A stretch of DNA of 64,000 nucleotides from contig CAYSHM010000013.1 in the NCBI GenBank assembly GCA_964430885.1, positions 18,283 through 82,282 of the forward strand. Reading direction: 5' to 3'. How positions within the stretch are numbered: the first letter of the stretch is position 1; every line of letters starts with the position of its first letter. Shown in pieces: positions 1 to 64,000 of the stretch. This DNA comes from an uncultured archaeon. Lineage in GTDB: Archaea > Thermoplasmatota > Penumbrarchaeia > JASLWR01. A program made the position numbers and the translations under genes. The notes below the pieces were generated by a model. The model was given only the letters and a program-made list of their open reading frames with translations. It was not told where the DNA came from and made no database searches.

Positions 1-1325
1 ATGTCGAAAATGAAATTATCTCCCGTAGTGCCTGCATTGGGTGAATTATCCCCCGTAAGTGTGGGATCGGCTGTATCAGTTAGGGTGAAGGTCTTGAAAT
101 GATACTGGTCCCAGTAGTCGCTTTGCTGGGATGCCGCAAAATCAGCATGAGTAACACTTACTGTGTAAGCGCCTTTGTACCAATATCCCATGTTGTTGAA
201 TATGAAGTGTGTGCCTTGAAGATTGACATAACCCATGCTGTCGGTTGTGCCGGAGAAGTGGTTTGAACCATTATGGACCATATTCACATTTGCTCCCTGG
301 ATCCCATTCCCCTGAGAATCCTTCACAAATACCTTGTCTGGATAGTTGACAGAAAGATTCCCGCCAGGCATAACGGTCCAGGTACCGTTCAGATTTGCAT
401 TGTAGTTGGTAAGGTTCAGAAGAGTGACATTGATATTATCATTTATGGAATCGGGCGATACATGAACACTGTTCACCAGGGTAGCATTGGTGATGGTGCA
501 GTCCGAGAGTGTGATGTCTCTCTCCGCACCCGTGACATAGACGTTCTGCTCTCCAGTGTTCTCAATAACACAATGGTCGATCACAGGAGTATAACTGATC
601 CCAATGCTTATCCCGATCCCGGTTGTATTGTGTATATATGTGTTCTGAATTATAGGTGAGCCGCCGCCTATCCAAATACCGGTCTTTGATGAATTGAATA
701 TCGTACATCCGGTTACGGTGGTCCCGGAGTTGGTCCTTATGGCACCGCTGTCATCCCCGCCGTCCCCGGTATTGTTGATGGTACAGTTATTGATTATGAA
801 CTCCTCGTCTCCAGTGACATATATGCCCCAGTCGCTGATCTCATTGATGAGACAGTGATTAACCTCCACGTGACTGGCGGCCAGATTGATACCGTCGCCC
901 TTCACTCCTAATGTAGCTTCCATGATGGTGGTGTAATTGATAAAGGCTTTACCGCCGTTCTCAACAATAATTCCCTCGTAACTGCCGTTTGTTACGTTCT
1001 CGGTTATGGTGACATAGCTGTTCCAGGTTCCGTCTATCACCAGTTTACCGCCGTTCTTGACAACTATGCTCCCGGCGCCGTGACTGCTGTCAATCTTCAC
1101 ATTTGTCCCTGCGGATATGTTCAGGGTCCAACCGGCTGTTATATTGAAAACATCATCGACAACTACATTGCCTGACCAGTCCTTGTTAGCCATGTTGATA
1201 TCCCCGGCATAATTGCCGTCTGCCCGGGCAGGAAGTATGGTCCAATCGTTGAATATTACTATGCATGAGAACAGCAGGATCGCTGTTACGCTCAATGATA
1301 CGTTTCTATTAAAACTACTTTTCAT
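1..1325 (-). CDS. Secreted right-handed parallel beta-helix (PbH1/NosD-like) repeat protein; partial, C-terminus beyond window start
   Basis: Minus-strand ATG at 1325 opens a frame that stays open to position 1 with no in-window stop, so it is absent from the ORF track. N-terminus MKSSFNRNVSLSVTAILLFSCIVIF is a signal/TM anchor. Body consists of ~22-residue turns rich in N-x-T sequons and G/N/I/V, typical of beta-helix repeats. Confidence 0.6.
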   Translation of the reverse strand, partial: MKSSFNRNVSLSVTAILLFSCIVIFNDWTILPARADGNYAGDINMANKDWSGNVVVDDVFNITAGWTLNISAGTNVKIDSSHGAGSIVVKNGGKLVIDGTWNSYVTITENVTNGSYEGIIVENGGKAFINYTTIMEATLGVKGDGINLAASHVEVNHCLINEISDWGIYVTGDEEFIINNCTINNTGDGGDDSGAIRTNSGTTVTGCTIFNSSKTGIWIGGGSPIIQNTYIHNTTGIGISIGISYTPVIDHCVIENTGEQNVYVTGAERDITLSDCTITNATLVNSVHVSPDSINDNINVTLLNLTNYNANLNGTWTVMPGGNLSVNYPDKVFVKDSQGNGIQGANVNMVHNGSNHFSGTTDSMGYVNLQGTHFIFNNMGYWYKGAYTVSVTHADFAASQQSDYWDQYHFKTFTLTDTADPTLTGDNSPNAGTTGDNFIFD

Positions 1326-1621
1326 ATTGTTCACCCTTCTACGGTTCAGAGTTTTGTTCATATTCTTTTTTAGTGGAAAAATGTACCTGACTATCAGGTT
1401 TCTATCAGGTAAGAATAGCAACCATTAATTCTTTCCTATTTATAACCTTTTCCTATAACTTATTACTGCGTATCAATCAGGACATATTTTCAATGAGAAC
1501 TGGGAGAGCCATTGCCTGTTTGAAGAATTGAGGCTGCTCCTGTGAGTAAGGTGGGGGAAAAACAATTGAAAATATAAATTTTCACTATTTCAGACAGGAT
1601 AAAATAATCCTTGATGACTAC

Positions 1622-1640
1622 TGTAAAAAATATATTAATA
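1622..1640 (+). promoter_or_regulatory. Candidate archaeal BRE/TATA element upstream of argS
   Basis: Sequence tgtaaaaaatatattaata: purine-rich BRE-like stretch followed by a TATA-like box ending at the first in-frame ATG. A TSS about 25 nt downstream would favour the internal start at 1718. Confidence 0.3.
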
Positions 1641-1717
1641 TGGGAAGTAATACCCTTTCGGTTGAAGGTGCCGTGAAAATGAATGAAGATGGTGTGAAGA
1701 ACGGGTGCAGTTTGTTC

Positions 1718-3511
1718 ATGGACAACCGCCATAAACTGATGAAGAAACTAACATTGTTGTTCGTAGAACTGAACATAGGGACAGCTCCGGTCTTGGAAAC
1801 CCCACCCAAGGGAATGGGGGATCTTGCCCTTCCCTGCTTTTCGCTTGCACGGGAGCTGAAGAAGAGCCCGGCAGTCATCGTTGCAGATCTAACAGAAGCA
1901 ATGAATACCAAGATGGGTGATATGAAGAACATATTTCATGTTGAGTCTAAGGGGCCTTATGTCAACTTCACCTACAGGGACGATTACCTGATGAGAACGG
2001 TGCTGCCGAATGTTCTGAAGAGAGGTAAGGAATACGGTTCCTTTCCAGGTCTGGAGGGCCGAATAATCCTTGAACATACCTCGGCAAATCCCAACGGACC
2101 CTTCCATGTAGGCCGGGCCAGAAATCCCATAATAGGCGACACACTCGCCAGGGTGCTGAGGAAGCGGGGGCATGATGTGGAGGTCCAGTACTGGGTGAAC
2201 GATATGGGCCGTCAGGCTGCCACCCTTGCCTGGGGTAAAAAGAACATAACCCTCGAGGCCAATACGGCCGGTGATTTCGGAATTGACGGGAATGGTTTTT
2301 CTGAAAAACCGGACCATATGCTGGTTCCCTATTACCAGAAAGCCCATTCCCGTATAAGGGAAAATCCAGAATTGGAATCGGAGATCGACAATATCCTGCT
2401 GAGGATAGAGGAAGGCGATAGGGAGATCAAGGATTATGTTCAGCATTATGCCAAAAAGGTACTTGAAGGCATGAAGGGGACCCTGGAAGGATTGAATATC
2501 ATGCACGACAAGTTCGTATGGGAATCCCAGAGTGTAGAGAGCGGTTCAGTAGGGAAGGTGATATCCACCCTCAGTGAAAGCAGCTATGCGTACGCTACCG
2601 AGGGGGCATGGTATCTTGAACTGGAGGATTTCGGTATACAGGGCCGGAGCACCAAGTTCTTTTTCACCAGAGGGGACGGGACGTCACTATACACAACCAG
2701 GGATCTGGCCTATCACCTGGACAAGATGAAAGAGGCCAACAGACTGATAAATGTTCTGGGAGAGGACCACAAGCTCCAGGCAAAACAGCTCAACATCGCC
2801 CTTGAGCTTTTGGATGCTCGGATCCTTCCTGAAAGCGTGTTCTACAGCTTCGTCTCCCTGGAGGACGGCAAGATGTCCACCAGGAAGGGCCAGGTCGTTT
2901 ATCTGGATGATCTTATCAGCGAAGCTGTTCACCGGGCCTATTTGGAGGTTCTAAGAAGAAGGCCGGAACTGGATGAGGACCGGAAGAAAGAGATAGCCGA
3001 AATAGTTGGTCTGGGGTGCATCAGATACAATATCATACGTGTCCAGCCTGACAAGAAGATCACCTTCAGGTGGTCCGACGCCCTGAACTTTGACGGGGAC
3101 AGTTCACCTTTCATGCAGTATGCCCATGCCAGATGCTGCGGGATACTCGACAAGGCGGAGGAGAAGGGGATTGTCACCCCGGAGCCTTCCGAATTGGATA
3201 AAATATTTGACGATCTCCATGACCTTGGCTATCATCCAAGCGAGGTGGAGATTATTAAGAAGATCGCGGAATTCCCGGATGTGGTCAGAGAGGTGTCCGA
3301 AACCTTCAAGCTACACCGGATTCCCGAATATCTGCAGGAGGCTGCTTCCGCATTCAATACCTTCTATCAGGACTGCCCTGTGCTTAAAGATGAGCCCAAT
3401 GGTCAGGATGAACAAAGGAGAAGGTTCCGACTGTGCATAGTTAAAGCTTCCCGCACAGTGATCGCTGAAGGACTGGTCCTCCTTGGTATCAGCGCTCCGA
3501 GGAGCATGTGA
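1718..3511 (+). CDS. argS: Arginine--tRNA ligase (class I)
   Basis: ORF 1640..3511. Conserved PPKGMGDLALPCF N-terminal motif, HIGH-like PNGPFHVGRARN and KMSTRKG (KMSKS). Start placed at ATG 1718 so that ~26 aa precede the PP..GDLA motif as in archaeal ArgRS; 1640 and 1739 are alternatives. Confidence 0.9.
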   Translation: MDNRHKLMKKLTLLFVELNIGTAPVLETPPKGMGDLALPCFSLARELKKSPAVIVADLTEAMNTKMGDMKNIFHVESKGPYVNFTYRDDYLMRTVLPNVLKRGKEYGSFPGLEGRIILEHTSANPNGPFHVGRARNPIIGDTLARVLRKRGHDVEVQYWVNDMGRQAATLAWGKKNITLEANTAGDFGIDGNGFSEKPDHMLVPYYQKAHSRIRENPELESEIDNILLRIEEGDREIKDYVQHYAKKVLEGMKGTLEGLNIMHDKFVWESQSVESGSVGKVISTLSESSYAYATEGAWYLELEDFGIQGRSTKFFFTRGDGTSLYTTRDLAYHLDKMKEANRLINVLGEDHKLQAKQLNIALELLDARILPESVFYSFVSLEDGKMSTRKGQVVYLDDLISEAVHRAYLEVLRRRPELDEDRKKEIAEIVGLGCIRYNIIRVQPDKKITFRWSDALNFDGDSSPFMQYAHARCCGILDKAEEKGIVTPEPSELDKIFDDLHDLGYHPSEVEIIKKIAEFPDVVREVSETFKLHRIPEYLQEAASAFNTFYQDCPVLKDEPNGQDEQRRRFRLCIVKASRTVIAEGLVLLGISAPRSM

Positions 3512-3706
3512 CGGGATTTACATTTGAGTAAATTTCCTAATATGCAGAAAATATACATATACTACATTTCAATATCAATTAAGGATTGTATCCAAAGATA
3601 TGTTCTCAATGAGAGGATATGGGGGTATTATCCGTCTCTATAGGGCATATAATACAAGTCCGGAGGGTATAGGATCAAGAAGAATACCGGTAAGTTTCTG
3701 GTAGCC

Positions 3707-4858
3707 TTGGCTTTTCTTTTCTTCACAGGATTCAGCATGGCCTACTATTTTCAGACAGGCAGCATATCGGCTATTCTTCCGTATCTCATCACTATTATGG
3801 GTGCTTCCTTCCTTATTCTTCTCACAGTCCATTACACGACCAGTCAGCAGGATAAGCTGATGAACACAGTTGCTTCCATCCTCTATGACAAGGCAATTGC
3901 CCTGGACAAGGAGAGAGAGAAGAACCAGGATGAATCCGGGGATATGATAGCACAGGGTGATTCCACAGCCAAGGGCAAGGGAATCATACCCATTGACAAA
4001 CCCAGCGTAGATTTTGCCAATGTAGGGGGACTGGAACGTGTGAAGGAGGAGATCAGAAAGGCAATAATCTACCCTTTCGATCATCCTGAGCTATACACAC
4101 TTTACGGAAAGCGGATAGGCGAGGGTATACTTCTTTACGGCCCTCCCGGCTGCGGAAAGACCTTTATCAGCAGAGCAACTGCCGGGGAAGCAAAGGCTTC
4201 ATTTATCAATATCAAGCTCAGCGATATCCTCAGCAAATGGGTAGGGCAGAGCGAAAGAAAGATCTCCGAGGCCTTCGAGACCGCCGCCAAGAATAAACCG
4301 GCTATTCTATTTTTCGACGAGGTGGACGCTCTGGGGTCCAAGAGAGGGGACATGTCCCAGGACCATACCAACCGGCTGGTGAATTCCCTTCTGATGGAGA
4401 TGGACGGTTTTGCGGGACCCAAAGAGCAGGTTCTGATACTAGCAGCCACCAATGAACCCTGGAATGTGGATTCCGCCCTCAAACGGCCGGGCAGGTTCAG
4501 CAAACTGCTTTTCATCCCCCCGCCTGATTTCGAGGCCCGATACCAGATCCTCAAGATACTTGCCGAGAACAAACCGGTATCACCCCTAGTTGACCTGAAG
4601 ATGATCGCCAAGAAGACCGCTGGATACTCAAGTGCCGATCTGGAGCAGATAGTAGAGGAGGCTGCGGACATACCCCTCAAGGAGGCAATATCTGGTAAGA
4701 AGTCAAGAGCAATAAACGAGAGCGATTTTTTCAGGGTCCTCAAGAAGCGCTCTTCTTCCATCCTGCCCTGGTTCAAACACGCAAAGGAGCAGCTGATAAT
4801 CAGAGACTGCAGGGATGAGTTCCAGGAACTTTGGAGATTTGTTAAAAAAATAAAATAG
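3707..4858 (+). CDS. Membrane-anchored AAA+ ATPase
   Basis: Two N-terminal hydrophobic helices, then Walker A GPPGCGKT, Walker B ILFFDEVD and second region of homology. C-terminus ends FVKKIK, so no HbYX motif. Confidence 0.8.
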   Translation: MAFLFFTGFSMAYYFQTGSISAILPYLITIMGASFLILLTVHYTTSQQDKLMNTVASILYDKAIALDKEREKNQDESGDMIAQGDSTAKGKGIIPIDKPSVDFANVGGLERVKEEIRKAIIYPFDHPELYTLYGKRIGEGILLYGPPGCGKTFISRATAGEAKASFINIKLSDILSKWVGQSERKISEAFETAAKNKPAILFFDEVDALGSKRGDMSQDHTNRLVNSLLMEMDGFAGPKEQVLILAATNEPWNVDSALKRPGRFSKLLFIPPPDFEARYQILKILAENKPVSPLVDLKMIAKKTAGYSSADLEQIVEEAADIPLKEAISGKKSRAINESDFFRVLKKRSSSILPWFKHAKEQLIIRDCRDEFQELWRFVKKIK

Positions 4859-5010
4859 CATTAAATCGAGCAAGGTGGAAAAATATTTAGTTCAGGTGTG
4901 ATATAGGGAAGGCAAAAGTCCACGGATTCAGATCAATAATATTTCAATAATATCAGTAATATCAATAGGACTAATGATCCGGAATTAATACATTTCAGGG
5001 GAGACACAAG

Positions 5011-5742
5011 ATGCAACCGAGCAATATGGCATATGACAGGGCGATAACCGTTTTCTCGCCGGACGGCAGACTGTTCCAGGTGGAATACGCTAGGGAAGCC
5101 GTAAAGAGAGGAACGACTACTGTTGGATTGAAGTACGACAATGGTGTGCTTCTGATGATAGAGAAGAGGATAACAAGCAGGCTTATCGAGGCGGCCTCCA
5201 TCGAGAAGATATTCAGGATAGATGATCATGTAGGGTGCGCTACCTCGGGTCTGGTTGCCGATGCCAGGGTCCTTGTTGAGAGGGCCCAGCTCGAGGGACA
5301 GATACACAGGATAACCTACGGGGAGAAGACCACTGTGGATTCCCTTGTAAAGAAAATCTGCGATTTCAAACAGAACTACACCCAGTTCGGAGGCGTCAGA
5401 CCCTTCGGGACTGCTCTTCTCATTGCAGGCTTCGATGAACAGGGACTGCATCTATACGAGACAGATCCCAGCGGAGCGGTGATCGCCTACAAGGCTGCTA
5501 GCATAGGGGCGGGACGTGATACGGTTGTCAGGGTTTTCGAGGAGAAATACAAGGACAACATGAGCAAGAAGGATGCAATAGAGCTGGGTCTTGAGGCCCT
5601 CATGGAGTCCTCGGAGAAATCCGTGGAGACCGATAGGATCGAGATAGGTCTTATCACCAAGGACCAGAAGTTCAGTTTACTGTCCCCTGAAGAGGTTGCC
5701 AAGTATGCGAAGCCCTTCATGAAGAAGATTTCCAAGGAATGA
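5011..5742 (+). CDS. psmA: 20S proteasome alpha subunit
   Basis: N-terminal [27 protein letters not shown] is the canonical alpha-subunit signature. GGGGAG RBS-like element 8 nt upstream. Confidence 0.95.
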
Positions 5743-5798
5743 TTGGACAGCCTCAAGGAAATGATTGATCTATAAATATAAACTAAAAAGGTGAAAAA

Positions 5799-6494
5799 AT
5801 GATATCCCTTGATGATGCGGTGGTTGCCCGATTGGATAGTCACGGAGAACGCTTTGAGGTATTGGTAGACCCGGATGTGGCCAAGGCTGTAAAGGAGGGT
5901 GAGGAGGTGGATCTCATGGAAGGCTTGGCTGCAGAATATATATTCAAGGATTCTTCCAAAGGCGACCGGGCTGCAGAGGAGAGTCTGGAAAAGGTTTTCG
6001 GAACCCAGAATGTTAAGGAAATTGCTCTTCAGATCATATTGAAAGGGGACATACAGCTGACCCAAGCCCAGAGAAAGGAGATGGTGGAGGTAAAGAAGAG
6101 CAAGATACTGGATATTATTGTGACGAACTCCATCAATCCCCAGACAAACACGCCGCATCCCCGACAGAGGATCGAACTGGCCATAGAGGAAGCCAAGATA
6201 CACATCAGTCCCTTCTCCAAAGTGGACGAACAGGTCAAGGAGATAATGGATAAGCTGAGACCCCTCATTCCCATAAAGTTCGAGACCCTGATCTTTGCGG
6301 TCAGGCTTTCTGCAGAGGAATACGGCAAGTGTTTCGGGACCATCAAGGACATAGGTGAATTGACAAGACAGGAATGGCAGAAGGACGGCAGCTGGATAGG
6401 AATCGTTCAGATACCGGCAGGTCTTAAACTGGAATTGTTCGACAGACTTAACTCCAAAACCCACGGTGCTGTTGAGATAAAAGAGATCGAGTGA
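5799..6494 (+). CDS. SBDS/Sdo1 family ribosome maturation protein
   Basis: 231 aa. FYSH-domain-like N-terminus (GERFEVLVDPD). Conserved position between psmA and rrp4 in the archaeal exosome superoperon. Confidence 0.8.
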   Translation: MISLDDAVVARLDSHGERFEVLVDPDVAKAVKEGEEVDLMEGLAAEYIFKDSSKGDRAAEESLEKVFGTQNVKEIALQIILKGDIQLTQAQRKEMVEVKKSKILDIIVTNSINPQTNTPHPRQRIELAIEEAKIHISPFSKVDEQVKEIMDKLRPLIPIKFETLIFAVRLSAEEYGKCFGTIKDIGELTRQEWQKDGSWIGIVQIPAGLKLELFDRLNSKTHGAVEIKEIE

Positions 6495-6641
6495 TCAGTC
6501 CCCTGGTTTATTACAAGTCCGCCTGCGGGTTCTGCACCTGCCTGATTATTTCCATAGCCCACGGGTATTTCCAACAGTTCCTGGGAGTTTCGAAAGTCGA
6601 TTTTAATGCTGATGATGAATTATTGAAAGGGGTAGTAACAA

Positions 6642-7352
6642 TTGAGCTTTAAAGAGGGTATTGATGAGGAGGAAAGCGGAAATTCCGTCAGAAACAGGGA
6701 GGTGGTGACACCAGGGGAGGAGTTGTACACATCCGAAGAGATGTATCCCGGTGATGGAGTGGATGTTGAGAACGGCAGCATCTATTCCACAATTCTTGGG
6801 ATGAAGTCCATCAATTCAGGCTATGTTAATATTCTTCCGTTGAATACTGTCTATATGCCCATCAAAGGAGATCAGGTCATAGGAAGTATAGTCAATGTTA
6901 AACCCATGAACTGGCTGGTTGATATCAATGCCCCGGAACTGCTTTCGCTCCACGTGAGTTCCGTGCCCTGGAACGTTGATTACGGGGATACCGAAAGATT
7001 CCTTAAGGTGGGTGATGCGGTCATCCTTAAGATCGTGGATGTCAATTCCCTTAATAGAATGGAAGCAACAATGAAGGGAAGAGGGCTTCGGAAACTCAAC
7101 AAGGGTTTCATTCTGCGTATCAATCCCGCCAAGGTTCCCAGGCTTATCGGCAAGGGCGGATCTATGATATCCCTTATCAGAGGGTATACCCAGTGCAAGC
7201 TTTTCGTGGCCCAGAACGGATTGATTTGGATCAAGGGGAGAAGCGAAATGGTGCCCCGGATCAAGCATGTTGTGGATATGGTCGAGGAACGCGCTCATCA
7301 TTCTGGATTGACCGACAAGGTGAAGAGCTACCTCATGGACCTGGCAAAGTAG
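6642..7352 (+). CDS. rrp4: Exosome complex RNA-binding protein Rrp4 (S1 + KH domains)
   Basis: TTG start. S1-like central region and C-terminal KH motif (LIGKGGSMISLIRGYTQCKLFVAQNGLIWIKG). Synteny with psmA and SBDS. Confidence 0.85.
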   Translation: MSFKEGIDEEESGNSVRNREVVTPGEELYTSEEMYPGDGVDVENGSIYSTILGMKSINSGYVNILPLNTVYMPIKGDQVIGSIVNVKPMNWLVDINAPELLSLHVSSVPWNVDYGDTERFLKVGDAVILKIVDVNSLNRMEATMKGRGLRKLNKGFILRINPAKVPRLIGKGGSMISLIRGYTQCKLFVAQNGLIWIKGRSEMVPRIKHVVDMVEERAHHSGLTDKVKSYLMDLAK

Positions 7353-7525
7353 ATCCGGATGTTATTACAGCCACGATTCTCGAATTCGAACTCTTATTTA
7401 GCTTTCATATGAGAAACAAAGCTCAATTTATCCCTTATCAATTATTACCAATACCTATTTAATCAATCTTGAATTATAGTCGAAGAAGTTAGACCGCCGT
7501 ATGGCGCGATAGAGGATTGTAATAG

Positions 7526-10324
7526 GTGATAGAGTTGGAGATCAAGTACAATGCCCAGGAAATTGAGATCAAATGGCAGAAGAAATGGAGAGAAGAAGGC
7601 ATATTCAATGTAGAGGCCAGCGACGACAAGGAAAAATTCTACTGTTTGGAGATGTATCCCTACCCCTCGGCCACTCTCCATATGGGCCATTTGCGTAATT
7701 ATTCAATAGGGGACTGCCTGGCCCGTTTCCAGCGGATGCATGGTAAGAACGTTCTCTATCCTATGGGTTACGATGCCTTCGGTATGCCTGCGGAGAATGC
7801 CGCCATCCTCCATGGAGCCCAGCCCAAGAAATGGACCTGGGATAATATCAAGAATATAGGCCAGCAGCAGAGAAGAATGGGTCTGAGCTACGACTGGGAC
7901 CGCCAGATACAGAGCTGCGACGAGGATTATTACCGATGGAACCAGTGGATCTTCCTGAAACTGCTTGAAAAGGGACTCGTAAAACGAAAGAAATCCTTTG
8001 TGAACTGGTGCAGTGAGTGTACCACCGTACTTGCCAACGAGCAGGTTATCAACAACAGGTGCTGGAGGTGCTCAACCGAGATACAGCCTCTGGAGAAGGA
8101 GCAGTGGTTCTTCGGTATCCGGAAATACGCAGATGAGCTTTTGGAATCCCTGGATGATCTGGACTGGCCTGACAGGGTCAAATCAATGCAGAGTAACTGG
8201 ATAGGCCGAAGTGAAGGGACCATAATCAAGTTCGAGATCAAGGATACCGGAAAGGAGATTCCAATATTCACCACCAGACCCGATACACTTTTCGGTGTCA
8301 CATTCATGGTATTCGCACCTGAGCATCCCTGGGTAAAGGAATGGGTCAAGGGTACCGAGTATCAGGATGAGTTCGAGGCATTTCTGGCGGAAGTACTCAA
8401 GGAGGACAAGTTCAAAAGGATGGATGCCAGCAGGGACAAGAAGGGCATGTTCACAGGCAAGTACGCCGTTAATCCCATAAACGGACGTGAGGTTCCGGTA
8501 TATGTAGGTAATTTTGTGATCTACGGGTATGGTGCAGGTGCCGTCATGGCAGTACCTTCACATGACCAGAGGGATTTCGAGTTCGCAAAGGAGCATGATA
8601 TCCCTATTATTGTTGTGATCAATCCGCCAGGATATTCCATCAATGCCGAGAAGATGGCAAGGGCGTACGAGGGTAACGGTGAGCTGGTGAACTCTGGAGA
8701 GTTCACGGGTTTCAGGAGCGAGGAGGCCCAGGATTACATATCTGATAAACTAGCAGAGATGAATAAGGGCGGTAAGACCGTTGACTATCGTCTTCGGGAC
8801 TGGCTCATATCCCGCCAGAGGTACTGGGGGACACCCATACCCATGGTCTACTGCGATAAATGCGGCGTTGTGCCGGTGCCCTACGAGGAGCTCCCTGTAA
8901 AGCTTCCGGATGATGTGATATTCACAGGTGACTGCAATCCCCTGGAGACCTCGGAGAGCTTTGTCAATACCGGCTGTCCCCAGTGCGGGGAGCCCGCCAG
9001 GAGGGAGACTGATACCATGGACACCTTCGTTGACAGCTCCTGGTATTTCCTGAAATACTGCTCACCCCGGACCGAGGATTTTCCCTTCAACCGTGATGAT
9101 GTCAACTACTGGATGGCGGTTGACCAGTACATTGGGGGCATAGAGCACGCTACTGGACATTTGATCTATGCACGGTTCTTCACCAAGGCCATGAGGGATA
9201 TGGGTCTTCTGGATTTCAATGAGCCCTTCGGCAGGCTCATGACCCAGGGAATGGTTAATAAGGAAGCGGCATACTGTCAGGAGTGCGATGTGTTCTTCCA
9301 TCCTGACAAGGTGAAGGACAGTGATGACTGTCCCGAATGCGGAAACCACCTGGGACAGAGAATTACAAAGATGTCCAAGAGTCTGGGGAATACTGTTAGT
9401 CCCGATAATGTCATCAAGGAGTTCGGGGCAGACTCTGCCCGCTTCTTCATATTGTCAGGGTCCAATCCCCGAAGGGACCTGGCCTGGTCTGATGAGGGTA
9501 TAGAGACAACCTACCGGTTCATGGATAAGACCTACAGGCTTCTCATGGAACCCCCCAAGGATGTAAAGAATGGAGGTCTGGACGCCTGGGATGAATTGAT
9601 GGAATACCGACTGAATTCCACAATCCGCAATGTCACCCATGAACTTGCAGAGCTCATGATACGTGACGCCATAAATTCAATAATTAGGTTCATCAATCAG
9701 CTTTCTGCTTATAAGAAGGGAATTGTAGAGAAGGAACTCTACGATAGGTCAGTGGACTCTCTGATGCTTATGCTGGCCCCCATCGTGCCTCATATGGCCG
9801 AGGAGATTAATCAGCACAGGGGAAGCGCCGAATTTGCCTCCCTCCGCATGTGGCCAGGGTATGATGAAGAGATGCTGGGCGAGGTTACAGAGTTCAAATG
9901 GGATATGCTTGACGCTGTTATCGAAGACATAAAGGATATTCTCGTTATCATCGGTAAGGAGGAGGTGGAAGGGATAAAGCTCTTTACGGCTGATAGCTGG
10001 AAATACAGGTTCGTTGATATATTCAGGGAGGAGTTCCGGAAAACAAAGAATTTCGGGGAGATAATGTCCAGGATGATGAGGGAGGAGAAACTTAGAAAGC
10101 ATGGGAAGACCATTAACAGGATGATAGCCCAGTTCCTGAAAAAACCCAGCCTGGCCCCGGATATTCTCCTGGATTCAGAGTCAGAATTTGAGTTCTTTGA
10201 TTTGGTAAAGATTATTCTTGAGAAGAGGTTCAACTGCCCAGTTGCAGTCGAGTTTGAGGGAACCACCCAGGAGAAGAAGGCCGGTAAGGCTCTCCCGGGC
10301 AAACCTGCCATAATTATCCAGTAG
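7526..10324 (+). CDS. leuS: Leucine--tRNA ligase (archaeal type)
   Basis: GTG start. [14 protein letters not shown] (HIGH), KMSKSLGN (KMSKS), editing CP1 domain and zinc-binding Cys pairs. 932 aa. Confidence 0.95.
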
Positions 10325-10336
10325 AGCTGATAGGTT

Positions 10337-11320
10337 ATGAACAATGAGGTAATCGCAGGCGTTGATGTAGGCGGTACCAAGATATCTGTGTGTCTAGCGG
10401 ATAGAAGAGGTATTCTTTTAAATTGCTTGGAGCCTACGGTTCTGGAGGGTCCGGCTGATTCTATACCTTGTCAGATAATAGGAATGATAGAGAGGCTTTG
10501 TATGGCTGCGGGTATGGAGAAGGGAGGTCTGAAGGGTGTGGGCGTGAGCTCCGCAGGCCCGTTCATGCTCATTAACGGACTTATTAACTTGGTCTCACCT
10601 AACATATGCGGAGCTTTGGCTCCGGAGAGAGGCATTATTCCCAATGATTGGTCGGCTGTGGCTATTGAGAAAGTGCTGGCGAATGCCCTGCCAGAAGTTG
10701 TTATTCGGAATGACGCTGTTGCTGGAGCTGTTGCCGAGAGGACCTTGGGTTCGGCCAAGGATGCGGATAATCTTGTCTATGTGACCTGGAGCACAGGAAT
10801 TGGTACTGGGGCATTTGTTGACGGCAGGCTTATTGAGGGGAAGAACGGCAACGCACCTCACGGAGGCCACATATTTCTTCTTGAAGAAGGTCCCTTGTGC
10901 GGATGCGGTAACAGGGGAGATCTGGAATCTCTCGCCTCGGGTACAGCCATCGCCAGGGATTACGGTCAGGATGTTGATACTGCGGAGGTTTTCCGGCGGT
11001 ATCATCTTGGAAACGATGATAAGGCAAAGGAAGTTATTGATAGGGCCGCCGGGCTTTTCGCTCGGGGTTTAGCATCCATCAATGCAGTGCTTGATACAAA
11101 GGTCATTGTAATAGGTGGAAGTGTGTTCCTGAACAACGTGGAACTTCTTTTACCCAAGATCAGGGATATTTTTTATTCCACATTTTCAGTGCTCTCAGAT
11201 AACGTCGAAATTGTTCCCTCCACATTGGCATCCTACCTGCCGGACCTTGCGAGTCTGTCCCTTGCGATGGATGATGATTGGTGCAAAAACTGGCATTCAA
11301 ATAGACCTTGGCTTGATTGA
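10337..11320 (+). CDS. ROK family sugar kinase (glucokinase-like)
   Basis: N-terminal VIAGVDVGGTK ATP-binding motif and ROK zinc motif GPLCGCGNRGDLESLASG. Confidence 0.85.
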   Translation: MNNEVIAGVDVGGTKISVCLADRRGILLNCLEPTVLEGPADSIPCQIIGMIERLCMAAGMEKGGLKGVGVSSAGPFMLINGLINLVSPNICGALAPERGIIPNDWSAVAIEKVLANALPEVVIRNDAVAGAVAERTLGSAKDADNLVYVTWSTGIGTGAFVDGRLIEGKNGNAPHGGHIFLLEEGPLCGCGNRGDLESLASGTAIARDYGQDVDTAEVFRRYHLGNDDKAKEVIDRAAGLFARGLASINAVLDTKVIVIGGSVFLNNVELLLPKIRDIFYSTFSVLSDNVEIVPSTLASYLPDLASLSLAMDDDWCKNWHSNRPWLD

Positions 11321-11409
11321 TTTATTGAACCTTTCCAAAATCGGAGTACCTTTCAAATACGAAAATCATCTATTATCACTGTGTAATATCTGAGTGATGA
11401 TTTGATTTA

Positions 11410-13578
11410 TTGGTGATAATTATTAATTCAAACGGAAAATCAAAAGGAGGGTCATCCCGGATCCTGCCTATAGTTGTCTTGATCAGTCTGCTTCTAAGTC
11501 TGAGTCTGGCTCTGGCTTCGGAGGTTTTAACAGATAGGTCCGGTAATATGTGCCAGGGCTGCCATGGCAACAGATACAAGGAGTACTGCAACCTCCTGCC
11601 CCATGACGCCGAGAGCGATCTGCCTGCCAGCGCTGATGTGGACCTGACCATAACCATGAAGATGGCTGTAGAGGTGATAAGCACAGGCCAGTCAGGTCCG
11701 AGCAATTATTTCTTGGTGGATGTCCTACGTGTAACCCTGGGCAGTGTTAACGGGAAGGTGAACATTCCAGTTCCCCAGCAGGAGGCTAATAATTTATACC
11801 CTGGTGACCGGTCAGTATTCTCTTGGGATATCACGCCTACTGAAGCTGGGGATGAACAGCTGACTTTTTCCCTGTATGCTCACAATCCCCATAAATCATC
11901 AACCGCATCGGAGCTTTATTACCACGACCTCACCATTATCGGTCAGATGAGTGAACCGAGCTCTCCGCGTTCTTTGGAGCTCAGTGTGGGAAGGATATTT
12001 GCTCATCTGACCTGGGAAACTCCCCTGGATGACGGAGGTGATGATCTAATTAGATTCAATATCTACAGGGGGAACACACCTGGAAACGCAGTTCAATATG
12101 ACACGGTTTCTCCCTTTACACTAGACTATAATGACACCGCTGTTTCACTGGGTGAGAGCTACTATTACCAGGTCAGCGCGGAGAACTCCCAGGGTGAGTC
12201 ACCGTTATCTTCCGAAGTGTCCGGCGAACTTGTTTTCGCACCTTTAAGTCCACGGAACCTTCAGGGTGTGGGCGGGGACAACTATGTTCTGCTGTCATGG
12301 GACGAACCACTGGACGACGGAGGTGCGCATATTACAAGTTATAACCTTTACAGGGGAACTACCGAGAACGGTCTCTCACTGCTGGATTCCTTTGGTCCCT
12401 CAGAGCATTCTATCAACGACACATCTGTGACCAATAGCAATACCTATTATTATCACATTACCTGCGAGAACTCTCAGGGAGAATCCGATCCTGGTAGCAT
12501 CATATCCATTACCCCCGAGAAGGATGTTTCGGTGCCCACCCCGCCCAGGGACCTTACCATAGAATGCGGAGAGGATTTTTGCCTTCTGAAATGGGATGAA
12601 CCCGCTTATGACGGAGGAGCCCCGCTTATATTTTACAAGCTTTACAGGGGGCCGGCGGATGGTGAACGGGAATTACTGATAAATATCGATGAAGTATATC
12701 TGGAATTTAATGATACCTCTGCTTACAGCGGAGTAGAGTATTCCTATCATGTGACCGTCGTGAATTCCGCAGGGGAATCACCACCGAGCACAATGGTAAC
12801 CGGCAAACCCGATGTTGAAGTGAGTCTGCCTTCCCCTCCTGAGAACCTTACCTATACTGAGAGTGATGGGTATGTTCATATATATTGGGAACCTCCGGCC
12901 AATTTCGGCGGGGGCCGTTTGATCAGTTTCAATCTCTACAGAGGGGAGGAACTGGCGTCTATCAGATTGTATCGGAATATTCATCCTGACCTTAATGATT
13001 TCAATGATACCAACGTGACCAACGGCAAGGTGTTCAGGTACTATGTCACAGCACTGAACGAGAAATTCGAGAGCGGATCTACCAATATAATCTATACCCT
13101 GCCGGAAGAGGAGGATATTTCTGATGATCCCAAGGACGATCCTAAACCGCAGTTTCCTCCCTCTTTCCTCCTGACCATACCTGATGAAGAAACAATCGAG
13201 ACAGGTCTGAACAACATTGTGCATTTTATGGTGAGGGGCAATGTAACGGCCAATATCACATGGTTTGTCGAGGGTGACGTGTATTCCAAGGGTTCGGAGA
13301 TACTGGAATATCCTACCCTTTTACCAGGCACCTATGATATAGAGGTGGAGCTGGAGAGATACGGACTTACCGCTTCACACTCGTGGAAAATCAAGGTCCT
13401 GTACCGGACACCCGGGAATGATGACAGTAGCAATATTGGCAATGGCGGTTCCCAAGGAGATCCCGAGAGCGGTGGAAGTACTGATTACGGTCTCTTTGCC
13501 GACATGCTCTACATTTTGGGCGGTATAGGATTAATCGTCTTAACAGTGATACTTGTGATCTATTACAGGAGGCAGTAA
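11410..13578 (+). CDS. Membrane-anchored extracellular protein: N-terminal CXXCH haem-c motif followed by four fibronectin-III-like repeats
   Basis: Signal peptide then CQGCH at 11551..11565. Four ~95-aa repeats each with W-x-x-P-x-D/YDGG-x-x-I-x-x-Y-x-L/I-YRG and a terminal Y-Y-x-V-x-A-x-N-x-x-G-E-S (FN3-like). C-terminal TM LYILGGIGLIVLTVILVIYY. Stop TAA abuts the next gene ATG at 13579. Confidence 0.7.
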   Translation: MVIIINSNGKSKGGSSRILPIVVLISLLLSLSLALASEVLTDRSGNMCQGCHGNRYKEYCNLLPHDAESDLPASADVDLTITMKMAVEVISTGQSGPSNYFLVDVLRVTLGSVNGKVNIPVPQQEANNLYPGDRSVFSWDITPTEAGDEQLTFSLYAHNPHKSSTASELYYHDLTIIGQMSEPSSPRSLELSVGRIFAHLTWETPLDDGGDDLIRFNIYRGNTPGNAVQYDTVSPFTLDYNDTAVSLGESYYYQVSAENSQGESPLSSEVSGELVFAPLSPRNLQGVGGDNYVLLSWDEPLDDGGAHITSYNLYRGTTENGLSLLDSFGPSEHSINDTSVTNSNTYYYHITCENSQGESDPGSIISITPEKDVSVPTPPRDLTIECGEDFCLLKWDEPAYDGGAPLIFYKLYRGPADGERELLINIDEVYLEFNDTSAYSGVEYSYHVTVVNSAGESPPSTMVTGKPDVEVSLPSPPENLTYTESDGYVHIYWEPPANFGGGRLISFNLYRGEELASIRLYRNIHPDLNDFNDTNVTNGKVFRYYVTALNEKFESGSTNIIYTLPEEEDISDDPKDDPKPQFPPSFLLTIPDEETIETGLNNIVHFMVRGNVTANITWFVEGDVYSKGSEILEYPTLLPGTYDIEVELERYGLTASHSWKIKVLYRTPGNDDSSNIGNGGSQGDPESGGSTDYGLFADMLYILGGIGLIVLTVILVIYYRRQ

Positions 13579-14907
13579 ATGAAGCGCATACTGGTCCTGG
13601 CCTCCCTCCTGCTTCTCCTTGCTTCCACACTAGCTGCCGGCTATTCCGAGACCCGAAGCAACTGTTATTCATGCCACAGCTCATCTTCGGCTTCAGGCGG
13701 CTACAAATATGTTCTCCCTGAACTTCAGCTCGATGTGCCGGGATTTGTAGAGCCGGATACGGATTTCGTATTGAATATGAAACTACTTTTCTCCGATTAC
13801 GAAATAGAAGAAGCTGAGTTCACCCTGAGTGCCGACGAGGACATGCTGGTCTTTACCGAAGATGTTGTGAAACGTTCAGGTCTATCCAATGGTGATGAGG
13901 TTTCTATAGGGGGTAAGACCAAGGGTCAAGGCGTTGTGGAGATAAAGGTGATCGCAAGGGTAGATGTCTATTATGACCATAATGTCGGCAGTTATGATGA
14001 CAGGGGCACGGAGATACTTGAGAAGACCGCTGTTCTGACAGTCGGAAGTACATCGCTCATTCCCTCTCATTGGTCTATACTCCTTAAAAAGGATCCAGTC
14101 CCGGTTCAATTGAAGGCCAAGGAAGATATTACCGATATTGAAATAACGGCACCTTACGGAGTTCATGTACTACCCCAGACAATTGCCAAGCTGGATTCTG
14201 GAAAGACCGCAGTCATTACCCTGGAAGCCGACAGCAGTTCTAGCATTAATGAAAATATTATTATCACCTGGAATGAAGGAGGCAACCAAAGGGCTTTATC
14301 CATCAATGTGGTTCACAGGGCTTCATCTGGTTCAGGAAGCGACGGCCTTCACTTGATGGGCAGAATAACTGGAATAGCCTCAATATTCCTTCTTTTGGCG
14401 TCACTGATATTCGGGGGGCTCTGGAATTCACGAAATGCACTGAAAAAAATGATGTCAGCCAAAACAAGGATAAAGATTCACTGCGGAATCTCATGGTTCC
14501 TCTTTGCCCTTGCATTATATCACGGGATAATCCTTCTTGTCGGCCCCTATAATTCGCAGATCTGGGAGAGGCCGGTGATAATTGGTGATATTGCAGCCTT
14601 TGGTATGCTGATCGCAGCCCTGTCAGGAGGTTTGATGAAATGGATGATCAGGAAGTTTGGTAGAAAGGCGTGGCGGATCATACATCTGTATTCAACCCTA
14701 GGAGCTCTTGTTCTGGGAACCCTTCACGGCATTCAGATGGGGACTGATACGGATTTCATAAGGGAAACACCCCCCCTTCGGATATTTATCATGGCTGTGG
14801 TTATAATTGGAAGTATTATCTCACTTATAATGCTGCACAGAAGTAATAAGACCAAAAAAGCAGTAACCCCAAGGGGTGATCATAGGGTGAAGTTCAGGTC
14901 AAATTGA
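13579..14907 (+). CDS. Membrane protein with N-terminal CXXCH haem-c motif and C-terminal di-haem cytochrome-b-like 5-TM domain
   Basis: Signal peptide, CYSCH at 13663..13677 in a context paralogous to the upstream gene. C-terminal TMs carry two His pairs with 14-residue spacing (KIH..13..YH and IIH..13..LH) on alternate helices, the classic bis-haem-b arrangement. Confidence 0.65.
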   Translation: MKRILVLASLLLLLASTLAAGYSETRSNCYSCHSSSSASGGYKYVLPELQLDVPGFVEPDTDFVLNMKLLFSDYEIEEAEFTLSADEDMLVFTEDVVKRSGLSNGDEVSIGGKTKGQGVVEIKVIARVDVYYDHNVGSYDDRGTEILEKTAVLTVGSTSLIPSHWSILLKKDPVPVQLKAKEDITDIEITAPYGVHVLPQTIAKLDSGKTAVITLEADSSSSINENIIITWNEGGNQRALSINVVHRASSGSGSDGLHLMGRITGIASIFLLLASLIFGGLWNSRNALKKMMSAKTRIKIHCGISWFLFALALYHGIILLVGPYNSQIWERPVIIGDIAAFGMLIAALSGGLMKWMIRKFGRKAWRIIHLYSTLGALVLGTLHGIQMGTDTDFIRETPPLRIFIMAVVIIGSIISLIMLHRSNKTKKAVTPRGDHRVKFRSN

Positions 14908-14985
14908 TCATCAAATATTCTGAATATAATAGATTGATCAGGTCTATTAATAGAATGGATAACACATAAAGGTTGGATTGGTAAA

Positions 14986-15432
14986 ATGGCACATTCACTG
15001 GATTCGGCAATGATTTACATACACCCGCCCTTGGCCATTATCGGCTATGTTCTTATCCTTCTGAGCACAGTTTTCATTGGCCGGGAACTTTTCCTAAAAA
15101 AGCAATTCAAAGCTACAAAGAAGATCCTCTATACATCCTGGATCATTAACCTTCTGGGTGTAGTTACCGGTGCAATATGGGCACAGTGGGCCTGGGGTTC
15201 ATACTGGTCCTGGGATCCCAAGGAGACGGTGTCTCTCATTATGTTCGTGTTTGTGGTAATAGGACTCCTTTTTTACGAAAACCCCATCTTCAATATCAAA
15301 TGCGACGGAAGCTGCCCGGTACAGAACCATCGGAAACATATCTCGTTTGGACTCCATATAGCTGCAATCATAACGATATTTATCAACATATGGATAACCC
15401 TTGGGAATTTCGGTCTGCATTCATACGGCTGA
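14986..15432 (+). CDS. Minimal WWD-domain haem-handling protein (CcsA/CcmC family-like)
   Basis: 148 aa, 4 TMs. Tryptophan-rich loop [16 protein letters not shown] matches the WGxxWxWDPKE signature of CcsA/ResC/CcmC. Flanking His residues (IHPPLA; [11 protein letters not shown]). Confidence 0.65.
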
Positions 15433-15470
15433 TCTGCCCTAATCTATCAGGACCTTTTCGAGGATGAAAT

Positions 15471-16496
15471 ATGTTTAGACGATTTCGAGATATCTGGCAC
15501 CCGGAGAACTATCACGGAACGAAAAATAAAAAAAAATTCTTTGAAGGCTGGTACTTCAAGCTTGTTTCCGCAGATCTAAAGAAAAAATTCGCATTCATAC
15601 CGGGTATATCCCTGTCCCCTGAAGACCCACACTGCTTCATCCAGGTTCTGGAAGGTGGCAGCAGCCAGACCAATTATGTGCGCTATTCCATTGATGAATT
15701 TCAGATAGGCAAAAAATTCGATTTGACCCTGGGTAAGAGCCGTTTCAACATCGACGGCCTGGAGCTGGATATCCTGGATGAGTTCATAACGATCAAGGGT
15801 GTAATTAACTTCAAGGATCAATATAAATGGCCCGGGACCTTCTTTTCACCCGGGGCCATGGGACCCTACCAGTTTGCGCCTTTCATGCAGTGTAACCATG
15901 GCATACTGAGCATGGACCATGTAATAACGGGTAAATTGGCGGTGAATGGGGAGAGCGTGGATTTAACCGGAGGCCGGGGTTACCTCGAAAAGGACTGGGG
16001 CCGGTCATTTCCACGGGCGTGGATATGGTCCCAATGCAATGATTGGGAGTCGCCGGCCCCCACCCCCGATCCCACACCTACGTCGGTGAGTATATCTGTT
16101 GCTACAGTGCCTTGGATGTGGAGCTATTTCACAGGTTTCATTATCGTTGTGATGGCCGGTGGGAAATTCTACAATTTCTCCACCTATGCAGGAGGGAGGA
16201 TAAAACGACTGAGGGTCAGAGATTCCTTGGTCGAGCTTAAGATCGTAAGTAAAGATATCGTTCTGGAAGCAATTCTAATAAAGAGTCGCGGAGGAGAACT
16301 AGCTAGTCCGGTAAAGGGCATGATGGAGGGACGAATAACCGAGAGCCTTGATTCCAGGTGCAGGATCGCCCTTTACAGGCTGAGCAGGAATGGATCGGGG
16401 GAACGGCAGATTATGTTCAGGGGCAAGGGTGACCCGGCAGCCCTGGAAGTTGTGGGAGATATGGATGAGCTGAGGTCTGGATTAGGGTTGAAATAA
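15471..16496 (+). CDS. Tocopherol-cyclase-like protein
   Basis: N-terminal HPENYHGTKNKKKFFEGWYFKL matches the PHSGYH..FFEGWYFK opening of the tocopherol cyclase (VTE1/SXD1) family. Contains a Pro/Thr linker SPAPTPDPTPT. Confidence 0.5.
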   Translation: MFRRFRDIWHPENYHGTKNKKKFFEGWYFKLVSADLKKKFAFIPGISLSPEDPHCFIQVLEGGSSQTNYVRYSIDEFQIGKKFDLTLGKSRFNIDGLELDILDEFITIKGVINFKDQYKWPGTFFSPGAMGPYQFAPFMQCNHGILSMDHVITGKLAVNGESVDLTGGRGYLEKDWGRSFPRAWIWSQCNDWESPAPTPDPTPTSVSISVATVPWMWSYFTGFIIVVMAGGKFYNFSTYAGGRIKRLRVRDSLVELKIVSKDIVLEAILIKSRGGELASPVKGMMEGRITESLDSRCRIALYRLSRNGSGERQIMFRGKGDPAALEVVGDMDELRSGLGLK

Positions 16497-16596
16497 CATG
16501 AAATTTAGAATATTGAATATTTCCAGGTTCGAGATAACTTTGATAATGTTAATAATCTAACAAAAAGTATTACCTCTGTATAATACATTTCCAATA

Positions 16597-18405
16597 TTGA
16601 AGGTGAAATATATGAAGTACATCTGCGAGGTTTGCGCCTACGAACATGAAACGGAAGACGATAATTGGGCCGAATTGGAGGATGGTTTCTCCTGTCCCGT
16701 TTGCGGCTCGCCGAAAAGCTATTTCAAGGTAGTTGTAGAGAGAAAGACCGAAGAAGATGGTACTGAAACCGTATCACAGGAGACCACCTATTTCGAGTGC
16801 ACTGTATGTGCCCACAAGCACGAGGCCCAGCATGGTTTTCTGGACGATGAAGGTGAATTTACCTGTCCGGTATGCCAGTCACCGAAGAACTACTTCACCC
16901 ATTGCGAACCTGTGCTGACCAGTGTGAAGATCGATAAAGGGGATGAGGATTCTAGCTCTGGAAGCTCACAAGGAGTGATTGTGTATGAATGCGAGATCTG
17001 CGGTTATATCGTGAAAGCTGGACCTGACTGGAAGGGTCTGAAGGACGGTTTTTTATGTCCAATTTGCCAGTCCCCTAAATCCTTTTTCAAAGTGAAAAAT
17101 TCTGAGTTGCCCACAATCGCCTTATCGGCATCATCAACATCACCAACACAGACCACTGCCCAAGAAGATACCGGGAAGGAAGCTACTCAGCCCATACCTG
17201 CACCTCCTACATCAACCACAGAGAAATATTTTCTCGATATTAAGATGATGGCGGATTCCGGCAGATCCATAATCGAGCCCATGAGAACCCGTGAGAATGT
17301 GATAGGCTGGGAGGACATACTTATAAAAGGCAGCCAGCTCTACAAACTGCCCCTCCTGGAAGAGGTTTCTGTCAATACTTCCACTGTAATCGGACCAAAG
17401 GCAAAGAAACCCCTTATAATCGAAGCTCCAATATTCATTACACATATGTCATTTGGAGCGCTATCAAGGGAAGCCAAGATAGCCCTGGCCAAGGGTAGCG
17501 CAGCAGTAAAGACCGCAATGTGCTCAGGGGAAGGGGGGATTCTGGAGAAGTCCTTCGATAGTTCCTACAGATATATATTCGAATACGTTCCCAATCTATA
17601 CGGCGTTACCGAGGAGAACCTGAAAAGGGTGGACGCTGTCGAAATAAAATTCGGTCAATCCACCAAACCCGGTATGGGAGGCCATCTGCCGGGGGAGAAG
17701 GTCACAGAGGAGATATCCGAGGTCAGGGGTTTCGCAAAGGGAAAGGATATCATCAGTTCGGCCCATTTCTCGGATATAACAAATAAAGAGGAACTCAAGG
17801 CTAAGGTTGACTGGCTCAGGGAGACCTCAGGAGGAAGGCCCATCGGCATCAAGATCGCAGCAGGCCACATCGAGAAGGACATGGGAATAGCGGTATATGC
17901 AGGTCCCGATTTCATTACCGTGGACGGAAGGCCAGGCGGGACTGGGGCATCAGCCAAATACGTAAAGGCGGCAGCATCAATGCCCACATTATTTGCCCTT
18001 CACAGAGCAAGAAAGTTCCTGGATGAGAGCGGTCATGATGATATTTCACTAATCATGACAGGGGGTTTCAGGGTGTCCCCGGATTACGCCAAGGCCCTGG
18101 CAATGGGAGCGGATGCAGTTGCCATAGGTCAGGCAGCGGTCATGGCCCTAGGATGTTTTCAGCACAGAATATGCCATACAGGAAAATGCCGGGCGGGCAT
18201 CATGACCCAGGATCTGGAATTGCGCAAAAACCTCGTTGTAGATGTGTCGGCAAAAAGGGTGGAGAATTACCTTAAGGTCTGCATCAAGGAACTAAAGGAT
18301 TTCGCACGATTAACAGGCAATGATGATGTGCACTGTATGTCGATAGAGGACCTTATGACAGTCAATTCGGAGATATCGGACCATACGGATATCGAGCACG
18401 TATAG
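16597..18405 (+). CDS. Triple rubredoxin-domain / glutamate-synthase FMN-domain (GltS domain 2-like) fusion protein
   Basis: Three CxxC...CPxCG rubredoxin modules (CEVCAY..CPVCGSP; CTVCAH..CPVCQSP; CEICGY..CPICQSP). A Ser/Thr/Pro linker, then GltB-type motif GQSTKPGMGGHLPGEKV and a TIM-barrel FMN domain. Confidence 0.8.
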   Translation: MKVKYMKYICEVCAYEHETEDDNWAELEDGFSCPVCGSPKSYFKVVVERKTEEDGTETVSQETTYFECTVCAHKHEAQHGFLDDEGEFTCPVCQSPKNYFTHCEPVLTSVKIDKGDEDSSSGSSQGVIVYECEICGYIVKAGPDWKGLKDGFLCPICQSPKSFFKVKNSELPTIALSASSTSPTQTTAQEDTGKEATQPIPAPPTSTTEKYFLDIKMMADSGRSIIEPMRTRENVIGWEDILIKGSQLYKLPLLEEVSVNTSTVIGPKAKKPLIIEAPIFITHMSFGALSREAKIALAKGSAAVKTAMCSGEGGILEKSFDSSYRYIFEYVPNLYGVTEENLKRVDAVEIKFGQSTKPGMGGHLPGEKVTEEISEVRGFAKGKDIISSAHFSDITNKEELKAKVDWLRETSGGRPIGIKIAAGHIEKDMGIAVYAGPDFITVDGRPGGTGASAKYVKAAASMPTLFALHRARKFLDESGHDDISLIMTGGFRVSPDYAKALAMGADAVAIGQAAVMALGCFQHRICHTGKCRAGIMTQDLELRKNLVVDVSAKRVENYLKVCIKELKDFARLTGNDDVHCMSIEDLMTVNSEISDHTDIEHV

Positions 18406-18470
18406 AAATAAAAATGGATAAACGAATCGATGTTAGAGTACGAAATATAACACAAAAAGGAGAAGATAGA

Positions 18471-18992
18471 ATGAGCAAGACCAAAGAAAACCTGAAAGCG
18501 GCCTTTGCGGGAGAATCCCAGGCCCGGAACAAGTATACCTACTATGCAGAGGTTGCGGAGAGAGAAGGATATCATTACATTGCAAAGGTATTTTTAGAGA
18601 CCGCCGAGAACGAGAAACAGCACGCCATGGACCATTTCAAGATGCTGGGAGAGCTTGGGACCACCGAGGATAACCTCAAGGCGGCCATTAGCGGAGAGCA
18701 TTACGAGACCGTGGAGATGTATCCCCAGTTCGCAAAGGATGCCCAGGAGGAAGGAGATATGCTCTCGGCAGCCCTTTTCAGAATGATCGGCAGGGTGGAG
18801 GAGCAGCACAGGGAAAGATACAAAAAATTGTTGGATATGGTTCAGAACGGCACGGTCTTCAAGAGGGACAAACCTATCAGGTGGAAATGCGCAAAATGCG
18901 GCTACATCCACGAGGGAACAGAGCCTCCCATGAAGTGTCCCGCCTGCAAGAATCCCCGGGAGTACTACGAGCCCGATGCACTTGACCTGTAG
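18471..18992 (+). CDS. rbr: Rubrerythrin (ferritin-like di-iron domain + C-terminal rubredoxin domain)
   Basis: MSKTKENLKAAFAGESQARNKYTYYA N-terminus, E..H di-iron motifs, C-terminal CAKCGY..CPACK. Start moved to ATG 18471 preceded by aaaggagaag RBS; ORF track starts at 18414. Confidence 0.9.
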   Translation: MSKTKENLKAAFAGESQARNKYTYYAEVAEREGYHYIAKVFLETAENEKQHAMDHFKMLGELGTTEDNLKAAISGEHYETVEMYPQFAKDAQEEGDMLSAALFRMIGRVEEQHRERYKKLLDMVQNGTVFKRDKPIRWKCAKCGYIHEGTEPPMKCPACKNPREYYEPDALDL

Positions 18993-19115
18993 GAAACGAA
19001 TTTTCATATTAATTAACATAATGCCCTGCGGCGCCTGTTCAAAGCTCTCTTGGTACTTTGGATAGATTAATAGAGCCAAGTTAAAAATAAAATATCCGCC
19101 TTAGCCCTCAGCAGT

Positions 19116-21335
19116 ATGAGGAAACTGACATCGAGAGCGCTGGCTGTTGCCGCAGGACATATCACTCAGAACCGAAAAAAGTACATCATATTCGTTATTT
19201 TCTTAACTGTCGCACTGATATATCCCCTTAGGTCCATCGAGTTCAATTCAGATATGGATTCCTTTGCACCAGGGAAACCCGAGTTAAAGGCCAGGGATTA
19301 TATTGAAAGCAATTTTCGGACCCAGAGAAATATCATATGTATTGCTTTGCCTGCCGAAGGTGCGATAAATGACACGGACTTCTTACAGGATATTTGGGAT
19401 GCTGAGCAATCTTTAAGAGCAGAGCTGGACGGCGTGTTCGTCTTTTCATTGGCTGATTACCTGATGGGATCATTGGGGGCTATGAATATTTCACTGGAGA
19501 ATGCCCCAGGATACACAGTGGACCTTTTGATCAACGCGGCTTCCCGGGATCAGAACGTATCCGGCACATTCAACCAGGACTGTTTAATGATATTGGTCAG
19601 TATTATTAATTCCTCCGCCGATGAAGAGGATATGGGGATGGAGATCAGGGATCTGATGCGCGATACTGATGATACCCGATTTTTCGTTCTGGCAGGTTTC
19701 AATCACGATCTCAATGAAGGCGCAGTAAGGAGTTTATATCTATTTCCCATCACCCTTGTTCTTATTGCGGGAATACTATTTCTAAGCATAAGACGTTTGT
19801 TCGGAGTGGTCCTCACACTCTTGGCCATTCCCATTGTACTTGTCTGGACCTCCGGTATCTCGGCGCTCCTGGGATTGGAGTTCACAATATTCGCGTCTGC
19901 AGTTCCATTTATTGTTCTGGCACTGGGTATCGATTACGCCATACATTCAATGAACCGTTTCTCCAATGAGAGGGATGAGGGAAAGACAGGAATGCAGTCT
20001 GCCAGGAGAACTATAAAACATCTTGGAGTGGCTCTTCTTCTATCCTCCATCACAACTGTAGCCGCCTATCTGTCCAATGCCGCCTCGTCCATACCTGCAG
20101 TGGTTGACTTCGGCATAATGGTGGCCATAGGTATCACATGTTCATTCTTCGTCATGGGCCTTTTTCTTCCCATGGTGAGCTCCTTTTTTGTCAAGAAGGG
20201 CCGGAAAAAGAAAAAACGAGACCCATTCAGAGCGGTATGGAGGAGGTTCAGTATTATAATGGCCCGCTTCTTCTCCATGAAAAGAAATGCAGTGCTGGTG
20301 ATAGCCGGCGCATTGATCCTTACAGCGGTCTGGAGTTTCGGGGCCTTGAACCTTGAACGCACCTTTGAACCGGGTGAGGTCCTTCCAGAGGATTCCCCCT
20401 GGCTTGAGGCGGAGGAAATGCTGACCAAATACTTTCCCCAGAAAGCAGATCCGTACCAGGTGCTGATCCGCGGAGATATCACGTCCCGTGAGGTCCTTTC
20501 AGCCATTCAGAACGTCACCTTGGTCAACAGTGCGGAGGATTCCCCAATCTATCGTATTGGTAATTGGTCAGACCTGGATGAAGAGGGGATCAAAAATATG
20601 TTCGATGGATTGTTCGAAAATGATCCGACCATTGGTCAGGTTCTCCACCGATCCGGTAATGAATACGATGCGGCGGTGATACGGATTCGGGCCGAGGACA
20701 GGGGAAGCATTGACCTCTCTGCCCTTGAGGGGATGGATGATGCGGACCATATTCTGACGGGACAAAAAATTACCTATGACATAATAATCTCTGAGATATC
20801 AAACTCAATGCTCACATCATTGGTAATTTCAATTATCGTATGCGCAATAGTTGTTTCCCTTGTATTTCAGTCGCCCAGAATAGGGATCATTACCCTCTTG
20901 CCGGTGAGTATTATGACCGTTTGGCTCCTCGGCACAATGAATTTCATTGATTTCTCACTTAACATTGTTTCCATCATTATTGTTGTTACCGCAATAGGCG
21001 TGGGTATAGACTATTCCATCCACATAACCAACAGCTTTATCACCCAAAGGGACCTGGGAAAAGAAAGAGAAAAGGCTTTATCCTATTCACTTCAAACAAG
21101 CGGTTTGTCTTTGGTAGGTGCAGCTCTTACCACATCACTGGGATTCTTTATTCTGGTGTTCTCACCCATGAGAGGGTTCAACGCTTTCGGTGTCCTGACA
21201 CCTATAATGATCCTCTTCAGTTTATTGGGGGCAATCATAATCTTACCGGCCATGCTGATGCTGTCGGACCGCCTGCCCTATCTGAAGGATGTTCACAATA
21301 GTAAAATAAATAAGAATGGTAAAAATAAGAAATAG
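19116..21335 (+). CDS. MMPL/RND-superfamily exporter (SSD membrane domains)
   Basis: 739 aa with two 6-TM blocks separated by a soluble domain. Typical MMPL architecture with GxDYAIH-like motifs (LALGIDYAIHSMN; AIGVGIDYSIHITN). Confidence 0.8.
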   Translation: MRKLTSRALAVAAGHITQNRKKYIIFVIFLTVALIYPLRSIEFNSDMDSFAPGKPELKARDYIESNFRTQRNIICIALPAEGAINDTDFLQDIWDAEQSLRAELDGVFVFSLADYLMGSLGAMNISLENAPGYTVDLLINAASRDQNVSGTFNQDCLMILVSIINSSADEEDMGMEIRDLMRDTDDTRFFVLAGFNHDLNEGAVRSLYLFPITLVLIAGILFLSIRRLFGVVLTLLAIPIVLVWTSGISALLGLEFTIFASAVPFIVLALGIDYAIHSMNRFSNERDEGKTGMQSARRTIKHLGVALLLSSITTVAAYLSNAASSIPAVVDFGIMVAIGITCSFFVMGLFLPMVSSFFVKKGRKKKKRDPFRAVWRRFSIIMARFFSMKRNAVLVIAGALILTAVWSFGALNLERTFEPGEVLPEDSPWLEAEEMLTKYFPQKADPYQVLIRGDITSREVLSAIQNVTLVNSAEDSPIYRIGNWSDLDEEGIKNMFDGLFENDPTIGQVLHRSGNEYDAAVIRIRAEDRGSIDLSALEGMDDADHILTGQKITYDIIISEISNSMLTSLVISIIVCAIVVSLVFQSPRIGIITLLPVSIMTVWLLGTMNFIDFSLNIVSIIIVVTAIGVGIDYSIHITNSFITQRDLGKEREKALSYSLQTSGLSLVGAALTTSLGFFILVFSPMRGFNAFGVLTPIMILFSLLGAIIILPAMLMLSDRLPYLKDVHNSKINKNGKNKK

Positions 21336-21341
21336 ATTCCA

Positions 21342-22388
21342 TCATTTTTTCAATGCGGCCCCGCAGCCTTTACAGTGATATTCGGTGCTCTCAACTGAAG
21401 CTTTGCAAACCGGGCATTCAATTCTATCCCCTTCAGCTCTGCTGCCACTTTTCCCTTCTCCTCCGGGTACTGCGATTATTTTCGGAATTCCATCCTCATT
21501 TTCCTCAACATGCACCTTCCACAGTTCACCCCGACTGTATATTAGCGGCAGCAGTTCAGGCGGTAGGTTCAGGGTGCCGTCCATGTTGATGAACACCTCA
21601 CGGTCCTCATGAAGCTCGGTAAGGTCCATATCAACACCGTGCTGGCCGATGAACCTTCCGTCTGAGAGTTCCAGCGACCTGTCGGTGAATGAAGCGATAT
21701 GTTTGGAATGGGTGACCAAAAGGCATGCGGTGTTCAGCTTCTCCCTCAGGCCAGATACTATCTCCATGACCTTTTCAGCATTCTTGTAGTCAAGACTGCC
21801 GGTGGGCTCGTCCATGAGAAGCACTGCGGGATTATTGGCTAGTGCCCTGGCGATGGCCACTCTCTGTCTTTCACCTCCGCTTAGATGACTTGGAAGCGCT
21901 TTCATACGGTCGCTCATACCCAGAAGCTCCATAAGCTCTATTGCCCTCTTCTTTGCTTCCTTTCGTTTCATATTTGAAAAGAGAAGCGTCTGAACTACAT
22001 TTGCCAGGGCGGTTATTGTAGGGATCAGATTTCCCTCCTGGAACACATATCCTACCATCCTCCTTCGGAAATCCGCCCTATCCTTCTCAGGTACTTTTAG
22101 AATATCGTTCCCGTTGTAGTAAACCTCCCCTGCAGAGGGTTCCTGCAGTCCTCCCAGAATACGAAGCAATGTGGACTTCCCAGCTCCTGAGGGTCCGACC
22201 ACCGAAACCAGTTCACCCCGTTTGAGATCAAGACTGAGCCCTCTGAGGGCCACCACATTTGCCGCACCTTCCTTTCCCTTATAAAGGCTGTATATGTTCT
22301 TGGCTTCAAGGACCAGATCTTTTTCTTCAACTTCTTTATTATTTCCGCCCTTTTTGCATTTCCTTTTTGATTTACGCTCGCCTGCCAT
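21342..22388 (-). CDS. ABC transporter ATP-binding protein with C-terminal ~115-aa extension ending in a zinc ribbon
   Basis: Walker A GPSGAGKST, signature LSGGERQRVAIARAL, Walker B LLMDEPT. Tail CPVCK..x13..CKGCG. Start abuts stop of upstream permease (22388/22389). Confidence 0.9.
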   Translation of the reverse strand: MAGERKSKRKCKKGGNNKEVEEKDLVLEAKNIYSLYKGKEGAANVVALRGLSLDLKRGELVSVVGPSGAGKSTLLRILGGLQEPSAGEVYYNGNDILKVPEKDRADFRRRMVGYVFQEGNLIPTITALANVVQTLLFSNMKRKEAKKRAIELMELLGMSDRMKALPSHLSGGERQRVAIARALANNPAVLLMDEPTGSLDYKNAEKVMEIVSGLREKLNTACLLVTHSKHIASFTDRSLELSDGRFIGQHGVDMDLTELHEDREVFINMDGTLNLPPELLPLIYSRGELWKVHVEENEDGIPKIIAVPGGEGKSGSRAEGDRIECPVCKASVESTEYHCKGCGAALKK

Positions 22389-25300
22389 TTAGATCACCCT
22401 CGTTGAAACTGATAGGTCCTGACGCGCTGCGCTTATCGCGCTGAGAGCCACTGCCAGAAGCATGCCTATGAAAGTAGCTGCACCGATCAATATAAGCTGC
22501 AGCCACGGTATGAACACAAGTCTGTCCAGAACTCCTCTTCCCAGAAGTTCACCGATAATATTGAAGAAACCGTTCATGAGGTAGCTGAGACCTATTCCAA
22601 TGGTTATGCCCAGTATCACTGATATCATCATTAGAACTGAGTTTTCGCTAATAGCTATCTTATAGACCTGCCCTCTTGAAGCTCCTATTGTCTGGAGGAC
22701 CGCAAACTCCCGCTGCCGCTTCTTCATTATTATGGAGGAGAACGTGAAGGATATGGTCAGTGCGGCTATCAGAGAAGCGATGAACATCATTGTCAACAGA
22801 CCGGGTATGCCCCAGTTGTTCTTGTTCCCGATATCGTTGATCTCCTTTTGAAGATCGGCCACATTTGTTACGCCCTCCACAACCTCAAGTCTGTCCCCTG
22901 TCTTTGATATGGAGCGCCCTTTGGAAGCTCCCACCAGGTATTTGGTAGATCCAATATCAGCCTCCGGATTATCAATGGTTATGTTGTAGCGAAGGGGCAG
23001 GGTCGAGTCATCAAGAGTAATACTTCCGGTATAGAAACCGGATCCTCCTCCTCCTTCCGAACCTGAAACGCCTGATCCGCCAACGGAACCGTCGTTCAGT
23101 ATAACTTCGCCGTTCTTATTGCCATGGGACCAGACGGCTTTCACAATCCCGTATCTCAAACTCTCACCCAGACTGACATTGAAGTTATAAGCACTTCCTG
23201 CCTCAGCTGCCGGAGGGCTCAGATCGAGTATATGGTTGGGGGCCCAAATATTCCCTACATCCACCCTCTGAAGACCGCTGGAATTGGTGTTGTTATAATA
23301 ATCGGTCAGATAGATCCTGTAAGTGAGGTCTGATGTGCTCATTCCGGGTTCCGTCCATCCCATCCAACCTTCCTGGGCCGGAAACAGGGAAATATTGCCT
23401 CCTTCTTCCCCATGGCTCCAGTTGACACGCACTGATGTGATTCCAGAGCTGGGATCAGCAGTTATGTTGAATACAAAAGGCATCCCCGCCATGGCGCTAT
23501 TTAGGCTGTGGTCCGTGAATACCCTGCCGGGATCAATATTGGCCTGCATCACCTGGACCTCTCCAGGGACACTTAGGTCATGGTCCCTCATGAGCTGCCG
23601 TATAGAGAGAACCAAGGAATGGTCAGCTATCACCGCTTCTTTGCCGATGGCTCCCGGAACATGGTCGAACCTGCCAAGAACTGCCGCCTCCAATCTCTCC
23701 GTGGTGATATTTCCTGTCACAGGGTCCAATCTGGCAGCTTTTATGGTAAGTTTATCTCCACTCCTGGCACCTATGTCCGACGCAAAGGACCTGCCCAGAT
23801 AGATACCGGGAAGTGAATCATCCCGAGCCAGCCTGTCAAGGGCGCTTTCTGCGCTTTCACCCTTGAATGAGTTCTCATGCCACTTTGCAAAACCAGCATT
23901 CTCGGCATCGATTCCGTAAAGGGTAACAGAGGCGCTGTAAATCTCAACTGTGACAGAAGGCAGGGGCATTGCCCTGTCCACACCATCTACTTCTAATAAT
24001 TGTCCTGTATGATCAGTGCTGTTGGAGAATGTCAGCTGAAAATCAGCTCCTATCTGGTACTCCAGTTCCCTGACGCTGAACCGCTCATCGGAATACCCCT
24101 GTATCACCGAAAGGGAAGCAATGGATAGTGTAAGTGCGATTATGAAAACAAGTTTTGCAACCTCTCCCCTTCTTTTCAGACCGCTCTTGATAATTGGTCC
24201 TATATCTCTGAACGTCTTTACTTTCAGCATTACCTTCTCAAGTTTCAGGGCCGCCCATTTTGCGATCACCGGGGCCGAGAAAGCTCCGCCCACCCATAGT
24301 GCGATGGTTCCCAGGAATACGAATAAAAAGGTGTCCCAACCGCTTCCAAGACTGAGTTTGTAACCCGCTATTTCATCTATATCGAAGGCCCTGTCAAGTA
24401 TTACCTTCGCTGCGGATATCACTCCGAAAATCAACAGAATGATGTCGATGTTATGACGTCTGAGGAATCCTTTCTTATTCCATTTCAGCGTCTGCACTGC
24501 TTCACTCACCTGCAGATCTATGAAGGATCTTCCCCTTTTCCTAATGGATATAATGGTTATAAGACCGATTGCCAGTAAGGATATGATAAACGCAGTCATG
24601 TCGAACAAGAGAAAATCACCCAGATATTCAAAGGAGAAATTGAAGTTCATAAAACCAACCGCAGAGCTAATCACCCAGGCGCCGATTACTGCCAAAAGAT
24701 AACCCAGTACCAGCCCCAGGAACAGAAGGAGAAAGGATTCCGTCAGGACCTGTCCGAAAATCTGTTTTCCGTCAGCCCCCTGAACCTTCAGGATACCTAT
24801 CTCCTTCCTTCTCTCCTCAAGGGAAAGCTCCAGACCGTATATCAGAAGGTAGATGGTGAGGACCACAACAGGAACGATGAGAACAACGTCTATGATTATG
24901 ATGGCATAGCGTATGAAACTGGATATTCCCAGTATGAAACCCACATTGTTGCTTCCTCTGAGGTCTTCCCCGCTATCCCTGGTAATGTCGTTAACAAGTC
25001 TATCGATCTGCCCGCTCATGGTCTCGAGATTTCCTGTGCTGAACTCGTCCTTGTCGATCTTTACAGCCAGGGTGAACAATCCGTATTCCTGAAATTTGCT
25101 CATTAGCGTGGAGTTCGTCCCCAGCATTCCGGTTCCGAACATTATGGTCTCGGCACTCATTTCATCGTCCCAGGAAGCCTCCTCCATCTCGTATATACCG
25201 GCAATGGTAACATTCTGGAATCTGTATTCGGTTGTCTCGAAGTCTATGTAGGACAGAAGGGTGATGTTGATCCCTGGAACCACATTTCCCACATCCAGGT

Positions 25301-26108
25301 TCATTCGAAGGGCCATTGACCGGGGGATGACGGTCCTATTCTCTCTACCGGTAAGATCGAAACTTCCCTCTAAACGGTCACCCACAAGCTTATCGTAAAT
25401 CGTGGTGCTCGCAAACTTATCATCTACAAATGAGGGATTGACCACCCCGTCTTCCTCTTCCCATTTTTCAAGTGTCTGTTCAAGTGTATCTCCGTCGACT
25501 CTGGTGATAAGCCGGAAATCAGGGTCTTCCCATAATGTGCTTCCTCCTCCTTTAGTGTAATATCCGTTCCCGCCTGGAACGCCTCCTGTGAAAACCACCG
25601 CAGACTCGACTCTCGGATCATTATTCACCCGAATTGCATATTCTTCAAGCAGGGTTACATTTCCCTCTTCCTCCAGACTGAAGGTCACTTCATAGGGTAT
25701 TCCCCTGACCATGGAATCGTACATCTCATTCTGAAGTACATTGGTATAGATGAATATAGACGAGATGATAAGGGTTCCCAATATAATACCGCTGAGCATG
25801 GCCAAGGTCCTTCTGGGGTTCCTGAAGATGCGGATAATTGCATCCAGAAGGGAGTGAAAGGGTTCCAGAAGGGAACTTCCGGTTACAGGCATCATATTTT
25901 TTCTTCTTCTAGCCTCCACGGAGAGTGCTTTTGCCCTTACATGATTCACGATACCTATTATCAGGAAAACCGCGGCCAATATTGCAGCGATTGAGACAAA
26001 GCATGTGGCCAAACAGAAAGCCGAGGAGAGATAGATGAACAGAACAATGGCCAGGATGAACAGCAGGATGCTGCCGAAGATAGCAGACGACGCTTTCATG
26101 ATATTCAC
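22389..26108 (-). CDS. ABC transporter permease with two FtsX modules and two large ectodomains (tandem MacB/BceB-like), 1239 aa
   Basis: Two FtsX signatures (RRKEIGILKVQGADGKQI; KRQREFAVLQTIGASRGQV), each followed by 3 TMs. ~270-aa and ~380-aa extracytoplasmic inserts. 4-nt overlap with upstream ATPase. Confidence 0.85.
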   Translation of the reverse strand: MNIMKASSAIFGSILLFILAIVLFIYLSSAFCLATCFVSIAAILAAVFLIIGIVNHVRAKALSVEARRRKNMMPVTGSSLLEPFHSLLDAIIRIFRNPRRTLAMLSGIILGTLIISSIFIYTNVLQNEMYDSMVRGIPYEVTFSLEEEGNVTLLEEYAIRVNNDPRVESAVVFTGGVPGGNGYYTKGGGSTLWEDPDFRLITRVDGDTLEQTLEKWEEEDGVVNPSFVDDKFASTTIYDKLVGDRLEGSFDLTGRENRTVIPRSMALRMNLDVGNVVPGINITLLSYIDFETTEYRFQNVTIAGIYEMEEASWDDEMSAETIMFGTGMLGTNSTLMSKFQEYGLFTLAVKIDKDEFSTGNLETMSGQIDRLVNDITRDSGEDLRGSNNVGFILGISSFIRYAIIIIDVVLIVPVVVLTIYLLIYGLELSLEERRKEIGILKVQGADGKQIFGQVLTESFLLLFLGLVLGYLLAVIGAWVISSAVGFMNFNFSFEYLGDFLLFDMTAFIISLLAIGLITIISIRKRGRSFIDLQVSEAVQTLKWNKKGFLRRHNIDIILLIFGVISAAKVILDRAFDIDEIAGYKLSLGSGWDTFLFVFLGTIALWVGGAFSAPVIAKWAALKLEKVMLKVKTFRDIGPIIKSGLKRRGEVAKLVFIIALTLSIASLSVIQGYSDERFSVRELEYQIGADFQLTFSNSTDHTGQLLEVDGVDRAMPLPSVTVEIYSASVTLYGIDAENAGFAKWHENSFKGESAESALDRLARDDSLPGIYLGRSFASDIGARSGDKLTIKAARLDPVTGNITTERLEAAVLGRFDHVPGAIGKEAVIADHSLVLSIRQLMRDHDLSVPGEVQVMQANIDPGRVFTDHSLNSAMAGMPFVFNITADPSSGITSVRVNWSHGEEGGNISLFPAQEGWMGWTEPGMSTSDLTYRIYLTDYYNNTNSSGLQRVDVGNIWAPNHILDLSPPAAEAGSAYNFNVSLGESLRYGIVKAVWSHGNKNGEVILNDGSVGGSGVSGSEGGGGSGFYTGSITLDDSTLPLRYNITIDNPEADIGSTKYLVGASKGRSISKTGDRLEVVEGVTNVADLQKEINDIGNKNNWGIPGLLTMMFIASLIAALTISFTFSSIIMKKRQREFAVLQTIGASRGQVYKIAISENSVLMMISVILGITIGIGLSYLMNGFFNIIGELLGRGVLDRLVFIPWLQLILIGAATFIGMLLAVALSAISAARQDLSVSTRVI

Positions 26109-26821
26109 ACCTCCCCGTCCACGGATTCTCTGAGCTTTCCATTCCTTAGAATATATATCCTTTGGGATGCCTTGGCAAGGTTCACATCATGGGTGACCAT
26201 CAATACCGCTTTACCCTGGGAAGCCAGGTTCTTGAACAGCTCGATTATCTCCAATCCAGACTGGGTGTCAAGGTTTCCTGTTGGTTCATCAGCGACTATC
26301 AGGGGCGGGTCGTTCATGATGGCCCTTGCAACACAGAATCTTTGCTGCTGGCCCCCGGAGAGGCCGTCGGGAAAATGGTCTATCCTGTCTGAAAGTCCCA
26401 GCCGGTTGATTATTTTCATGGCCTTAACACGTACCTCATTGCCGGTTTCCCCCAGAAGATTGGATGGTATCATTACATTTTCCAGTGCGGTCAGGTTGGA
26501 TATCAAGTTGAAATCCTGAAAGATCCAGCCCACATCGTGCCGTCTTACCTCGGTGAGCTGTTTATGCTGCATTCGGCTGATATCCTTGCCGTTCACCTCC
26601 ACGATGCCGCTCGAGGGAGGAATCAACCCGCCGATTATGTTCAGCATTGTAGATTTCCCGCATCCCGAAGGGCCCATGAGAGTTATGAACTCTCCCATTT
26701 TGACCGCAAGGTCGATGCCTTTCAGGACACGGTTCTTTCCGCCTCCGGGTATGGAGAAATACTTTTTCAGGTTCCTGCATCTGACAAGGACCTTCTTTTT
26801 CTTTGCAGTCGACATTTCCAT
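26105..26821 (-). CDS. ABC transporter ATP-binding protein (MacB/LolD-like)
   Basis: [40 protein letters not shown] overlap with permease. Confidence 0.9.
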   Translation of the reverse strand: MEMSTAKKKKVLVRCRNLKKYFSIPGGGKNRVLKGIDLAVKMGEFITLMGPSGCGKSTMLNIIGGLIPPSSGIVEVNGKDISRMQHKQLTEVRRHDVGWIFQDFNLISNLTALENVMIPSNLLGETGNEVRVKAMKIINRLGLSDRIDHFPDGLSGGQQQRFCVARAIMNDPPLIVADEPTGNLDTQSGLEIIELFKNLASQGKAVLMVTHDVNLAKASQRIYILRNGKLRESVDGEV

Positions 26822-26898
26822 CCACCAAAATAATTTTGTTGATAGCTCTAATATTCATAAGAACCAAGGTAATGATCAATAGTAACGGAGTTGCGCCC

Positions 26899-27417
26899 TC
26901 ATTTTTTCTTTTCCCGTCTGTAAAGTACAATACCCACAATTAGGAGTACAGCACCCACAAGGAATAATCCGCATGACATACAGCACCCACCGCACAGCTC
27001 CATGAAGCTGTCCTCTATTCCCAGGGGCTCGGTGATGTATATAACAGTACTGTCCGAGGAGGTGATATTGTATAGGCCAGTGTCCGGGATTGTGATCTCA
27101 CCATATTTGACGTATTGTTCCTTCCCCAGTGTCACATCCGTTTCGGTAAACTTTATCGGGATGGTCTTGTTGTACTCTTGATCCTTCACGGTGATATCGA
27201 GATAATCGGGATCCATATATGTCTCATCAGAATCCACCCAAATCTCATATTTTCCCTCTCTTAGGATCTCAACAGACGGTGGTTCAACAGTATATTCCGC
27301 TTCTTCGCTAGGATCCTGAAGTAGGGGAGGTCCTTTGATCACAGCCCAGATTCCACCGCCAACAAGTGCTATGACAAGTATGATTATACTGAATACGATT
27401 AGCAGCTTCTTGCTCAT
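26899..27417 (-). CDS. Bitopic membrane protein, paralog of 27676..28611 (unknown family)
   Basis: N-terminal TM, ~120-aa extracytoplasmic domain, Cys cluster CGGCCMSCG at C-terminal TM. Shares PLL.DPS.EAE, EIW, YVKYGE.TI.D.G.Y.I.S..T.IYIT.PL and LC.GC motifs with the 311-aa neighbour. Confidence 0.6.
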   Translation of the reverse strand: MSKKLLIVFSIIILVIALVGGGIWAVIKGPPLLQDPSEEAEYTVEPPSVEILREGKYEIWVDSDETYMDPDYLDITVKDQEYNKTIPIKFTETDVTLGKEQYVKYGEITIPDTGLYNITSSDSTVIYITEPLGIEDSFMELCGGCCMSCGLFLVGAVLLIVGIVLYRREKKK

Positions 27418-27446
27418 TTACGTTCACCTTTTTTCAATATCATGAA

Positions 27447-27689
27447 TTAAGCAGATTTACCATTTTTGCCCTTGAAAATGAACACTTCTTCAATGGTGGT
27501 GCCAAATATCTCGGCGATATCATGCGCCAGCTGAAGAGATGGATTGTATTTACCCTTTTCCAGATAGAGAATAGTCTCCCTCCTGACACCCGCCTTGATG
27601 GCCAGCTCCTCCTGTGTGAGGTTGAATCTGGCCCTGAACTCCTTGATGCGCGTATCCATGGTATCCATCCCCCTGTTAGCTCCGATCAC
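27447..27689 (-). CDS. XRE-family helix-turn-helix transcriptional regulator (80 aa)
   Basis: [40 protein letters not shown] is a classic Cro/CI-type HTH. Likely true start at internal Met (MDTRIKEF). Overlaps upstream gene end. Confidence 0.8.
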
Positions 27690-28611
27690 CCCATCGGTTG
27701 TAATAAAGCCAACATAGACCCAATATCACCAGGATCACAAAAATTCTCCAACCCGACCAGTAGAAAAGCCTAAAGAAAGGTACAAAGACAACTAGGGAAA
27801 CCAGGATCTCTACGAATATGTAGATAATAAGGGCCGCCGTAGCACTCTTTCTGAAAACATCCCTGGACCGTTCGTCCCGATAGGGAATTCCCTTGGAGAT
27901 GTCCCTGAAGGAGTTTCTGGCCTTCAATATCCTGAATAGCATGATGCCAAAACCAATGGAGATTAAACCTATTCCCCAGTAAATATCTCCGTCATTTTCA
28001 CCCATTAGGGCTATTGCTAGTCCCAATAATAGAATTGGCAGTCCAATGAACGATACAATTATCATTTCCGCCCATAGCTGAAAACGATCTCTCCCTCTCT
28101 TTTTCTTTCCTTCTTTGAGCTTTTTAGACACGCCGGCGTAGATGAGGACGAGACCAATTATTCCCAAGAATAGAGAAATACCGCATCCGTTGCAGAGGGT
28201 TACGAAGTTATGCTCAACCTCCAGAGGCTGCGTGATGTATATGGTGATGTTCTCTGAGGCCAGGATATGATATGCACCACCATCTTTAATGGTCGTCTCC
28301 CCGTACTTGACATATTCATCATCGGCGAGTTTAACCTTGTCATTTTCATTCTTATAGATATTCGCTGAGGCGTTTTTACTGTCAAGAAGTGTTATTTCCA
28401 CCTCTTCAAAATCACCGTAATCGTTCTCCAACCATATTTCCCACTCACCTGTCTTCAGGGTGGCGTTATCGCCATGGGAAAGGGTGTGCTCAGCTTCCTT
28501 GGAAGGGTCCACAAGAAGCGGGGTGCCAAAAAAATACAGAAGGGAACCGCACCCTATTATGGAAAATAGTATTGTGGAAATCCCAGTTATTATCAAGGCC
28601 CGGCCTTTCAT
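27676..28611 (-). CDS. Membrane protein paralog with extra C-terminal 4-TM domain
   Basis: Same N-TM/ectodomain/LCNGCG/TM module as 26899..27417, followed by a ~130-aa polytopic domain. Confidence 0.6.
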
Positions 28612-28647
28612 CTGTATACACCTGGAGTTAAATATTCATATTCGTAA

Positions 28648-30807
28648 CTATTTTTCATCGAACAATCCCATCAGGGCAGTACCTGAGATCTTGGTGACGT
28701 ATACCATGCGCCCGGTCTCCACGTCTATTGCTACTGAGAACATGTCGCCCTGCTCCCAGGCGCTTCCTTTCCAGAATATCCATCCGAATCTTGCCGAGGG
28801 CACCACGATACCGGTTATCTGCTGAAGTACCTGGGCCGCCGGAAGCTGGGATGATTCAACTCCTCTGGCTATAGTGATGCTTGAGTCTGATAGGTCTAAA
28901 TCGCCGTTACGGTCAAAGAGCTCATCTCCTGCCATCTCATCTCCTGAGACTATGTCAACAGCCCCTGAAAGGGTAATGCCTTCGTCATCCATCTCCGATC
29001 TTTTCATCCTGGCCCATCCTTCAAGCTTTCCGTAGTCCTTGTCTATCTCGTACACCGAGGAGTAGGGATTCAGGGGATTTATTGACTTGGTAATGTTCTT
29101 TGCCATCCTGGCGGAGTATATGTGTTCAGGCCATTGGAAATCCTCCACTTCGTCCTTATCCTTTCCTTCGTTCTCCTTCTGCCATTCCCCGTAATCCTCA
29201 TAATATGGCTCAAGTTCCTTCTCACTCATGTAATCCGAAAGAGTGATGTTCCAGTAATGGCTGCCTGCGGTTTTCTGCGGGTCCAAGGCGGATAAAGTTG
29301 CATTGTAGGTTGCTTTTGTCACAAAAGAGGTCGGGAATTGCCTTGCAAAATCACCCATGGCTGAACTGTTTTCTACCATGTATTCTAGGGCAGTATCCGG
29401 TGCTATCTGAATGGACTGATCCGGATTTGTAGCTTCATCTAGATCGGCATTTTCGAACATGTAACCGCCTTTTGGTATCATATCCCAATCCTCGTATTCA
29501 CCCTGAGGATGCCGCTCAAGGAATTCTCCAACAGAATTCTCCCAGGATATGGGGCTTGAACCTCTGCTGTAGCCGCTTGTAAGTACCCTGTCCTGTTCAA
29601 TTATGATCCAACCGGTATGGTTCTCGCTGTCCCAGCTTGTATTGGTACGGAGGAATGTCCTGGTGGGATACGGTGTCTTGCTTGAAAGCCATATTGTCTG
29701 GGTATAATCAAGAAAACCCCAGTATTTTCTTGTAATGTTCACTCTGAGAGAAGGTATGCCCTCGACATTTTCCATATCTTCAGCGGACCAGTTGTAGAAA
29801 CCCTGGTCGAGAGCTCCATCATAATTTCCCTGGTAATATACACTGCCGTTGTCTCCCACGGACAGGGCCCGGTCCTTGTAGATCTGGTCTTCTAGAGTAG
29901 GCAGGGTCTCTTCCTCGGGATCTGAATAGGTTCGGACATAACCTTCGTATTCAATTGGAACGGGCACAGTAGCTCTCGGAAGCTGGTCAACAGACATTGT
30001 CCCGCTGTTAACTGCCTTGATCTGTATTCCTCCGGCCAGTTCGGTGTATTCCGAGCGGTCGGCACTGAATGATCCGTCAACCGTGACCTTGCCGGAATCG
30101 GTGGTATCAACAATCACAGTTAGAGCTCCGTCCGCCACCATCCTCTCCTGTACACAGCTGTGGATCTTTCCATATCCCGACTCTGCATTCACCGGTCCGT
30201 AGACCTTGAAATCCCACTGACCGTCGCCGGTTATGGTGTACCTCTCATATTCTCCGCTGCTCTTGTTCTCGGAATAGAGCTCTGCAAAAACCGTGAAATC
30301 ATACCGGTAGTCATCACCTATGTGAAGAGGGGGTTGACGCACGGATAATTCTTCATCTCCGGTATTGTTAATGGGTAGAAGAATGGATGTAAGGGTCAGC
30401 TTGACGGTTGTCCCGGATATTTCAGTGATAAGTACCTGTATGTCGTATATGTCGTCCTTATCAGTATCCACATATTCGGGGATGTCCAGAGTAGCAGTAA
30501 CCTCTACGGGATCGGACTCAATAATTAGAGTTACCTCATCGCCTTCTATATCGGTTATGGTAACCGAATGAGTAACCGCGCCTACGACCATTTCCTCGGT
30601 CTCGCCCAGTTTAATTCCCTCGGAGGTGGAATCCCCCTGCTGGATGGGATCATTATCTCCCGGCCCAGGACCTGGTTTATCGTCATCGTCGTCATCTTGA
30701 AGTTCCCCGTCCTTTTCCCAGACGTTTTCAAATAGGCCGAAATAGACGACGTTGACCAATAGGCTAGCTATACAGATGATGATGATTAGTGTCTTTATCT
30801 TGCTCAT
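28648..30807 (-). CDS. Secreted/N-terminally anchored 719-aa protein, tandem paralog B (unknown function)
   Basis: N-terminal hydrophobic anchor, poly-Asp/Gly-Pro acidic linker. ~75% identical to the 721-aa upstream neighbour along its full length. No recognisable catalytic motif. Confidence 0.7.
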   Translation of the reverse strand: MSKIKTLIIIICIASLLVNVVYFGLFENVWEKDGELQDDDDDDKPGPGPGDNDPIQQGDSTSEGIKLGETEEMVVGAVTHSVTITDIEGDEVTLIIESDPVEVTATLDIPEYVDTDKDDIYDIQVLITEISGTTVKLTLTSILLPINNTGDEELSVRQPPLHIGDDYRYDFTVFAELYSENKSSGEYERYTITGDGQWDFKVYGPVNAESGYGKIHSCVQERMVADGALTVIVDTTDSGKVTVDGSFSADRSEYTELAGGIQIKAVNSGTMSVDQLPRATVPVPIEYEGYVRTYSDPEEETLPTLEDQIYKDRALSVGDNGSVYYQGNYDGALDQGFYNWSAEDMENVEGIPSLRVNITRKYWGFLDYTQTIWLSSKTPYPTRTFLRTNTSWDSENHTGWIIIEQDRVLTSGYSRGSSPISWENSVGEFLERHPQGEYEDWDMIPKGGYMFENADLDEATNPDQSIQIAPDTALEYMVENSSAMGDFARQFPTSFVTKATYNATLSALDPQKTAGSHYWNITLSDYMSEKELEPYYEDYGEWQKENEGKDKDEVEDFQWPEHIYSARMAKNITKSINPLNPYSSVYEIDKDYGKLEGWARMKRSEMDDEGITLSGAVDIVSGDEMAGDELFDRNGDLDLSDSSITIARGVESSQLPAAQVLQQITGIVVPSARFGWIFWKGSAWEQGDMFSVAIDVETGRMVYVTKISGTALMGLFDEK

Positions 30808-30871
30808 GAGAAAACCCTATTCCTTTCCGATTTTATACTGAATACAATTTTTTAATGTATCTATCTGGTAA

Positions 30872-33037
30872 TTATTCGTCGAACATACCCATAAGAGCAG
30901 TTCCGGATATTTTTGTTATATACACCATGCGCCCTGTCTCAACATCTACCGCCGCCGAGAACATATCGCCCTGTTCCCAGGCGCTGCCTTTCCAGAATAT
31001 CCATCCGTAATTGGCAGACGGCATAACAATACCCGTAATCTGCTGAAGGACCTGAGCAGCGGGAAGCTGAGATGATGTTGCTCCTTTTGCGACCACAATA
31101 CCCAGATCGTTCATGTCCAGATCACCGCTTCTGTCAAAGAGTTCGGTACTAGCCATATCATCACCCGCAACAATATCCACCGCACCTGAGAGTGTGCATC
31201 CTTCATCATCCAACTCGGAGCGTTTGATCCAGGACCAGCCTTCTTCACGGGTATAATCCTTGTCTATCTCTATCTCAGCAGAGTAAGGATCAAGAGGATT
31301 GATGGATTTGGTGATGTTCTTGGCCACCCTTGCAGCATAGAGATGCTCGGGCCAATGAAACCGTTCTTCTTCCGGAATGTCCTCCCACTCCTCTCCCTCA
31401 TGCTCTTCTTCCCATTCTTCATAATCTTCGAATATGGGCTCCAATTCGTCCCAGCTCATATAATCTGCAAGTGTTATATTCCAGTAATGGCTTCCTGCAT
31501 TGTTCTGAGGGTCCAGATTTGAAAGGTTGGCCCAATAAGTTGCTTCCGTTACCAGGGTATTGGAGAACTCATCGGTGAATTCACCCATGCCGGTACTGTT
31601 CCTAATCATAAAATCCAAGGCATCTTCCGGCGACATATGCACTGCAAACTCAGTGTTTATTGGATCTTCCAATTCAGTATTATCGAATTTATAGCCTCCC
31701 TTTGGTATCTTATCCCACTTGAGGAATTCACCATCGGGATGTGTATCTTGGAAGGTAGCTTCAGTATCTTCCCAGGGTATTGGGTCAGATCCCCTGCTGT
31801 AACCGCTTGTCAGGGTTCGGTCCTGTTCTATTATTATCCAGCCCTTTTCATTTTCCTCATCCCAGGTAGTGTTGGTTCGCAGAAAAGTTCTGGTAGGGTA
31901 GGGTGTCTTGCTAGATATCCATACCGTCTGGATAAAATCCAGAAATCCCCAGTACTGACGGGTGATGTTGATCTTCAGGGACGGGATTCCCGCAATATTT
32001 TCCATTTGCTCAGCTGTCCAGTTATAATATCCCTGGGAGACCGCTTCCTCGTAAGGACCCTCGTAGTATACACTTCCCTCATCTCCCACCGTAATATCCT
32101 TGTCCTCATATATCTGATCCTCAAGGGTTGGCTGGACCTCTTCAGTGGGATCGGGATATGTTCGGACATAACCTTCATACTGTATAGGTACAGGAACTGT
32201 AGCTCTGGGAAGCTGGTCGATGGCCATCTCACCCTGGTTCACGGCCTTTATTAAAGTCCGGCTTTTCAGTTCAGAATATTCCGATCTGTCCGCACTGAAG
32301 GAACCGTCAACAGAGACCTTGCCGGTATCGGGTGTGTCCACTACAACAGTGAGGGCCCCGTCAGCGACCATCCTTTCCTGTACACAGCTGTGGATCTCTC
32401 CATAACCCGACTCTGCATCCACCGGGCCGTATACCTTGAAATCCCACTGTCCGTTGCCGGTGATGGTGTAGCGTTCGTATTCACCGCTTGTCTTATTCTC
32501 TGCATAAAGCTCGGCGAAAACAGAGAAATCGTATCTGAAATCATCTCCCATATGAAGTGACGGTTGACGTACCGATATAACTTCGTTCCCCGTATTGTTG
32601 ATGGGAACTAGGATGGATGTCAGCGTCAATTTCACCGTTGTTCCGGAAATATCTGTTACAAGTACCTGTATATCATAAATTTCATCTTTATCGGTGTCCA
32701 CGTACTCCGGGATATCCAAAGTGGCAGTAACCTCCACTGGGTCGGATTCAATTATAAGGGTGACCGTATCACCATCTATACCGGTTACGGTAACCGAATG
32801 GGTCACGGCACCAACCACCATTTCCTCCGTCTCACCCACTTTGATGCCTTCTGAGGTGGACTCTCCCTGCTGGATCGGATCGTTATTGCTAGGCCCTGAA
32901 CCCGGTTTCTCATCATCATCATCATTATTCAGCTCTTCTTCCTTTTCCCACACGTTATCAAAGATACCGAAATAGACGACGTTGATTAGAAGACTAGCGA
33001 TACAGATTATTATTAGCAAAGTTTTGATCTTGCTCAT
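30872..33037 (-). CDS. Secreted/N-terminally anchored 721-aa protein, tandem paralog A
   Basis: Same architecture as 28648..30807. Begins MSKIKTL(L/I)IIICIASLL.NVVYFG in both. Confidence 0.7.
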   Translation of the reverse strand: MSKIKTLLIIICIASLLINVVYFGIFDNVWEKEEELNNDDDDEKPGSGPSNNDPIQQGESTSEGIKVGETEEMVVGAVTHSVTVTGIDGDTVTLIIESDPVEVTATLDIPEYVDTDKDEIYDIQVLVTDISGTTVKLTLTSILVPINNTGNEVISVRQPSLHMGDDFRYDFSVFAELYAENKTSGEYERYTITGNGQWDFKVYGPVDAESGYGEIHSCVQERMVADGALTVVVDTPDTGKVSVDGSFSADRSEYSELKSRTLIKAVNQGEMAIDQLPRATVPVPIQYEGYVRTYPDPTEEVQPTLEDQIYEDKDITVGDEGSVYYEGPYEEAVSQGYYNWTAEQMENIAGIPSLKINITRQYWGFLDFIQTVWISSKTPYPTRTFLRTNTTWDEENEKGWIIIEQDRTLTSGYSRGSDPIPWEDTEATFQDTHPDGEFLKWDKIPKGGYKFDNTELEDPINTEFAVHMSPEDALDFMIRNSTGMGEFTDEFSNTLVTEATYWANLSNLDPQNNAGSHYWNITLADYMSWDELEPIFEDYEEWEEEHEGEEWEDIPEEERFHWPEHLYAARVAKNITKSINPLDPYSAEIEIDKDYTREEGWSWIKRSELDDEGCTLSGAVDIVAGDDMASTELFDRSGDLDMNDLGIVVAKGATSSQLPAAQVLQQITGIVMPSANYGWIFWKGSAWEQGDMFSAAVDVETGRMVYITKISGTALMGMFDE

Positions 33038-33180
33038 TGAATTTTCCCCTTCGGATTGATGGCTGTAAATTTAGGTTTTTCCAATTGTGAGGTATCTCTA
33101 ATATAATATTAGAAATATATAACATTGGGAATATATAAAGGAGTTGTACCTGATTATCCAATGCGATAAATATATCTCAG
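33038..33180 (-). promoter_or_regulatory. AT-rich putative promoter region of the secreted-paralog/ABC operon
   Basis: On the minus strand contains tttatatatt and ttatatattt TATA-like boxes within 100 nt of the paralog A start. It is the only sizeable non-coding gap heading the 8-gene co-directional block. Confidence 0.3.
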
Positions 33181-33396
33181 CTACCAAATGATCCCTATAG
33201 CCGCCAAGATCCCGAGAACAATAATGACTGCCCCCAAGACCGTATAAAATCGATGCACATTTTTTCCCCAAAGCTTTTTAGACCTGTAGATCAACAATTT
33301 ATAGACAATAAAATCGGTTTCTAAAAGGCTGCATACTAGCATGAACAGCCCGATAGCAGATATCAAAATTCCCCAAAGCGGATCCATATTTATCAC
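33181..33396 (-). CDS. Small 2-TM membrane protein (71 aa)
   Basis: Two hydrophobic helices separated by YKLLIYRSKKLWGKN. No homology recognised. Confidence 0.4.
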   Translation of the reverse strand: MINMDPLWGILISAIGLFMLVCSLLETDFIVYKLLIYRSKKLWGKNVHRFYTVLGAVIIVLGILAAIGIIW

Positions 33397-33406
33397 ATCT
33401 TCAAAA

Positions 33407-33730
33407 TCATTTCTTCCTCTTCATTCTGACAGCGGTCCCGAAGGCTATAAGCTCAGCCGCACCAGGCTTGGTTTGGGCTGTTGTGTACCGCATCCCGATA
33501 ACTGCATTGGCTTTCAATTTTTTCGCCTGTCTGAGCATTCGCTCCATTGAGGTCCGGCGTGCCTCCTCCATCATTTCAGTGTAACCCTTAGCTTCGCCGC
33601 CTACCAAGGATCGCAATCCTGCTCCTATGTCCTTACCTAAATGCTTTGTCTGGACGCAGCTTCCGAAGACCACGCCCAGCACATCCGTGACCTTGTGGCC
33701 AGGTACACTTTCAGTTGTTGTCACTAACAT
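33407..33730 (-). CDS. YbjQ/UPF0145 (DUF74) family protein
   Basis: 107 aa. ESVPGHKVTDVLGVVFG...LRSLVGGE...AVIGMRY matches the conserved YbjQ core. Confidence 0.8.
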   Translation of the reverse strand: MLVTTTESVPGHKVTDVLGVVFGSCVQTKHLGKDIGAGLRSLVGGEAKGYTEMMEEARRTSMERMLRQAKKLKANAVIGMRYTTAQTKPGAAELIAFGTAVRMKRKK

Positions 33731-33785
33731 ATTTTGTTCCTCCTTTGGTGTAATGTTTATATATCAGGTAAAATCAATTATTGGT

Positions 33786-34301
33786 TCAATATGTCTTCCC
33801 GCATCTGGTACATCTGTAATCAACGCCGTCTAGGAACTTTATCTCATCATAACCGCATTTTGGGCAGTTTCCGTAATTTTCCGGTTTTTCCCTATCCCTA
33901 TTCTCGATTTCCATCTTGAACTTCTCTTTTTCAACATTGAACAGCTGTATGCAAATACCAAGGGTAAGAAGGGAAATTACTATAGTGGGTATGTCAAGGT
34001 AGAGCGGGTTAACAGAGATTTTTGTGGAGATTAGATAATCTTTTTCCAGAAAATACATCAGAGATATCTCTACAAGAGCCAGAATAATATTGGCTATGGC
34101 AAGCCAGATGCCGATCCTTGGTCCCTTGTAATCCGATTTCCATATGCTGTAGGCTGCACCGAATCCGAGTATTCCGATGATGTATCCAATAGAAAAAGTT
34201 ATGCCCTGGAATAAAATGAGTCTAATAACTACTGACAGAATGCCAATAACAACAAATAGACCTGTGCCGATTATTCTTAATCCCATGTTATCATTTCTCA
34301 T
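33786..34301 (-). CDS. 4-TM membrane protein with C-terminal cytoplasmic zinc ribbon
   Basis: Four hydrophobic helices, then GNCPKCGYDEIKFLDGVDYRCTRCGKTY (C4 ribbon). Confidence 0.6.
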   Translation of the reverse strand: MRNDNMGLRIIGTGLFVVIGILSVVIRLILFQGITFSIGYIIGILGFGAAYSIWKSDYKGPRIGIWLAIANIILALVEISLMYFLEKDYLISTKISVNPLYLDIPTIVISLLTLGICIQLFNVEKEKFKMEIENRDREKPENYGNCPKCGYDEIKFLDGVDYRCTRCGKTY

Positions 34302-34350
34302 ATTCCATCACCCCCATGTTCTGCCTTTTTAACATCCTGACTTCCCTGAT

Positions 34351-34566
34351 CTAATATTCATGGCCGCATTTGGTACATTTGTAAACAACACCATCAACGA
34401 ATTTCAGCTTGTCGTTCCCGCATTTTGGGCAGTTACCCAGTTCCCTCTCGTATATCCTACGTAAACGCCGCAGTTCTTTCTCCGCAAGCTGGGAAAGGTT
34501 GATCCACTGATTTTCCTTCCACCATTTCCAGATATCCTTACCCAGAGTGATATTTACTTTTGGCAT
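34351..34566 (-). CDS. Small RHH-like/zinc-ribbon protein (71 aa)
   Basis: N-terminal beta-strand + helix (KVNITLGKDIWKWWKEN...LAEKELRRLRRIYE) resembling ribbon-helix-helix. C-terminal GNCPKCGNDKLKFVDGVVYKCTKCGHEY is near-identical in pattern to the ribbon of 33786..34301. Confidence 0.55.
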   Translation of the reverse strand: MPKVNITLGKDIWKWWKENQWINLSQLAEKELRRLRRIYERELGNCPKCGNDKLKFVDGVVYKCTKCGHEY

Positions 34567-34590
34567 AGATTCACATATCTCAATTGTATT

Positions 34591-35091
34591 TTACGGATGA
34601 AACCAGTAAATATATCCGCACATAGAACAAACGTAATTTTGTGCATTTTTGTTCGTCCAATCCCAATCCAAAAATGTTAAACCCCTGGTATTCAAAAGGG
34701 TCTTACGGCTCCAGAATTGATCGTATCTGCAAACGGGACAGGTCAATTTGTTCCCTTGAATGACAACTTCGCTTGCTTCCCGTTTCTCTTTTTTCACTTT
34801 TTTTGTTTTGAGAATGACAGGGTCGCCATCGCGGATCTTCAGCAGCTCCATGTCCTCCTCCCGGATGCAGGCATACCCTTTACGAATATAACTGTCGTAT
34901 ACCAGCTGGACAAATATTCCCTTTCTTTCATCTCCGGCATTACATAATTCAATGGCATTATCTTTTTCAAGACCAGCGTCCTCCCAATCATCTATATGTA
35001 TCCTCACAACGCCCGGTTGTCCTTTTATTTTGCTGGTCTTGGCTCTCAGTTCCATTTTGTTCACCTCAATTTCTTCCTTCGCTATGATCAT
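34591..35091 (-). CDS. Double-psi beta-barrel (Cdc48-N/VatN-like) domain protein with C-terminal zinc ribbon
   Basis: Two half-repeats GQPGVVRIHIDDWEDAGLEKDNAIEL and RKGIFVQLVYDS..YACIREEDMELLKIRDGDPVIL resemble the GRGIARID/LGVSVGDVV repeats of the Cdc48 N-domain. C-terminal CPVCRY...CSMCGY. Confidence 0.45.
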   Translation of the reverse strand: MIIAKEEIEVNKMELRAKTSKIKGQPGVVRIHIDDWEDAGLEKDNAIELCNAGDERKGIFVQLVYDSYIRKGYACIREEDMELLKIRDGDPVILKTKKVKKEKREASEVVIQGNKLTCPVCRYDQFWSRKTLLNTRGLTFLDWDWTNKNAQNYVCSMCGYIYWFHP

Positions 35092-35123
35092 TTCTCTAAT
35101 GGTTTTATTTTACCGCCCTCATT

Positions 35124-35336
35124 TCAATTCGAATCTGCGATTTTATTGAGTTCCGACTGAACAAAGGCTAGCATTACAATATCGAGAAGGAAAAATAAGA
35201 TGAACCAAAACCATTTTTTATTATCTTTCTTAACATGATCAGCAAAGCCTTCAGAATATTTATATTTCCAAAAAATGTTAACAAAAGGAATTATTATCAG
35301 CCAGCCTGTTGGTATTTTTGCTCCCAGACGGTTCAT
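35124..35336 (-). CDS. Small membrane protein (70 aa), DUF4234-like second half
   Basis: Hydrophobic stretches with FVNIFWKYKY aromatic motif. Immediately preceded by a 32-aa ORF with TTFGIYGIYW. Confidence 0.4.
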   Translation of the reverse strand: MNRLGAKIPTGWLIIIPFVNIFWKYKYSEGFADHVKKDNKKWFWFILFFLLDIVMLAFVQSELNKIADSN

Positions 35337-35348
35337 CTCATTTTTAGT

Positions 35349-35447
35349 TTAAACTGACCAATAGATTCCATAGATACCAAAGGTGGTTAATGCAAATAGA
35401 TACACCAATATAATATTTCTTTTTTTAACCATTTTTTTATGTTCCAT
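35349..35447 (-). CDS. Small hydrophobic ORF (32 aa), possible first half of a split DUF4234-like gene
   Basis: MEHKKMVKKRNIILVYLFALTTFGIYGIYWSV. The GIYxIYW motif recurs in the next ORF. Not in ORF track (<60 aa). Confidence 0.25.
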   Translation of the reverse strand: MEHKKMVKKRNIILVYLFALTTFGIYGIYWSV

Positions 35448-35687
35448 ATTAAGTTCCTCTGTAGATATTTCTTAGTGGTGCAATTATCGAAAGTTTCTTT
35501 CACCCATTTTTCACCTGACCTGGCCGTTTTGGTCCCGACAGGTGCGGACAAAAATTCTAAAAATCTTTACGCCTTAAGGAGTATATAGGAGTATGATTTT
35601 AATAAATATATCGGTCAAAAGGAAAGATAAAATTCAAAATTTGTCCTGAAAAAAGCCTTGATGTGATGAATACACATCGAGAAGGTC

Positions 35688-36797
35688 CTAGAGCCGCGAT
35701 CGGATCCATTCCCTGTGCTCCCAGAGAGCGCATCCCCCGGAGGTCTCGTCCAGCCGCTCCCGGTTCTCCCTTATCACCCTGAGAAGGTCGGATCTCAATG
35801 CTTCTTTCAGGGAGTATTCCCGCAGGTTCCGGTCTGAATACGGCGCAAAAGGGCAGGCCTCCACGTCGCCTCCCGGACCTATATGGACAAATCCCCGTCC
35901 AGATGAGAGGCAGCCTCCGAACTTCTCTTCGTCTCCTGGGAAGGATATGAACAGCGCAGGTATCTCCCTTTCAAGAACCTTCAATCTTTCCGCAAGCATC
36001 TGCCTTTCACCGTCATCGATCTCCAGCTCCTCGGTCCCCTCTTCCACCGGTATATACTCCACAAAGAAGAACAGCCTGCACCCGGTCTTGTGAAGACCAG
36101 TAATGAAATCCTTTCTGGTGAGGAGGTCAAGGTTCTCACTGGTCACTGTGAAAGATACACCGAACATACTGCCCCTTTTCTCCATCTTCTGAAATAGCTC
36201 GGTCATTCTATTGTAGACACCCTCTCCCCGCCGGTCATCGGTAATTGAACGGGGGCCTTCGATACTGACAGTTGGCAGGACATTATGGCTCCTCGATATT
36301 CTGTCAAGTTTTCTATCCGACAGCAGAAGGCCGTTGGTGAATACAGGGAAAAGTATCGAGGGGTGTTTTTCAATAAGCGGAATAAGGTCGTCCCGCATGA
36401 AGGGCTCGCCTCCGGCCATAAGTATTACGGAAATGCCAAGTTCTTCGGCCTCTATGAGAAGTCCATCCAGCATTTCAGAATCCATCTCCTTTCCGTCCTT
36501 TCTGCCCTGGGCCTTGGAATAGCATCCCTTGCAGTTGAGATTGCATCTCTGAGTAACGGAGGCGATCATGAAGGCAGGAACATGAAGACCCTTTTGCCTC
36601 CATTCCTTCCTTCTTCTGCCTGCATTACGCTGGTCATTGAATATTTTCAGCAGCCGGTAGGCATGGCGGGTATCCCCGAGAGCAATCCTCATGGCGTCCT
36701 TGAAGAACAGGAGCATTGAGCTGTTAAAGAGGTTCATGTATTCTTCTTCTGTCAGGTTTTCCTGGTTCATTGCGTCACCTTGAATATTTTTCATCAT
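35688..36797 (-). CDS. Radical SAM protein with C-terminal SPASM/twitch-like Cys motifs
   Basis: CNLNCKGC (CxxxCxxC), GGEP glycine-rich SAM motif, C-terminal GGCLSSGRGFVHIGPGGDVEACPFAP...GGCALWEH. ~80-aa N-terminal extension. Confidence 0.8.
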   Translation of the reverse strand: MMKNIQGDAMNQENLTEEEYMNLFNSSMLLFFKDAMRIALGDTRHAYRLLKIFNDQRNAGRRRKEWRQKGLHVPAFMIASVTQRCNLNCKGCYSKAQGRKDGKEMDSEMLDGLLIEAEELGISVILMAGGEPFMRDDLIPLIEKHPSILFPVFTNGLLLSDRKLDRISRSHNVLPTVSIEGPRSITDDRRGEGVYNRMTELFQKMEKRGSMFGVSFTVTSENLDLLTRKDFITGLHKTGCRLFFFVEYIPVEEGTEELEIDDGERQMLAERLKVLEREIPALFISFPGDEEKFGGCLSSGRGFVHIGPGGDVEACPFAPYSDRNLREYSLKEALRSDLLRVIRENRERLDETSGGCALWEHREWIRSRL

Positions 36798-36844
36798 TGT
36801 TATATTATTTGTTCAACATGGAGTCGTTTCTTTACAATTCATTC

Positions 36845-39223
36845 TCATTGGTATCTTAAAGCGTCTCCGGGCTTCAGCTTGGTGGCTCTTCTCAGCGGAA
36901 ACTGGATTATCACAATAGCGATAACAAGTGTAATACCAAGGGACATCAGGATATAGATGCCGGGGAATTGATGCGTAAAGTTGATCCCGAATATCTCGTT
37001 CATCATCCATATAAGGAATCGTCCCACCGCGTAGCCTCCGGGAATTCCTAGTATCCACCCGATAGAAGCCAGGACCACACCTTCGGTCCCGAACACCCGC
37101 CTGATATGCTTGGACAGGGAGCCCAGGCACCTCATCATTCCTATCTCCTTTGTTCTCTCCAGAACGTTCATTGTCATGGTGCTCACTAGTCCTATCATGG
37201 TGATAAGGACGATAAGGGTCCCTACGGCAGCCATGAGCTGGAACATAAGATTGTTCATACGGAGGTTTTCCTCCTCCATGACATACCAGATCTGATTGTT
37301 CACCACATAACCCATGGAGAGCATCTTGTCCTCGATATCGGTGGATACACGGTCGATAAGGCCATGGTCGTCGGAATCGGTCCTGATGGCGAATCCGTTG
37401 ATCATATTCTCCCATCCCACAGCATGCTGGAGGGAGTCCAGGGGTACATATCCGGTAAAACCGTTCATCATCTGCGAGGATGTCAGACCGATCACAGTGA
37501 AGTTCCAGGGCCCCCTGGGCGTGCTTACCTCTACAGTATCACCCACGCCGATACCTGTTCGACTGGCCATGTTCTGTGCAAGAACCATCACGCTGGCATT
37601 TTTATTTTCCTCCGATCCGCTGAACCATCTTCCCCTGTAGACTGTCCGATCATGACGGAAGGTCTCGGTATCATGTGAGAATCCGAATAGATACATGGCT
37701 TCCCCCTCCATCTCTCCTTCTATAAGCATGAAGGGTTCTGCCGTCTCTACGCCGTCCATACTCTCCAGGTCGAACCTGTTGCTCTCGAAAAGGGGTCTGG
37801 CCCCTTCGGTTTGGGTCTGGGACAGGATGTCGATATTGAAGTTATCATACTCCTCAACCACGGCGCTTGAAAGGGAATAACCCACTGTGACAATGCCCAG
37901 GAACATGGAAACCGCCAATGTGACCTGGAGTATGGTTGCCAGGCTTCTCCCTTTCCTCCGGGCTATGTTCCTGATGCCCATCTGAATTGTTCTTGGCATT
38001 CTTTTGAGTCCCATTAGTATCCGATCAGTCATTCCGATACCGTATCCCGATGAGATATTCCCGCCTTCAAGCCCTTCCCTTACTGTGATCTTGAGGCCCT
38101 TTCTAAGAGCGGGTATTATTGCCAGAAGAGTAATGATAATTCCTGATAAGAATGTTATGATGACTGTAAACCAGTGAATATTGAAGGGAGGTATAAGACC
38201 GTAGAATGTTGATGCTATGAACCTGAGGAAATAGTGGGATATGAATATACCGAGGATTACTCCGAGGAGCGACCCGCCGGCGCTCATGAGCACTGATGTA
38301 GTCATGTAGGAACGTATTATCTGAAATCTGGTGGCGCCGATGGCCTTCATCTGGGCAATCTCTTTTCTCTGCTCCGTTATCATGGTGTTCATGGTGTTTG
38401 CTATAAGGAACACTGCACAGAAAAGAGTAAGGAAGGTCATTACGTAGAAGAACAGGGAGTTGTTCTGGAATTCTTCTTTTCCAGGATATTCACTTTGCTT
38501 GTTGATCTCAGGCATATTGGAGAAAGAAGTGAATTCGGTATTGGCCAAAAGGAATGCTCTAACAGTTTCCACAGTTTCCTCTGCCTCAGATTGGGTAGAT
38601 TTTTGGAGGTCGAGTGCAAGAGAATTATAGCCGGATGAATTCGAGATGGCCCTGACCGTATCCAGATTACCGTAGAATACTGCCAGTCCGAAGGAAGTGT
38701 GCGGATAGGTTATGCTGTGTGCCTTTCCGGTGATGTTCAGTTCGGTCTCCACCCCCTCTGAGGTGAATATTCTTACCCTGTCACCGCTGAATAGACCGTT
38801 CCTGGTGTTTCCTTCATCAGCTAATAGCTCCATATGACCCGGTTGACCCCCTGAATCCAAAGCTACTCGGTTAACCTTCTGGTCATCGAAATCCTCTATG
38901 CCGACGATATAGGCCTGGGCTCTCCTTTCGCCTTTGTAGTACCGGGTAACGAAAAAAACTCTTGCCTCTAGATCTTCTACATTATCAAGTCCTCTCAGGC
39001 CATTCAGCTCATCCTTTGTCAGTTCCAGGTCATAGGTTGACAACTGAACGTCATAGAGATTAGCCTTTCTCAATTCGTCTTCCATAGCCTCGTCCATCAA
39101 TGGGGTCACAGCGAAAAGACTAAGGCTGGCCACTGCCAATGTTATGGTGAGCATGGTGAAGATGGTCCGGGATTTTCTGAGTTTCAGGTCCCCGAAGCTC
39201 TTCTTTATTATGCTGGGTATCAT
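36845..39223 (-). CDS. ABC transporter permease with duplicated FtsX domains (YbbP/BceB-like), 792 aa
   Basis: EQRKEIAQMKAIGATRFQI and ERTKEIGMMRCLGSLSKHI FtsX signatures, each followed by three TMs. Large ectodomains. Confidence 0.85.
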   Translation of the reverse strand: MIPSIIKKSFGDLKLRKSRTIFTMLTITLAVASLSLFAVTPLMDEAMEDELRKANLYDVQLSTYDLELTKDELNGLRGLDNVEDLEARVFFVTRYYKGERRAQAYIVGIEDFDDQKVNRVALDSGGQPGHMELLADEGNTRNGLFSGDRVRIFTSEGVETELNITGKAHSITYPHTSFGLAVFYGNLDTVRAISNSSGYNSLALDLQKSTQSEAEETVETVRAFLLANTEFTSFSNMPEINKQSEYPGKEEFQNNSLFFYVMTFLTLFCAVFLIANTMNTMITEQRKEIAQMKAIGATRFQIIRSYMTTSVLMSAGGSLLGVILGIFISHYFLRFIASTFYGLIPPFNIHWFTVIITFLSGIIITLLAIIPALRKGLKITVREGLEGGNISSGYGIGMTDRILMGLKRMPRTIQMGIRNIARRKGRSLATILQVTLAVSMFLGIVTVGYSLSSAVVEEYDNFNIDILSQTQTEGARPLFESNRFDLESMDGVETAEPFMLIEGEMEGEAMYLFGFSHDTETFRHDRTVYRGRWFSGSEENKNASVMVLAQNMASRTGIGVGDTVEVSTPRGPWNFTVIGLTSSQMMNGFTGYVPLDSLQHAVGWENMINGFAIRTDSDDHGLIDRVSTDIEDKMLSMGYVVNNQIWYVMEEENLRMNNLMFQLMAAVGTLIVLITMIGLVSTMTMNVLERTKEIGMMRCLGSLSKHIRRVFGTEGVVLASIGWILGIPGGYAVGRFLIWMMNEIFGINFTHQFPGIYILMSLGITLVIAIVIIQFPLRRATKLKPGDALRYQ

Positions 39224-39274
39224 TTTATTCCACTCCTCTTTCTCCTTGCATTGATATGTTTTCAGGATTTTTCA

Positions 39275-39955
39275 CTACTGTGCCGACGCCCTGCCGTCAA
39301 GAATGGTTATTTTTCTATCCGCCTTGGCTGCCAGTTCTCTGCTGTGGGTGACGTAGATAATGGTCTTACCTCTCTTGTTCAGTCTCTTGAACAGCTTGAA
39401 CATCTCGCTCTCGGTCTTTGAATCAAGATTGCCGGTAGGTTCGTCGCCGATTATGATCCACGGATCGTTGGCAAGAGATCGGGCGATGGCAACTCTCTGC
39501 TGTTCTCCTCCGGATAGTTCAGAGGGCAGATTGTCTAGTTTGTCCCCTAGGCCCACAAGCTCCAGGTTCTTTTTGGCCGTATCCCTTCTCTCCTTCAGGC
39601 TCCCTCGGCCTGCAAAATCCATGGGGAGTATGGCGTTCTCCAGGGCAGTTAGGGTGGGGAAAAGCTGGAAGAACTGAAATACTATCCCCACGTTCTTTCC
39701 TCTCCACTTGGCCAGCTCGTCCTCCTTCATCCTGTCGATCCTCTGCCCTCCAACGGTGATGGTCCCTTCGGTGGGCCGATCGATGCCGGTGATCATGTTC
39801 AGAAGGGTGGATTTTCCGCTGCCAGATGGCCCGACTATTGCCGTTAGTTCTCCCTTTTTTATGGTAAGGTCTATCTCCTTCAAGGCCTGAAATTCCATCT
39901 TTCCTGTGGTGTAGGTCTTTGACAGGCTGTTCAGTTGTATCTCTCTCATTTTCAT
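39275..39955 (-). CDS. ABC transporter ATP-binding protein
   Basis: [36 protein letters not shown]. Confidence 0.9.
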
Positions 39956-40087
39956 TCCTCCTTATTTTCTTCGTTTTGACTATTTCCATTTCCGGATTTC
40001 AACGGTAGTTTCTGCAGCATCAAGGCTGCTTTTAAACGAATTAAATACTAAAATCACAATATATTTTCAGTTCATTTTCCCGATACC

Positions 40088-41002
40088 TCAGCTGCCGATA
40101 AGCAGCCGTTTGGACATCCTTCCGTGAAGCCTTCCCAGAATGCTTACAAGGTGCATTGTCCATGTGAGGATGGCAAATCCCAGAAGCATGGTCACTGCCT
40201 GGAACCAGGCGGGTCCCGGAAGCACACCTACCATCAGACCGTTTATGTTTAGCAGATATATGATGGGTGCACCGATAAGTGCAATTGCCACGGCGAAGAA
40301 GGTCACGATGAGGGTGAAATAGATTATCCCCAGGGGGAAGATCAATAGCATGTAGAGCATGGAAGTGTATAGTTTGGGGTTCTTCAGGATGGTCCAGACC
40401 CTTTTCCACAGCTTACCCTTGACCTTGTACTTTCTTCTTTTACGGGGCATTCTTATTCCAAGTAGTTTTTCGGTGAGACGTCCGTGGAAGAAAGATATGG
40501 GAGATATGCTCAGCAGAAACAGTGCCAGGAGAGGCAGGCCTATAATTGTAACGATAAGTCCCAGACTGAGTGAAAGGCCAGTGACTATATAGGTGAAGTA
40601 GATTATTCCCAAGGGGAACATCAGGAACAGATAAAGGAGGCTTCGGTAGGTCACACTGTCGGCATAAACCCCGAATATTGTTCCCAGTAACCCTTTTCTT
40701 CTCTCCTCCCGTTTTTTCTGGATCCTTTTCTTGTAGCTTTTATCCTGCTTGATGTACTCCTTTGCTATTGTCTTGGGATTTCCGTACTGTCTGATCGCCA
40801 GCTTGACAAGGCGGCCCATGTCGTCTATCTTACTTCTTTCAGCAATATCAGTTATTAGCTCGGTCAAATGCTCTTCTGCATCATCCAGTGCGTCAGCTGT
40901 TATTGCTGGATCCGCATCCTCAAGGCATTTCTCCAATTTCTTGATATAATCCTTTATCGTCAATATCTCACCCATAAATACCACCTCCCAGAACTGTATC
41001 AA
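40088..41002 (-). CDS. DUF1700-like membrane protein with internally duplicated TM region
   Basis: N-terminus IKDYIKKLEKCLEDADPAITADALDDAEEHLTEL..GNPKTIAKEY resembles DUF1700. Two ~60-aa TM halves (LYLFLMFPLGIIYFTYIVTG.../MLYMLLIFPLGIIYFTLIVTF...) are clear repeats. Confidence 0.6.
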   Translation of the reverse strand: MIQFWEVVFMGEILTIKDYIKKLEKCLEDADPAITADALDDAEEHLTELITDIAERSKIDDMGRLVKLAIRQYGNPKTIAKEYIKQDKSYKKRIQKKREERRKGLLGTIFGVYADSVTYRSLLYLFLMFPLGIIYFTYIVTGLSLSLGLIVTIIGLPLLALFLLSISPISFFHGRLTEKLLGIRMPRKRRKYKVKGKLWKRVWTILKNPKLYTSMLYMLLIFPLGIIYFTLIVTFFAVAIALIGAPIIYLLNINGLMVGVLPGPAWFQAVTMLLGFAILTWTMHLVSILGRLHGRMSKRLLIGS

Positions 41003-41516
41003 CGAACCGTTTGGTCCGATTCCAGGTCTCAGTCCAAATGTCCAGCTTCTTCTTTCCCTTGGTTGTAATATCGTAGTATTTTCTCGGAGGTCCGGATTCG
41101 GATGCCTTGAGGAAACTTTTCAGGAACCCTTTCTTCTCCATTGACCTGAGAACTGGATAAATGGTTCCCTGTTTCAGCTCCATTCGGTTGTGGCCCCTAT
41201 CGCTCATCTCCTTTGCGATCTGGTAGCCGTACATCGCTTTTTTGGACTTGTCTAGCACCGACAGCAGGATCAATGATATCAGACCAGTGATGATATCTTT
41301 TTCGAACTTGGCGTCCCTTTGCCCTTTTCCCCGGCCGTTTGTACTACGTCCTCTCTTCTTTCCGGCTTTTTTCTTGCTGTCCTTGGTGGACCTTGCCATT
41401 CCTATGAACATGGATGATGCTAGAATTACAGGGGCCAGTGCCTGGGATCTTTTTTCTGATCTGTTTATATTATCACCTTCATATGAATGAGAAAACCATT
41501 TATTCGCTGCTAGCAT
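40968..41516 (-). CDS. PadR family transcriptional regulator (with basic N-terminal extension)
   Basis: YGYQIAKEMSDRGHNRMELKQGTIYPVLRSMEKKGFLKS is the PadR winged-helix core. Alternative starts at 41411/41399. Start 41516 abuts the stop of the upstream gene. Confidence 0.8.
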   Translation of the reverse strand: MLAANKWFSHSYEGDNINRSEKRSQALAPVILASSMFIGMARSTKDSKKKAGKKRGRSTNGRGKGQRDAKFEKDIITGLISLILLSVLDKSKKAMYGYQIAKEMSDRGHNRMELKQGTIYPVLRSMEKKGFLKSFLKASESGPPRKYYDITTKGKKKLDIWTETWNRTKRFVDTVLGGGIYG

Positions 41517-41517
41517 T

Positions 41518-42480
41518 CTACATCCCTCCTTTGGTTTTTATTGAATGAACCTGGTATCCGTAAAGGTCAACATCTCCATTGGAGGTCTTAATCTCCAGTA
41601 GAGTTCCGCCGTTCCCAATTGTGCCTTTGATCTTATTATCTCCGAAGTTGGACCGGGATATCATTAGGTTATGGAAATCCAGATCACCGTTGCTGGTGCT
41701 CATCTCCACGTTCAGATCGGAATCCAAAGGTATATGCATCTCGATGTCGCCATTGCTGGTCTTGAGGAATGTATCTGTGACCGAAGCATTGATTACTCGA
41801 ATATTGATGTCCCCGTTGCTTGTTCTGACCTCGCGGATATCAAGGACGTCGAATATATCCACTTTGCCGTTATCGGTAACCGCCTTGACTATGCCGTCAA
41901 CACCACTTATCTGTATGGAACCTGAGTCGCATATGCTTGTAACGTTTCCTGTCACATCAGAGATCCTGACCTTTCCGTGTCCGGTCTTCAGGTCAAGGTC
42001 TCCTTCATGATCGCTAACATATATTGCACCAACCTGAGTTTCGATATGGATGTCCCCTGAAGTGCCTTCTATGTCGATCCTGCCCCAATCGGTCTCCACC
42101 TTCTTCACATGAACCTCGCGGGGTATCTGAATGTCCATCTCAACTGAGACCCATGTTATTGTCTCATCATAATCGGTCCTAATGGAAAAATCAACTCCAG
42201 GACTGATATCTATATCCACCTTATCGAGCTCTTCACGGCCGAAATAGGTTATCTTGAGAACGTCTATTAGTATCTCTGAACCGTCATAGCTTTCTATATT
42301 GAGCTTCCCAAGCTTGTTGTCGATTGTTAATACAGTACCGTTCTGAACTGCGTAGTTCCATGATTGCGATGAGGTTTCCTTCTTGAAATATCCCAATGAG
42401 ATCGCCGATGCAAACCACAATCCGCACATGACGAGCATTGCCAGGGATACTATGATAAAGGCTTTGTTCTTGGTGTTCAT
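41518..42480 (-). CDS. DUF4097 (LiaG-like putative adhesin, beta-helical) membrane-anchored protein
   Basis: N-terminal TM, then repeated TSNGD(I/L)(D/N/E) and G(D/N)(I/V)xI units characteristic of DUF4097. Confidence 0.75.
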   Translation of the reverse strand: MNTKNKAFIIVSLAMLVMCGLWFASAISLGYFKKETSSQSWNYAVQNGTVLTIDNKLGKLNIESYDGSEILIDVLKITYFGREELDKVDIDISPGVDFSIRTDYDETITWVSVEMDIQIPREVHVKKVETDWGRIDIEGTSGDIHIETQVGAIYVSDHEGDLDLKTGHGKVRISDVTGNVTSICDSGSIQISGVDGIVKAVTDNGKVDIFDVLDIREVRTSNGDINIRVINASVTDTFLKTSNGDIEMHIPLDSDLNVEMSTSNGDLDFHNLMISRSNFGDNKIKGTIGNGGTLLEIKTSNGDVDLYGYQVHSIKTKGGM

Positions 42481-42689
42481 TTCTTTACCTCCAGGGTACT
42501 TTTTTCAAGGGTATTATGGTGCCTACAATATTAAACACTTTACAGTATTGTAAACTCCACAATAGTATATATACGTTCTTATTTTATTCTAAAAATAGCA
42601 TATCGACGGATATGTCATGTTATAAACTCCGGATAATTTCCGGTAATTTAGCTGTAGAAAAAATGGATTCTCCTTTCGGAAAATGAAAA

Positions 42690-45212
42690 TTAATCTCTTG
42701 TGCCCTTAAGATACTGATAGCCCATCCAAACTATGATTGCCAACACCAAAATTCCCAGTATAATATAGACTATGATGTTTCCCGCAAAGCTTTTCTCCAT
42801 TACTTCGTCCTTTTCTCCGGGGCCTATATCATCATTGTCTTCCGGATCTGAGGGGTTGTCGCTTCGGGCTCCTACCAATACCTCAAAGGTGTCCCAGCCG
42901 GCGTTTCCCGCCTCATCCTTCACTGTGATCTTGACGCTGTACTCCCCTGTTGTATGGAAAATGAAAAAGGGTTCCCTTCCGTAAAGCATCTCGGTGCTGT
43001 TCTGATATTCGAAGGCCCATGTCCAATTAACAATGCCCAGATTGTCCCCGCTGGCGTTCACACTGAAATAGGTGACGTCCCCCTGGGTTGTGATCATCCG
43101 CTCCCTGGCTGCAACGAATGGGGATTCAGTATCTCCCACGGTTATCATGATGTTGTCCGAGTCCATGTTCCCTATTGCATCATAGACCCTCAGGACCACC
43201 CTGTACTGTCCCGGATCATGGAATGTTATCACGGGCTCTTTACCATAGAGTGTCTTTGGTTTTCCCAGTAGGTTCAGTATCCAGGTATAGTTCACAATAC
43301 CAATATTGTCAATCGACCCTCCACCGCTCAGCACTATTTCATCTCCCATTCCTGCACTTTGGTTATTCCCGGCATCGGCAGTTGGCGGGTGCATGTCCAT
43401 TACCAGAGTGCTGAATACCCCGGAGACATCAGCAGTTTTCATTCTGTTGCCCTCAATATCAATACATGAGAAGTAATATTCCAATAGAGCGGCTTCAACC
43501 GGGATCTCCAGCTGGTAGATGTAAACATTTGCTGCCCCGATCATGCGGCTGTAGATCATTCGGTCAACTAGAAAATCCTCACCCTGGGTCCTGAAATGGA
43601 TAAAGGCCTTTGAGATATTGTGATTGTCGTGGAAATTGACGGTCAATGAGATGGTCTCACCGGTTCCTGTATTCCCATCTAGTTCATGAATAAGGAAAAC
43701 CGGGGGATCATTATCCTTCACTTCGATACTTCCGAGGTAGCTGCTGTTGATATTGCCGGCCTTATCCGATATTATTGCATTGTAGAAAAGCATCCCCGGG
43801 CTGGTATCCAGTGTAATGTTGCCCCTCCAGGTTCCATAGGGTGTATGGTTAAGTGTGATATTGCCGGAAAGCGGATCATGGGACCAGTTAACATTTACTG
43901 ACCCGATGCCTGATTCATCCTCAATATCGATAATAAATTCGTAATTATCTCCAGTGGTTGCTGATTCCTGAGAAAGATCCCCAACAAGGACGGGAGGTCG
44001 TGTATCTGGCGGCGGACCGCTGACATTGATACCGATGGTATGGTTGTACCGTCCGAAATCCACCCTGAAAGGGTATACTCCGGGGGGCAGGAGTGTCCCA
44101 TTGGGAAAGGACAGGTTCCATTCCAGAAGATAGAAACCTCCTCCAGGGGGCAGAGCGAAATATGGATATGTCCCATTGCCTTTTTGTCTTGAATATATGG
44201 TGCTGTGATTTCCGTGGTACAGAGCATACCCTGCGGGCTGGTATCCTTCGATCACACCCGGTGCGGTATTTAATATAGTAAGATTTGCAGTCTCCCCGTA
44301 ATGATAATGTTCCTTTTCGGATACCGCTTTATGAGGCTGCAGGTCGGGACCGATTGTAAACCATACTAGGTCCTCTTGATTGTTAAATCGTGGCTCTGAA
44401 ATGAAATATCTTCCCGGGGGGACGGGGTTACCATCCAGATCAAGCTGGTTCCATGTGTGGTCATAATGGATCCCGCCGGATTCCATGTCCCAGATCGCAG
44501 GGGCGTATTCCATGTGTTCCTCGTGATATACCAGAGAACCGTTTTCGCTCTTGATATCAAAAATTCCTATCATGGGTATTCCTCCAACCATCAAAGTTTC
44601 GTTGGAGGTGTTCTTGGTACCTATCACCACTCCCTCTCCTGGCCCGTAATACTTTCGGTCAACAACAAGTTTCAGCACCCATGGATATATCACGATATTA
44701 CAGGCAGCGTCCAGCCCGCCGTAGTTCTTTTCAATAGTATAGTTGCCTGCCGGAACAAGACTGCCGTTGCCGGCCCTTTGATTCCATTTCTCAACAAAGG
44801 TGGTTTCGTGGGGTCTCAGTCTGGAATCGGCAACCACCGCATCCAGGTCATGCTCGGCATATATCAGCTCGCCGGTATCGTTGTTCCTGACGGAAAATGT
44901 GCCTCCTATGGCATGGTTATCATGAAGAGTGCCAGGTCCCTCATTGCTTAGGTAGATCGAGATGTTCTCCTGGCTCCCGTAATAATATTTATCGGTTGAC
45001 AGGAGCAGGTTTGTCTCCTTGGCTCTTGCCTGCATGACGACAGTTTTTTCTAGGCTGAATGTTAATTGTGGCAGGGTGGATTCAGTTGTCAGGTGATTCC
45101 CATGAAGAAATATTTGATTGATAGAAGGGATGAACAGAATTAATAGTATCAATATAATCATGGGAACTGCTGTATTTCCAGTTCTGCCGAGTATGCCCTT
45201 TTTCCGATTCAT
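42690..45212 (-). CDS. Large (840 aa) secreted cell-surface protein with PKD/Ig-like repeats and C-terminal TM anchor
   Basis: Signal/TM at N-terminus, multiple ~90-aa beta-rich repeats (IVNYTWILN..., IVNWTWAFE... PKD-like), C-terminal TM IIVYIILGILVLAIIVWMGY. Contains VNVNWSHDPLSGNITL module shared with the double-FtsX permease ectodomain. Confidence 0.65.
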   Translation of the reverse strand: MNRKKGILGRTGNTAVPMIILILLILFIPSINQIFLHGNHLTTESTLPQLTFSLEKTVVMQARAKETNLLLSTDKYYYGSQENISIYLSNEGPGTLHDNHAIGGTFSVRNNDTGELIYAEHDLDAVVADSRLRPHETTFVEKWNQRAGNGSLVPAGNYTIEKNYGGLDAACNIVIYPWVLKLVVDRKYYGPGEGVVIGTKNTSNETLMVGGIPMIGIFDIKSENGSLVYHEEHMEYAPAIWDMESGGIHYDHTWNQLDLDGNPVPPGRYFISEPRFNNQEDLVWFTIGPDLQPHKAVSEKEHYHYGETANLTILNTAPGVIEGYQPAGYALYHGNHSTIYSRQKGNGTYPYFALPPGGGFYLLEWNLSFPNGTLLPPGVYPFRVDFGRYNHTIGINVSGPPPDTRPPVLVGDLSQESATTGDNYEFIIDIEDESGIGSVNVNWSHDPLSGNITLNHTPYGTWRGNITLDTSPGMLFYNAIISDKAGNINSSYLGSIEVKDNDPPVFLIHELDGNTGTGETISLTVNFHDNHNISKAFIHFRTQGEDFLVDRMIYSRMIGAANVYIYQLEIPVEAALLEYYFSCIDIEGNRMKTADVSGVFSTLVMDMHPPTADAGNNQSAGMGDEIVLSGGGSIDNIGIVNYTWILNLLGKPKTLYGKEPVITFHDPGQYRVVLRVYDAIGNMDSDNIMITVGDTESPFVAARERMITTQGDVTYFSVNASGDNLGIVNWTWAFEYQNSTEMLYGREPFFIFHTTGEYSVKITVKDEAGNAGWDTFEVLVGARSDNPSDPEDNDDIGPGEKDEVMEKSFAGNIIVYIILGILVLAIIVWMGYQYLKGTRD

Positions 45213-45414
45213 TTCAATCCCGTTTTTACAATACTATAAATTGCATTTACTGCAATTGCATATGCTGCTATACTATCACTAATTGATCTGGATTTATTTT
45301 TAACTGATGCCTGCAATTTAAAATTATTTGGGAAATATTTTTATGTGCTCATTTTGAATGGCCTTAAGTGTAAGGTAAACCTTAAATTTATTCAATTTCC
45401 GATCATATGCACGG

Positions 45415-46080
45415 GTGTCAGATATGGTAACAGTAAAATTGTCAGGTAAAGATTATGAGCTTAGACCTACAAAAATTATGTGCCTCCTTCGGAACTATGC
45501 AGCTCATGCAGAGGAATTAGGGCATAAGACCACAGCAGAACCCAAGTTCTTTCTAAAGCCCCCTTCATCTCTTCAGCGGAACAACAAGTTTATCAGGTTC
45601 CCCCCTGAGGTCTATGAACTACATCATGAGGTGGAGTTGGCGGTTATCATATCAAAATCAGGTTCCCATATACCCGAGAATAGGGTCCAAGAGCATATCA
45701 AGGCCTATACCGTAATACTTGATATTACCGCGAGGGATGTGCAGAGAAGGGCCAAGGAAGCGGGTCTTCCCTGGTCCCAGGCAAAAGGTTATGATACCTT
45801 TGCACCTGTGGGACCTGCAGCCTATACCCCTGATGAATTCGACTGGAGGGGTAAGAAAATTTGGCTTAAGGTCAACGGAGAGATGCGCCAGGAAGGCAAT
45901 ACCGACTTGATGCTTTTCAGTGTAGAAAGGATAGTAAGTCATATTTCTAGCATCATGTCCCTTCGGGAGCACGATATAATTTTGACTGGGACCCCTGCCG
46001 GAGTTGGTCCACTCTATGGAGATGACCGGATCGAAGCTGGAATAGAGGGAATGGAACCCCTTACAGTCGATGTGATATAG
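45415..46080 (+). CDS. Fumarylacetoacetate hydrolase (FAH) family protein
   Basis: 221 aa. ILTGTPAGVGPL C-terminal motif and overall FAH-domain layout. Confidence 0.8.
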   Translation: MSDMVTVKLSGKDYELRPTKIMCLLRNYAAHAEELGHKTTAEPKFFLKPPSSLQRNNKFIRFPPEVYELHHEVELAVIISKSGSHIPENRVQEHIKAYTVILDITARDVQRRAKEAGLPWSQAKGYDTFAPVGPAAYTPDEFDWRGKKIWLKVNGEMRQEGNTDLMLFSVERIVSHISSIMSLREHDIILTGTPAGVGPLYGDDRIEAGIEGMEPLTVDVI

Positions 46081-46089
46081 ACAAAAGTT

Positions 46090-49000
46090 CTACTTTTTCA
46101 GCGAGGTCAACAGGGAAATGTGGACCTCGTCGCTTATGCTCAGTTCCCGCCTTTTGGCTGCCAGGAATTCCTCTTCTTCATTGCTTATTACACCATCGGC
46201 CAGGGCGAATATGAGAAGGTTTCTGTAGATGCCGAGGTTCGGGTCGCCAGCCCCCACATTTGACCGGGTCATGACGGAATCCTGGATATTTATTCCTCCA
46301 CCCGTTCCGGTTCCTGCTGCACCGCCGAAGTCCAGATTGGAGCGCTGGATTATGGAATCTTTTATCTCCACATTGACCTGGGTCACGGGCTGAAGCTGTT
46401 TCCATCTGTTATTCAATATTTCAAGGACCTTGCCCGATATGTCAGCCAGAACAGTGATGAGATGCTCCCTTTTACTGCATGCTACGAAGACCTCAAGGGT
46501 CCTGTTGCTCTTCATAACCGAAACCCTAACGATGATCTTGTCTTGGGCCCCGGACCCGCCCCCATAGAACCAGACCGAATCCATATCCCTGGTCCTTGTC
46601 TCCCGTATCTTTGAAAGGTTGGTTTGGTCAACACCGTCTTTTGCCAGGGTTAGTACCTCTTTTATGGACAGCTTCGGTGCGATGTTGTATATCTTGGAAT
46701 CCTGGTAAACGGCTTGGGTAGCGATAATGTCCTGCAGGGTCGCTATGTTCACTGTTTCCTGTGATATGAGCTTAGGAGGCTGGATCTCAATGGTCATCCG
46801 GTCAAGGGAGCTGGTGTTGTAGTTATATGACTGATCCATGTAGATCAGAGAAGCTCCCACGTGGGTTCTTGTACAAACCATTGGATCAAAATACAGGTCC
46901 ATCTGTTTCTTGCTGTTTTTCTCAATAAAACCCACCGACACCGATGATTCGGTGGTCGGCAGTTGTGGATTGGTATGGGACAGGTGCATCGCATGGGTGT
47001 CTATATGGAGTTTCAGTTCTGCGGAGTCAAGATCAAAGAATGTGTTGTTCCTAATAGTCATCTCAACCACCAGATAACCTCCCTGGTAGCTCTTCTCGGC
47101 CCTAAGCTCGATATCCTTGGCCATTGCGCCTCCTGTGCCGGTGCTGGGGCCGCCGGTGGCCGATACTCGATCAATACCCTGCGTTAGGGCCATGTCCGCC
47201 TTGTTGATCTTTTCCCTGACCCTGACCTGGAATGCGGTAAGGTTCTTGATAGCCTGTATGAAATTCCGGGATTTGGCAACGGAAATCAGGTGTTCAAGAT
47301 TCCTTGATATTTCCATGAGCTGGCTCCTGGCCTCGAAGATCCTTTCCTCCTGAAGCTGCTGTACTGCTTCTCCGAAGGCCTTTTCAGCATCGGAATAACC
47401 ATCTTGAACATTCTGTTTGTCAACTTCCATTTCCGCAGATATCATGTTATCCCTGATGCTGGCAAGCAGCCCTTCTATAGTATTCTGCAGACCTGCATCG
47501 CCTTCATATTTGGCCTTTTGGCCAGCCTGTTCAAGGTTCTGCTGTGCGGTCTGGTACGTCCTTAGAGCCTGCTCGAACTCCCGTCTGTTGAAGAGATCGT
47601 TCCCTTTCATTGCCGAGTTCCTGCCGTTATCGAAAAGAAGCTGGGTGCTGTTGTATGATGCATTGGCGGCTGGTTGTTTGTTGTAGCGTGTTGCGGTTTG
47701 CTTCTTCTTCTTTGACCTTACAATGGCACCTATGACATTGGCGAATATGATGAAGAACACAACGCCCCCTATGATGCAGAAGGTAAGATATTCCTCTGTA
47801 AAACTCCAGAAACCGCCTTCATAATCGAACTTTGGAATTTTGGAATCTCCCTGGTTCCATTTAACTGTATCTCCGCCGTGTACCGCCTTGATGCTGGTAC
47901 CGTAGGGCAGCTCCGTCAGCCGTTCCCCGTCCTGTATCACTGTAAAATAAGCATACCCTTCGTAATCCGTCTTGTTCTCGTAATAGACACCGTCAATTGT
48001 GAAGCTTACCTTGGCGCCTTCAACGTTGACGCCCCACCAATCATCCTCGTAATCCTCTTCCTTTATAGGTCCGATCTTTACTTGGTCATCGGAGAAATCT
48101 GGAAGGTAATAGGTATCACCGTTCCATTCTATTCTCTCGGCACCTATTGAAGCAGTGACGGTCACATCGCTTGGCAATTCACCCACAGGCAGTACGAAAT
48201 GGGTAATACCGTCATTATCGGTTGTATTCTCATAATATGTTCCTTTATAGGTGAAAAATACCTTGGCCCCGCTCATGGGTATGTCATCATAGGAAGCAAC
48301 GTCCCTTTCTATTGGACCGAATTCCACCATATAGGATGCCTCCTGGAGTTCAGCGGTCCAAATGGACAGGTCAGGTGATGTCATCCCTTCCTTGGCAGAA
48401 TAGATCAATTTTATGTCATTATTGGGAATACTGTCCCTGCCAGGGTAGAATCTGATGTAGTATCCTTCAATATTATCCGATATCTCATACCCGTTCTCAT
48501 CAATGGTATCTGCAGTCAGCTCCCAGGTTTCTCCGGTATCTATGTTGGCTACCGCAGCTTCCGCTGAATAATCTCCCTTCCTGTAGAGAATGTAATTTCC
48601 GTCAGAGGTGAATATGGGTTCGGTTTCATCCTCGTTCTGGTCCATAAGAAGACGTTCCCAACCCTGGCCGTTGGATCCAATGAGATGAATGTCCTTGTCA
48701 TACTGAGTTTCTTCCGCCACAAAGGCTATCTTTGTATTATCGTGTGAGAAGCTGGGCCAGTACTCATTCCAGTTGCGGTCTGTAATCTGATCGAAATCAA
48801 TTCCGTCAATATCACACATCCATATGTCCAGGTCTTCGGTTGTGTTGTCCATGTCCGAAGCGAAAACGATCCATTTTCCATCATTTGAGATGCTTGGATT
48901 GGTCTGTTTAAAATCGTCATCGGTTATGTTCTTTAGGTTGGAACCTCCGAAAGACATGGTGAATATTTCAAAAACCGGGTCATAATAATCATCATCATAG

Positions 49001-49353
49001 GCCTGGAACACTATCTTCTCGCCCTTGCTGTCCGAGGTGGGGAACACTTCATGGATATCATTATCCGTCAGCTGGACATGGTTCTTGCCGCCCATGTCCA
49101 TTTTCCAGATGTCATAGTATGATCCGCCATCTTCTGTTGAGGAGTAAAGTATGGTCTGTTTGGCTGATACAATAAATGGGCATTCCATGTTGTACTTGAG
49201 GGCCGATATCTCCTTTTTATCCCAAACATATCCGCCATTCACTGGTATTGATATTATAGATAAGATAAAAATGCCCAGAAATACCGCGAAAACAGCTGCT
49301 CCTCTGCCCCGATATCTGTTCATTGTGTGTCTCTTTAAAGAAATGCCTGACAT
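46090..49353 (-). CDS. Bitopic 1087-aa protein: extracellular TolB-like beta-propeller (PD40 repeats) + carboxypeptidase-regulatory-like domains, TM, cytoplasmic coiled-coil and TerB-like C-terminal segment
   Basis: Signal anchor, repeated D.(W/I)...DG..I.F (PD40-like) blades, TM FCIIGGVVFFIIFANVIGAIV, long Q/E/A-rich helical region. C-terminal YRNLLIFALADGVISNEEEEFLAAKRREL resembles TerB/DjlA-type motif. Confidence 0.55.
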   Translation of the reverse strand: MSGISLKRHTMNRYRGRGAAVFAVFLGIFILSIISIPVNGGYVWDKKEISALKYNMECPFIVSAKQTILYSSTEDGGSYYDIWKMDMGGKNHVQLTDNDIHEVFPTSDSKGEKIVFQAYDDDYYDPVFEIFTMSFGGSNLKNITDDDFKQTNPSISNDGKWIVFASDMDNTTEDLDIWMCDIDGIDFDQITDRNWNEYWPSFSHDNTKIAFVAEETQYDKDIHLIGSNGQGWERLLMDQNEDETEPIFTSDGNYILYRKGDYSAEAAVANIDTGETWELTADTIDENGYEISDNIEGYYIRFYPGRDSIPNNDIKLIYSAKEGMTSPDLSIWTAELQEASYMVEFGPIERDVASYDDIPMSGAKVFFTYKGTYYENTTDNDGITHFVLPVGELPSDVTVTASIGAERIEWNGDTYYLPDFSDDQVKIGPIKEEDYEDDWWGVNVEGAKVSFTIDGVYYENKTDYEGYAYFTVIQDGERLTELPYGTSIKAVHGGDTVKWNQGDSKIPKFDYEGGFWSFTEEYLTFCIIGGVVFFIIFANVIGAIVRSKKKKQTATRYNKQPAANASYNSTQLLFDNGRNSAMKGNDLFNRREFEQALRTYQTAQQNLEQAGQKAKYEGDAGLQNTIEGLLASIRDNMISAEMEVDKQNVQDGYSDAEKAFGEAVQQLQEERIFEARSQLMEISRNLEHLISVAKSRNFIQAIKNLTAFQVRVREKINKADMALTQGIDRVSATGGPSTGTGGAMAKDIELRAEKSYQGGYLVVEMTIRNNTFFDLDSAELKLHIDTHAMHLSHTNPQLPTTESSVSVGFIEKNSKKQMDLYFDPMVCTRTHVGASLIYMDQSYNYNTSSLDRMTIEIQPPKLISQETVNIATLQDIIATQAVYQDSKIYNIAPKLSIKEVLTLAKDGVDQTNLSKIRETRTRDMDSVWFYGGGSGAQDKIIVRVSVMKSNRTLEVFVACSKREHLITVLADISGKVLEILNNRWKQLQPVTQVNVEIKDSIIQRSNLDFGGAAGTGTGGGINIQDSVMTRSNVGAGDPNLGIYRNLLIFALADGVISNEEEEFLAAKRRELSISDEVHISLLTSLKK

Positions 49354-49482
49354 GTGAATACCTCTGCGGTAAGGATGGTATTATAGGAATGGTAATTAAA
49401 ATATTCCTCGAAGTTCAATCTAATTTATCCTAATAAATACTTCTGTTTTATTAATCTAACCACCTTTACTTTCATTCACCCT

Positions 49483-50628
49483 ATGATATATAATATGGTT
49501 ATCAGTGAATTATTGATGCTTATGGACCCTCACGAAGGACCAGCCGAGAAAAAAGAAAGCTCAGGAAGGAGCATCATACATATCGATATGGATGCGTTCT
49601 TTGCACAGGTAGAGCAAAACGACAATCCCGAGCTCAGCGGAAAACCCGTGATCGTAGGCGGAGATCCCAGGGGTAGAGGAGTGGTTTCTACTTGTTCTTA
49701 CGAAGCCAGGAAATATGGTATACACTCCGCCATGTCTGCCAGTAAAGCCCTTATGCTGTGTCCGGAAGCCGTTTTTATCAGGCCCCGATTTGATCGATAC
49801 CGGGAACTCTCAGCAATGATCATGTCAGTTATGATGGAGTACACAGACTTAATAGAGGTCGCTTCCCTGGATGAGGCTTATATGGATATCACCGAAAACA
49901 AGGATAAATATCCCGTTCAAATAGCTCTTGAAGTGAAGAAGAAAATCCTAGGACGGACCGGTTTGACCTCATCGGCAGGGGTTTCTTATAATAAGCTCCT
50001 GGCCAAGATAGCATCGGATATGGATAAACCCAACGGGATATTTATTGTTGACAGAGTTTCAGTGGAGGAGTTCATGGCCGATCTGCCGGTGACAAAAATT
50101 CCAGGAATCGGGAAAAAGACCGCCCTGCGGCTGGGTGATATGGGGATAGTCAAATGCTCGGACATCACTGCACTCGGTCTCCATGAGATGAGACGGAAAT
50201 TCGGCAAGATGGGGATATATTTTTTCAACTGCTCACATGGTCATGATACCCGCCCCGTTAGAACTACCAGAAAAAGGAAATCCATTGGAAAAGAGAGAAC
50301 TTTACCTGAAGATATCAATGACCTGGAGAAGATAATGGAGCTTCTGGATGAAATATCAAATAGGGTGGAGCAGTCCATGATTAAGAAGAACATTTACGGC
50401 CGAACCATAACCCTCAAGGTTAAGTATTCTGATTTCACCCAGATCACCCGAAGCCTATCCACTGATACACCGATAAAAGAGGGGAAAATGATGCTTAAGC
50501 TCGTCAAAAAGCTATTGAAAAGGACAGAAGCTGGCCGGAGGGATATCAGGCTACTCGGTATATCGGTATCGGACCTTGGGAATACAGGTAAGGAGAAACA
50601 GAGCTCACTGGCTTTTTTCCGCACTTAA
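49483..50628 (+). CDS. dinB: Y-family DNA polymerase IV (Dpo4/DinB)
   Basis: IIHIDMDAFFAQVE, SYEARKYGI, SLDEAYMDIT catalytic motifs. True start may be downstream of 49483. Confidence 0.9.
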   Translation: MIYNMVISELLMLMDPHEGPAEKKESSGRSIIHIDMDAFFAQVEQNDNPELSGKPVIVGGDPRGRGVVSTCSYEARKYGIHSAMSASKALMLCPEAVFIRPRFDRYRELSAMIMSVMMEYTDLIEVASLDEAYMDITENKDKYPVQIALEVKKKILGRTGLTSSAGVSYNKLLAKIASDMDKPNGIFIVDRVSVEEFMADLPVTKIPGIGKKTALRLGDMGIVKCSDITALGLHEMRRKFGKMGIYFFNCSHGHDTRPVRTTRKRKSIGKERTLPEDINDLEKIMELLDEISNRVEQSMIKKNIYGRTITLKVKYSDFTQITRSLSTDTPIKEGKMMLKLVKKLLKRTEAGRRDIRLLGISVSDLGNTGKEKQSSLAFFRT

Positions 50629-50737
50629 TTGGGAAATTTAATTTTTCGTATGTGATAAGAAAAATGTAATAAATTTGTTATTTGATAATCCAATATGTTA
50701 AATAAATCATTTTATATGTTAACATGGAGGTGTATGA

Positions 50738-50923
50738 ATGCCGATAGTGGAATTGAAGACATTAGGAAAACTCACACATGACCAGAAAGCCGAGATAACC
50801 GAGCGGTTCACAAGGACCCTTAAGGAAGTAGCGGGTAAACCCCCTGAATATGTATATGTAGTGATACATGAGATAGAGAGGGTGAACTGGGGGCACAGAG
50901 GCATATTGTTCTCTGATGTCTGA
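50738..50923 (+). CDS. 4-oxalocrotonate tautomerase family protein (61 aa)
   Basis: MPIVELK... with Pro immediately after Met, length and beta-alpha-beta layout of 4-OT. Confidence 0.75.
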   Translation: MPIVELKTLGKLTHDQKAEITERFTRTLKEVAGKPPEYVYVVIHEIERVNWGHRGILFSDV

Positions 50924-50942
50924 TTGACGGGTTAAGGGACCG

Positions 50943-51788
50943 CTATTTTTCTCCTGCACACCAGGCCCAATACTGATAATATTTTTCAACCCCCGCCTGC
51001 CTGTAATAGTTGAAAAGGGATTCCAGCATAGGTAATCTCTTTTGGTATGATAATTTTGGCCAAAGTGCAGCAGATTGCGCTGGAATAGAATAAAATGCCA
51101 TTGCTGCCTCAAGAGGCAATTCAATTGCCGCCACTCCAGTTCGGATATTCCTAAAGTCCAGGGACCCAAGTATAATTGGAAGTTCATCAGTATTGAATAT
51201 TGACCTGCCGTATGGAGCGAAGGATTTTTTTTCAAGTTTTGCCCGCTGGAAGAGATTGATTGGTGGAATTTCATAATTCGAGTTATTATCATCAATTTTA
51301 TTGTCATATATTCCTATTAAATAATTCATTGCCACAACGCCGCTAGATTTTAAAACTGAATATGCACTCCTGAGAGCTTTATACGGGTCTGGGATCAGAA
51401 ATATGCTCGCATTATACATAACGCAGTCAAGCTTGGAAGATATATTTTCGTCCAGCTGGGCTGCATCACACAATACGAAATCAATGGTTGGTTTTTCATT
51501 TTTCTTCATTTTTTTTTCGGCAGCCCGGAGCATTTTCAATGAAAAATCTACTCCGATCACCTTTCCCTTTGAACCCACTAATTGTCGGATCGAATAACTT
51601 GAACTGCCGGTACCGCAGCCGATATCGCATACAGCCATACCCGATTTGAGGTTGCAGTTCTCGGCCAATTTCAGGGTGAGATTTTCAAATAATTTATATT
51701 CTGCTTCAAACTGATCATATAATTCAGCTGATTTGTCGAAATTGCGACGGACTATATTTTTTATAATCTCAGGATCGGCTATGGCCAT
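50943..51788 (-). CDS. Class I SAM-dependent methyltransferase
   Basis: Motif I VCDIGCGTGSSS and downstream acidic motif VIGVDFS. Confidence 0.8.
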   Translation of the reverse strand: MAIADPEIIKNIVRRNFDKSAELYDQFEAEYKLFENLTLKLAENCNLKSGMAVCDIGCGTGSSSYSIRQLVGSKGKVIGVDFSLKMLRAAEKKMKKNEKPTIDFVLCDAAQLDENISSKLDCVMYNASIFLIPDPYKALRSAYSVLKSSGVVAMNYLIGIYDNKIDDNNSNYEIPPINLFQRAKLEKKSFAPYGRSIFNTDELPIILGSLDFRNIRTGVAAIELPLEAAMAFYSIPAQSAALWPKLSYQKRLPMLESLFNYYRQAGVEKYYQYWAWCAGEK

Positions 51789-51827
51789 AAAACAACAGAC
51801 TCCCCGCTATCTGGTGCTTCTGAGCAC

Positions 51828-53270
51828 CTAATATGTCCTTGCATAGGTGACGTATTTTGTGGCCGGAGCGCCACACTGTCCGCACTTGCCCTGGAAATCC
51901 TTACTGAGATCTATTCCAAGCATGCTCATGTCAAGTGTAAGCTCCATCTCGGTTGAGCATTCCTCGCTGCCGCACCATCCCACGTTTATTAGACCTTTGT
52001 TCACATCATGGGCCTCATCGGCAAAAGTCACATTATAGGTCAGGTCTTCAACTATGGCAGTGGCCTTCTTGAGCATCTGCTCTTTGATAACCGTAATTTC
52101 ACGGGGAATTGTTTGAGAAAGTTCATCCATCTTGACAAAGCTTTTCTTCCCGTCAGTCCGTCGGGCCAGAACCACCTGCTGCTTATCAATGTCCCTGGGG
52201 CCGATCTCTATACGCAGGGGTACGCCTTTAAGTTCCCAGTTGTAGAATTTACTACCGGGTCTGGCATCAGTATCATCCAGCACAACTCTGTAACCCATAT
52301 CTTTCAGATCAATCTTGAGCTTGTTAGCATTTTCCAGAACATCATCCTTCCTCTTCTTGGTGAGTATGGGAACAATGACTATCTGATGGGGCGCTACATC
52401 CGGCGGCAGTACCAGTCCCTTATTGTCTCCGTGGATCCCCACAACCGCACCTACAAGCCTCTCGCTCATACCGTAGGTTGTCTGGTGAACATGTTTATGC
52501 TCGCCGTCAGCGTTCTCGTACTGTATCTCATATGGAACCGAGAAATTCGTCTTGTACTGATGGACCGAACCCAGCTGCAGTGTTCTTCCGGTGGGCATTA
52601 TGCAGTCGATGCCGATGGTATAGAATGCCCCTGCGAACTTGTCCCAGTCCGGTCTCTGCCTGCAGAGGTATGGTATGCAGAGCTTGTCTGCCAGTTTCTT
52701 CATTATCTCCATGTCCTCGGCTATTTGTCTCTCTGCATCCTCGAAATCGGCATGGCAGGTATGCGCCTCGAAGAAATGTATCTCTCTGACCCTGATGAAG
52801 CTTCTGGTCTGTTTCGTCTCGTACCTGAAGGTATTGACCAGCTGATAGGTCTTAAGGGGCAGGTCCGTGTGAGAACGCACCCAGAGGGCGAACATGGGAT
52901 ACATGGCGGTCTCGGATGTGGGTCGAAGAAGCAGAGGAATATCGAGTTCGTTCAATCCGGCCTTTGTTACCCAGAAAACCTGTGCGTCAAAACCCTCTAT
53001 ATGATCAGCTTCCTTCTGGAACTCTGTCTTGGGTATAAGGAGCGGGAAGCAGACCTCGCCGTGCTCTGTATCGTCCAGTTCCTTTCTTATCTGCTTGTCG
53101 ATTAGAAGCATGATCTTCCATCCATAGGGGGTCCAGACATTCATACCCTTAACAGGATACCTCTTATCCGAAAGTCCCGCGAACTTGATCACATCGTTGT
53201 ACCAATTGCTGAAATCTTCCTTGTCGAGATTGATTTCCATCTTATCAGCAAGATTCTCCTCCTTCACCAT
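51828..53270 (-). CDS. proS: Proline--tRNA ligase (archaeal/eukaryotic type, class II)
   Basis: ORF to 53327. DFSNWYNDVIKFAGL..RYPVKGMNVWTPYGWKI N-terminus, class II motifs, C-terminal zinc-binding Cys. Start chosen at Met 53270 (MVKEENL). Confidence 0.9.
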   Translation of the reverse strand: MVKEENLADKMEINLDKEDFSNWYNDVIKFAGLSDKRYPVKGMNVWTPYGWKIMLLIDKQIRKELDDTEHGEVCFPLLIPKTEFQKEADHIEGFDAQVFWVTKAGLNELDIPLLLRPTSETAMYPMFALWVRSHTDLPLKTYQLVNTFRYETKQTRSFIRVREIHFFEAHTCHADFEDAERQIAEDMEIMKKLADKLCIPYLCRQRPDWDKFAGAFYTIGIDCIMPTGRTLQLGSVHQYKTNFSVPYEIQYENADGEHKHVHQTTYGMSERLVGAVVGIHGDNKGLVLPPDVAPHQIVIVPILTKKRKDDVLENANKLKIDLKDMGYRVVLDDTDARPGSKFYNWELKGVPLRIEIGPRDIDKQQVVLARRTDGKKSFVKMDELSQTIPREITVIKEQMLKKATAIVEDLTYNVTFADEAHDVNKGLINVGWCGSEECSTEMELTLDMSMLGIDLSKDFQGKCGQCGAPATKYVTYARTY

Positions 53271-53507
53271 GTTTTCACCCTTATACAATATTTGATATTC
53301 ATATTCAATTATCATCACTGGTCCCAAGTTGGGGCCTAACCGGCTTTGAAAGGTAAATCTAATATTATAATATTTGCGCCTGTTTTCATAGCATCAAGGG
53401 TTACAATAATTTCTTCAGGTCATTCGAATGACAATAATACCTGAATACATTAAGAGAAAATCCATAGAAGAAAGACTTATGGAATAGAAAATTATTTAGA
53501 AGAAATA

Positions 53508-53583
53508 TGGTGCCGTCGGCGTGACTTGAACACGCGGCCTTCGGATCTTCAGTCCGACGCTCTCCCAACTGAGCTACGACGGC
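53508..53583 (-). tRNA. tRNA-Phe: tRNA-Phe (anticodon GAA), 76 nt with encoded CCA
   Basis: Reverse complement GCCGTCGTAGCTCAGTTGGGAGAGCGTCGGACTGAAGATCCGAAGGCCGCGTGTTCAAGTCACGCCGACGGCACCA. 7-bp acceptor, GCTC/GAGC D-stem, TCGGA/TCCGA anticodon stem with loop CTGAAGA, GCGTG/CACGC T-stem with TTCAAGT loop. Confidence 0.95.
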
Positions 53584-53750
53584 ATAGTTCTTATCCTTAT
53601 ACAACCCTTTAGAATAAGGTATCGTCATTAGGATAATTCCAACCTCCAGTAATAATTCTTATTATTAATAGATTTACCAAAAATTATCCCCTAAATCACA
53701 TATTTTATTATTAGTCGAGGCAAGAGCAAGTAAACATTAATAGAAATAAT

Positions 53751-54149
53751 TTGTTACCACGGAACATGCCTGTGGTCAGTGTTTCCCTTACAGATAAGAA
53801 CGTAGAGGTTCTGGAAGAGCTCATGGAGGAGTTCGGACTGGGCGGCCGGAGCGAGGCAATCAGGGTATGTCTGCGTTCTGCTGGTTCCGAACTCAAGGAA
53901 AGGGAAGCATTGACGGGTACTGTGGAAGGAGTGCTGATAGTCGTTCACGACTCCCATTCATCACCAAAGTTAGATGAGGCCAGGCACGATTACCAGTCCC
54001 TTATTACCACCCAGATACATTCACATTTGAAGAACAACAAGTGTCTTGAGGTATTCATAATTCACGGTGATGCCGATAAGGTCAAGGATATGCTCAGGAT
54101 ATTTCAGGGAAATGACCGTCTGGATTATGTGAAATTCGTCCAATCCTGA
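53751..54149 (+). CDS. nikR: NikR-family nickel-responsive regulator (RHH + C-terminal metal-binding domain)
   Basis: N-terminal VSVSLTDKNVEVLEELMEEFGLGGRSEAIRVCLR ribbon-helix-helix. C-terminal VVHDSH...HDYQSLI...HSHL...CLEV matches the NikR H-H-H-C nickel site. Confidence 0.85.
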   Translation: MLPRNMPVVSVSLTDKNVEVLEELMEEFGLGGRSEAIRVCLRSAGSELKEREALTGTVEGVLIVVHDSHSSPKLDEARHDYQSLITTQIHSHLKNNKCLEVFIIHGDADKVKDMLRIFQGNDRLDYVKFVQS

Positions 54150-54153
54150 TTTT

Positions 54154-54798
54154 TTACATACCCTCGATTATTTTCCCTATTTCTCCAAGGTCATTCACTA
54201 TATAGTCCGCTTCGACACCGATACCAATTACTTTTATGCCTGCTGAATGCCCAGCACCCACATCGCTCCTTGTGTCCCCTATTAAAATTGTCTCATTGGG
54301 GCGCCTCCCCAGTTTTTTCATGGCAAGGAATATCATTTCAGGATGGGGTTTCGGCTTATGGACATGATCCCGGGTGAGAACCGCAGAAAAATGACTTAGA
54401 AGTTGGAAATGCTCCAGAACGGCTTTGGTGCAGATTTCTGGGGTGTTTGTGACAAGACCTAGCTTATAGTTCTCAAGGGATGATAGGATAATTTCGGCCT
54501 TGGGATGTACAATTACCTCATCCATATGAAATGTGAACCTTCTGCAGCAGTAGTTTCCGGCTTCCCGGGGCATTCCCAGGAGCTTTATATTAAGGAATAA
54601 TTCCAAACCCCACTGCTCTTCCAGAAATCGTTTTTCATCCTGAGGATCGTTCCCGTATTCTATAAGAGTATCGTTCATGGCCAGATGCCAGGCATGAAAT
54701 GAATTTATCAGCACACCGTCCATATCGAAAAGAACAGTTGATAGATCAACTTTTTCAATCTCATTATCTGGACTGTTTCTTTCATTGCTGAAATCCAT
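54154..54798 (-). CDS. HAD-superfamily hydrolase (subfamily IA, phosphatase)
   Basis: Motif I VLFDMDGVLINS, motif II GLVTNT, motif IV GDTRSDVGAG. Confidence 0.85.
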   Translation of the reverse strand: MDFSNERNSPDNEIEKVDLSTVLFDMDGVLINSFHAWHLAMNDTLIEYGNDPQDEKRFLEEQWGLELFLNIKLLGMPREAGNYCCRRFTFHMDEVIVHPKAEIILSSLENYKLGLVTNTPEICTKAVLEHFQLLSHFSAVLTRDHVHKPKPHPEMIFLAMKKLGRRPNETILIGDTRSDVGAGHSAGIKVIGIGVEADYIVNDLGEIGKIIEGM

Positions 54799-54891
54799 GG
54801 TTGGCTCACACCTTAAATATTGTTATCTGTTATGTTATCTTTATGATGTGGATAATGAAAGAACAATACTTCTTCAGATATTTCACTTGAT

Positions 54892-55668
54892 TTATGATTT
54901 AAGCAGCTCTATTGCAAGATGTCCTGCTTTTTTACCTGACATAAGCATTCCGCCAAAGGTCGGACCCATTCTTGGAAGTCCGAAAGCCGTTGACACGGCC
55001 ATTCCGGTTACCATTAGACCAGGATGTATCTCACCTGTATTGTTCACCACTTCTTCCTCGGCCTTATCCACCCACATGCAGCCCATTCCGGGAACTTCCA
55101 GATATCCTCTACTTTCAAGGGCCCTAACAACCTTGGCATCGTGGCCAGTTGCATCGATCACTATATCGGCTTCCAGAGCAATTGGATCTACACATGTGAT
55201 CTGCCTGGGTAATGCTGAAACCGGGGTCCAGTTCACAACAACACCGCTTACCTTTCCATTCTCCCTAATAACAACATCTCGAAATTCAGTCATGTTCATG
55301 ATCCAAACCCCTGCGTCGCAGGCCGAAGCAATAAGCTTGGAACATGCATGAGGTCCGTGGGCTAGAAATAATCCGTCGATGTGTTCCTTCAGCGGAACAC
55401 CTATTTCTCTCAGTATCTCATCTCCCGGAGCTCTGACCGTCAATGGATTCATCAGGTATCCCCCCAGCCAAAATCCACCGCCGAGATAATTATTGCTCTC
55501 GATTATAACCGTTCTCGCACCTTTTTTTGATGCCTCTCTTGCCGCAACTAGTCCGCTGGGCCCACCGCCGATCACAATAATATCCGGATTGATGTTTTCC
55601 ATCATTCTTTCACAGTACTCCTCCACAATAGCCTGGGTCACATTTTTTTCTGATGCTTTGCTGAACAT
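54892..55668 (-). CDS. thi4: Thiazole biosynthesis enzyme Thi4 family (thiamine thiazole synthase)
   Basis: DIIVIGGGPSGLVAAREASKKGARTVIIES dinucleotide-binding motif and Thi4-family length/profile. Confidence 0.85.
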   Translation of the reverse strand: MFSKASEKNVTQAIVEEYCERMMENINPDIIVIGGGPSGLVAAREASKKGARTVIIESNNYLGGGFWLGGYLMNPLTVRAPGDEILREIGVPLKEHIDGLFLAHGPHACSKLIASACDAGVWIMNMTEFRDVVIRENGKVSGVVVNWTPVSALPRQITCVDPIALEADIVIDATGHDAKVVRALESRGYLEVPGMGCMWVDKAEEEVVNNTGEIHPGLMVTGMAVSTAFGLPRMGPTFGGMLMSGKKAGHLAIELLKS

Positions 55669-55753
55669 ATCACTTCACCTACTTAACAATCGTTAAGTTT
55701 AAATATTCTTCAATATATAACCTTTTCGACATTTATGTTGGAAAAATAAGTCC

Positions 55754-56764
55754 TTGGAGAATAATATGGATGAAGAAAAACACAAGGCCATAGGTCTGCT
55801 TTCCGGCGGATTGGACAGCACCCTGGCTGTTGGAATGATTCTGAATGAGGGAGTTGAGGTAATCGCTCTTAACTTTGTAAGTCCTTTCTGCACCTGTACT
55901 AAAAAAGGCTGCAGACACCAGGCCAGCAAGGTAGCTGATGATTACGGTATTGAGATCAAGGTTGTACCAGTTGGTGTGGATTATATAGAAATGATCAGAA
56001 ATCCGAAACATGGTTACGGTAAGAATTTGAATCCCTGTAAAGACTGCCGGATCTTTATACTGAAAAAAGCCAAAGCCTTAATGGAGGAACTGGGAGCTTC
56101 TTTCATATTTACCGGTGATGTCCTTGGTCAGAGGCCCATGTCCCAGAGAAGGCCAGCCTTAGATCTTATTGAGAAAGAAGCGGGATTGGAAGGCCTGATC
56201 CTACGGCCGCTTTCGGCCAGGCATTTCAAACCAACAATACCGGAAAAGGAAGGCTGGGTGAATCGAGACAACCTACTTGGTTTTATGGGGAGGAATAGAA
56301 AACCCCAGATGAAGCTTGCGGAAGAAATGGATATACGTGATTACGACTGTCCGGCAGGGGGCTGTAGGCTTACCAACAGGGAATTCTCAAACAAGCTTCG
56401 GGATCTATTTGTTCATAATGAAGAGATTACCAATAACGATTTATTGTTTTTACGAATAGGCCGCCATTTCAGGTTTGGCGATTCAAAAATAATAGTTGGT
56501 AGGGATGAAAAAGATAACGATATGATCAATAAAATGAGCTTGCCCGAAGACCATCTTTTTGAAGTACCAGGGGTGGGAAGTCCGATATCACTTTTACGGG
56601 GTGAAGTGGGGCCTGAAGAGCTTGAGATGGCTGCAAGATTAACTGCTAGATATTCAGATTCCGTAGAAAAAGAAGTGAACGTGATCCATAGATACTGTGG
56701 GAAAGAAGAAACATTGAATGTTGTTCCATTGAAAGAAGAAAAAACAGCTCAGTTACATATTTGA
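55754..56764 (+). CDS. Stand-alone ThiI-like PP-loop ATP pyrophosphatase domain protein (no THUMP domain)
   Basis: LLSGGLDSTLAVGMILNEGVEVIALNF, NPCKDCRIFILKKAKALMEELGASFIFTGDVLGQ..LRPL track the ThiI PP-loop domain (SGGIDSPVA...CxxCRR...LVTGESLGQ...LRPL). Confidence 0.7.
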   Translation: MENNMDEEKHKAIGLLSGGLDSTLAVGMILNEGVEVIALNFVSPFCTCTKKGCRHQASKVADDYGIEIKVVPVGVDYIEMIRNPKHGYGKNLNPCKDCRIFILKKAKALMEELGASFIFTGDVLGQRPMSQRRPALDLIEKEAGLEGLILRPLSARHFKPTIPEKEGWVNRDNLLGFMGRNRKPQMKLAEEMDIRDYDCPAGGCRLTNREFSNKLRDLFVHNEEITNNDLLFLRIGRHFRFGDSKIIVGRDEKDNDMINKMSLPEDHLFEVPGVGSPISLLRGEVGPEELEMAARLTARYSDSVEKEVNVIHRYCGKEETLNVVPLKEEKTAQLHI

Positions 56765-56846
56765 TAACAAAATCCCCATAAGGAACAATGATAATTATAC
56801 ATGAGGTCTTTCAGGAATATTCGTCCTGTAGTATAATAAATGAGGT

Positions 56847-58034
56847 TTGGTAATGAAGATAGCAGTTGGTCTTTCAGGCGGTGTTGATTCTTCAGTAGCA
56901 GCTGCGCTGTTAAAGAAGGAAGACCATGAGGTCATTGGAATATGCATGAAGATCTGGGATGATGAGGAATCCCCTAAAGGATGCGGCGACGCTACCGGGT
57001 TCTCTGATGGGGACGGATGCAGTGATGGGACCGGCTGCGGAGATGATCGGATGGATGGAGGAGGGCATGCCTGTTACGGACCGGGAGAGGAGGCGGATAT
57101 TAAAAGAGCCTCGGATATTTGTCAGAAACTCGATATTCCGTTCCATGTATTCGACCTAGGGGATGAATATCAGAGAATTGTCATTGATTATTTCAGGGAC
57201 GAATACTTGGCAGGCCGGACTCCCAATCCATGCCTTAGATGCAATCCCGAAATGAAGTTCAGGTCCCTGGTAGATGAGGCTTTAAGCCAGGGCTTGAAAT
57301 TTGAAAAATTCGCCACGGGACATTACGCCCGGATAGAGTATGTTCCGAATTTTTCAAAGAATGAGGGCCGTTATATATTAAAAAAGGCCTTGGACCCGAC
57401 GAAAGACCAGTCGTACGGCTTGATATTCCTCGACCAGAAACTGCTCGGGAGATCAATATTTCCTTTGGGCAGTATTACAAAGAAGGAGGTTAGGAGGATC
57501 GCCCGCGAACTGGATCTTGAAACACATGATGTCCCTGACAGCCAGGATTTCTATACTGGAGATTATAGCGATCTTATCGGCAAGGACGATATGCCCGGAC
57601 CGATACTTAACGGTTCAGGGGAGCAGATAGGGGTCCATAAGGGTATTTGGCATTATACCATCGGACAGCGTAAAGGTTTGAGATTATCAACTAGGCACCC
57701 CATGTATGTCAAGCGGATCGATGAGAAGAATAATGCGATCATCGTGGGAACCCGAGATGAGATATTTGCAACTGAGTTTATTGCAGGGAATTTGAATCCG
57801 ATTGGCGTAGAGGATCTCACCCTATTAACTGATGTTTTCGTGAAGATAAGGCATGCTCCTTGGGAAGGGAAAGCTGCTATCTCCACAATTAAAGATAATA
57901 AATTAAAGGTAATCTTTGAAGAACCCCAGTGGGCTATTGCCCCGGGACAGGCGGTTGGTTTTTACAAAGGGGATATTGTTCTTGGCGGAGGGATCATAGA
58001 GGAAACTCTCCAAAGGAGTAAAAATAGATATTAA
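56847..58034 (+). CDS. mnmA: tRNA-specific 2-thiouridylase MnmA with a Cys/Gly/Asp-rich N-terminal insertion
   Basis: VGLSGGVDSSVAAALL PP-loop, DA..VC..L...F, C-terminal barrel. ~45-aa low-complexity insert GCGDATGFSDGDGCSDGTGCGDDRMDGGGHAC between the PP-loop and the first catalytic-Cys region. Confidence 0.85.
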   Translation: MVMKIAVGLSGGVDSSVAAALLKKEDHEVIGICMKIWDDEESPKGCGDATGFSDGDGCSDGTGCGDDRMDGGGHACYGPGEEADIKRASDICQKLDIPFHVFDLGDEYQRIVIDYFRDEYLAGRTPNPCLRCNPEMKFRSLVDEALSQGLKFEKFATGHYARIEYVPNFSKNEGRYILKKALDPTKDQSYGLIFLDQKLLGRSIFPLGSITKKEVRRIARELDLETHDVPDSQDFYTGDYSDLIGKDDMPGPILNGSGEQIGVHKGIWHYTIGQRKGLRLSTRHPMYVKRIDEKNNAIIVGTRDEIFATEFIAGNLNPIGVEDLTLLTDVFVKIRHAPWEGKAAISTIKDNKLKVIFEEPQWAIAPGQAVGFYKGDIVLGGGIIEETLQRSKNRY

Positions 58035-58065
58035 GACTATTGAAGATGACTTTTTTCAGATGCAA

Positions 58066-58464
58066 TCATAAAATGTCTTTGCTTCTATCAGATTCCCCGC
58101 TGAAAACGCTGCAGATGTAGCTTTCCGGAAGAGGCTTGCCAACCTGCTCAAGATAAATGCGAGCTAAAATATCTGAATTTTTTATACTTTCGCATATATG
58201 GCACATCTCGATGATCACTGATGAATCATCACCCTTATCGATCCTATCGGCAGATTGCTTGATCATCTCTAAGATATCTTCATCCTTGATGTTCATTTCC
58301 CCGCGTTTTCCGGACAAATACTGTGAGATGGCCGCTTCGGTCATACCCAATTTTTTTGCTGCCTTAGCCTGTGTATAATTATGATCATTGATAAGGTTTC
58401 TTACTATCTCCTTCCTAACTGCTGGAAGAACATACCATATTATTATTTCACAGGGAAGTTTCAT
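58066..58464 (-). CDS. HTH transcriptional regulator with C-terminal Cys motif
   Basis: NYTQAKAAKKLGMTEAAISQYLSGKRG is an XRE-like HTH. C-terminal CHICE..x..C. Confidence 0.6.
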   Translation of the reverse strand: MKLPCEIIIWYVLPAVRKEIVRNLINDHNYTQAKAAKKLGMTEAAISQYLSGKRGEMNIKDEDILEMIKQSADRIDKGDDSSVIIEMCHICESIKNSDILARIYLEQVGKPLPESYICSVFSGESDRSKDIL

Positions 58465-58482
58465 TTGACCACACCTTAAATA

Positions 58483-59721
58483 TTATCTGCATGCACTCAT
58501 ACTCTTCAGCTCTCTCTCCACCCTTATCTTTTCAATACCGAAAGCGAGATCCGAAGCCACCTCCTCAAGAAGGTTGAGCTCCTCAGGGTCCATCCTGTAT
58601 CCCGTTTCAAGGCAGACATTCATAGCACCAATGGTACCTTCCCTGTGTTTCATAGGTACAATAATGCTCTGATGGTCCCTATCATGTCTGCAGCATCCGC
58701 AGTCGCTGCAGTGCTCAGAAGTGTTTTCAATGAGCTTTATACTGCCCTTTTCTATAACTTCAATAATACATGGAGGGGAACTAATACTGACATCTTCCTC
58801 TGAACCATGGTCCTCTTCACACTCATGACCTGAACCATGGTGGCATATGAGCCGGGGTTTGCCGCTATCCAACATAAGGAACATACGGACATCCATATAC
58901 TTTCTGTTCTCGTACAGTATCTCACAGCATTTTTGAAAAAGTTCACCTGGGTTGTCAGTATGGATGATTGCCTGACTGATCTGGAGGATGGAAGTCAATA
59001 ACTGATTGAAATATGACGCCCTAGCCTCAGCTGTCTTCCTGTCCCTTATATCTCTCATGAAGAGGGAAAAACCGATTACTCCTCCCTTATCATCCTTGAT
59101 GGCGTCCATGGTAATACTGATATCCAGGTCCTGGCGCTCCTTTCCCTTTATAACTATCTCCTCACCGCTGACCAAAGTGCCTTCCTTTACCCTGGCGATC
59201 ATTTTTTCCCTGATCTTCTTTTTGGGGAAAATAGAAAGTTCGTCTCCCAGCACCTCTTCTTTTGTGAATCCGGTGAGTTCCTCGGCACTCCGGTTCCAGA
59301 AAAAGGCTTCCCCCTCCTCGTTTATTATTACAACTGCATCTTTTGTCTGCTCGATAACATTTTTGAAGAACTGGGGTGAAGTGGTGAAATCAGACAGTTT
59401 CCTGCTTGTCTTGAACTTTGTCTTTATGGAATGGAAAATATCAATGTTCTCCTCGACATGGGGTCTAAGGAAATATACTTTCCCATACTCTCCGGATCTG
59501 GAGGGACTGATAATCTCATGGTCCTGAAGGACCGAAACATGGTGTTTGATGGTTCTGTAGTTCACACCCATTATTTCAGCCAATTGATTGGTATTGTAGG
59601 GTCTCTCCTCAAGAAGCTGAATGATCCTCACCCTGTTCTGACCGCCTTTTTGCCCCAGTATCAGGAATGACAGGGTCCGTTTCAATGAGAGTGGGTCGTA
59701 CATGGTAACCGAACTCCACAT
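58483..59721 (-). CDS. Winged-HTH + PAS + GAF sensor transcriptional regulator
   Basis: N-terminal ArsR-like wHTH (NRVRIIQLLEERPYNTNQLAEIMGVNYRTIKHHVSVL), PAS (VIINEEGEAFFWNRSAEELTGFTKEEVLG), then GAF-like domain with a Cys-rich insert. Confidence 0.7.
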   Translation of the reverse strand: MWSSVTMYDPLSLKRTLSFLILGQKGGQNRVRIIQLLEERPYNTNQLAEIMGVNYRTIKHHVSVLQDHEIISPSRSGEYGKVYFLRPHVEENIDIFHSIKTKFKTSRKLSDFTTSPQFFKNVIEQTKDAVVIINEEGEAFFWNRSAEELTGFTKEEVLGDELSIFPKKKIREKMIARVKEGTLVSGEEIVIKGKERQDLDISITMDAIKDDKGGVIGFSLFMRDIRDRKTAEARASYFNQLLTSILQISQAIIHTDNPGELFQKCCEILYENRKYMDVRMFLMLDSGKPRLICHHGSGHECEEDHGSEEDVSISSPPCIIEVIEKGSIKLIENTSEHCSDCGCCRHDRDHQSIIVPMKHREGTIGAMNVCLETGYRMDPEELNLLEEVASDLAFGIEKIRVERELKSMSACR

Positions 59722-59930
59722 GGTATTTGTTTTTTTTAAATCTTTTCTTGGTGCTGTTGAAATAAACTATTTTACAAAAAATGAAATTTTTCATTCCTCT
59801 ATTTGTAAGAAAATTGCATATCAATTACACCCCTTCTTGAAGTTATCTTATATACCGCACAACCGTTTAATATTGATGAATATGTTAACAAATTGAAGCG
59901 ATGGTGTTATATTTAACCGAGGTTTTGGCC

Positions 59931-60053
59931 ATGAACAAGAAGGGAGGGATCTATCTCTGCAAGATATGCGGAAACAAAGTGGAGTTGGTTGACTGCGGAG
60001 AGGGTAATCTCGTATGCTGCGGTGAGTGTATGATACTCATCGAGGACGAATGA
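59931..60053 (+). CDS. Desulforedoxin (Dx) small iron-binding protein, 40 aa
   Basis: MNKKGGIYLCKICGNKVELVDCGEGNLVCCGECMILIEDE has the Dx pattern Y-x-C-x-x-CG...LVCCGE. Below the 60-aa cutoff of the ORF track. Confidence 0.7.
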   Translation: MNKKGGIYLCKICGNKVELVDCGEGNLVCCGECMILIEDE

Positions 60054-60117
60054 ATTAATTATTACGGAGTTACTTTCATATGTGTTAAAACTGTAAAAAA
60101 ATTGATAAGGTGATTCA

Positions 60118-60513
60118 ATGAGCGATATAGGAGAATTGTACAAGAGTGCCGACTGGAAAAATGAAAAGCATGTGCCTGCTATAGAGGTTGCCGGGCCCGT
60201 GAAGAAGACCGAGATAGTGACCATAAGCGCTGCTGTGGGCAAGGAGATCGCCCATCCCAATACAACCGGGCATCATATATCCTGGCTGGAGCTGTATTTC
60301 CTCCCGGAGGGAAGCAAGAACCCATACATGCTGAGCCGTTTCGATTTCGTATCCCACGGAGCTTCACCCAGAGGTCCGGATACAAGCGAGGTATATACTG
60401 AGCCTTCTGTTACAGCCAAGGTGAAGCTGGGCGGAAGCGGAAAAGTGATAGCCACGTCCTATTGCAATATCCATGGGCTGTGGACCGGGTCAATGGATCT
60501 GGTTGTGGAATAG
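60118..60513 (+). CDS. sor: Superoxide reductase, neelaredoxin type (1Fe-SOR)
   Basis: KHVPAIEV, AHPNTTGHHISWLELYF, YTEP, SYCNIHGLW are near-identical to characterised archaeal SOR ligand regions (4 His + Cys). Confidence 0.9.
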   Translation: MSDIGELYKSADWKNEKHVPAIEVAGPVKKTEIVTISAAVGKEIAHPNTTGHHISWLELYFLPEGSKNPYMLSRFDFVSHGASPRGPDTSEVYTEPSVTAKVKLGGSGKVIATSYCNIHGLWTGSMDLVVE

Positions 60514-60627
60514 AAAAAAGGAAAGAGGATGTAACTGGGTAATGATCAATTCAAGCAATGCTCCCGTTTTAATCCTCTTTATTATTTTATGGTTATATTC
60601 TATGGTAATATCTTATGGTGATGAATT

Positions 60628-61986
60628 ATGCTTTTCAAAAGAATCGAATCAGAGGGTCTGGCGCATTATTCCTACATCTTCGGACACAACGGAAAGGCTG
60701 CTGTTATCGACCCCAGGCTTGACTGCGGCATATATCTCGAAATGGCCGTGGGTAACGGTTACCGTATAAATCATATCTTCGAGACACATCGGAACGAGGA
60801 TTATCTATCCGGCTCGGCAGAGCTGGCTCGGCGTTCAGGTGCCGAGGTATGGCATGCCGATTCCCAGTTGGACTATGATTACGGTACTTCTGTAAAAGAC
60901 GGAGATGTGTGGAAGATCGGCGGCTTGACCCTTACCGCCCTTCACACGCCGGGACATACCGAAGGCAGTATGAGCTATCTTTTAAGGGATCCTGATGGAA
61001 ATCCCTGGATAGTGTTTACAGGCGACCTGATCTTTGCAGGGGATGTTGGAAGGACTGATTTTCTGGGGAAGGAAAACCTAGAGAGAATGGCCGGCCTTCA
61101 GTACGATTCCATATATGAAAAGATACTGCCTCTGGGCGATGGTGTGATTATGTGCGCTGCCCACGGTGCGGGTTCGGTCTGCGGCGGGGATATTGCTCAG
61201 AGAACCTATACAACTGTTGGTATGGAGCGGGAATACAACCCTCATCTACAATATGATGACCGTAACTCTTTTATCAAGAATACTGCCAAGATCATGGAAT
61301 ACGCGCCCTATTTCAAGGCCATGGAGAAGGAGAACCTTGAGGGCCGTATAATGGGGGGAAGAATGCCGATTCCCATGCCGCTGTCGGCCAAGGAGGTCCA
61401 TCGAATGTCCCAGAACTGCTATGTTCTGGATACACGGGATTACAATGCCTTTGCTTCAGCTCATGTACCCGGTGCTATATCCATCTGGGCGGAGGGCGTT
61501 CCAAGCTTTACAGGCTGGTTCATACCGACAGAAAAACCTATCATTCTTGTGAATGACAGCGACAATCCCAAACCAATCGTCCGCAAACTTATACGGATAG
61601 GTTTCCACAACCTGGCAGGTTATCTTTCAGGAGGGATGCTCAAATGGCATATGGCCGGATTGAAGAGCGCATCTGTAGAAACCGTCAGCGTTCAGGAGCT
61701 ATGCGGGATACTTGATGCAGGCGTAGAAACCTGGATACTTGATGTCAGAAGCGAAAAGGAGCAGCACAGGGGCCGTAGGATCCCCAATGCCCACAATATT
61801 CCTGTGACACATATCATTGAAAATATGGACAATATACCCGAGGATAAGACTGTGTTCATATTCTGCGGGTCAGGTCTCAGAGCAATGACCGCCGCTAGTC
61901 TAATGAAGAGAGAAGAACGAAACAATGTGGTTGTAATTCTTGGCGGCATGTCCGGTTGGAGTTCAGTGACCTGTGAACTTGAGTAG
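60628..61986 (+). CDS. Metallo-beta-lactamase-fold (persulfide-dioxygenase-like) protein fused to two rhodanese domains
   Basis: HRNEDYLSGS / HTPGHTEGS MBL motifs. Two rhodanese modules, the second with active-site loop CGSGLRA. Confidence 0.8.
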   Translation: MLFKRIESEGLAHYSYIFGHNGKAAVIDPRLDCGIYLEMAVGNGYRINHIFETHRNEDYLSGSAELARRSGAEVWHADSQLDYDYGTSVKDGDVWKIGGLTLTALHTPGHTEGSMSYLLRDPDGNPWIVFTGDLIFAGDVGRTDFLGKENLERMAGLQYDSIYEKILPLGDGVIMCAAHGAGSVCGGDIAQRTYTTVGMEREYNPHLQYDDRNSFIKNTAKIMEYAPYFKAMEKENLEGRIMGGRMPIPMPLSAKEVHRMSQNCYVLDTRDYNAFASAHVPGAISIWAEGVPSFTGWFIPTEKPIILVNDSDNPKPIVRKLIRIGFHNLAGYLSGGMLKWHMAGLKSASVETVSVQELCGILDAGVETWILDVRSEKEQHRGRRIPNAHNIPVTHIIENMDNIPEDKTVFIFCGSGLRAMTAASLMKREERNNVVVILGGMSGWSSVTCELE

Positions 61987-62009
61987 ATAGATAGATAGAT
62001 AGATAGTAA
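61984..62009 (+). repeat. (TAGA)n tetranucleotide microsatellite starting at the stop codon
   Basis: TAGATAGATAGATAGATAGATAGTAA. Six TAG triplets falling in all three frames, then TAA. Confidence 0.9.
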
Positions 62010-62048
62010 TTTTATCAACCAATCTTAAAGTAATTATAATATTACAGA

Positions 62049-62540
62049 GTGATCAAAATGGAAAAGAATAAGGAAACTTTGAAAATAGGCGATCCGGCAC
62101 CGGATTTCTGCCTATCTTCCAGTACCGGCGATGAAGTTTGCTTAAAAGACCTGAAAGGTAAATGGGTAGTACTATATTTCTATCCCAAGGATAATACTCC
62201 CGGATGCACAAAGGAGTCCAAGGAATTCTCTAATAACCTGGAAAAGATCAAAAAAATGGGTTCAGAGGTTTTCGGTATCAGCAAGGATTCAATAAAGAGC
62301 CACTGCAAATTCGCTGAGAAACACTCGCTCATGGTACCTCTTTTATCCGATCTGGAGGTCTCCATGATAAAGGATTACAAGGTCTGGAAACCCAAGAAGA
62401 TGTTCGGCAAGGAATTCTTGGGTGTGGTGAGAGCCACCTACATTATCGGTCCTGATGGTAAGATAGCCCATGTGTGGCCCAAGGTAAAGGTAACAGGTCA
62501 TGTTGAGGATGTAATGGCCAAGCTTCGTGAATTGATGTGA
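62049..62540 (+). CDS. bcp: Peroxiredoxin, Bcp-type (AhpC/TSA family)
   Basis: YFYPKDNTPGCTKE peroxidatic-Cys motif, thioredoxin fold length. Confidence 0.9.
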   Translation: MIKMEKNKETLKIGDPAPDFCLSSSTGDEVCLKDLKGKWVVLYFYPKDNTPGCTKESKEFSNNLEKIKKMGSEVFGISKDSIKSHCKFAEKHSLMVPLLSDLEVSMIKDYKVWKPKKMFGKEFLGVVRATYIIGPDGKIAHVWPKVKVTGHVEDVMAKLRELM

Positions 62541-63181
62541 GTACAGAGCTTGCGGAATCTGAAAATCTCAATCTAAAGGTGCCTATTATGGAATTGCAGT
62601 CTGTTATCGAAAAAAGAAGAGCTTCTCGGGCTCTGAAAGGCGTAGAGATATTTGACGAAATTGTAGATGAATTGAAAAAAGCTTCCAGCCTGGCCCCTTC
62701 ATGCTTTAACAATCAGCCTTGGCATTTCATATTTGTAAGACAGGAGGAAAAATTGAACCGTGTTATATCAGCACTGTCAAGGGGAAACGCCTGGGCGGGA
62801 AATGCTAGCATGATAGTGGCAGTGGTTTCCAAAAAGGAGGATGACTGCATACTCGGAACCAGAGAATATTTCCTGTTCGATACGGGTATGGCTGCTGCAT
62901 TTATGATACTTCGTGCAATCGAACTTGGTCTTGTGGCCCATCCTATTGCAGGCTACTCACCGGAGAAAGTAAAAGGAATATTGAAAATTCCTGAAGAAAT
63001 GACCCTCATCGCTCTATTGGTGGTCGGGGAGCATGATGAGGAATACTTGAACCCATCAGGTTCGGAAACGCTTCTATCTGAGAAGCAGCTAAAGGCCGAG
63101 AGCGATAGGCCTGAAAGAAAACCCTTCAATGAAAACTACCATATGGATGCCTATACGGAAAAGAGGCCCGAAAAGCAGTAA
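62537..63181 (+). CDS. Nitroreductase-family protein
   Basis: RRASRA, SCFNNQPWHF, GMAAAFMILRAIELGL match the NADH oxidase/nitroreductase fold. 4-nt overlap with bcp. Confidence 0.8.
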   Translation: MSTELAESENLNLKVPIMELQSVIEKRRASRALKGVEIFDEIVDELKKASSLAPSCFNNQPWHFIFVRQEEKLNRVISALSRGNAWAGNASMIVAVVSKKEDDCILGTREYFLFDTGMAAAFMILRAIELGLVAHPIAGYSPEKVKGILKIPEEMTLIALLVVGEHDEEYLNPSGSETLLSEKQLKAESDRPERKPFNENYHMDAYTEKRPEKQ

Positions 63182-63269
63182 ATGAGAAGGAAATTTGTAT
63201 AAAATATGGCGCCGTTAAACAATTGCTGACCAATTATTATCATATATTCAAGACAGGTTGTGTTTAATC

Positions 63270-64000
63270 ATGAGAACAATAAGAGGTATAATAACTTTCA
63301 CAATGACTGCCCTTTTGATCATCGGCAGTATGCTGATCTTCACCGGGGTGAGCGCCCACGGCCCCCAGTCAATGAGCATCGCATATGATCTGGAAAACGG
63401 GAATCTGACAGTAAATATAAGCCATATAGTGGTCAATCCGACCCTGCATTATATCGAGAAGGTCGATGTTGATATAAATGATATCAATGTGCTTAGCCAG
63501 GATTATCCATCACAGCCCAGCAATGATGCTTTTAGCTATTATTATGATGTTGCCGCCAATCCGGGGGATGTGATCAATGTCACCGCCACCTGCAGTGTGG
63601 GTGGCTCAGCCAAGGAAACCCTTAAGGTTCCATCAGATACCCCTGAGGAAGATTCAACCCCCCCGGATGTAAAGATAAGCGCCCCCAGTGAAGGTGCAGT
63701 GCTCACCTCGAATTCTCTTGAAGTACGAGGTTCAGCCACAGATAATGTTGAGGTATCACTTGTAGAAGCCCAGGTTAACGGCGGTATATGGCATACATGC
63801 GATGGTCTTCCATTTTGGACTGTGGATGTCACACTTCAGGAAGGGGCCAACGTTATTGAGGTCCGCGCTACTGATTCCACCGGGAACTGGGCAGTAGACT
63901 ATGTTAATGTGACCTACGACAATGACGGCGGACAGCAATCGGACGACGATGAACCTGATCCAGGTAATTCAGATGATGACAGCGATTCCGACGGGCCGGG
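63270..64000 (+). CDS. Secreted protein (partial, continues past window end) with possible SOR-like His motif and Ig-like domain
   Basis: Signal anchor MRTIRGIITFTMTALLIIGSMLIFTGVSA. H..SIAYDLENGNLTVNISH..NPTLHYIEKV echoes the H..H..HYIE pattern of SOR. Followed by beta-rich domain and acidic tail. No in-window stop. Confidence 0.45.
   Translation, partial: MRTIRGIITFTMTALLIIGSMLIFTGVSAHGPQSMSIAYDLENGNLTVNISHIVVNPTLHYIEKVDVDINDINVLSQDYPSQPSNDAFSYYYDVAANPGDVINVTATCSVGGSAKETLKVPSDTPEEDSTPPDVKISAPSEGAVLTSNSLEVRGSATDNVEVSLVEAQVNGGIWHTCDGLPFWTVDVTLQEGANVIEVRATDSTGNWAVDYVNVTYDNDGGQQSDDDEPDPGNSDDDSDSDGP

What the first reader, a model, noticed from the sequence alone, without database searches (positions are those of the whole stretch)
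35688..42480. Radical-SAM/SPASM enzyme co-transcribed with a double-FtsX ABC exporter and a PadR/DUF1700/DUF4097 envelope-stress triad
Minus-strand order is DUF4097, PadR (abutting stop/start), DUF1700-like membrane protein, ABC ATPase, double-FtsX permease, radical SAM. The rSAM has CxxxCxxC plus a C-terminal Cys-rich twitch/SPASM-like region typical of peptide- or cofactor-modifying maturases. Pairing with a BceB/YbbP-like exporter and a PadR sensor module resembles RiPP/bacteriocin or modified-lipid export loci, but no Cys-rich precursor ORF is obvious. The nearest small ORFs are an 18-aa plus-strand ORF at 35593 and a 32-aa hydrophobic ORF at 35349-35447.
Basis: partly seen in the sequence, partly recalled or inferred. 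Interest (0 to 1): 0.6.

Follow-up and report, generated by a model that had tools for sequence, protein, structure and literature searches.

The report
Stand-alone radical SAM beside ABC exporter
All six genes are real, but the radical-SAM enzyme belongs to a large unnamed enzyme family of oxygen-avoiding microbes that has no fixed gene partners, so this looks like an ordinary membrane-stress sensor and exporter with an unrelated enzyme gene next door, not a peptide-antibiotic or lipid-export factory.

Summary
The gene calls are confirmed. On the minus strand the order is Toastrack/DUF4097, PadR, a HAAS multi-TM protein, an ABC ATPase, a fused double MacB/FtsX permease and a radical SAM (rSAM) enzyme, in a Thermoplasmatota archaeon.

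The functional coupling of the rSAM is not supported.
- **Family:** the rSAM passes no curated family model. It belongs to a large unnamed ~360-aa family (about 950 50%-identity clusters, at least 586 species genomes) of anaerobic Bacteria and Archaea.
- **Cofactor sites:** it has CX3CX2C plus a twitch-like half-SPASM with only three conserved Cys.
- **From the rSAM side:** across 75-80 homologous loci there is no conserved neighbour, no conserved small ORF and no PadR, HAAS or Toastrack. An FtsX permease lies within 3 kb in only one locus.
- **From the exporter side:** six orthologous exporter loci keep the ATPase+permease pair, never with this rSAM. Three of them carry PspC or PadR-HAAS nearby.

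The 32-aa "candidate precursor" is the N-terminal piece of an interrupted DUF4234 gene.

My best reading is three units. One is a known-type HAAS-PadR-Toastrack envelope-stress module. The second is a MacB-type exporter loosely associated with it. The third is an independently acting, functionally uncharacterised rSAM. Its nearest relatives form a ~470-aa family that may be the bacterial lipid-coupling enzyme Mss; I could not test this. Interest is low to moderate.

The parts
41518..42480 (-). Membrane-anchored Toastrack (DUF4097) protein, 320 aa. It is the first gene of the sensor triad.
   Evidence: Pfam DUF4097 52.6 bits (cut-off 22.9) and a weak LiaF-like_C hit. NCBIfam LiaG 43 bits, below cut-off. 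One N-terminal TM segment at residues 9-27. An SD-like GGAGG lies before the ATG.
40968..41516 (-). PadR-family winged-helix regulator, 182 aa, with a basic N-terminal extension of about 75 aa (or a mis-called start).
   Evidence: Pfam PadR 74.8 bits over residues 84-158. It starts 1 nt after the Toastrack stop. Homologues at 61-70% identity keep the same position in L096-L098.
40088..41002 (-). HAAS-domain membrane signalling protein. An N-terminal soluble HAAS region is followed by 4-5 TM helices of the PF13796 'Sensor' type. The gene-caller start is 40975, which overlaps the PadR 3' end.
   Evidence: Pfam PF13796 123.7 bits (2 stretches) and HAAS 23.2 bits over residues 18-82, E 8.8e-5, below cut-off 27. 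TM prediction. Gene call of 295 aa.
39275..39955 (-). ABC ATPase of the LolD/MacB/FtsE type.
   Evidence: ABC_tran 134.6 bits. Best NCBIfam hit is LolD, 232 bits, below cut-off. It is 73-78% identical to the ATPase paired with orthologous permeases. An SD-like AAGGAGG lies before the ATG, after a 132-nt AT-rich gap containing TTTAAA.
36845..39223 (-). Fused double MacB-type permease, 792 aa, with 8 TM helices arranged as 2 x (TM, MacB_PCD loop, 3 TM).
   Evidence: FtsX 114 bits (2 stretches) and MacB_PCD 68.7 bits (2 stretches). TM map. Full-length orthologues at 31-51% identity occur only in Thermoplasmatota.
35688..36797 (-). Soluble radical SAM enzyme of an unnamed ~360-aa family. It has an N-terminal two-helix hairpin, a CX3CX2C core and a twitch-like C-terminus with three conserved Cys.
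   Evidence: Pfam and NCBIfam results. Conserved residues. AF2 model with pLDDT 89.8. Best solved match is SkfB, TM 0.64. No TM helices. No SD motif; an AT-rich AAATAATATAA lies before the start.
35660..35678 (-). Hairpin followed by T-runs immediately after the rSAM stop codon. This is the likely end of the transcript.
   Evidence: Terminator-like site. Several oligo-T tracts are visible in the sequence.
42539..42554 (.). Perfect palindrome TTTACAATACTGTAAA, 59-74 nt upstream of the Toastrack gene. It is a candidate PadR operator or promoter element.
   Evidence: It is the only exact match in the window, with a one-mismatch copy at 45225-45240 upstream of the PKD gene. No copy lies before the ABC or rSAM genes.

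Best explanation
The stretch is three units that happen to lie head to tail, not one system.

**Unit 1: sensor triad.** The three tightly packed genes are a Toastrack protein, PadR, and a HAAS protein with a multi-TM sensor region. They form a membrane-stress signalling module of the published HAAS-PadR type. In the inferred mechanism, the membrane protein senses an envelope perturbation and changes how its HAAS domain holds the PadR repressor. PadR then changes transcription, probably at the palindrome upstream of the triad.

**Unit 2: exporter.** The next two genes encode a MacB-type (mechanotransmission) ABC exporter. It consists of a separate ATPase and a fused double permease with two extracytoplasmic MacB_PCD domains. 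The pair is conserved across Thermoplasmatota. It is a plausible, but unproven, output or partner of the sensor.

**Unit 3: radical SAM enzyme.** The last gene encodes a soluble radical SAM enzyme from a very large, unnamed family found in anaerobic bacteria and archaea, which works on its own.
- It would cleave SAM at the CX3CX2C cluster and abstract a hydrogen atom from a substrate.
- The substrate would be held between the barrel, the N-terminal helical hairpin and a twitch domain carrying one auxiliary Fe-S cluster on three Cys.
- The substrate is unknown.
- My leading guess (about 0.3) is a membrane-lipid hydrocarbon chain or another anionic lipid-linked or small molecule. This rests on its nearest relatives being a ~470-aa family that fits the description of the bacterial lipid-coupling enzyme Mss.

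What is shown: gene content, domain identity, and lack of conserved linkage. What is inferred: the signalling mechanism, the sensor-exporter coupling and the rSAM chemistry.
For: **Domains and architecture.**

**The rSAM has no fixed partners.**
- In 75 diverse genome loci, the largest neighbour cluster is generic ABC ATPases. They occur in 7 loci at varying positions and strands.
- Pfam on 136 ±1 and 127 ±2 neighbours finds no family in more than 6 members.
- tblastn with the window's proteins finds FtsX permeases within 10 kb in 3 of 80 loci. It finds no PadR, HAAS or Toastrack homologue in any locus.
- No conserved 15-100 aa ORF lies within 1.5 kb.

**Reverse test from the exporter.**
- Six orthologous permease loci all keep the ATPase+permease pair, and none has this rSAM.
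- MAG Zod_Metabat.400 carries the permease orthologue and an rSAM homologue on different contigs.

**The triad is an autonomous unit.** L097 and L098 keep Toastrack-PadR-HAAS without any ABC transporter. L096 has PadR-HAAS-ATPase-double FtsX.

**Exporter and stress-module association.**
- PspC lies upstream of the pair in L092 and L093, and PadR+HAAS lies nearby in L090.
- HAAS-PadR, Toastrack, and their links to FtsX/MacB_PCD and ABC operons are described in PMC11237479.

**rSAM family phylogeny.** The tree is star-like. Archaea are scattered among bacteria, and Thermoplasmatota are not monophyletic.

**Translation signals.** SD-like motifs precede the Toastrack, ATPase and permease starts but not the rSAM start.
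Against: - The rSAM follows the permease by only 47 nt on the same strand, with no terminator-like T-run between them. Read-through co-transcription in this organism is therefore quite possible.
- Its GC and GC3 match its neighbours, so there is no sign of recent insertion.
- No close relatives of this organism exist in the databases. The best rSAM and permease hits are about 52% identical. A lineage-specific functional link cannot be excluded by comparative data alone.
- One deltaproteobacterial locus (L064) also has an FtsX permease and an ABC ATPase 2-3 kb upstream of its rSAM.
- The sensor-exporter coupling is seen in only 2 of 4 triad loci.
- The HAAS match is below Pfam's cut-off.
Confidence: 0.72

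Rival explanations
1. One reading: a RiPP/bacteriocin locus. The rSAM would be a peptide maturase, the double-FtsX ABC would export or confer immunity to the modified peptide, and PadR would regulate the locus.
For: The rSAM lies in the SPASM/twitch structural neighbourhood. Its best solved matches are the RiPP maturases SkfB, SuiB and CteB. MacB/BceAB-type ABC systems do handle peptides, which is established knowledge. All genes are on the same strand with short gaps.
Against: - The N-terminal extension is a two-helix hairpin.
- No sactisynthase, ranthipeptide or other maturase model comes near its cut-off; scores are 52-66 bits against cut-offs of 340-650.
- No conserved small ORF lies next to 75 family members.
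- The local small ORFs have 0-2 Cys, and the 32-aa one is a DUF4234 fragment.
- The family is about 50% identical across some 20 phyla and both domains. It is essentially always a lone gene, unlike patchy, fast-evolving RiPP clusters.
- No protease or other tailoring gene is present.
Confidence: 0.03
2. Lineage-specific recruitment. In this Thermoplasmatota lineage the rSAM is co-transcribed with the exporter. It would modify a membrane or envelope lipid, or a lipid-linked glycan, that the MacB-type transporter extracts or that is needed under envelope stress.
For: - The 47-nt gap has no terminator, and the first terminator-like element comes only after the rSAM.
- Composition is similar to the neighbouring genes.
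- Some family members lie next to UbiA prenyltransferases (L005, L007, L009), PEMT, a PMT_2 glycosyltransferase, or NapH-like membrane polyferredoxins.
- The nearest relatives may be the lipid enzyme Mss (PMC13159169).
Against: - The linkage is seen only here, across 80 rSAM loci and six exporter loci.
- Lipid-flavoured neighbours occur in only a handful of the 75 loci.
- The UbiA neighbours belong to different subfamilies.
- The rSAM lacks the SD motif that the other internal genes have.
Confidence: 0.1
3. This rival concerns the enzyme only and is compatible with the best explanation. The rSAM would be a maturase or biosynthetic enzyme for a soluble cofactor, metabolite, protein or RNA common to anaerobes, and not a lipid enzyme.
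For: - It is a stand-alone gene with no operon partner.
- It is soluble.
- Several Arg residues are invariant (R63, R135, R189, R190, R343), and the second N-terminal helix is very basic, with net charge +7. Both features suggest an anionic substrate.
- A three-Cys auxiliary site, as in MoaA, could bind a substrate directly. MoaA is among the structural matches.
- One relative is fused to a MutT/NUDIX domain.
- Ferredoxin or flavodoxin genes are the commonest neighbours.
Against: No curated cofactor or maturase model is approached. The NUDIX fusion is a single representative among about 950. No target gene is ever adjacent.
Confidence: 0.35

Closest known systems
HAAS-PadR-like wHTH signalling dyad with Toastrack partner (Ravi et al., mSystems 2024, PMC11237479)
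   Same: There is a stand-alone PadR next to, and overlapping, a membrane protein with an N-terminal HAAS-like region. A membrane-anchored Toastrack/DUF4097 protein is encoded in the same unit. The paper also reports HAAS fusions to FtsX/MacB_PCD domains and Toastrack operons with an ABC ATPase and permease.
   Different: This example is archaeal (Thermoplasmatota). The HAAS match is sub-threshold. The TM part is PF13796 'Sensor' rather than PspC or LiaF-TM. No PspA or PspC is in the locus. The system is known only from comparative genomics, so the mechanism is untested anywhere close to this lineage.
MacB / LolCDE / FtsEX type VII ABC transporters, including duplicated permeases of the ADOP/YbbP kind
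   Same: The FtsX four-TM unit carries a MacB_PCD extracytoplasmic domain. The ATPase is LolD/MacB-like and separate from the permease. The two permease halves are fused into one 8-TM chain.
   Different: It is below every NCBIfam cut-off: ADOP 133 vs 622 bits, YbbP 23 vs 999 and LolCE 83 vs 362. No adaptor, outer-membrane partner or BceRS-type kinase is present. The substrate is unknown.
Mss, the bacterial membrane-spanning lipid synthase (Sahonero-Canavesi et al., Sci Adv 2022, PMC13159169)
   Same: Both are radical SAM enzymes of anaerobes with a very similar phylum list, including Asgard archaea, and with a pattern of wide horizontal spread. The window protein is 34% identical (E 9e-64) to a ~470-aa family whose length and taxonomy fit published Mss search criteria.
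   Different: I could not obtain the Mss sequence, so the relationship is untested. The window protein is 369 aa, below the ≥400-aa cut-off used for Mss homologues. It has a different, shorter N-terminus and lacks the C-terminal extension of the ~470-aa family.
SkfB, SuiB, CteB, anSME, MoaA and PqqE (solved SPASM/twitch radical SAM enzymes)
   Same: They share the partial TIM-barrel core, the CX3CX2C motif, the GGE motif, and a C-terminal CX13GX4C beta-hairpin that carries an auxiliary cluster. Foldseek TM scores are 0.54-0.64.
   Different: Sequence identity is only 14-20%. The N-terminus is a two-helix hairpin, unlike the ~100-residue N-terminal regions that precede the core in SkfB, SuiB and CteB. 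Only three conserved Cys are available for one auxiliary cluster, whereas full SPASM proteins have seven or eight Cys.
Gms, the GMGT synthase (PMC11214058, PMC11186832)
   Same: It is a radical SAM enzyme of obligate anaerobes in archaea and some bacteria. A helical N-terminal extension sits in front of a SPASM/twitch-class core.
   Different: Gms is ≥400 aa and about 36% identical to AhbD. It has a ~100-aa six-helix COG4001 domain and two fully Cys-ligated auxiliary clusters. The window protein scores 67 bits on the AhbD model, has a two-helix extension and has three C-terminal Cys.

Membership tests
Radical SAM superfamily (PF04055) | CX3CX2C cluster motif and a Pfam score above the gathering threshold | tested here: met
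   C85-X3-C89-X2-C92 is invariant in 87 sequences. Pfam gives 58.2 bits against a cut-off of 29.5. The GGEP motif at 129-132 is invariant.
SPASM domain proteins (PF13186 / 7-Cys motif) | CX9-15GX4C, gap, CX2CX5CX3C, gap, C, binding two auxiliary 4Fe-4S clusters | tested here: not met
   Pfam SPASM scores 18.1 bits, below the 21.5 cut-off. Only C296-X13-G310-X4-C315 and C356 are conserved, and there is no CX2CX5CX3C block.
Twitch-domain radical SAM enzymes | A truncated SPASM consisting of the beta-hairpin with CX9-15GX4C, holding a single auxiliary cluster | tested here: inconclusive
   The half motif is present, and a beta-hairpin is predicted at 303-324. The best structural match is the twitch enzyme SkfB. 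Only three Cys ligands are conserved, and cluster binding cannot be tested in silico.
RiPP maturases (sactisynthases, ranthipeptide, streptide and PqqE/MftC-type) | Family-specific HMM above cut-off | tested here: not met
   StsB 57.6/625, PapB 52.3/340, CbpB 58.4/375, WgkB 65.5/650, MftC 69/265 and PqqE 47.5/381 bits.
RiPP maturases (sactisynthases, ranthipeptide, streptide and PqqE/MftC-type) | An adjacent precursor peptide gene conserved among relatives | tested here: not met
   3457 small ORFs around 75 loci were clustered. The only clusters are antisense shadows of the rSAM gene itself and pairs from two near-identical loci. The local 32-aa ORF is a DUF4234 fragment.
RiPP maturases (sactisynthases, ranthipeptide, streptide and PqqE/MftC-type) | An N-terminal RiPP recognition element (winged helix with a beta-sheet) | tested here: not met
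   The AF2 model shows residues 17-68 as two long helices with no strands.
Haem / haem d1 enzymes AhbC, AhbD and NirJ | NCBIfam equivalog score above cut-off | tested here: not met
   AhbD 67.3/500, AhbC 59.8/650 and NirJ 63.2/515 bits.
Anaerobic sulfatase-maturating enzyme | NCBIfam TIGR03942 above cut-off; full SPASM domain | tested here: not met
   It is not among the 25 best of 66 weak hits. anSME matches only structurally, at TM 0.56. The full SPASM motif is absent.
Gms (GMGT synthase) | ≥400 aa, close AhbD similarity, a COG4001 N-terminal domain and two auxiliary clusters | tested here: not met
   The protein is 369 aa, scores 67 bits on the AhbD model, has a two-helix N-terminus and has three C-terminal Cys. 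The criteria come from PMC11214058 and PMC11186832.
Mss (membrane-spanning lipid synthase) | E ≤1e-50 to T. ethanolicus WP_129545148.1 or T. maritima Tmari_0825 | not testable with these tools
   The sequences are not held in any accessible source. The only indirect evidence is 34% identity, E 9e-64, to a ~470-aa family that fits the published descriptors.
Mss (membrane-spanning lipid synthase) | Length ≥400 aa (operational cut-off in bioRxiv 10.1101/2023.10.20.563219) | tested here: not met
   The window protein is 369 aa, and family members are about 350-390 aa.
HAAS-PadR dyad | A stand-alone PadR wHTH gene adjacent to a gene whose product carries a HAAS domain | tested here: inconclusive
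   PadR scores 74.8 bits and is adjacent to, and overlaps, the next gene. HAAS scores 23.2 bits, E 8.8e-5, below the cut-off of 27, but sits at the expected N-terminal position. The same gene pair is conserved in L096-L098.
Toastrack / DUF4097 | Pfam PF13349 above cut-off | tested here: met
   52.6 bits against a cut-off of 22.9, covering residues 98-306.
DUF1700 (PF08006) | A Pfam match | tested here: not met
   No hit at E ≤0.01. The literature says HAAS partly overlaps DUF1700.
MacB-type (type VII) ABC transporter | An FtsX four-TM unit with a MacB_PCD extracytoplasmic domain, plus a cognate ABC ATPase | tested here: met
   Two FtsX and two MacB_PCD stretches. Eight TM helices in a 1+3 / 1+3 pattern. 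An adjacent ATPase is conserved with the permease in six orthologous loci.
BceAB / YbbP named families | NCBIfam YbbP equivalog; a BceRS-type two-component partner | tested here: not met
   YbbP scores 23.3 against a cut-off of 999. No histidine kinase or response regulator is in the locus.
Prokaryotic viperin / defence systems | A PADLOC model match of family strength | tested here: not met
   pVip scores 46 bits over the generic core only, and the triad gives no hits.

The most novel reading that the evidence does not exclude
The ~360-aa three-Cys twitch radical SAM family has no assigned function. It comprises about 950 50%-identity clusters, occurs in at least 586 species genomes of anaerobic Bacteria and Archaea including Promethearchaeum MK-D1, and is horizontally mixed between the two domains. 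It could be a short paralogue of the lipid-coupling enzyme Mss that remodels membrane hydrocarbon chains. In this Thermoplasmatota genome it would have been captured behind a stress-sensor-linked MacB exporter, so that membrane remodelling is read through from an envelope-stress operon.
Probability: 0.08. Interest if true: 0.6.

Novelty: new member of a known kind. Interest (0 to 1): 0.25.

Why it matters
For the finding as written, the value is mainly negative. It removes a false RiPP or lipid-export lead. It also shows that adjacency in a lineage without sequenced relatives is weak evidence.

Two smaller positives remain.
- **Archaeal sensor modules.** HAAS-PadR-Toastrack and PspC modules recur beside one conserved MacB-type exporter in Thermoplasmatota. 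This extends a bacterial envelope-stress signalling scheme, known only from comparative genomics, to archaea with ether-lipid membranes. It also nominates a concrete output gene pair to test.
- **An uncharacterised enzyme family.** The rSAM is a member of one of the larger still-unnamed radical SAM families of anaerobes. If that family proves related to Mss, it would bear on who makes membrane-spanning and branched tetraether lipids used as palaeoclimate proxies, and on bacterial-type lipid chemistry in archaea.

Tried and rejected
1. **Gms (GMGT synthase).** I considered this from its anaerobe distribution. I rejected it on length, AhbD score, N-terminal domain and Cys count.
2. **Conserved partner search.** I used blastp clustering of ±4 neighbours. 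I also ran Pfam on all ±1 and ±2 neighbours by feeding unrelated proteins in as an 'alignment'. Nothing was conserved.
3. **Methyltransferase + ATP-grasp neighbour cluster.** This dissolved into generic class-I methyltransferase similarity.
4. **UbiA as a partner.** It is adjacent in L005, L007 and L009 only. The UbiA proteins do not recognise each other by phmmer, fit no named UbiA family, and have no counterpart in the window.
5. **Apparent long 'fusion' rSAMs in L056, L063 and L086.** These are upstream-start artefacts of my ORF caller.
6. **A 441-456-aa rSAM/SPASM near the family gene in L046 and L061.** I suspected Gms, but the AhbD model gives only 117-130 bits, so I did not use it as lipid evidence.
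7. **Defence-system reading.** Only generic pVip core similarity was found.
8. **Context of the ~470-aa sister family.** The contigs were short, and an Omnitrophota locus had no lipid cluster.
9. **Obtaining the Mss sequence.** There was no sequence in the text, no supplements were held, and no PDB entry exists.
10. **Other dead ends.** The afdb50 fold library was unavailable. The sigma-70 promoter scan is not meaningful for an archaeon. GC and GC3 give no sign of foreign origin.


Full report
**Observation.** Six minus-strand ORFs occupy 35688-42480 exactly as described. Gene calls on two public copies of the same contig (Logan SRR8062320; ENA SUTE22-1_SAMN10231913 scaffold_785) agree, and both copies are 100% identical to the window. 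Pfam gives the following:
- Toastrack/DUF4097, 52.6 bits.
- PadR, 74.8 bits.
- PF13796 'Sensor', 123.7 bits, with an N-terminal HAAS-like stretch at 23.2 bits (cut-off 27).
- ABC_tran, 134.6 bits.
- A permease with two FtsX and two MacB_PCD stretches.
- Radical_SAM, 58.2 bits.

A simple hydropathy scan predicts:
- one N-terminal anchor in the Toastrack protein;
- 4-5 TM helices after a soluble N-terminus in the HAAS protein;
- eight TM helices in a 1+3/1+3 pattern in the permease;
- no TM helices in the rSAM.

Full-length permease orthologues at 31-51% identity are all from Thermoplasmatota, so the window is from an archaeon of that phylum.

**Corrections to the observation.**
- *C-terminus of the rSAM.* It is not Cys-rich. 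In alignments of 25 and 87 family members, the invariant Cys are C85/C89/C92 and only C296, C315 and C356. C296-X13-G310-X4-C315 is the first half of the SPASM/twitch motif. The CX2CX5CX3C block is absent, and Pfam SPASM is sub-threshold (18.1 vs 21.5 bits).
- *The two small ORFs.* Both exist. The 32-aa hydrophobic ORF (35349-35447) and the 70-aa ORF that follows are in one frame, separated by a TAA. Their joined translation matches DUF4234 across the stop (30.9 bits, cut-off 25.3). It is therefore a fragment of an interrupted membrane-protein gene, not a precursor peptide. None of the local small ORFs has more than two Cys.

**What the rSAM is.** No NCBIfam equivalog is approached. The best hit is TIGR04053 at 75.7 bits (cut-off 395). 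AhbD, NirJ, MftC, PqqE, sactisynthase, ranthipeptide and MoaA models all score 40-70 bits against cut-offs of 265-650. Nevertheless, the protein has thousands of close full-length relatives.
- A word-indexed search found 3324 hits, the best at only 52-54% identity. They are named only 'radical SAM protein' and come from many bacterial phyla.
- A profile search of 1.84 billion representatives found 950 clusters at E ≤1e-30.
- The 80 best loci include 21 archaea (Promethearchaeum syntrophicum MK-D1, Methanoregula, Methanocellales, Methanobacteriaceae, Bathyarchaeia, Thermoplasmatota). They also include bacteria from about 20 phyla, essentially all from anaerobic groups.
- A rough NJ tree is star-like. 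Archaea are scattered among bacteria, and the four Thermoplasmatota sequences are not together. This indicates wide horizontal exchange.

An AlphaFold model built on 87 sequences is confident (pLDDT 89.8). It shows a two-helix N-terminal hairpin (17-41, 43-68), the partial TIM barrel and a C-terminal beta-hairpin region. The second helix is strongly basic, with net charge +7. The best solved matches are SkfB (TM 0.64), SuiB, CteB, anSME, MoaA and PqqE, at 14-20% identity. The enzyme is therefore a twitch-like member of the SPASM/twitch class, with one auxiliary site on three Cys and no characterised close relative.

**Is the rSAM tied to the exporter or the sensor?** I tested this from both sides.
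- *From the rSAM side, large neighbours.* In 75 loci with a complete family gene, blastp clustering of the ±4 neighbours gave no cluster in more than 7 loci. That largest cluster is generic ABC ATPases at varying positions and strands.
- *From the rSAM side, Pfam on neighbours.* Of 136 immediate and 127 second neighbours, no family occurred in more than six. The counts were 4Fe-4S ferredoxins 6, class-I methyltransferases 4, TetR 4 and UbiA 3.
- *From the rSAM side, the window's own proteins.* tblastn found FtsX permeases within 10 kb in 3 of 80 loci, and within 3 kb only in L064. These are distant single-FtsX types. No PadR, HAAS or Toastrack homologue appeared in any locus.
- *From the rSAM side, small ORFs.* Clustering 3457 ORFs of 15-100 aa within 1.5 kb of the gene found only antisense shadows of the rSAM gene itself and pairs from two near-identical loci.
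- *From the exporter side.* Six independent orthologous permease loci (41-51% identity) all keep the ATPase immediately upstream, and none has this rSAM. In MAG Zod_Metabat.400 the permease orthologue and an rSAM homologue lie on different contigs.
- *From the sensor side.* Four relatives of the HAAS protein were found. Two keep Toastrack-PadR-HAAS with unrelated neighbours. One has PadR-HAAS followed by an ABC ATPase and a different 1016-aa double-FtsX permease. None has a family rSAM.

**What the rest is.** PadR + HAAS + Toastrack is the signalling system defined by comparative genomics in PMC11237479.
- That paper proposes that HAAS relays a membrane signal to its partner PadR as an alternative to two-component systems.
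- It notes Toastrack partners, HAAS fusions to FtsX/MacB_PCD domains, and Toastrack operons with an ABC ATPase and permease.
- Consistent with a loose functional association, three of the six orthologous exporter loci carry PSP-type partners next to the pair. PspC plus a CarboxypepD_reg protein lies directly upstream in L092 and L093. A PadR+HAAS dyad lies 1.7 kb away in L090.
- A perfect palindrome, TTTACAATACTGTAAA, lies 59-74 nt upstream of the Toastrack gene. A one-mismatch copy lies upstream of the neighbouring PKD-domain gene. No copy precedes the ABC or rSAM genes.
- SD-like motifs precede the Toastrack, ATPase and permease start codons. The rSAM has none; instead an AT-rich AAATAATATAA sits just upstream. 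Alignment with homologues suggests that its real start may be a downstream Met.
- No terminator-like element separates the permease from the rSAM, whereas a hairpin and T-runs follow the rSAM. Read-through transcription therefore cannot be excluded.

**What the rSAM might do.**
- *Excluded.* I considered and rejected Gms and a defence role.
- *Weak hints towards membranes.* Adjacent UbiA genes of different subfamilies occur in L005 and L007/L009. NapH-like polyferredoxins are adjacent in five loci. PEMT and PMT_2 neighbours also occur.
- *Weak hints towards a soluble anionic substrate.* Several Arg residues are invariant, and a single relative carries a NUDIX/MutT fusion.
- *Strongest lead.* The nearest relatives outside the family form a large family of about 450-490 aa. 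It has at least 2133 members, in Patescibacteria, Omnitrophota, Armatimonadota, Actinomycetota, Firmicutes, Nitrospirota and others. The two families share the core and all three C-terminal Cys positions, at 34% identity and E 9e-64.
- *Possible link to Mss.* The published descriptors of the bacterial membrane-spanning lipid synthase Mss fit that family. Mss occurs only in anaerobes, has a matching phylum list including Asgard and DPANN archaea, and is identified with a ≥400-aa cut-off (PMC13159169, PMC11868695, bioRxiv 10.1101/2023.10.20.563219).
- *Caveat.* I could not obtain an Mss sequence, so this remains an untested lead. The window protein itself fails the ≥400-aa criterion.

**Verdict.** The envelope-stress reading of the triad is supported and already described in kind. 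The exporter is an ordinary MacB-type ABC system, conserved in the phylum and plausibly linked to such sensors. The rSAM is an adjacent, independently distributed enzyme of unknown substrate. The RiPP/bacteriocin or dedicated lipid-export interpretation is not supported. Residual novelty lies in the uncharacterised rSAM family itself and in the archaeal occurrence of HAAS-PadR/PspC modules beside one exporter family.

Noticed in passing
window 35124-35447 (minus strand): A DUF4234-type membrane-protein gene is interrupted by an in-frame TAA at 35349-35351. The 32-aa and 70-aa ORFs join into one DUF4234 match. The stop is present in both public assemblies of this contig, which may derive from the same reads. 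It could be a pseudogene, a sequencing error or read-through.
   Followed up: partly
window 42539-42554 and 45225-45240: A perfect 16-nt palindrome, TTTACAATACTGTAAA, lies upstream of the Toastrack-PadR-HAAS genes. A one-mismatch copy lies 13-28 nt upstream of the 840-aa PKD-domain surface protein gene. These may be a shared PadR operator or a promoter element. With two mismatches allowed, the count is not clearly above chance (6 matches against 1.9 expected; 3 of 100 shuffles reach 6).
   Followed up: partly
window 22389-28611 (minus strand): A second MacB-type module lies nearby: an ABC ATPase (26105-26821) and a 1239-aa FtsX permease (22389-26108). It is preceded by a different small membrane-plus-regulator pair, DUF2178 (27676-28611) and an HTH_3/XRE protein (27447-27668). 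The neighbourhood therefore holds two exporter modules, each with its own membrane-linked regulator.
   Followed up: no
window 28648-33037 (minus strand): Two tandem paralogous proteins of about 720 aa (719 and 721 aa) have an N-terminal TM or signal segment and very acidic sequence. The 721-aa one gave no Pfam match, and the gene-call table lists none for either.
   Followed up: no
window 33786-35091 (minus strand): Three small proteins (166, 71 and 171 aa). Two of them end in the same zinc-ribbon tail, GNCPKCGxDxxKFxDGVxYxCTxCGxxY. The 166-aa protein has its own C-terminal Cys pairs and weak CDC48_N/Molydop_binding-like hits. Their function is unknown.
   Followed up: no
L092 4997-6204 and L093 2784-4031 (upstream of orthologous ABC pairs); L090 11118-12136: In other Thermoplasmatota, the orthologous ATPase+permease pair is preceded by PspC plus a CarboxypepD_reg-domain protein, or lies near a PadR+HAAS dyad. 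This suggests a recurring link between this exporter family and PSP-type envelope-stress sensors in archaea.
   Followed up: partly
P0286 (493 aa, from the representative search): This protein is a MutT/NUDIX hydrolase domain fused to the N-terminus of a member of the rSAM family. It is the only informative fusion seen among the listed representatives. P0289 carries an unexplained C-terminal extension of about 190 aa.
   Followed up: partly
L046 1191-4150 and L061 6595-9575: In two Thermoplasmatota loci, a conserved pair lies 1-6 kb from the family rSAM. The pair is an unknown protein of about 550 aa and a 441-456-aa rSAM with a full SPASM domain and an N-terminal extension of about 130 aa. 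It is not Gms by AhbD-model score. It may be a peptide-maturase pair.
   Followed up: partly
L036, L039, L062, L070, L086 (genes directly flanking the family rSAM): NapH-like (Fer4_5) membrane polyferredoxins are encoded immediately next to the rSAM in five loci from four lineages. They may be electron donors, and they hint at action at the membrane.
   Followed up: partly
window 40968-41516: The PadR ORF carries a Lys/Arg/Gly-rich extension of about 75 aa ahead of the winged-helix domain (Pfam match 84-158). Homologues in L096-L098 align only over about 64% of it, so the annotated start may be too far upstream.
   Followed up: no
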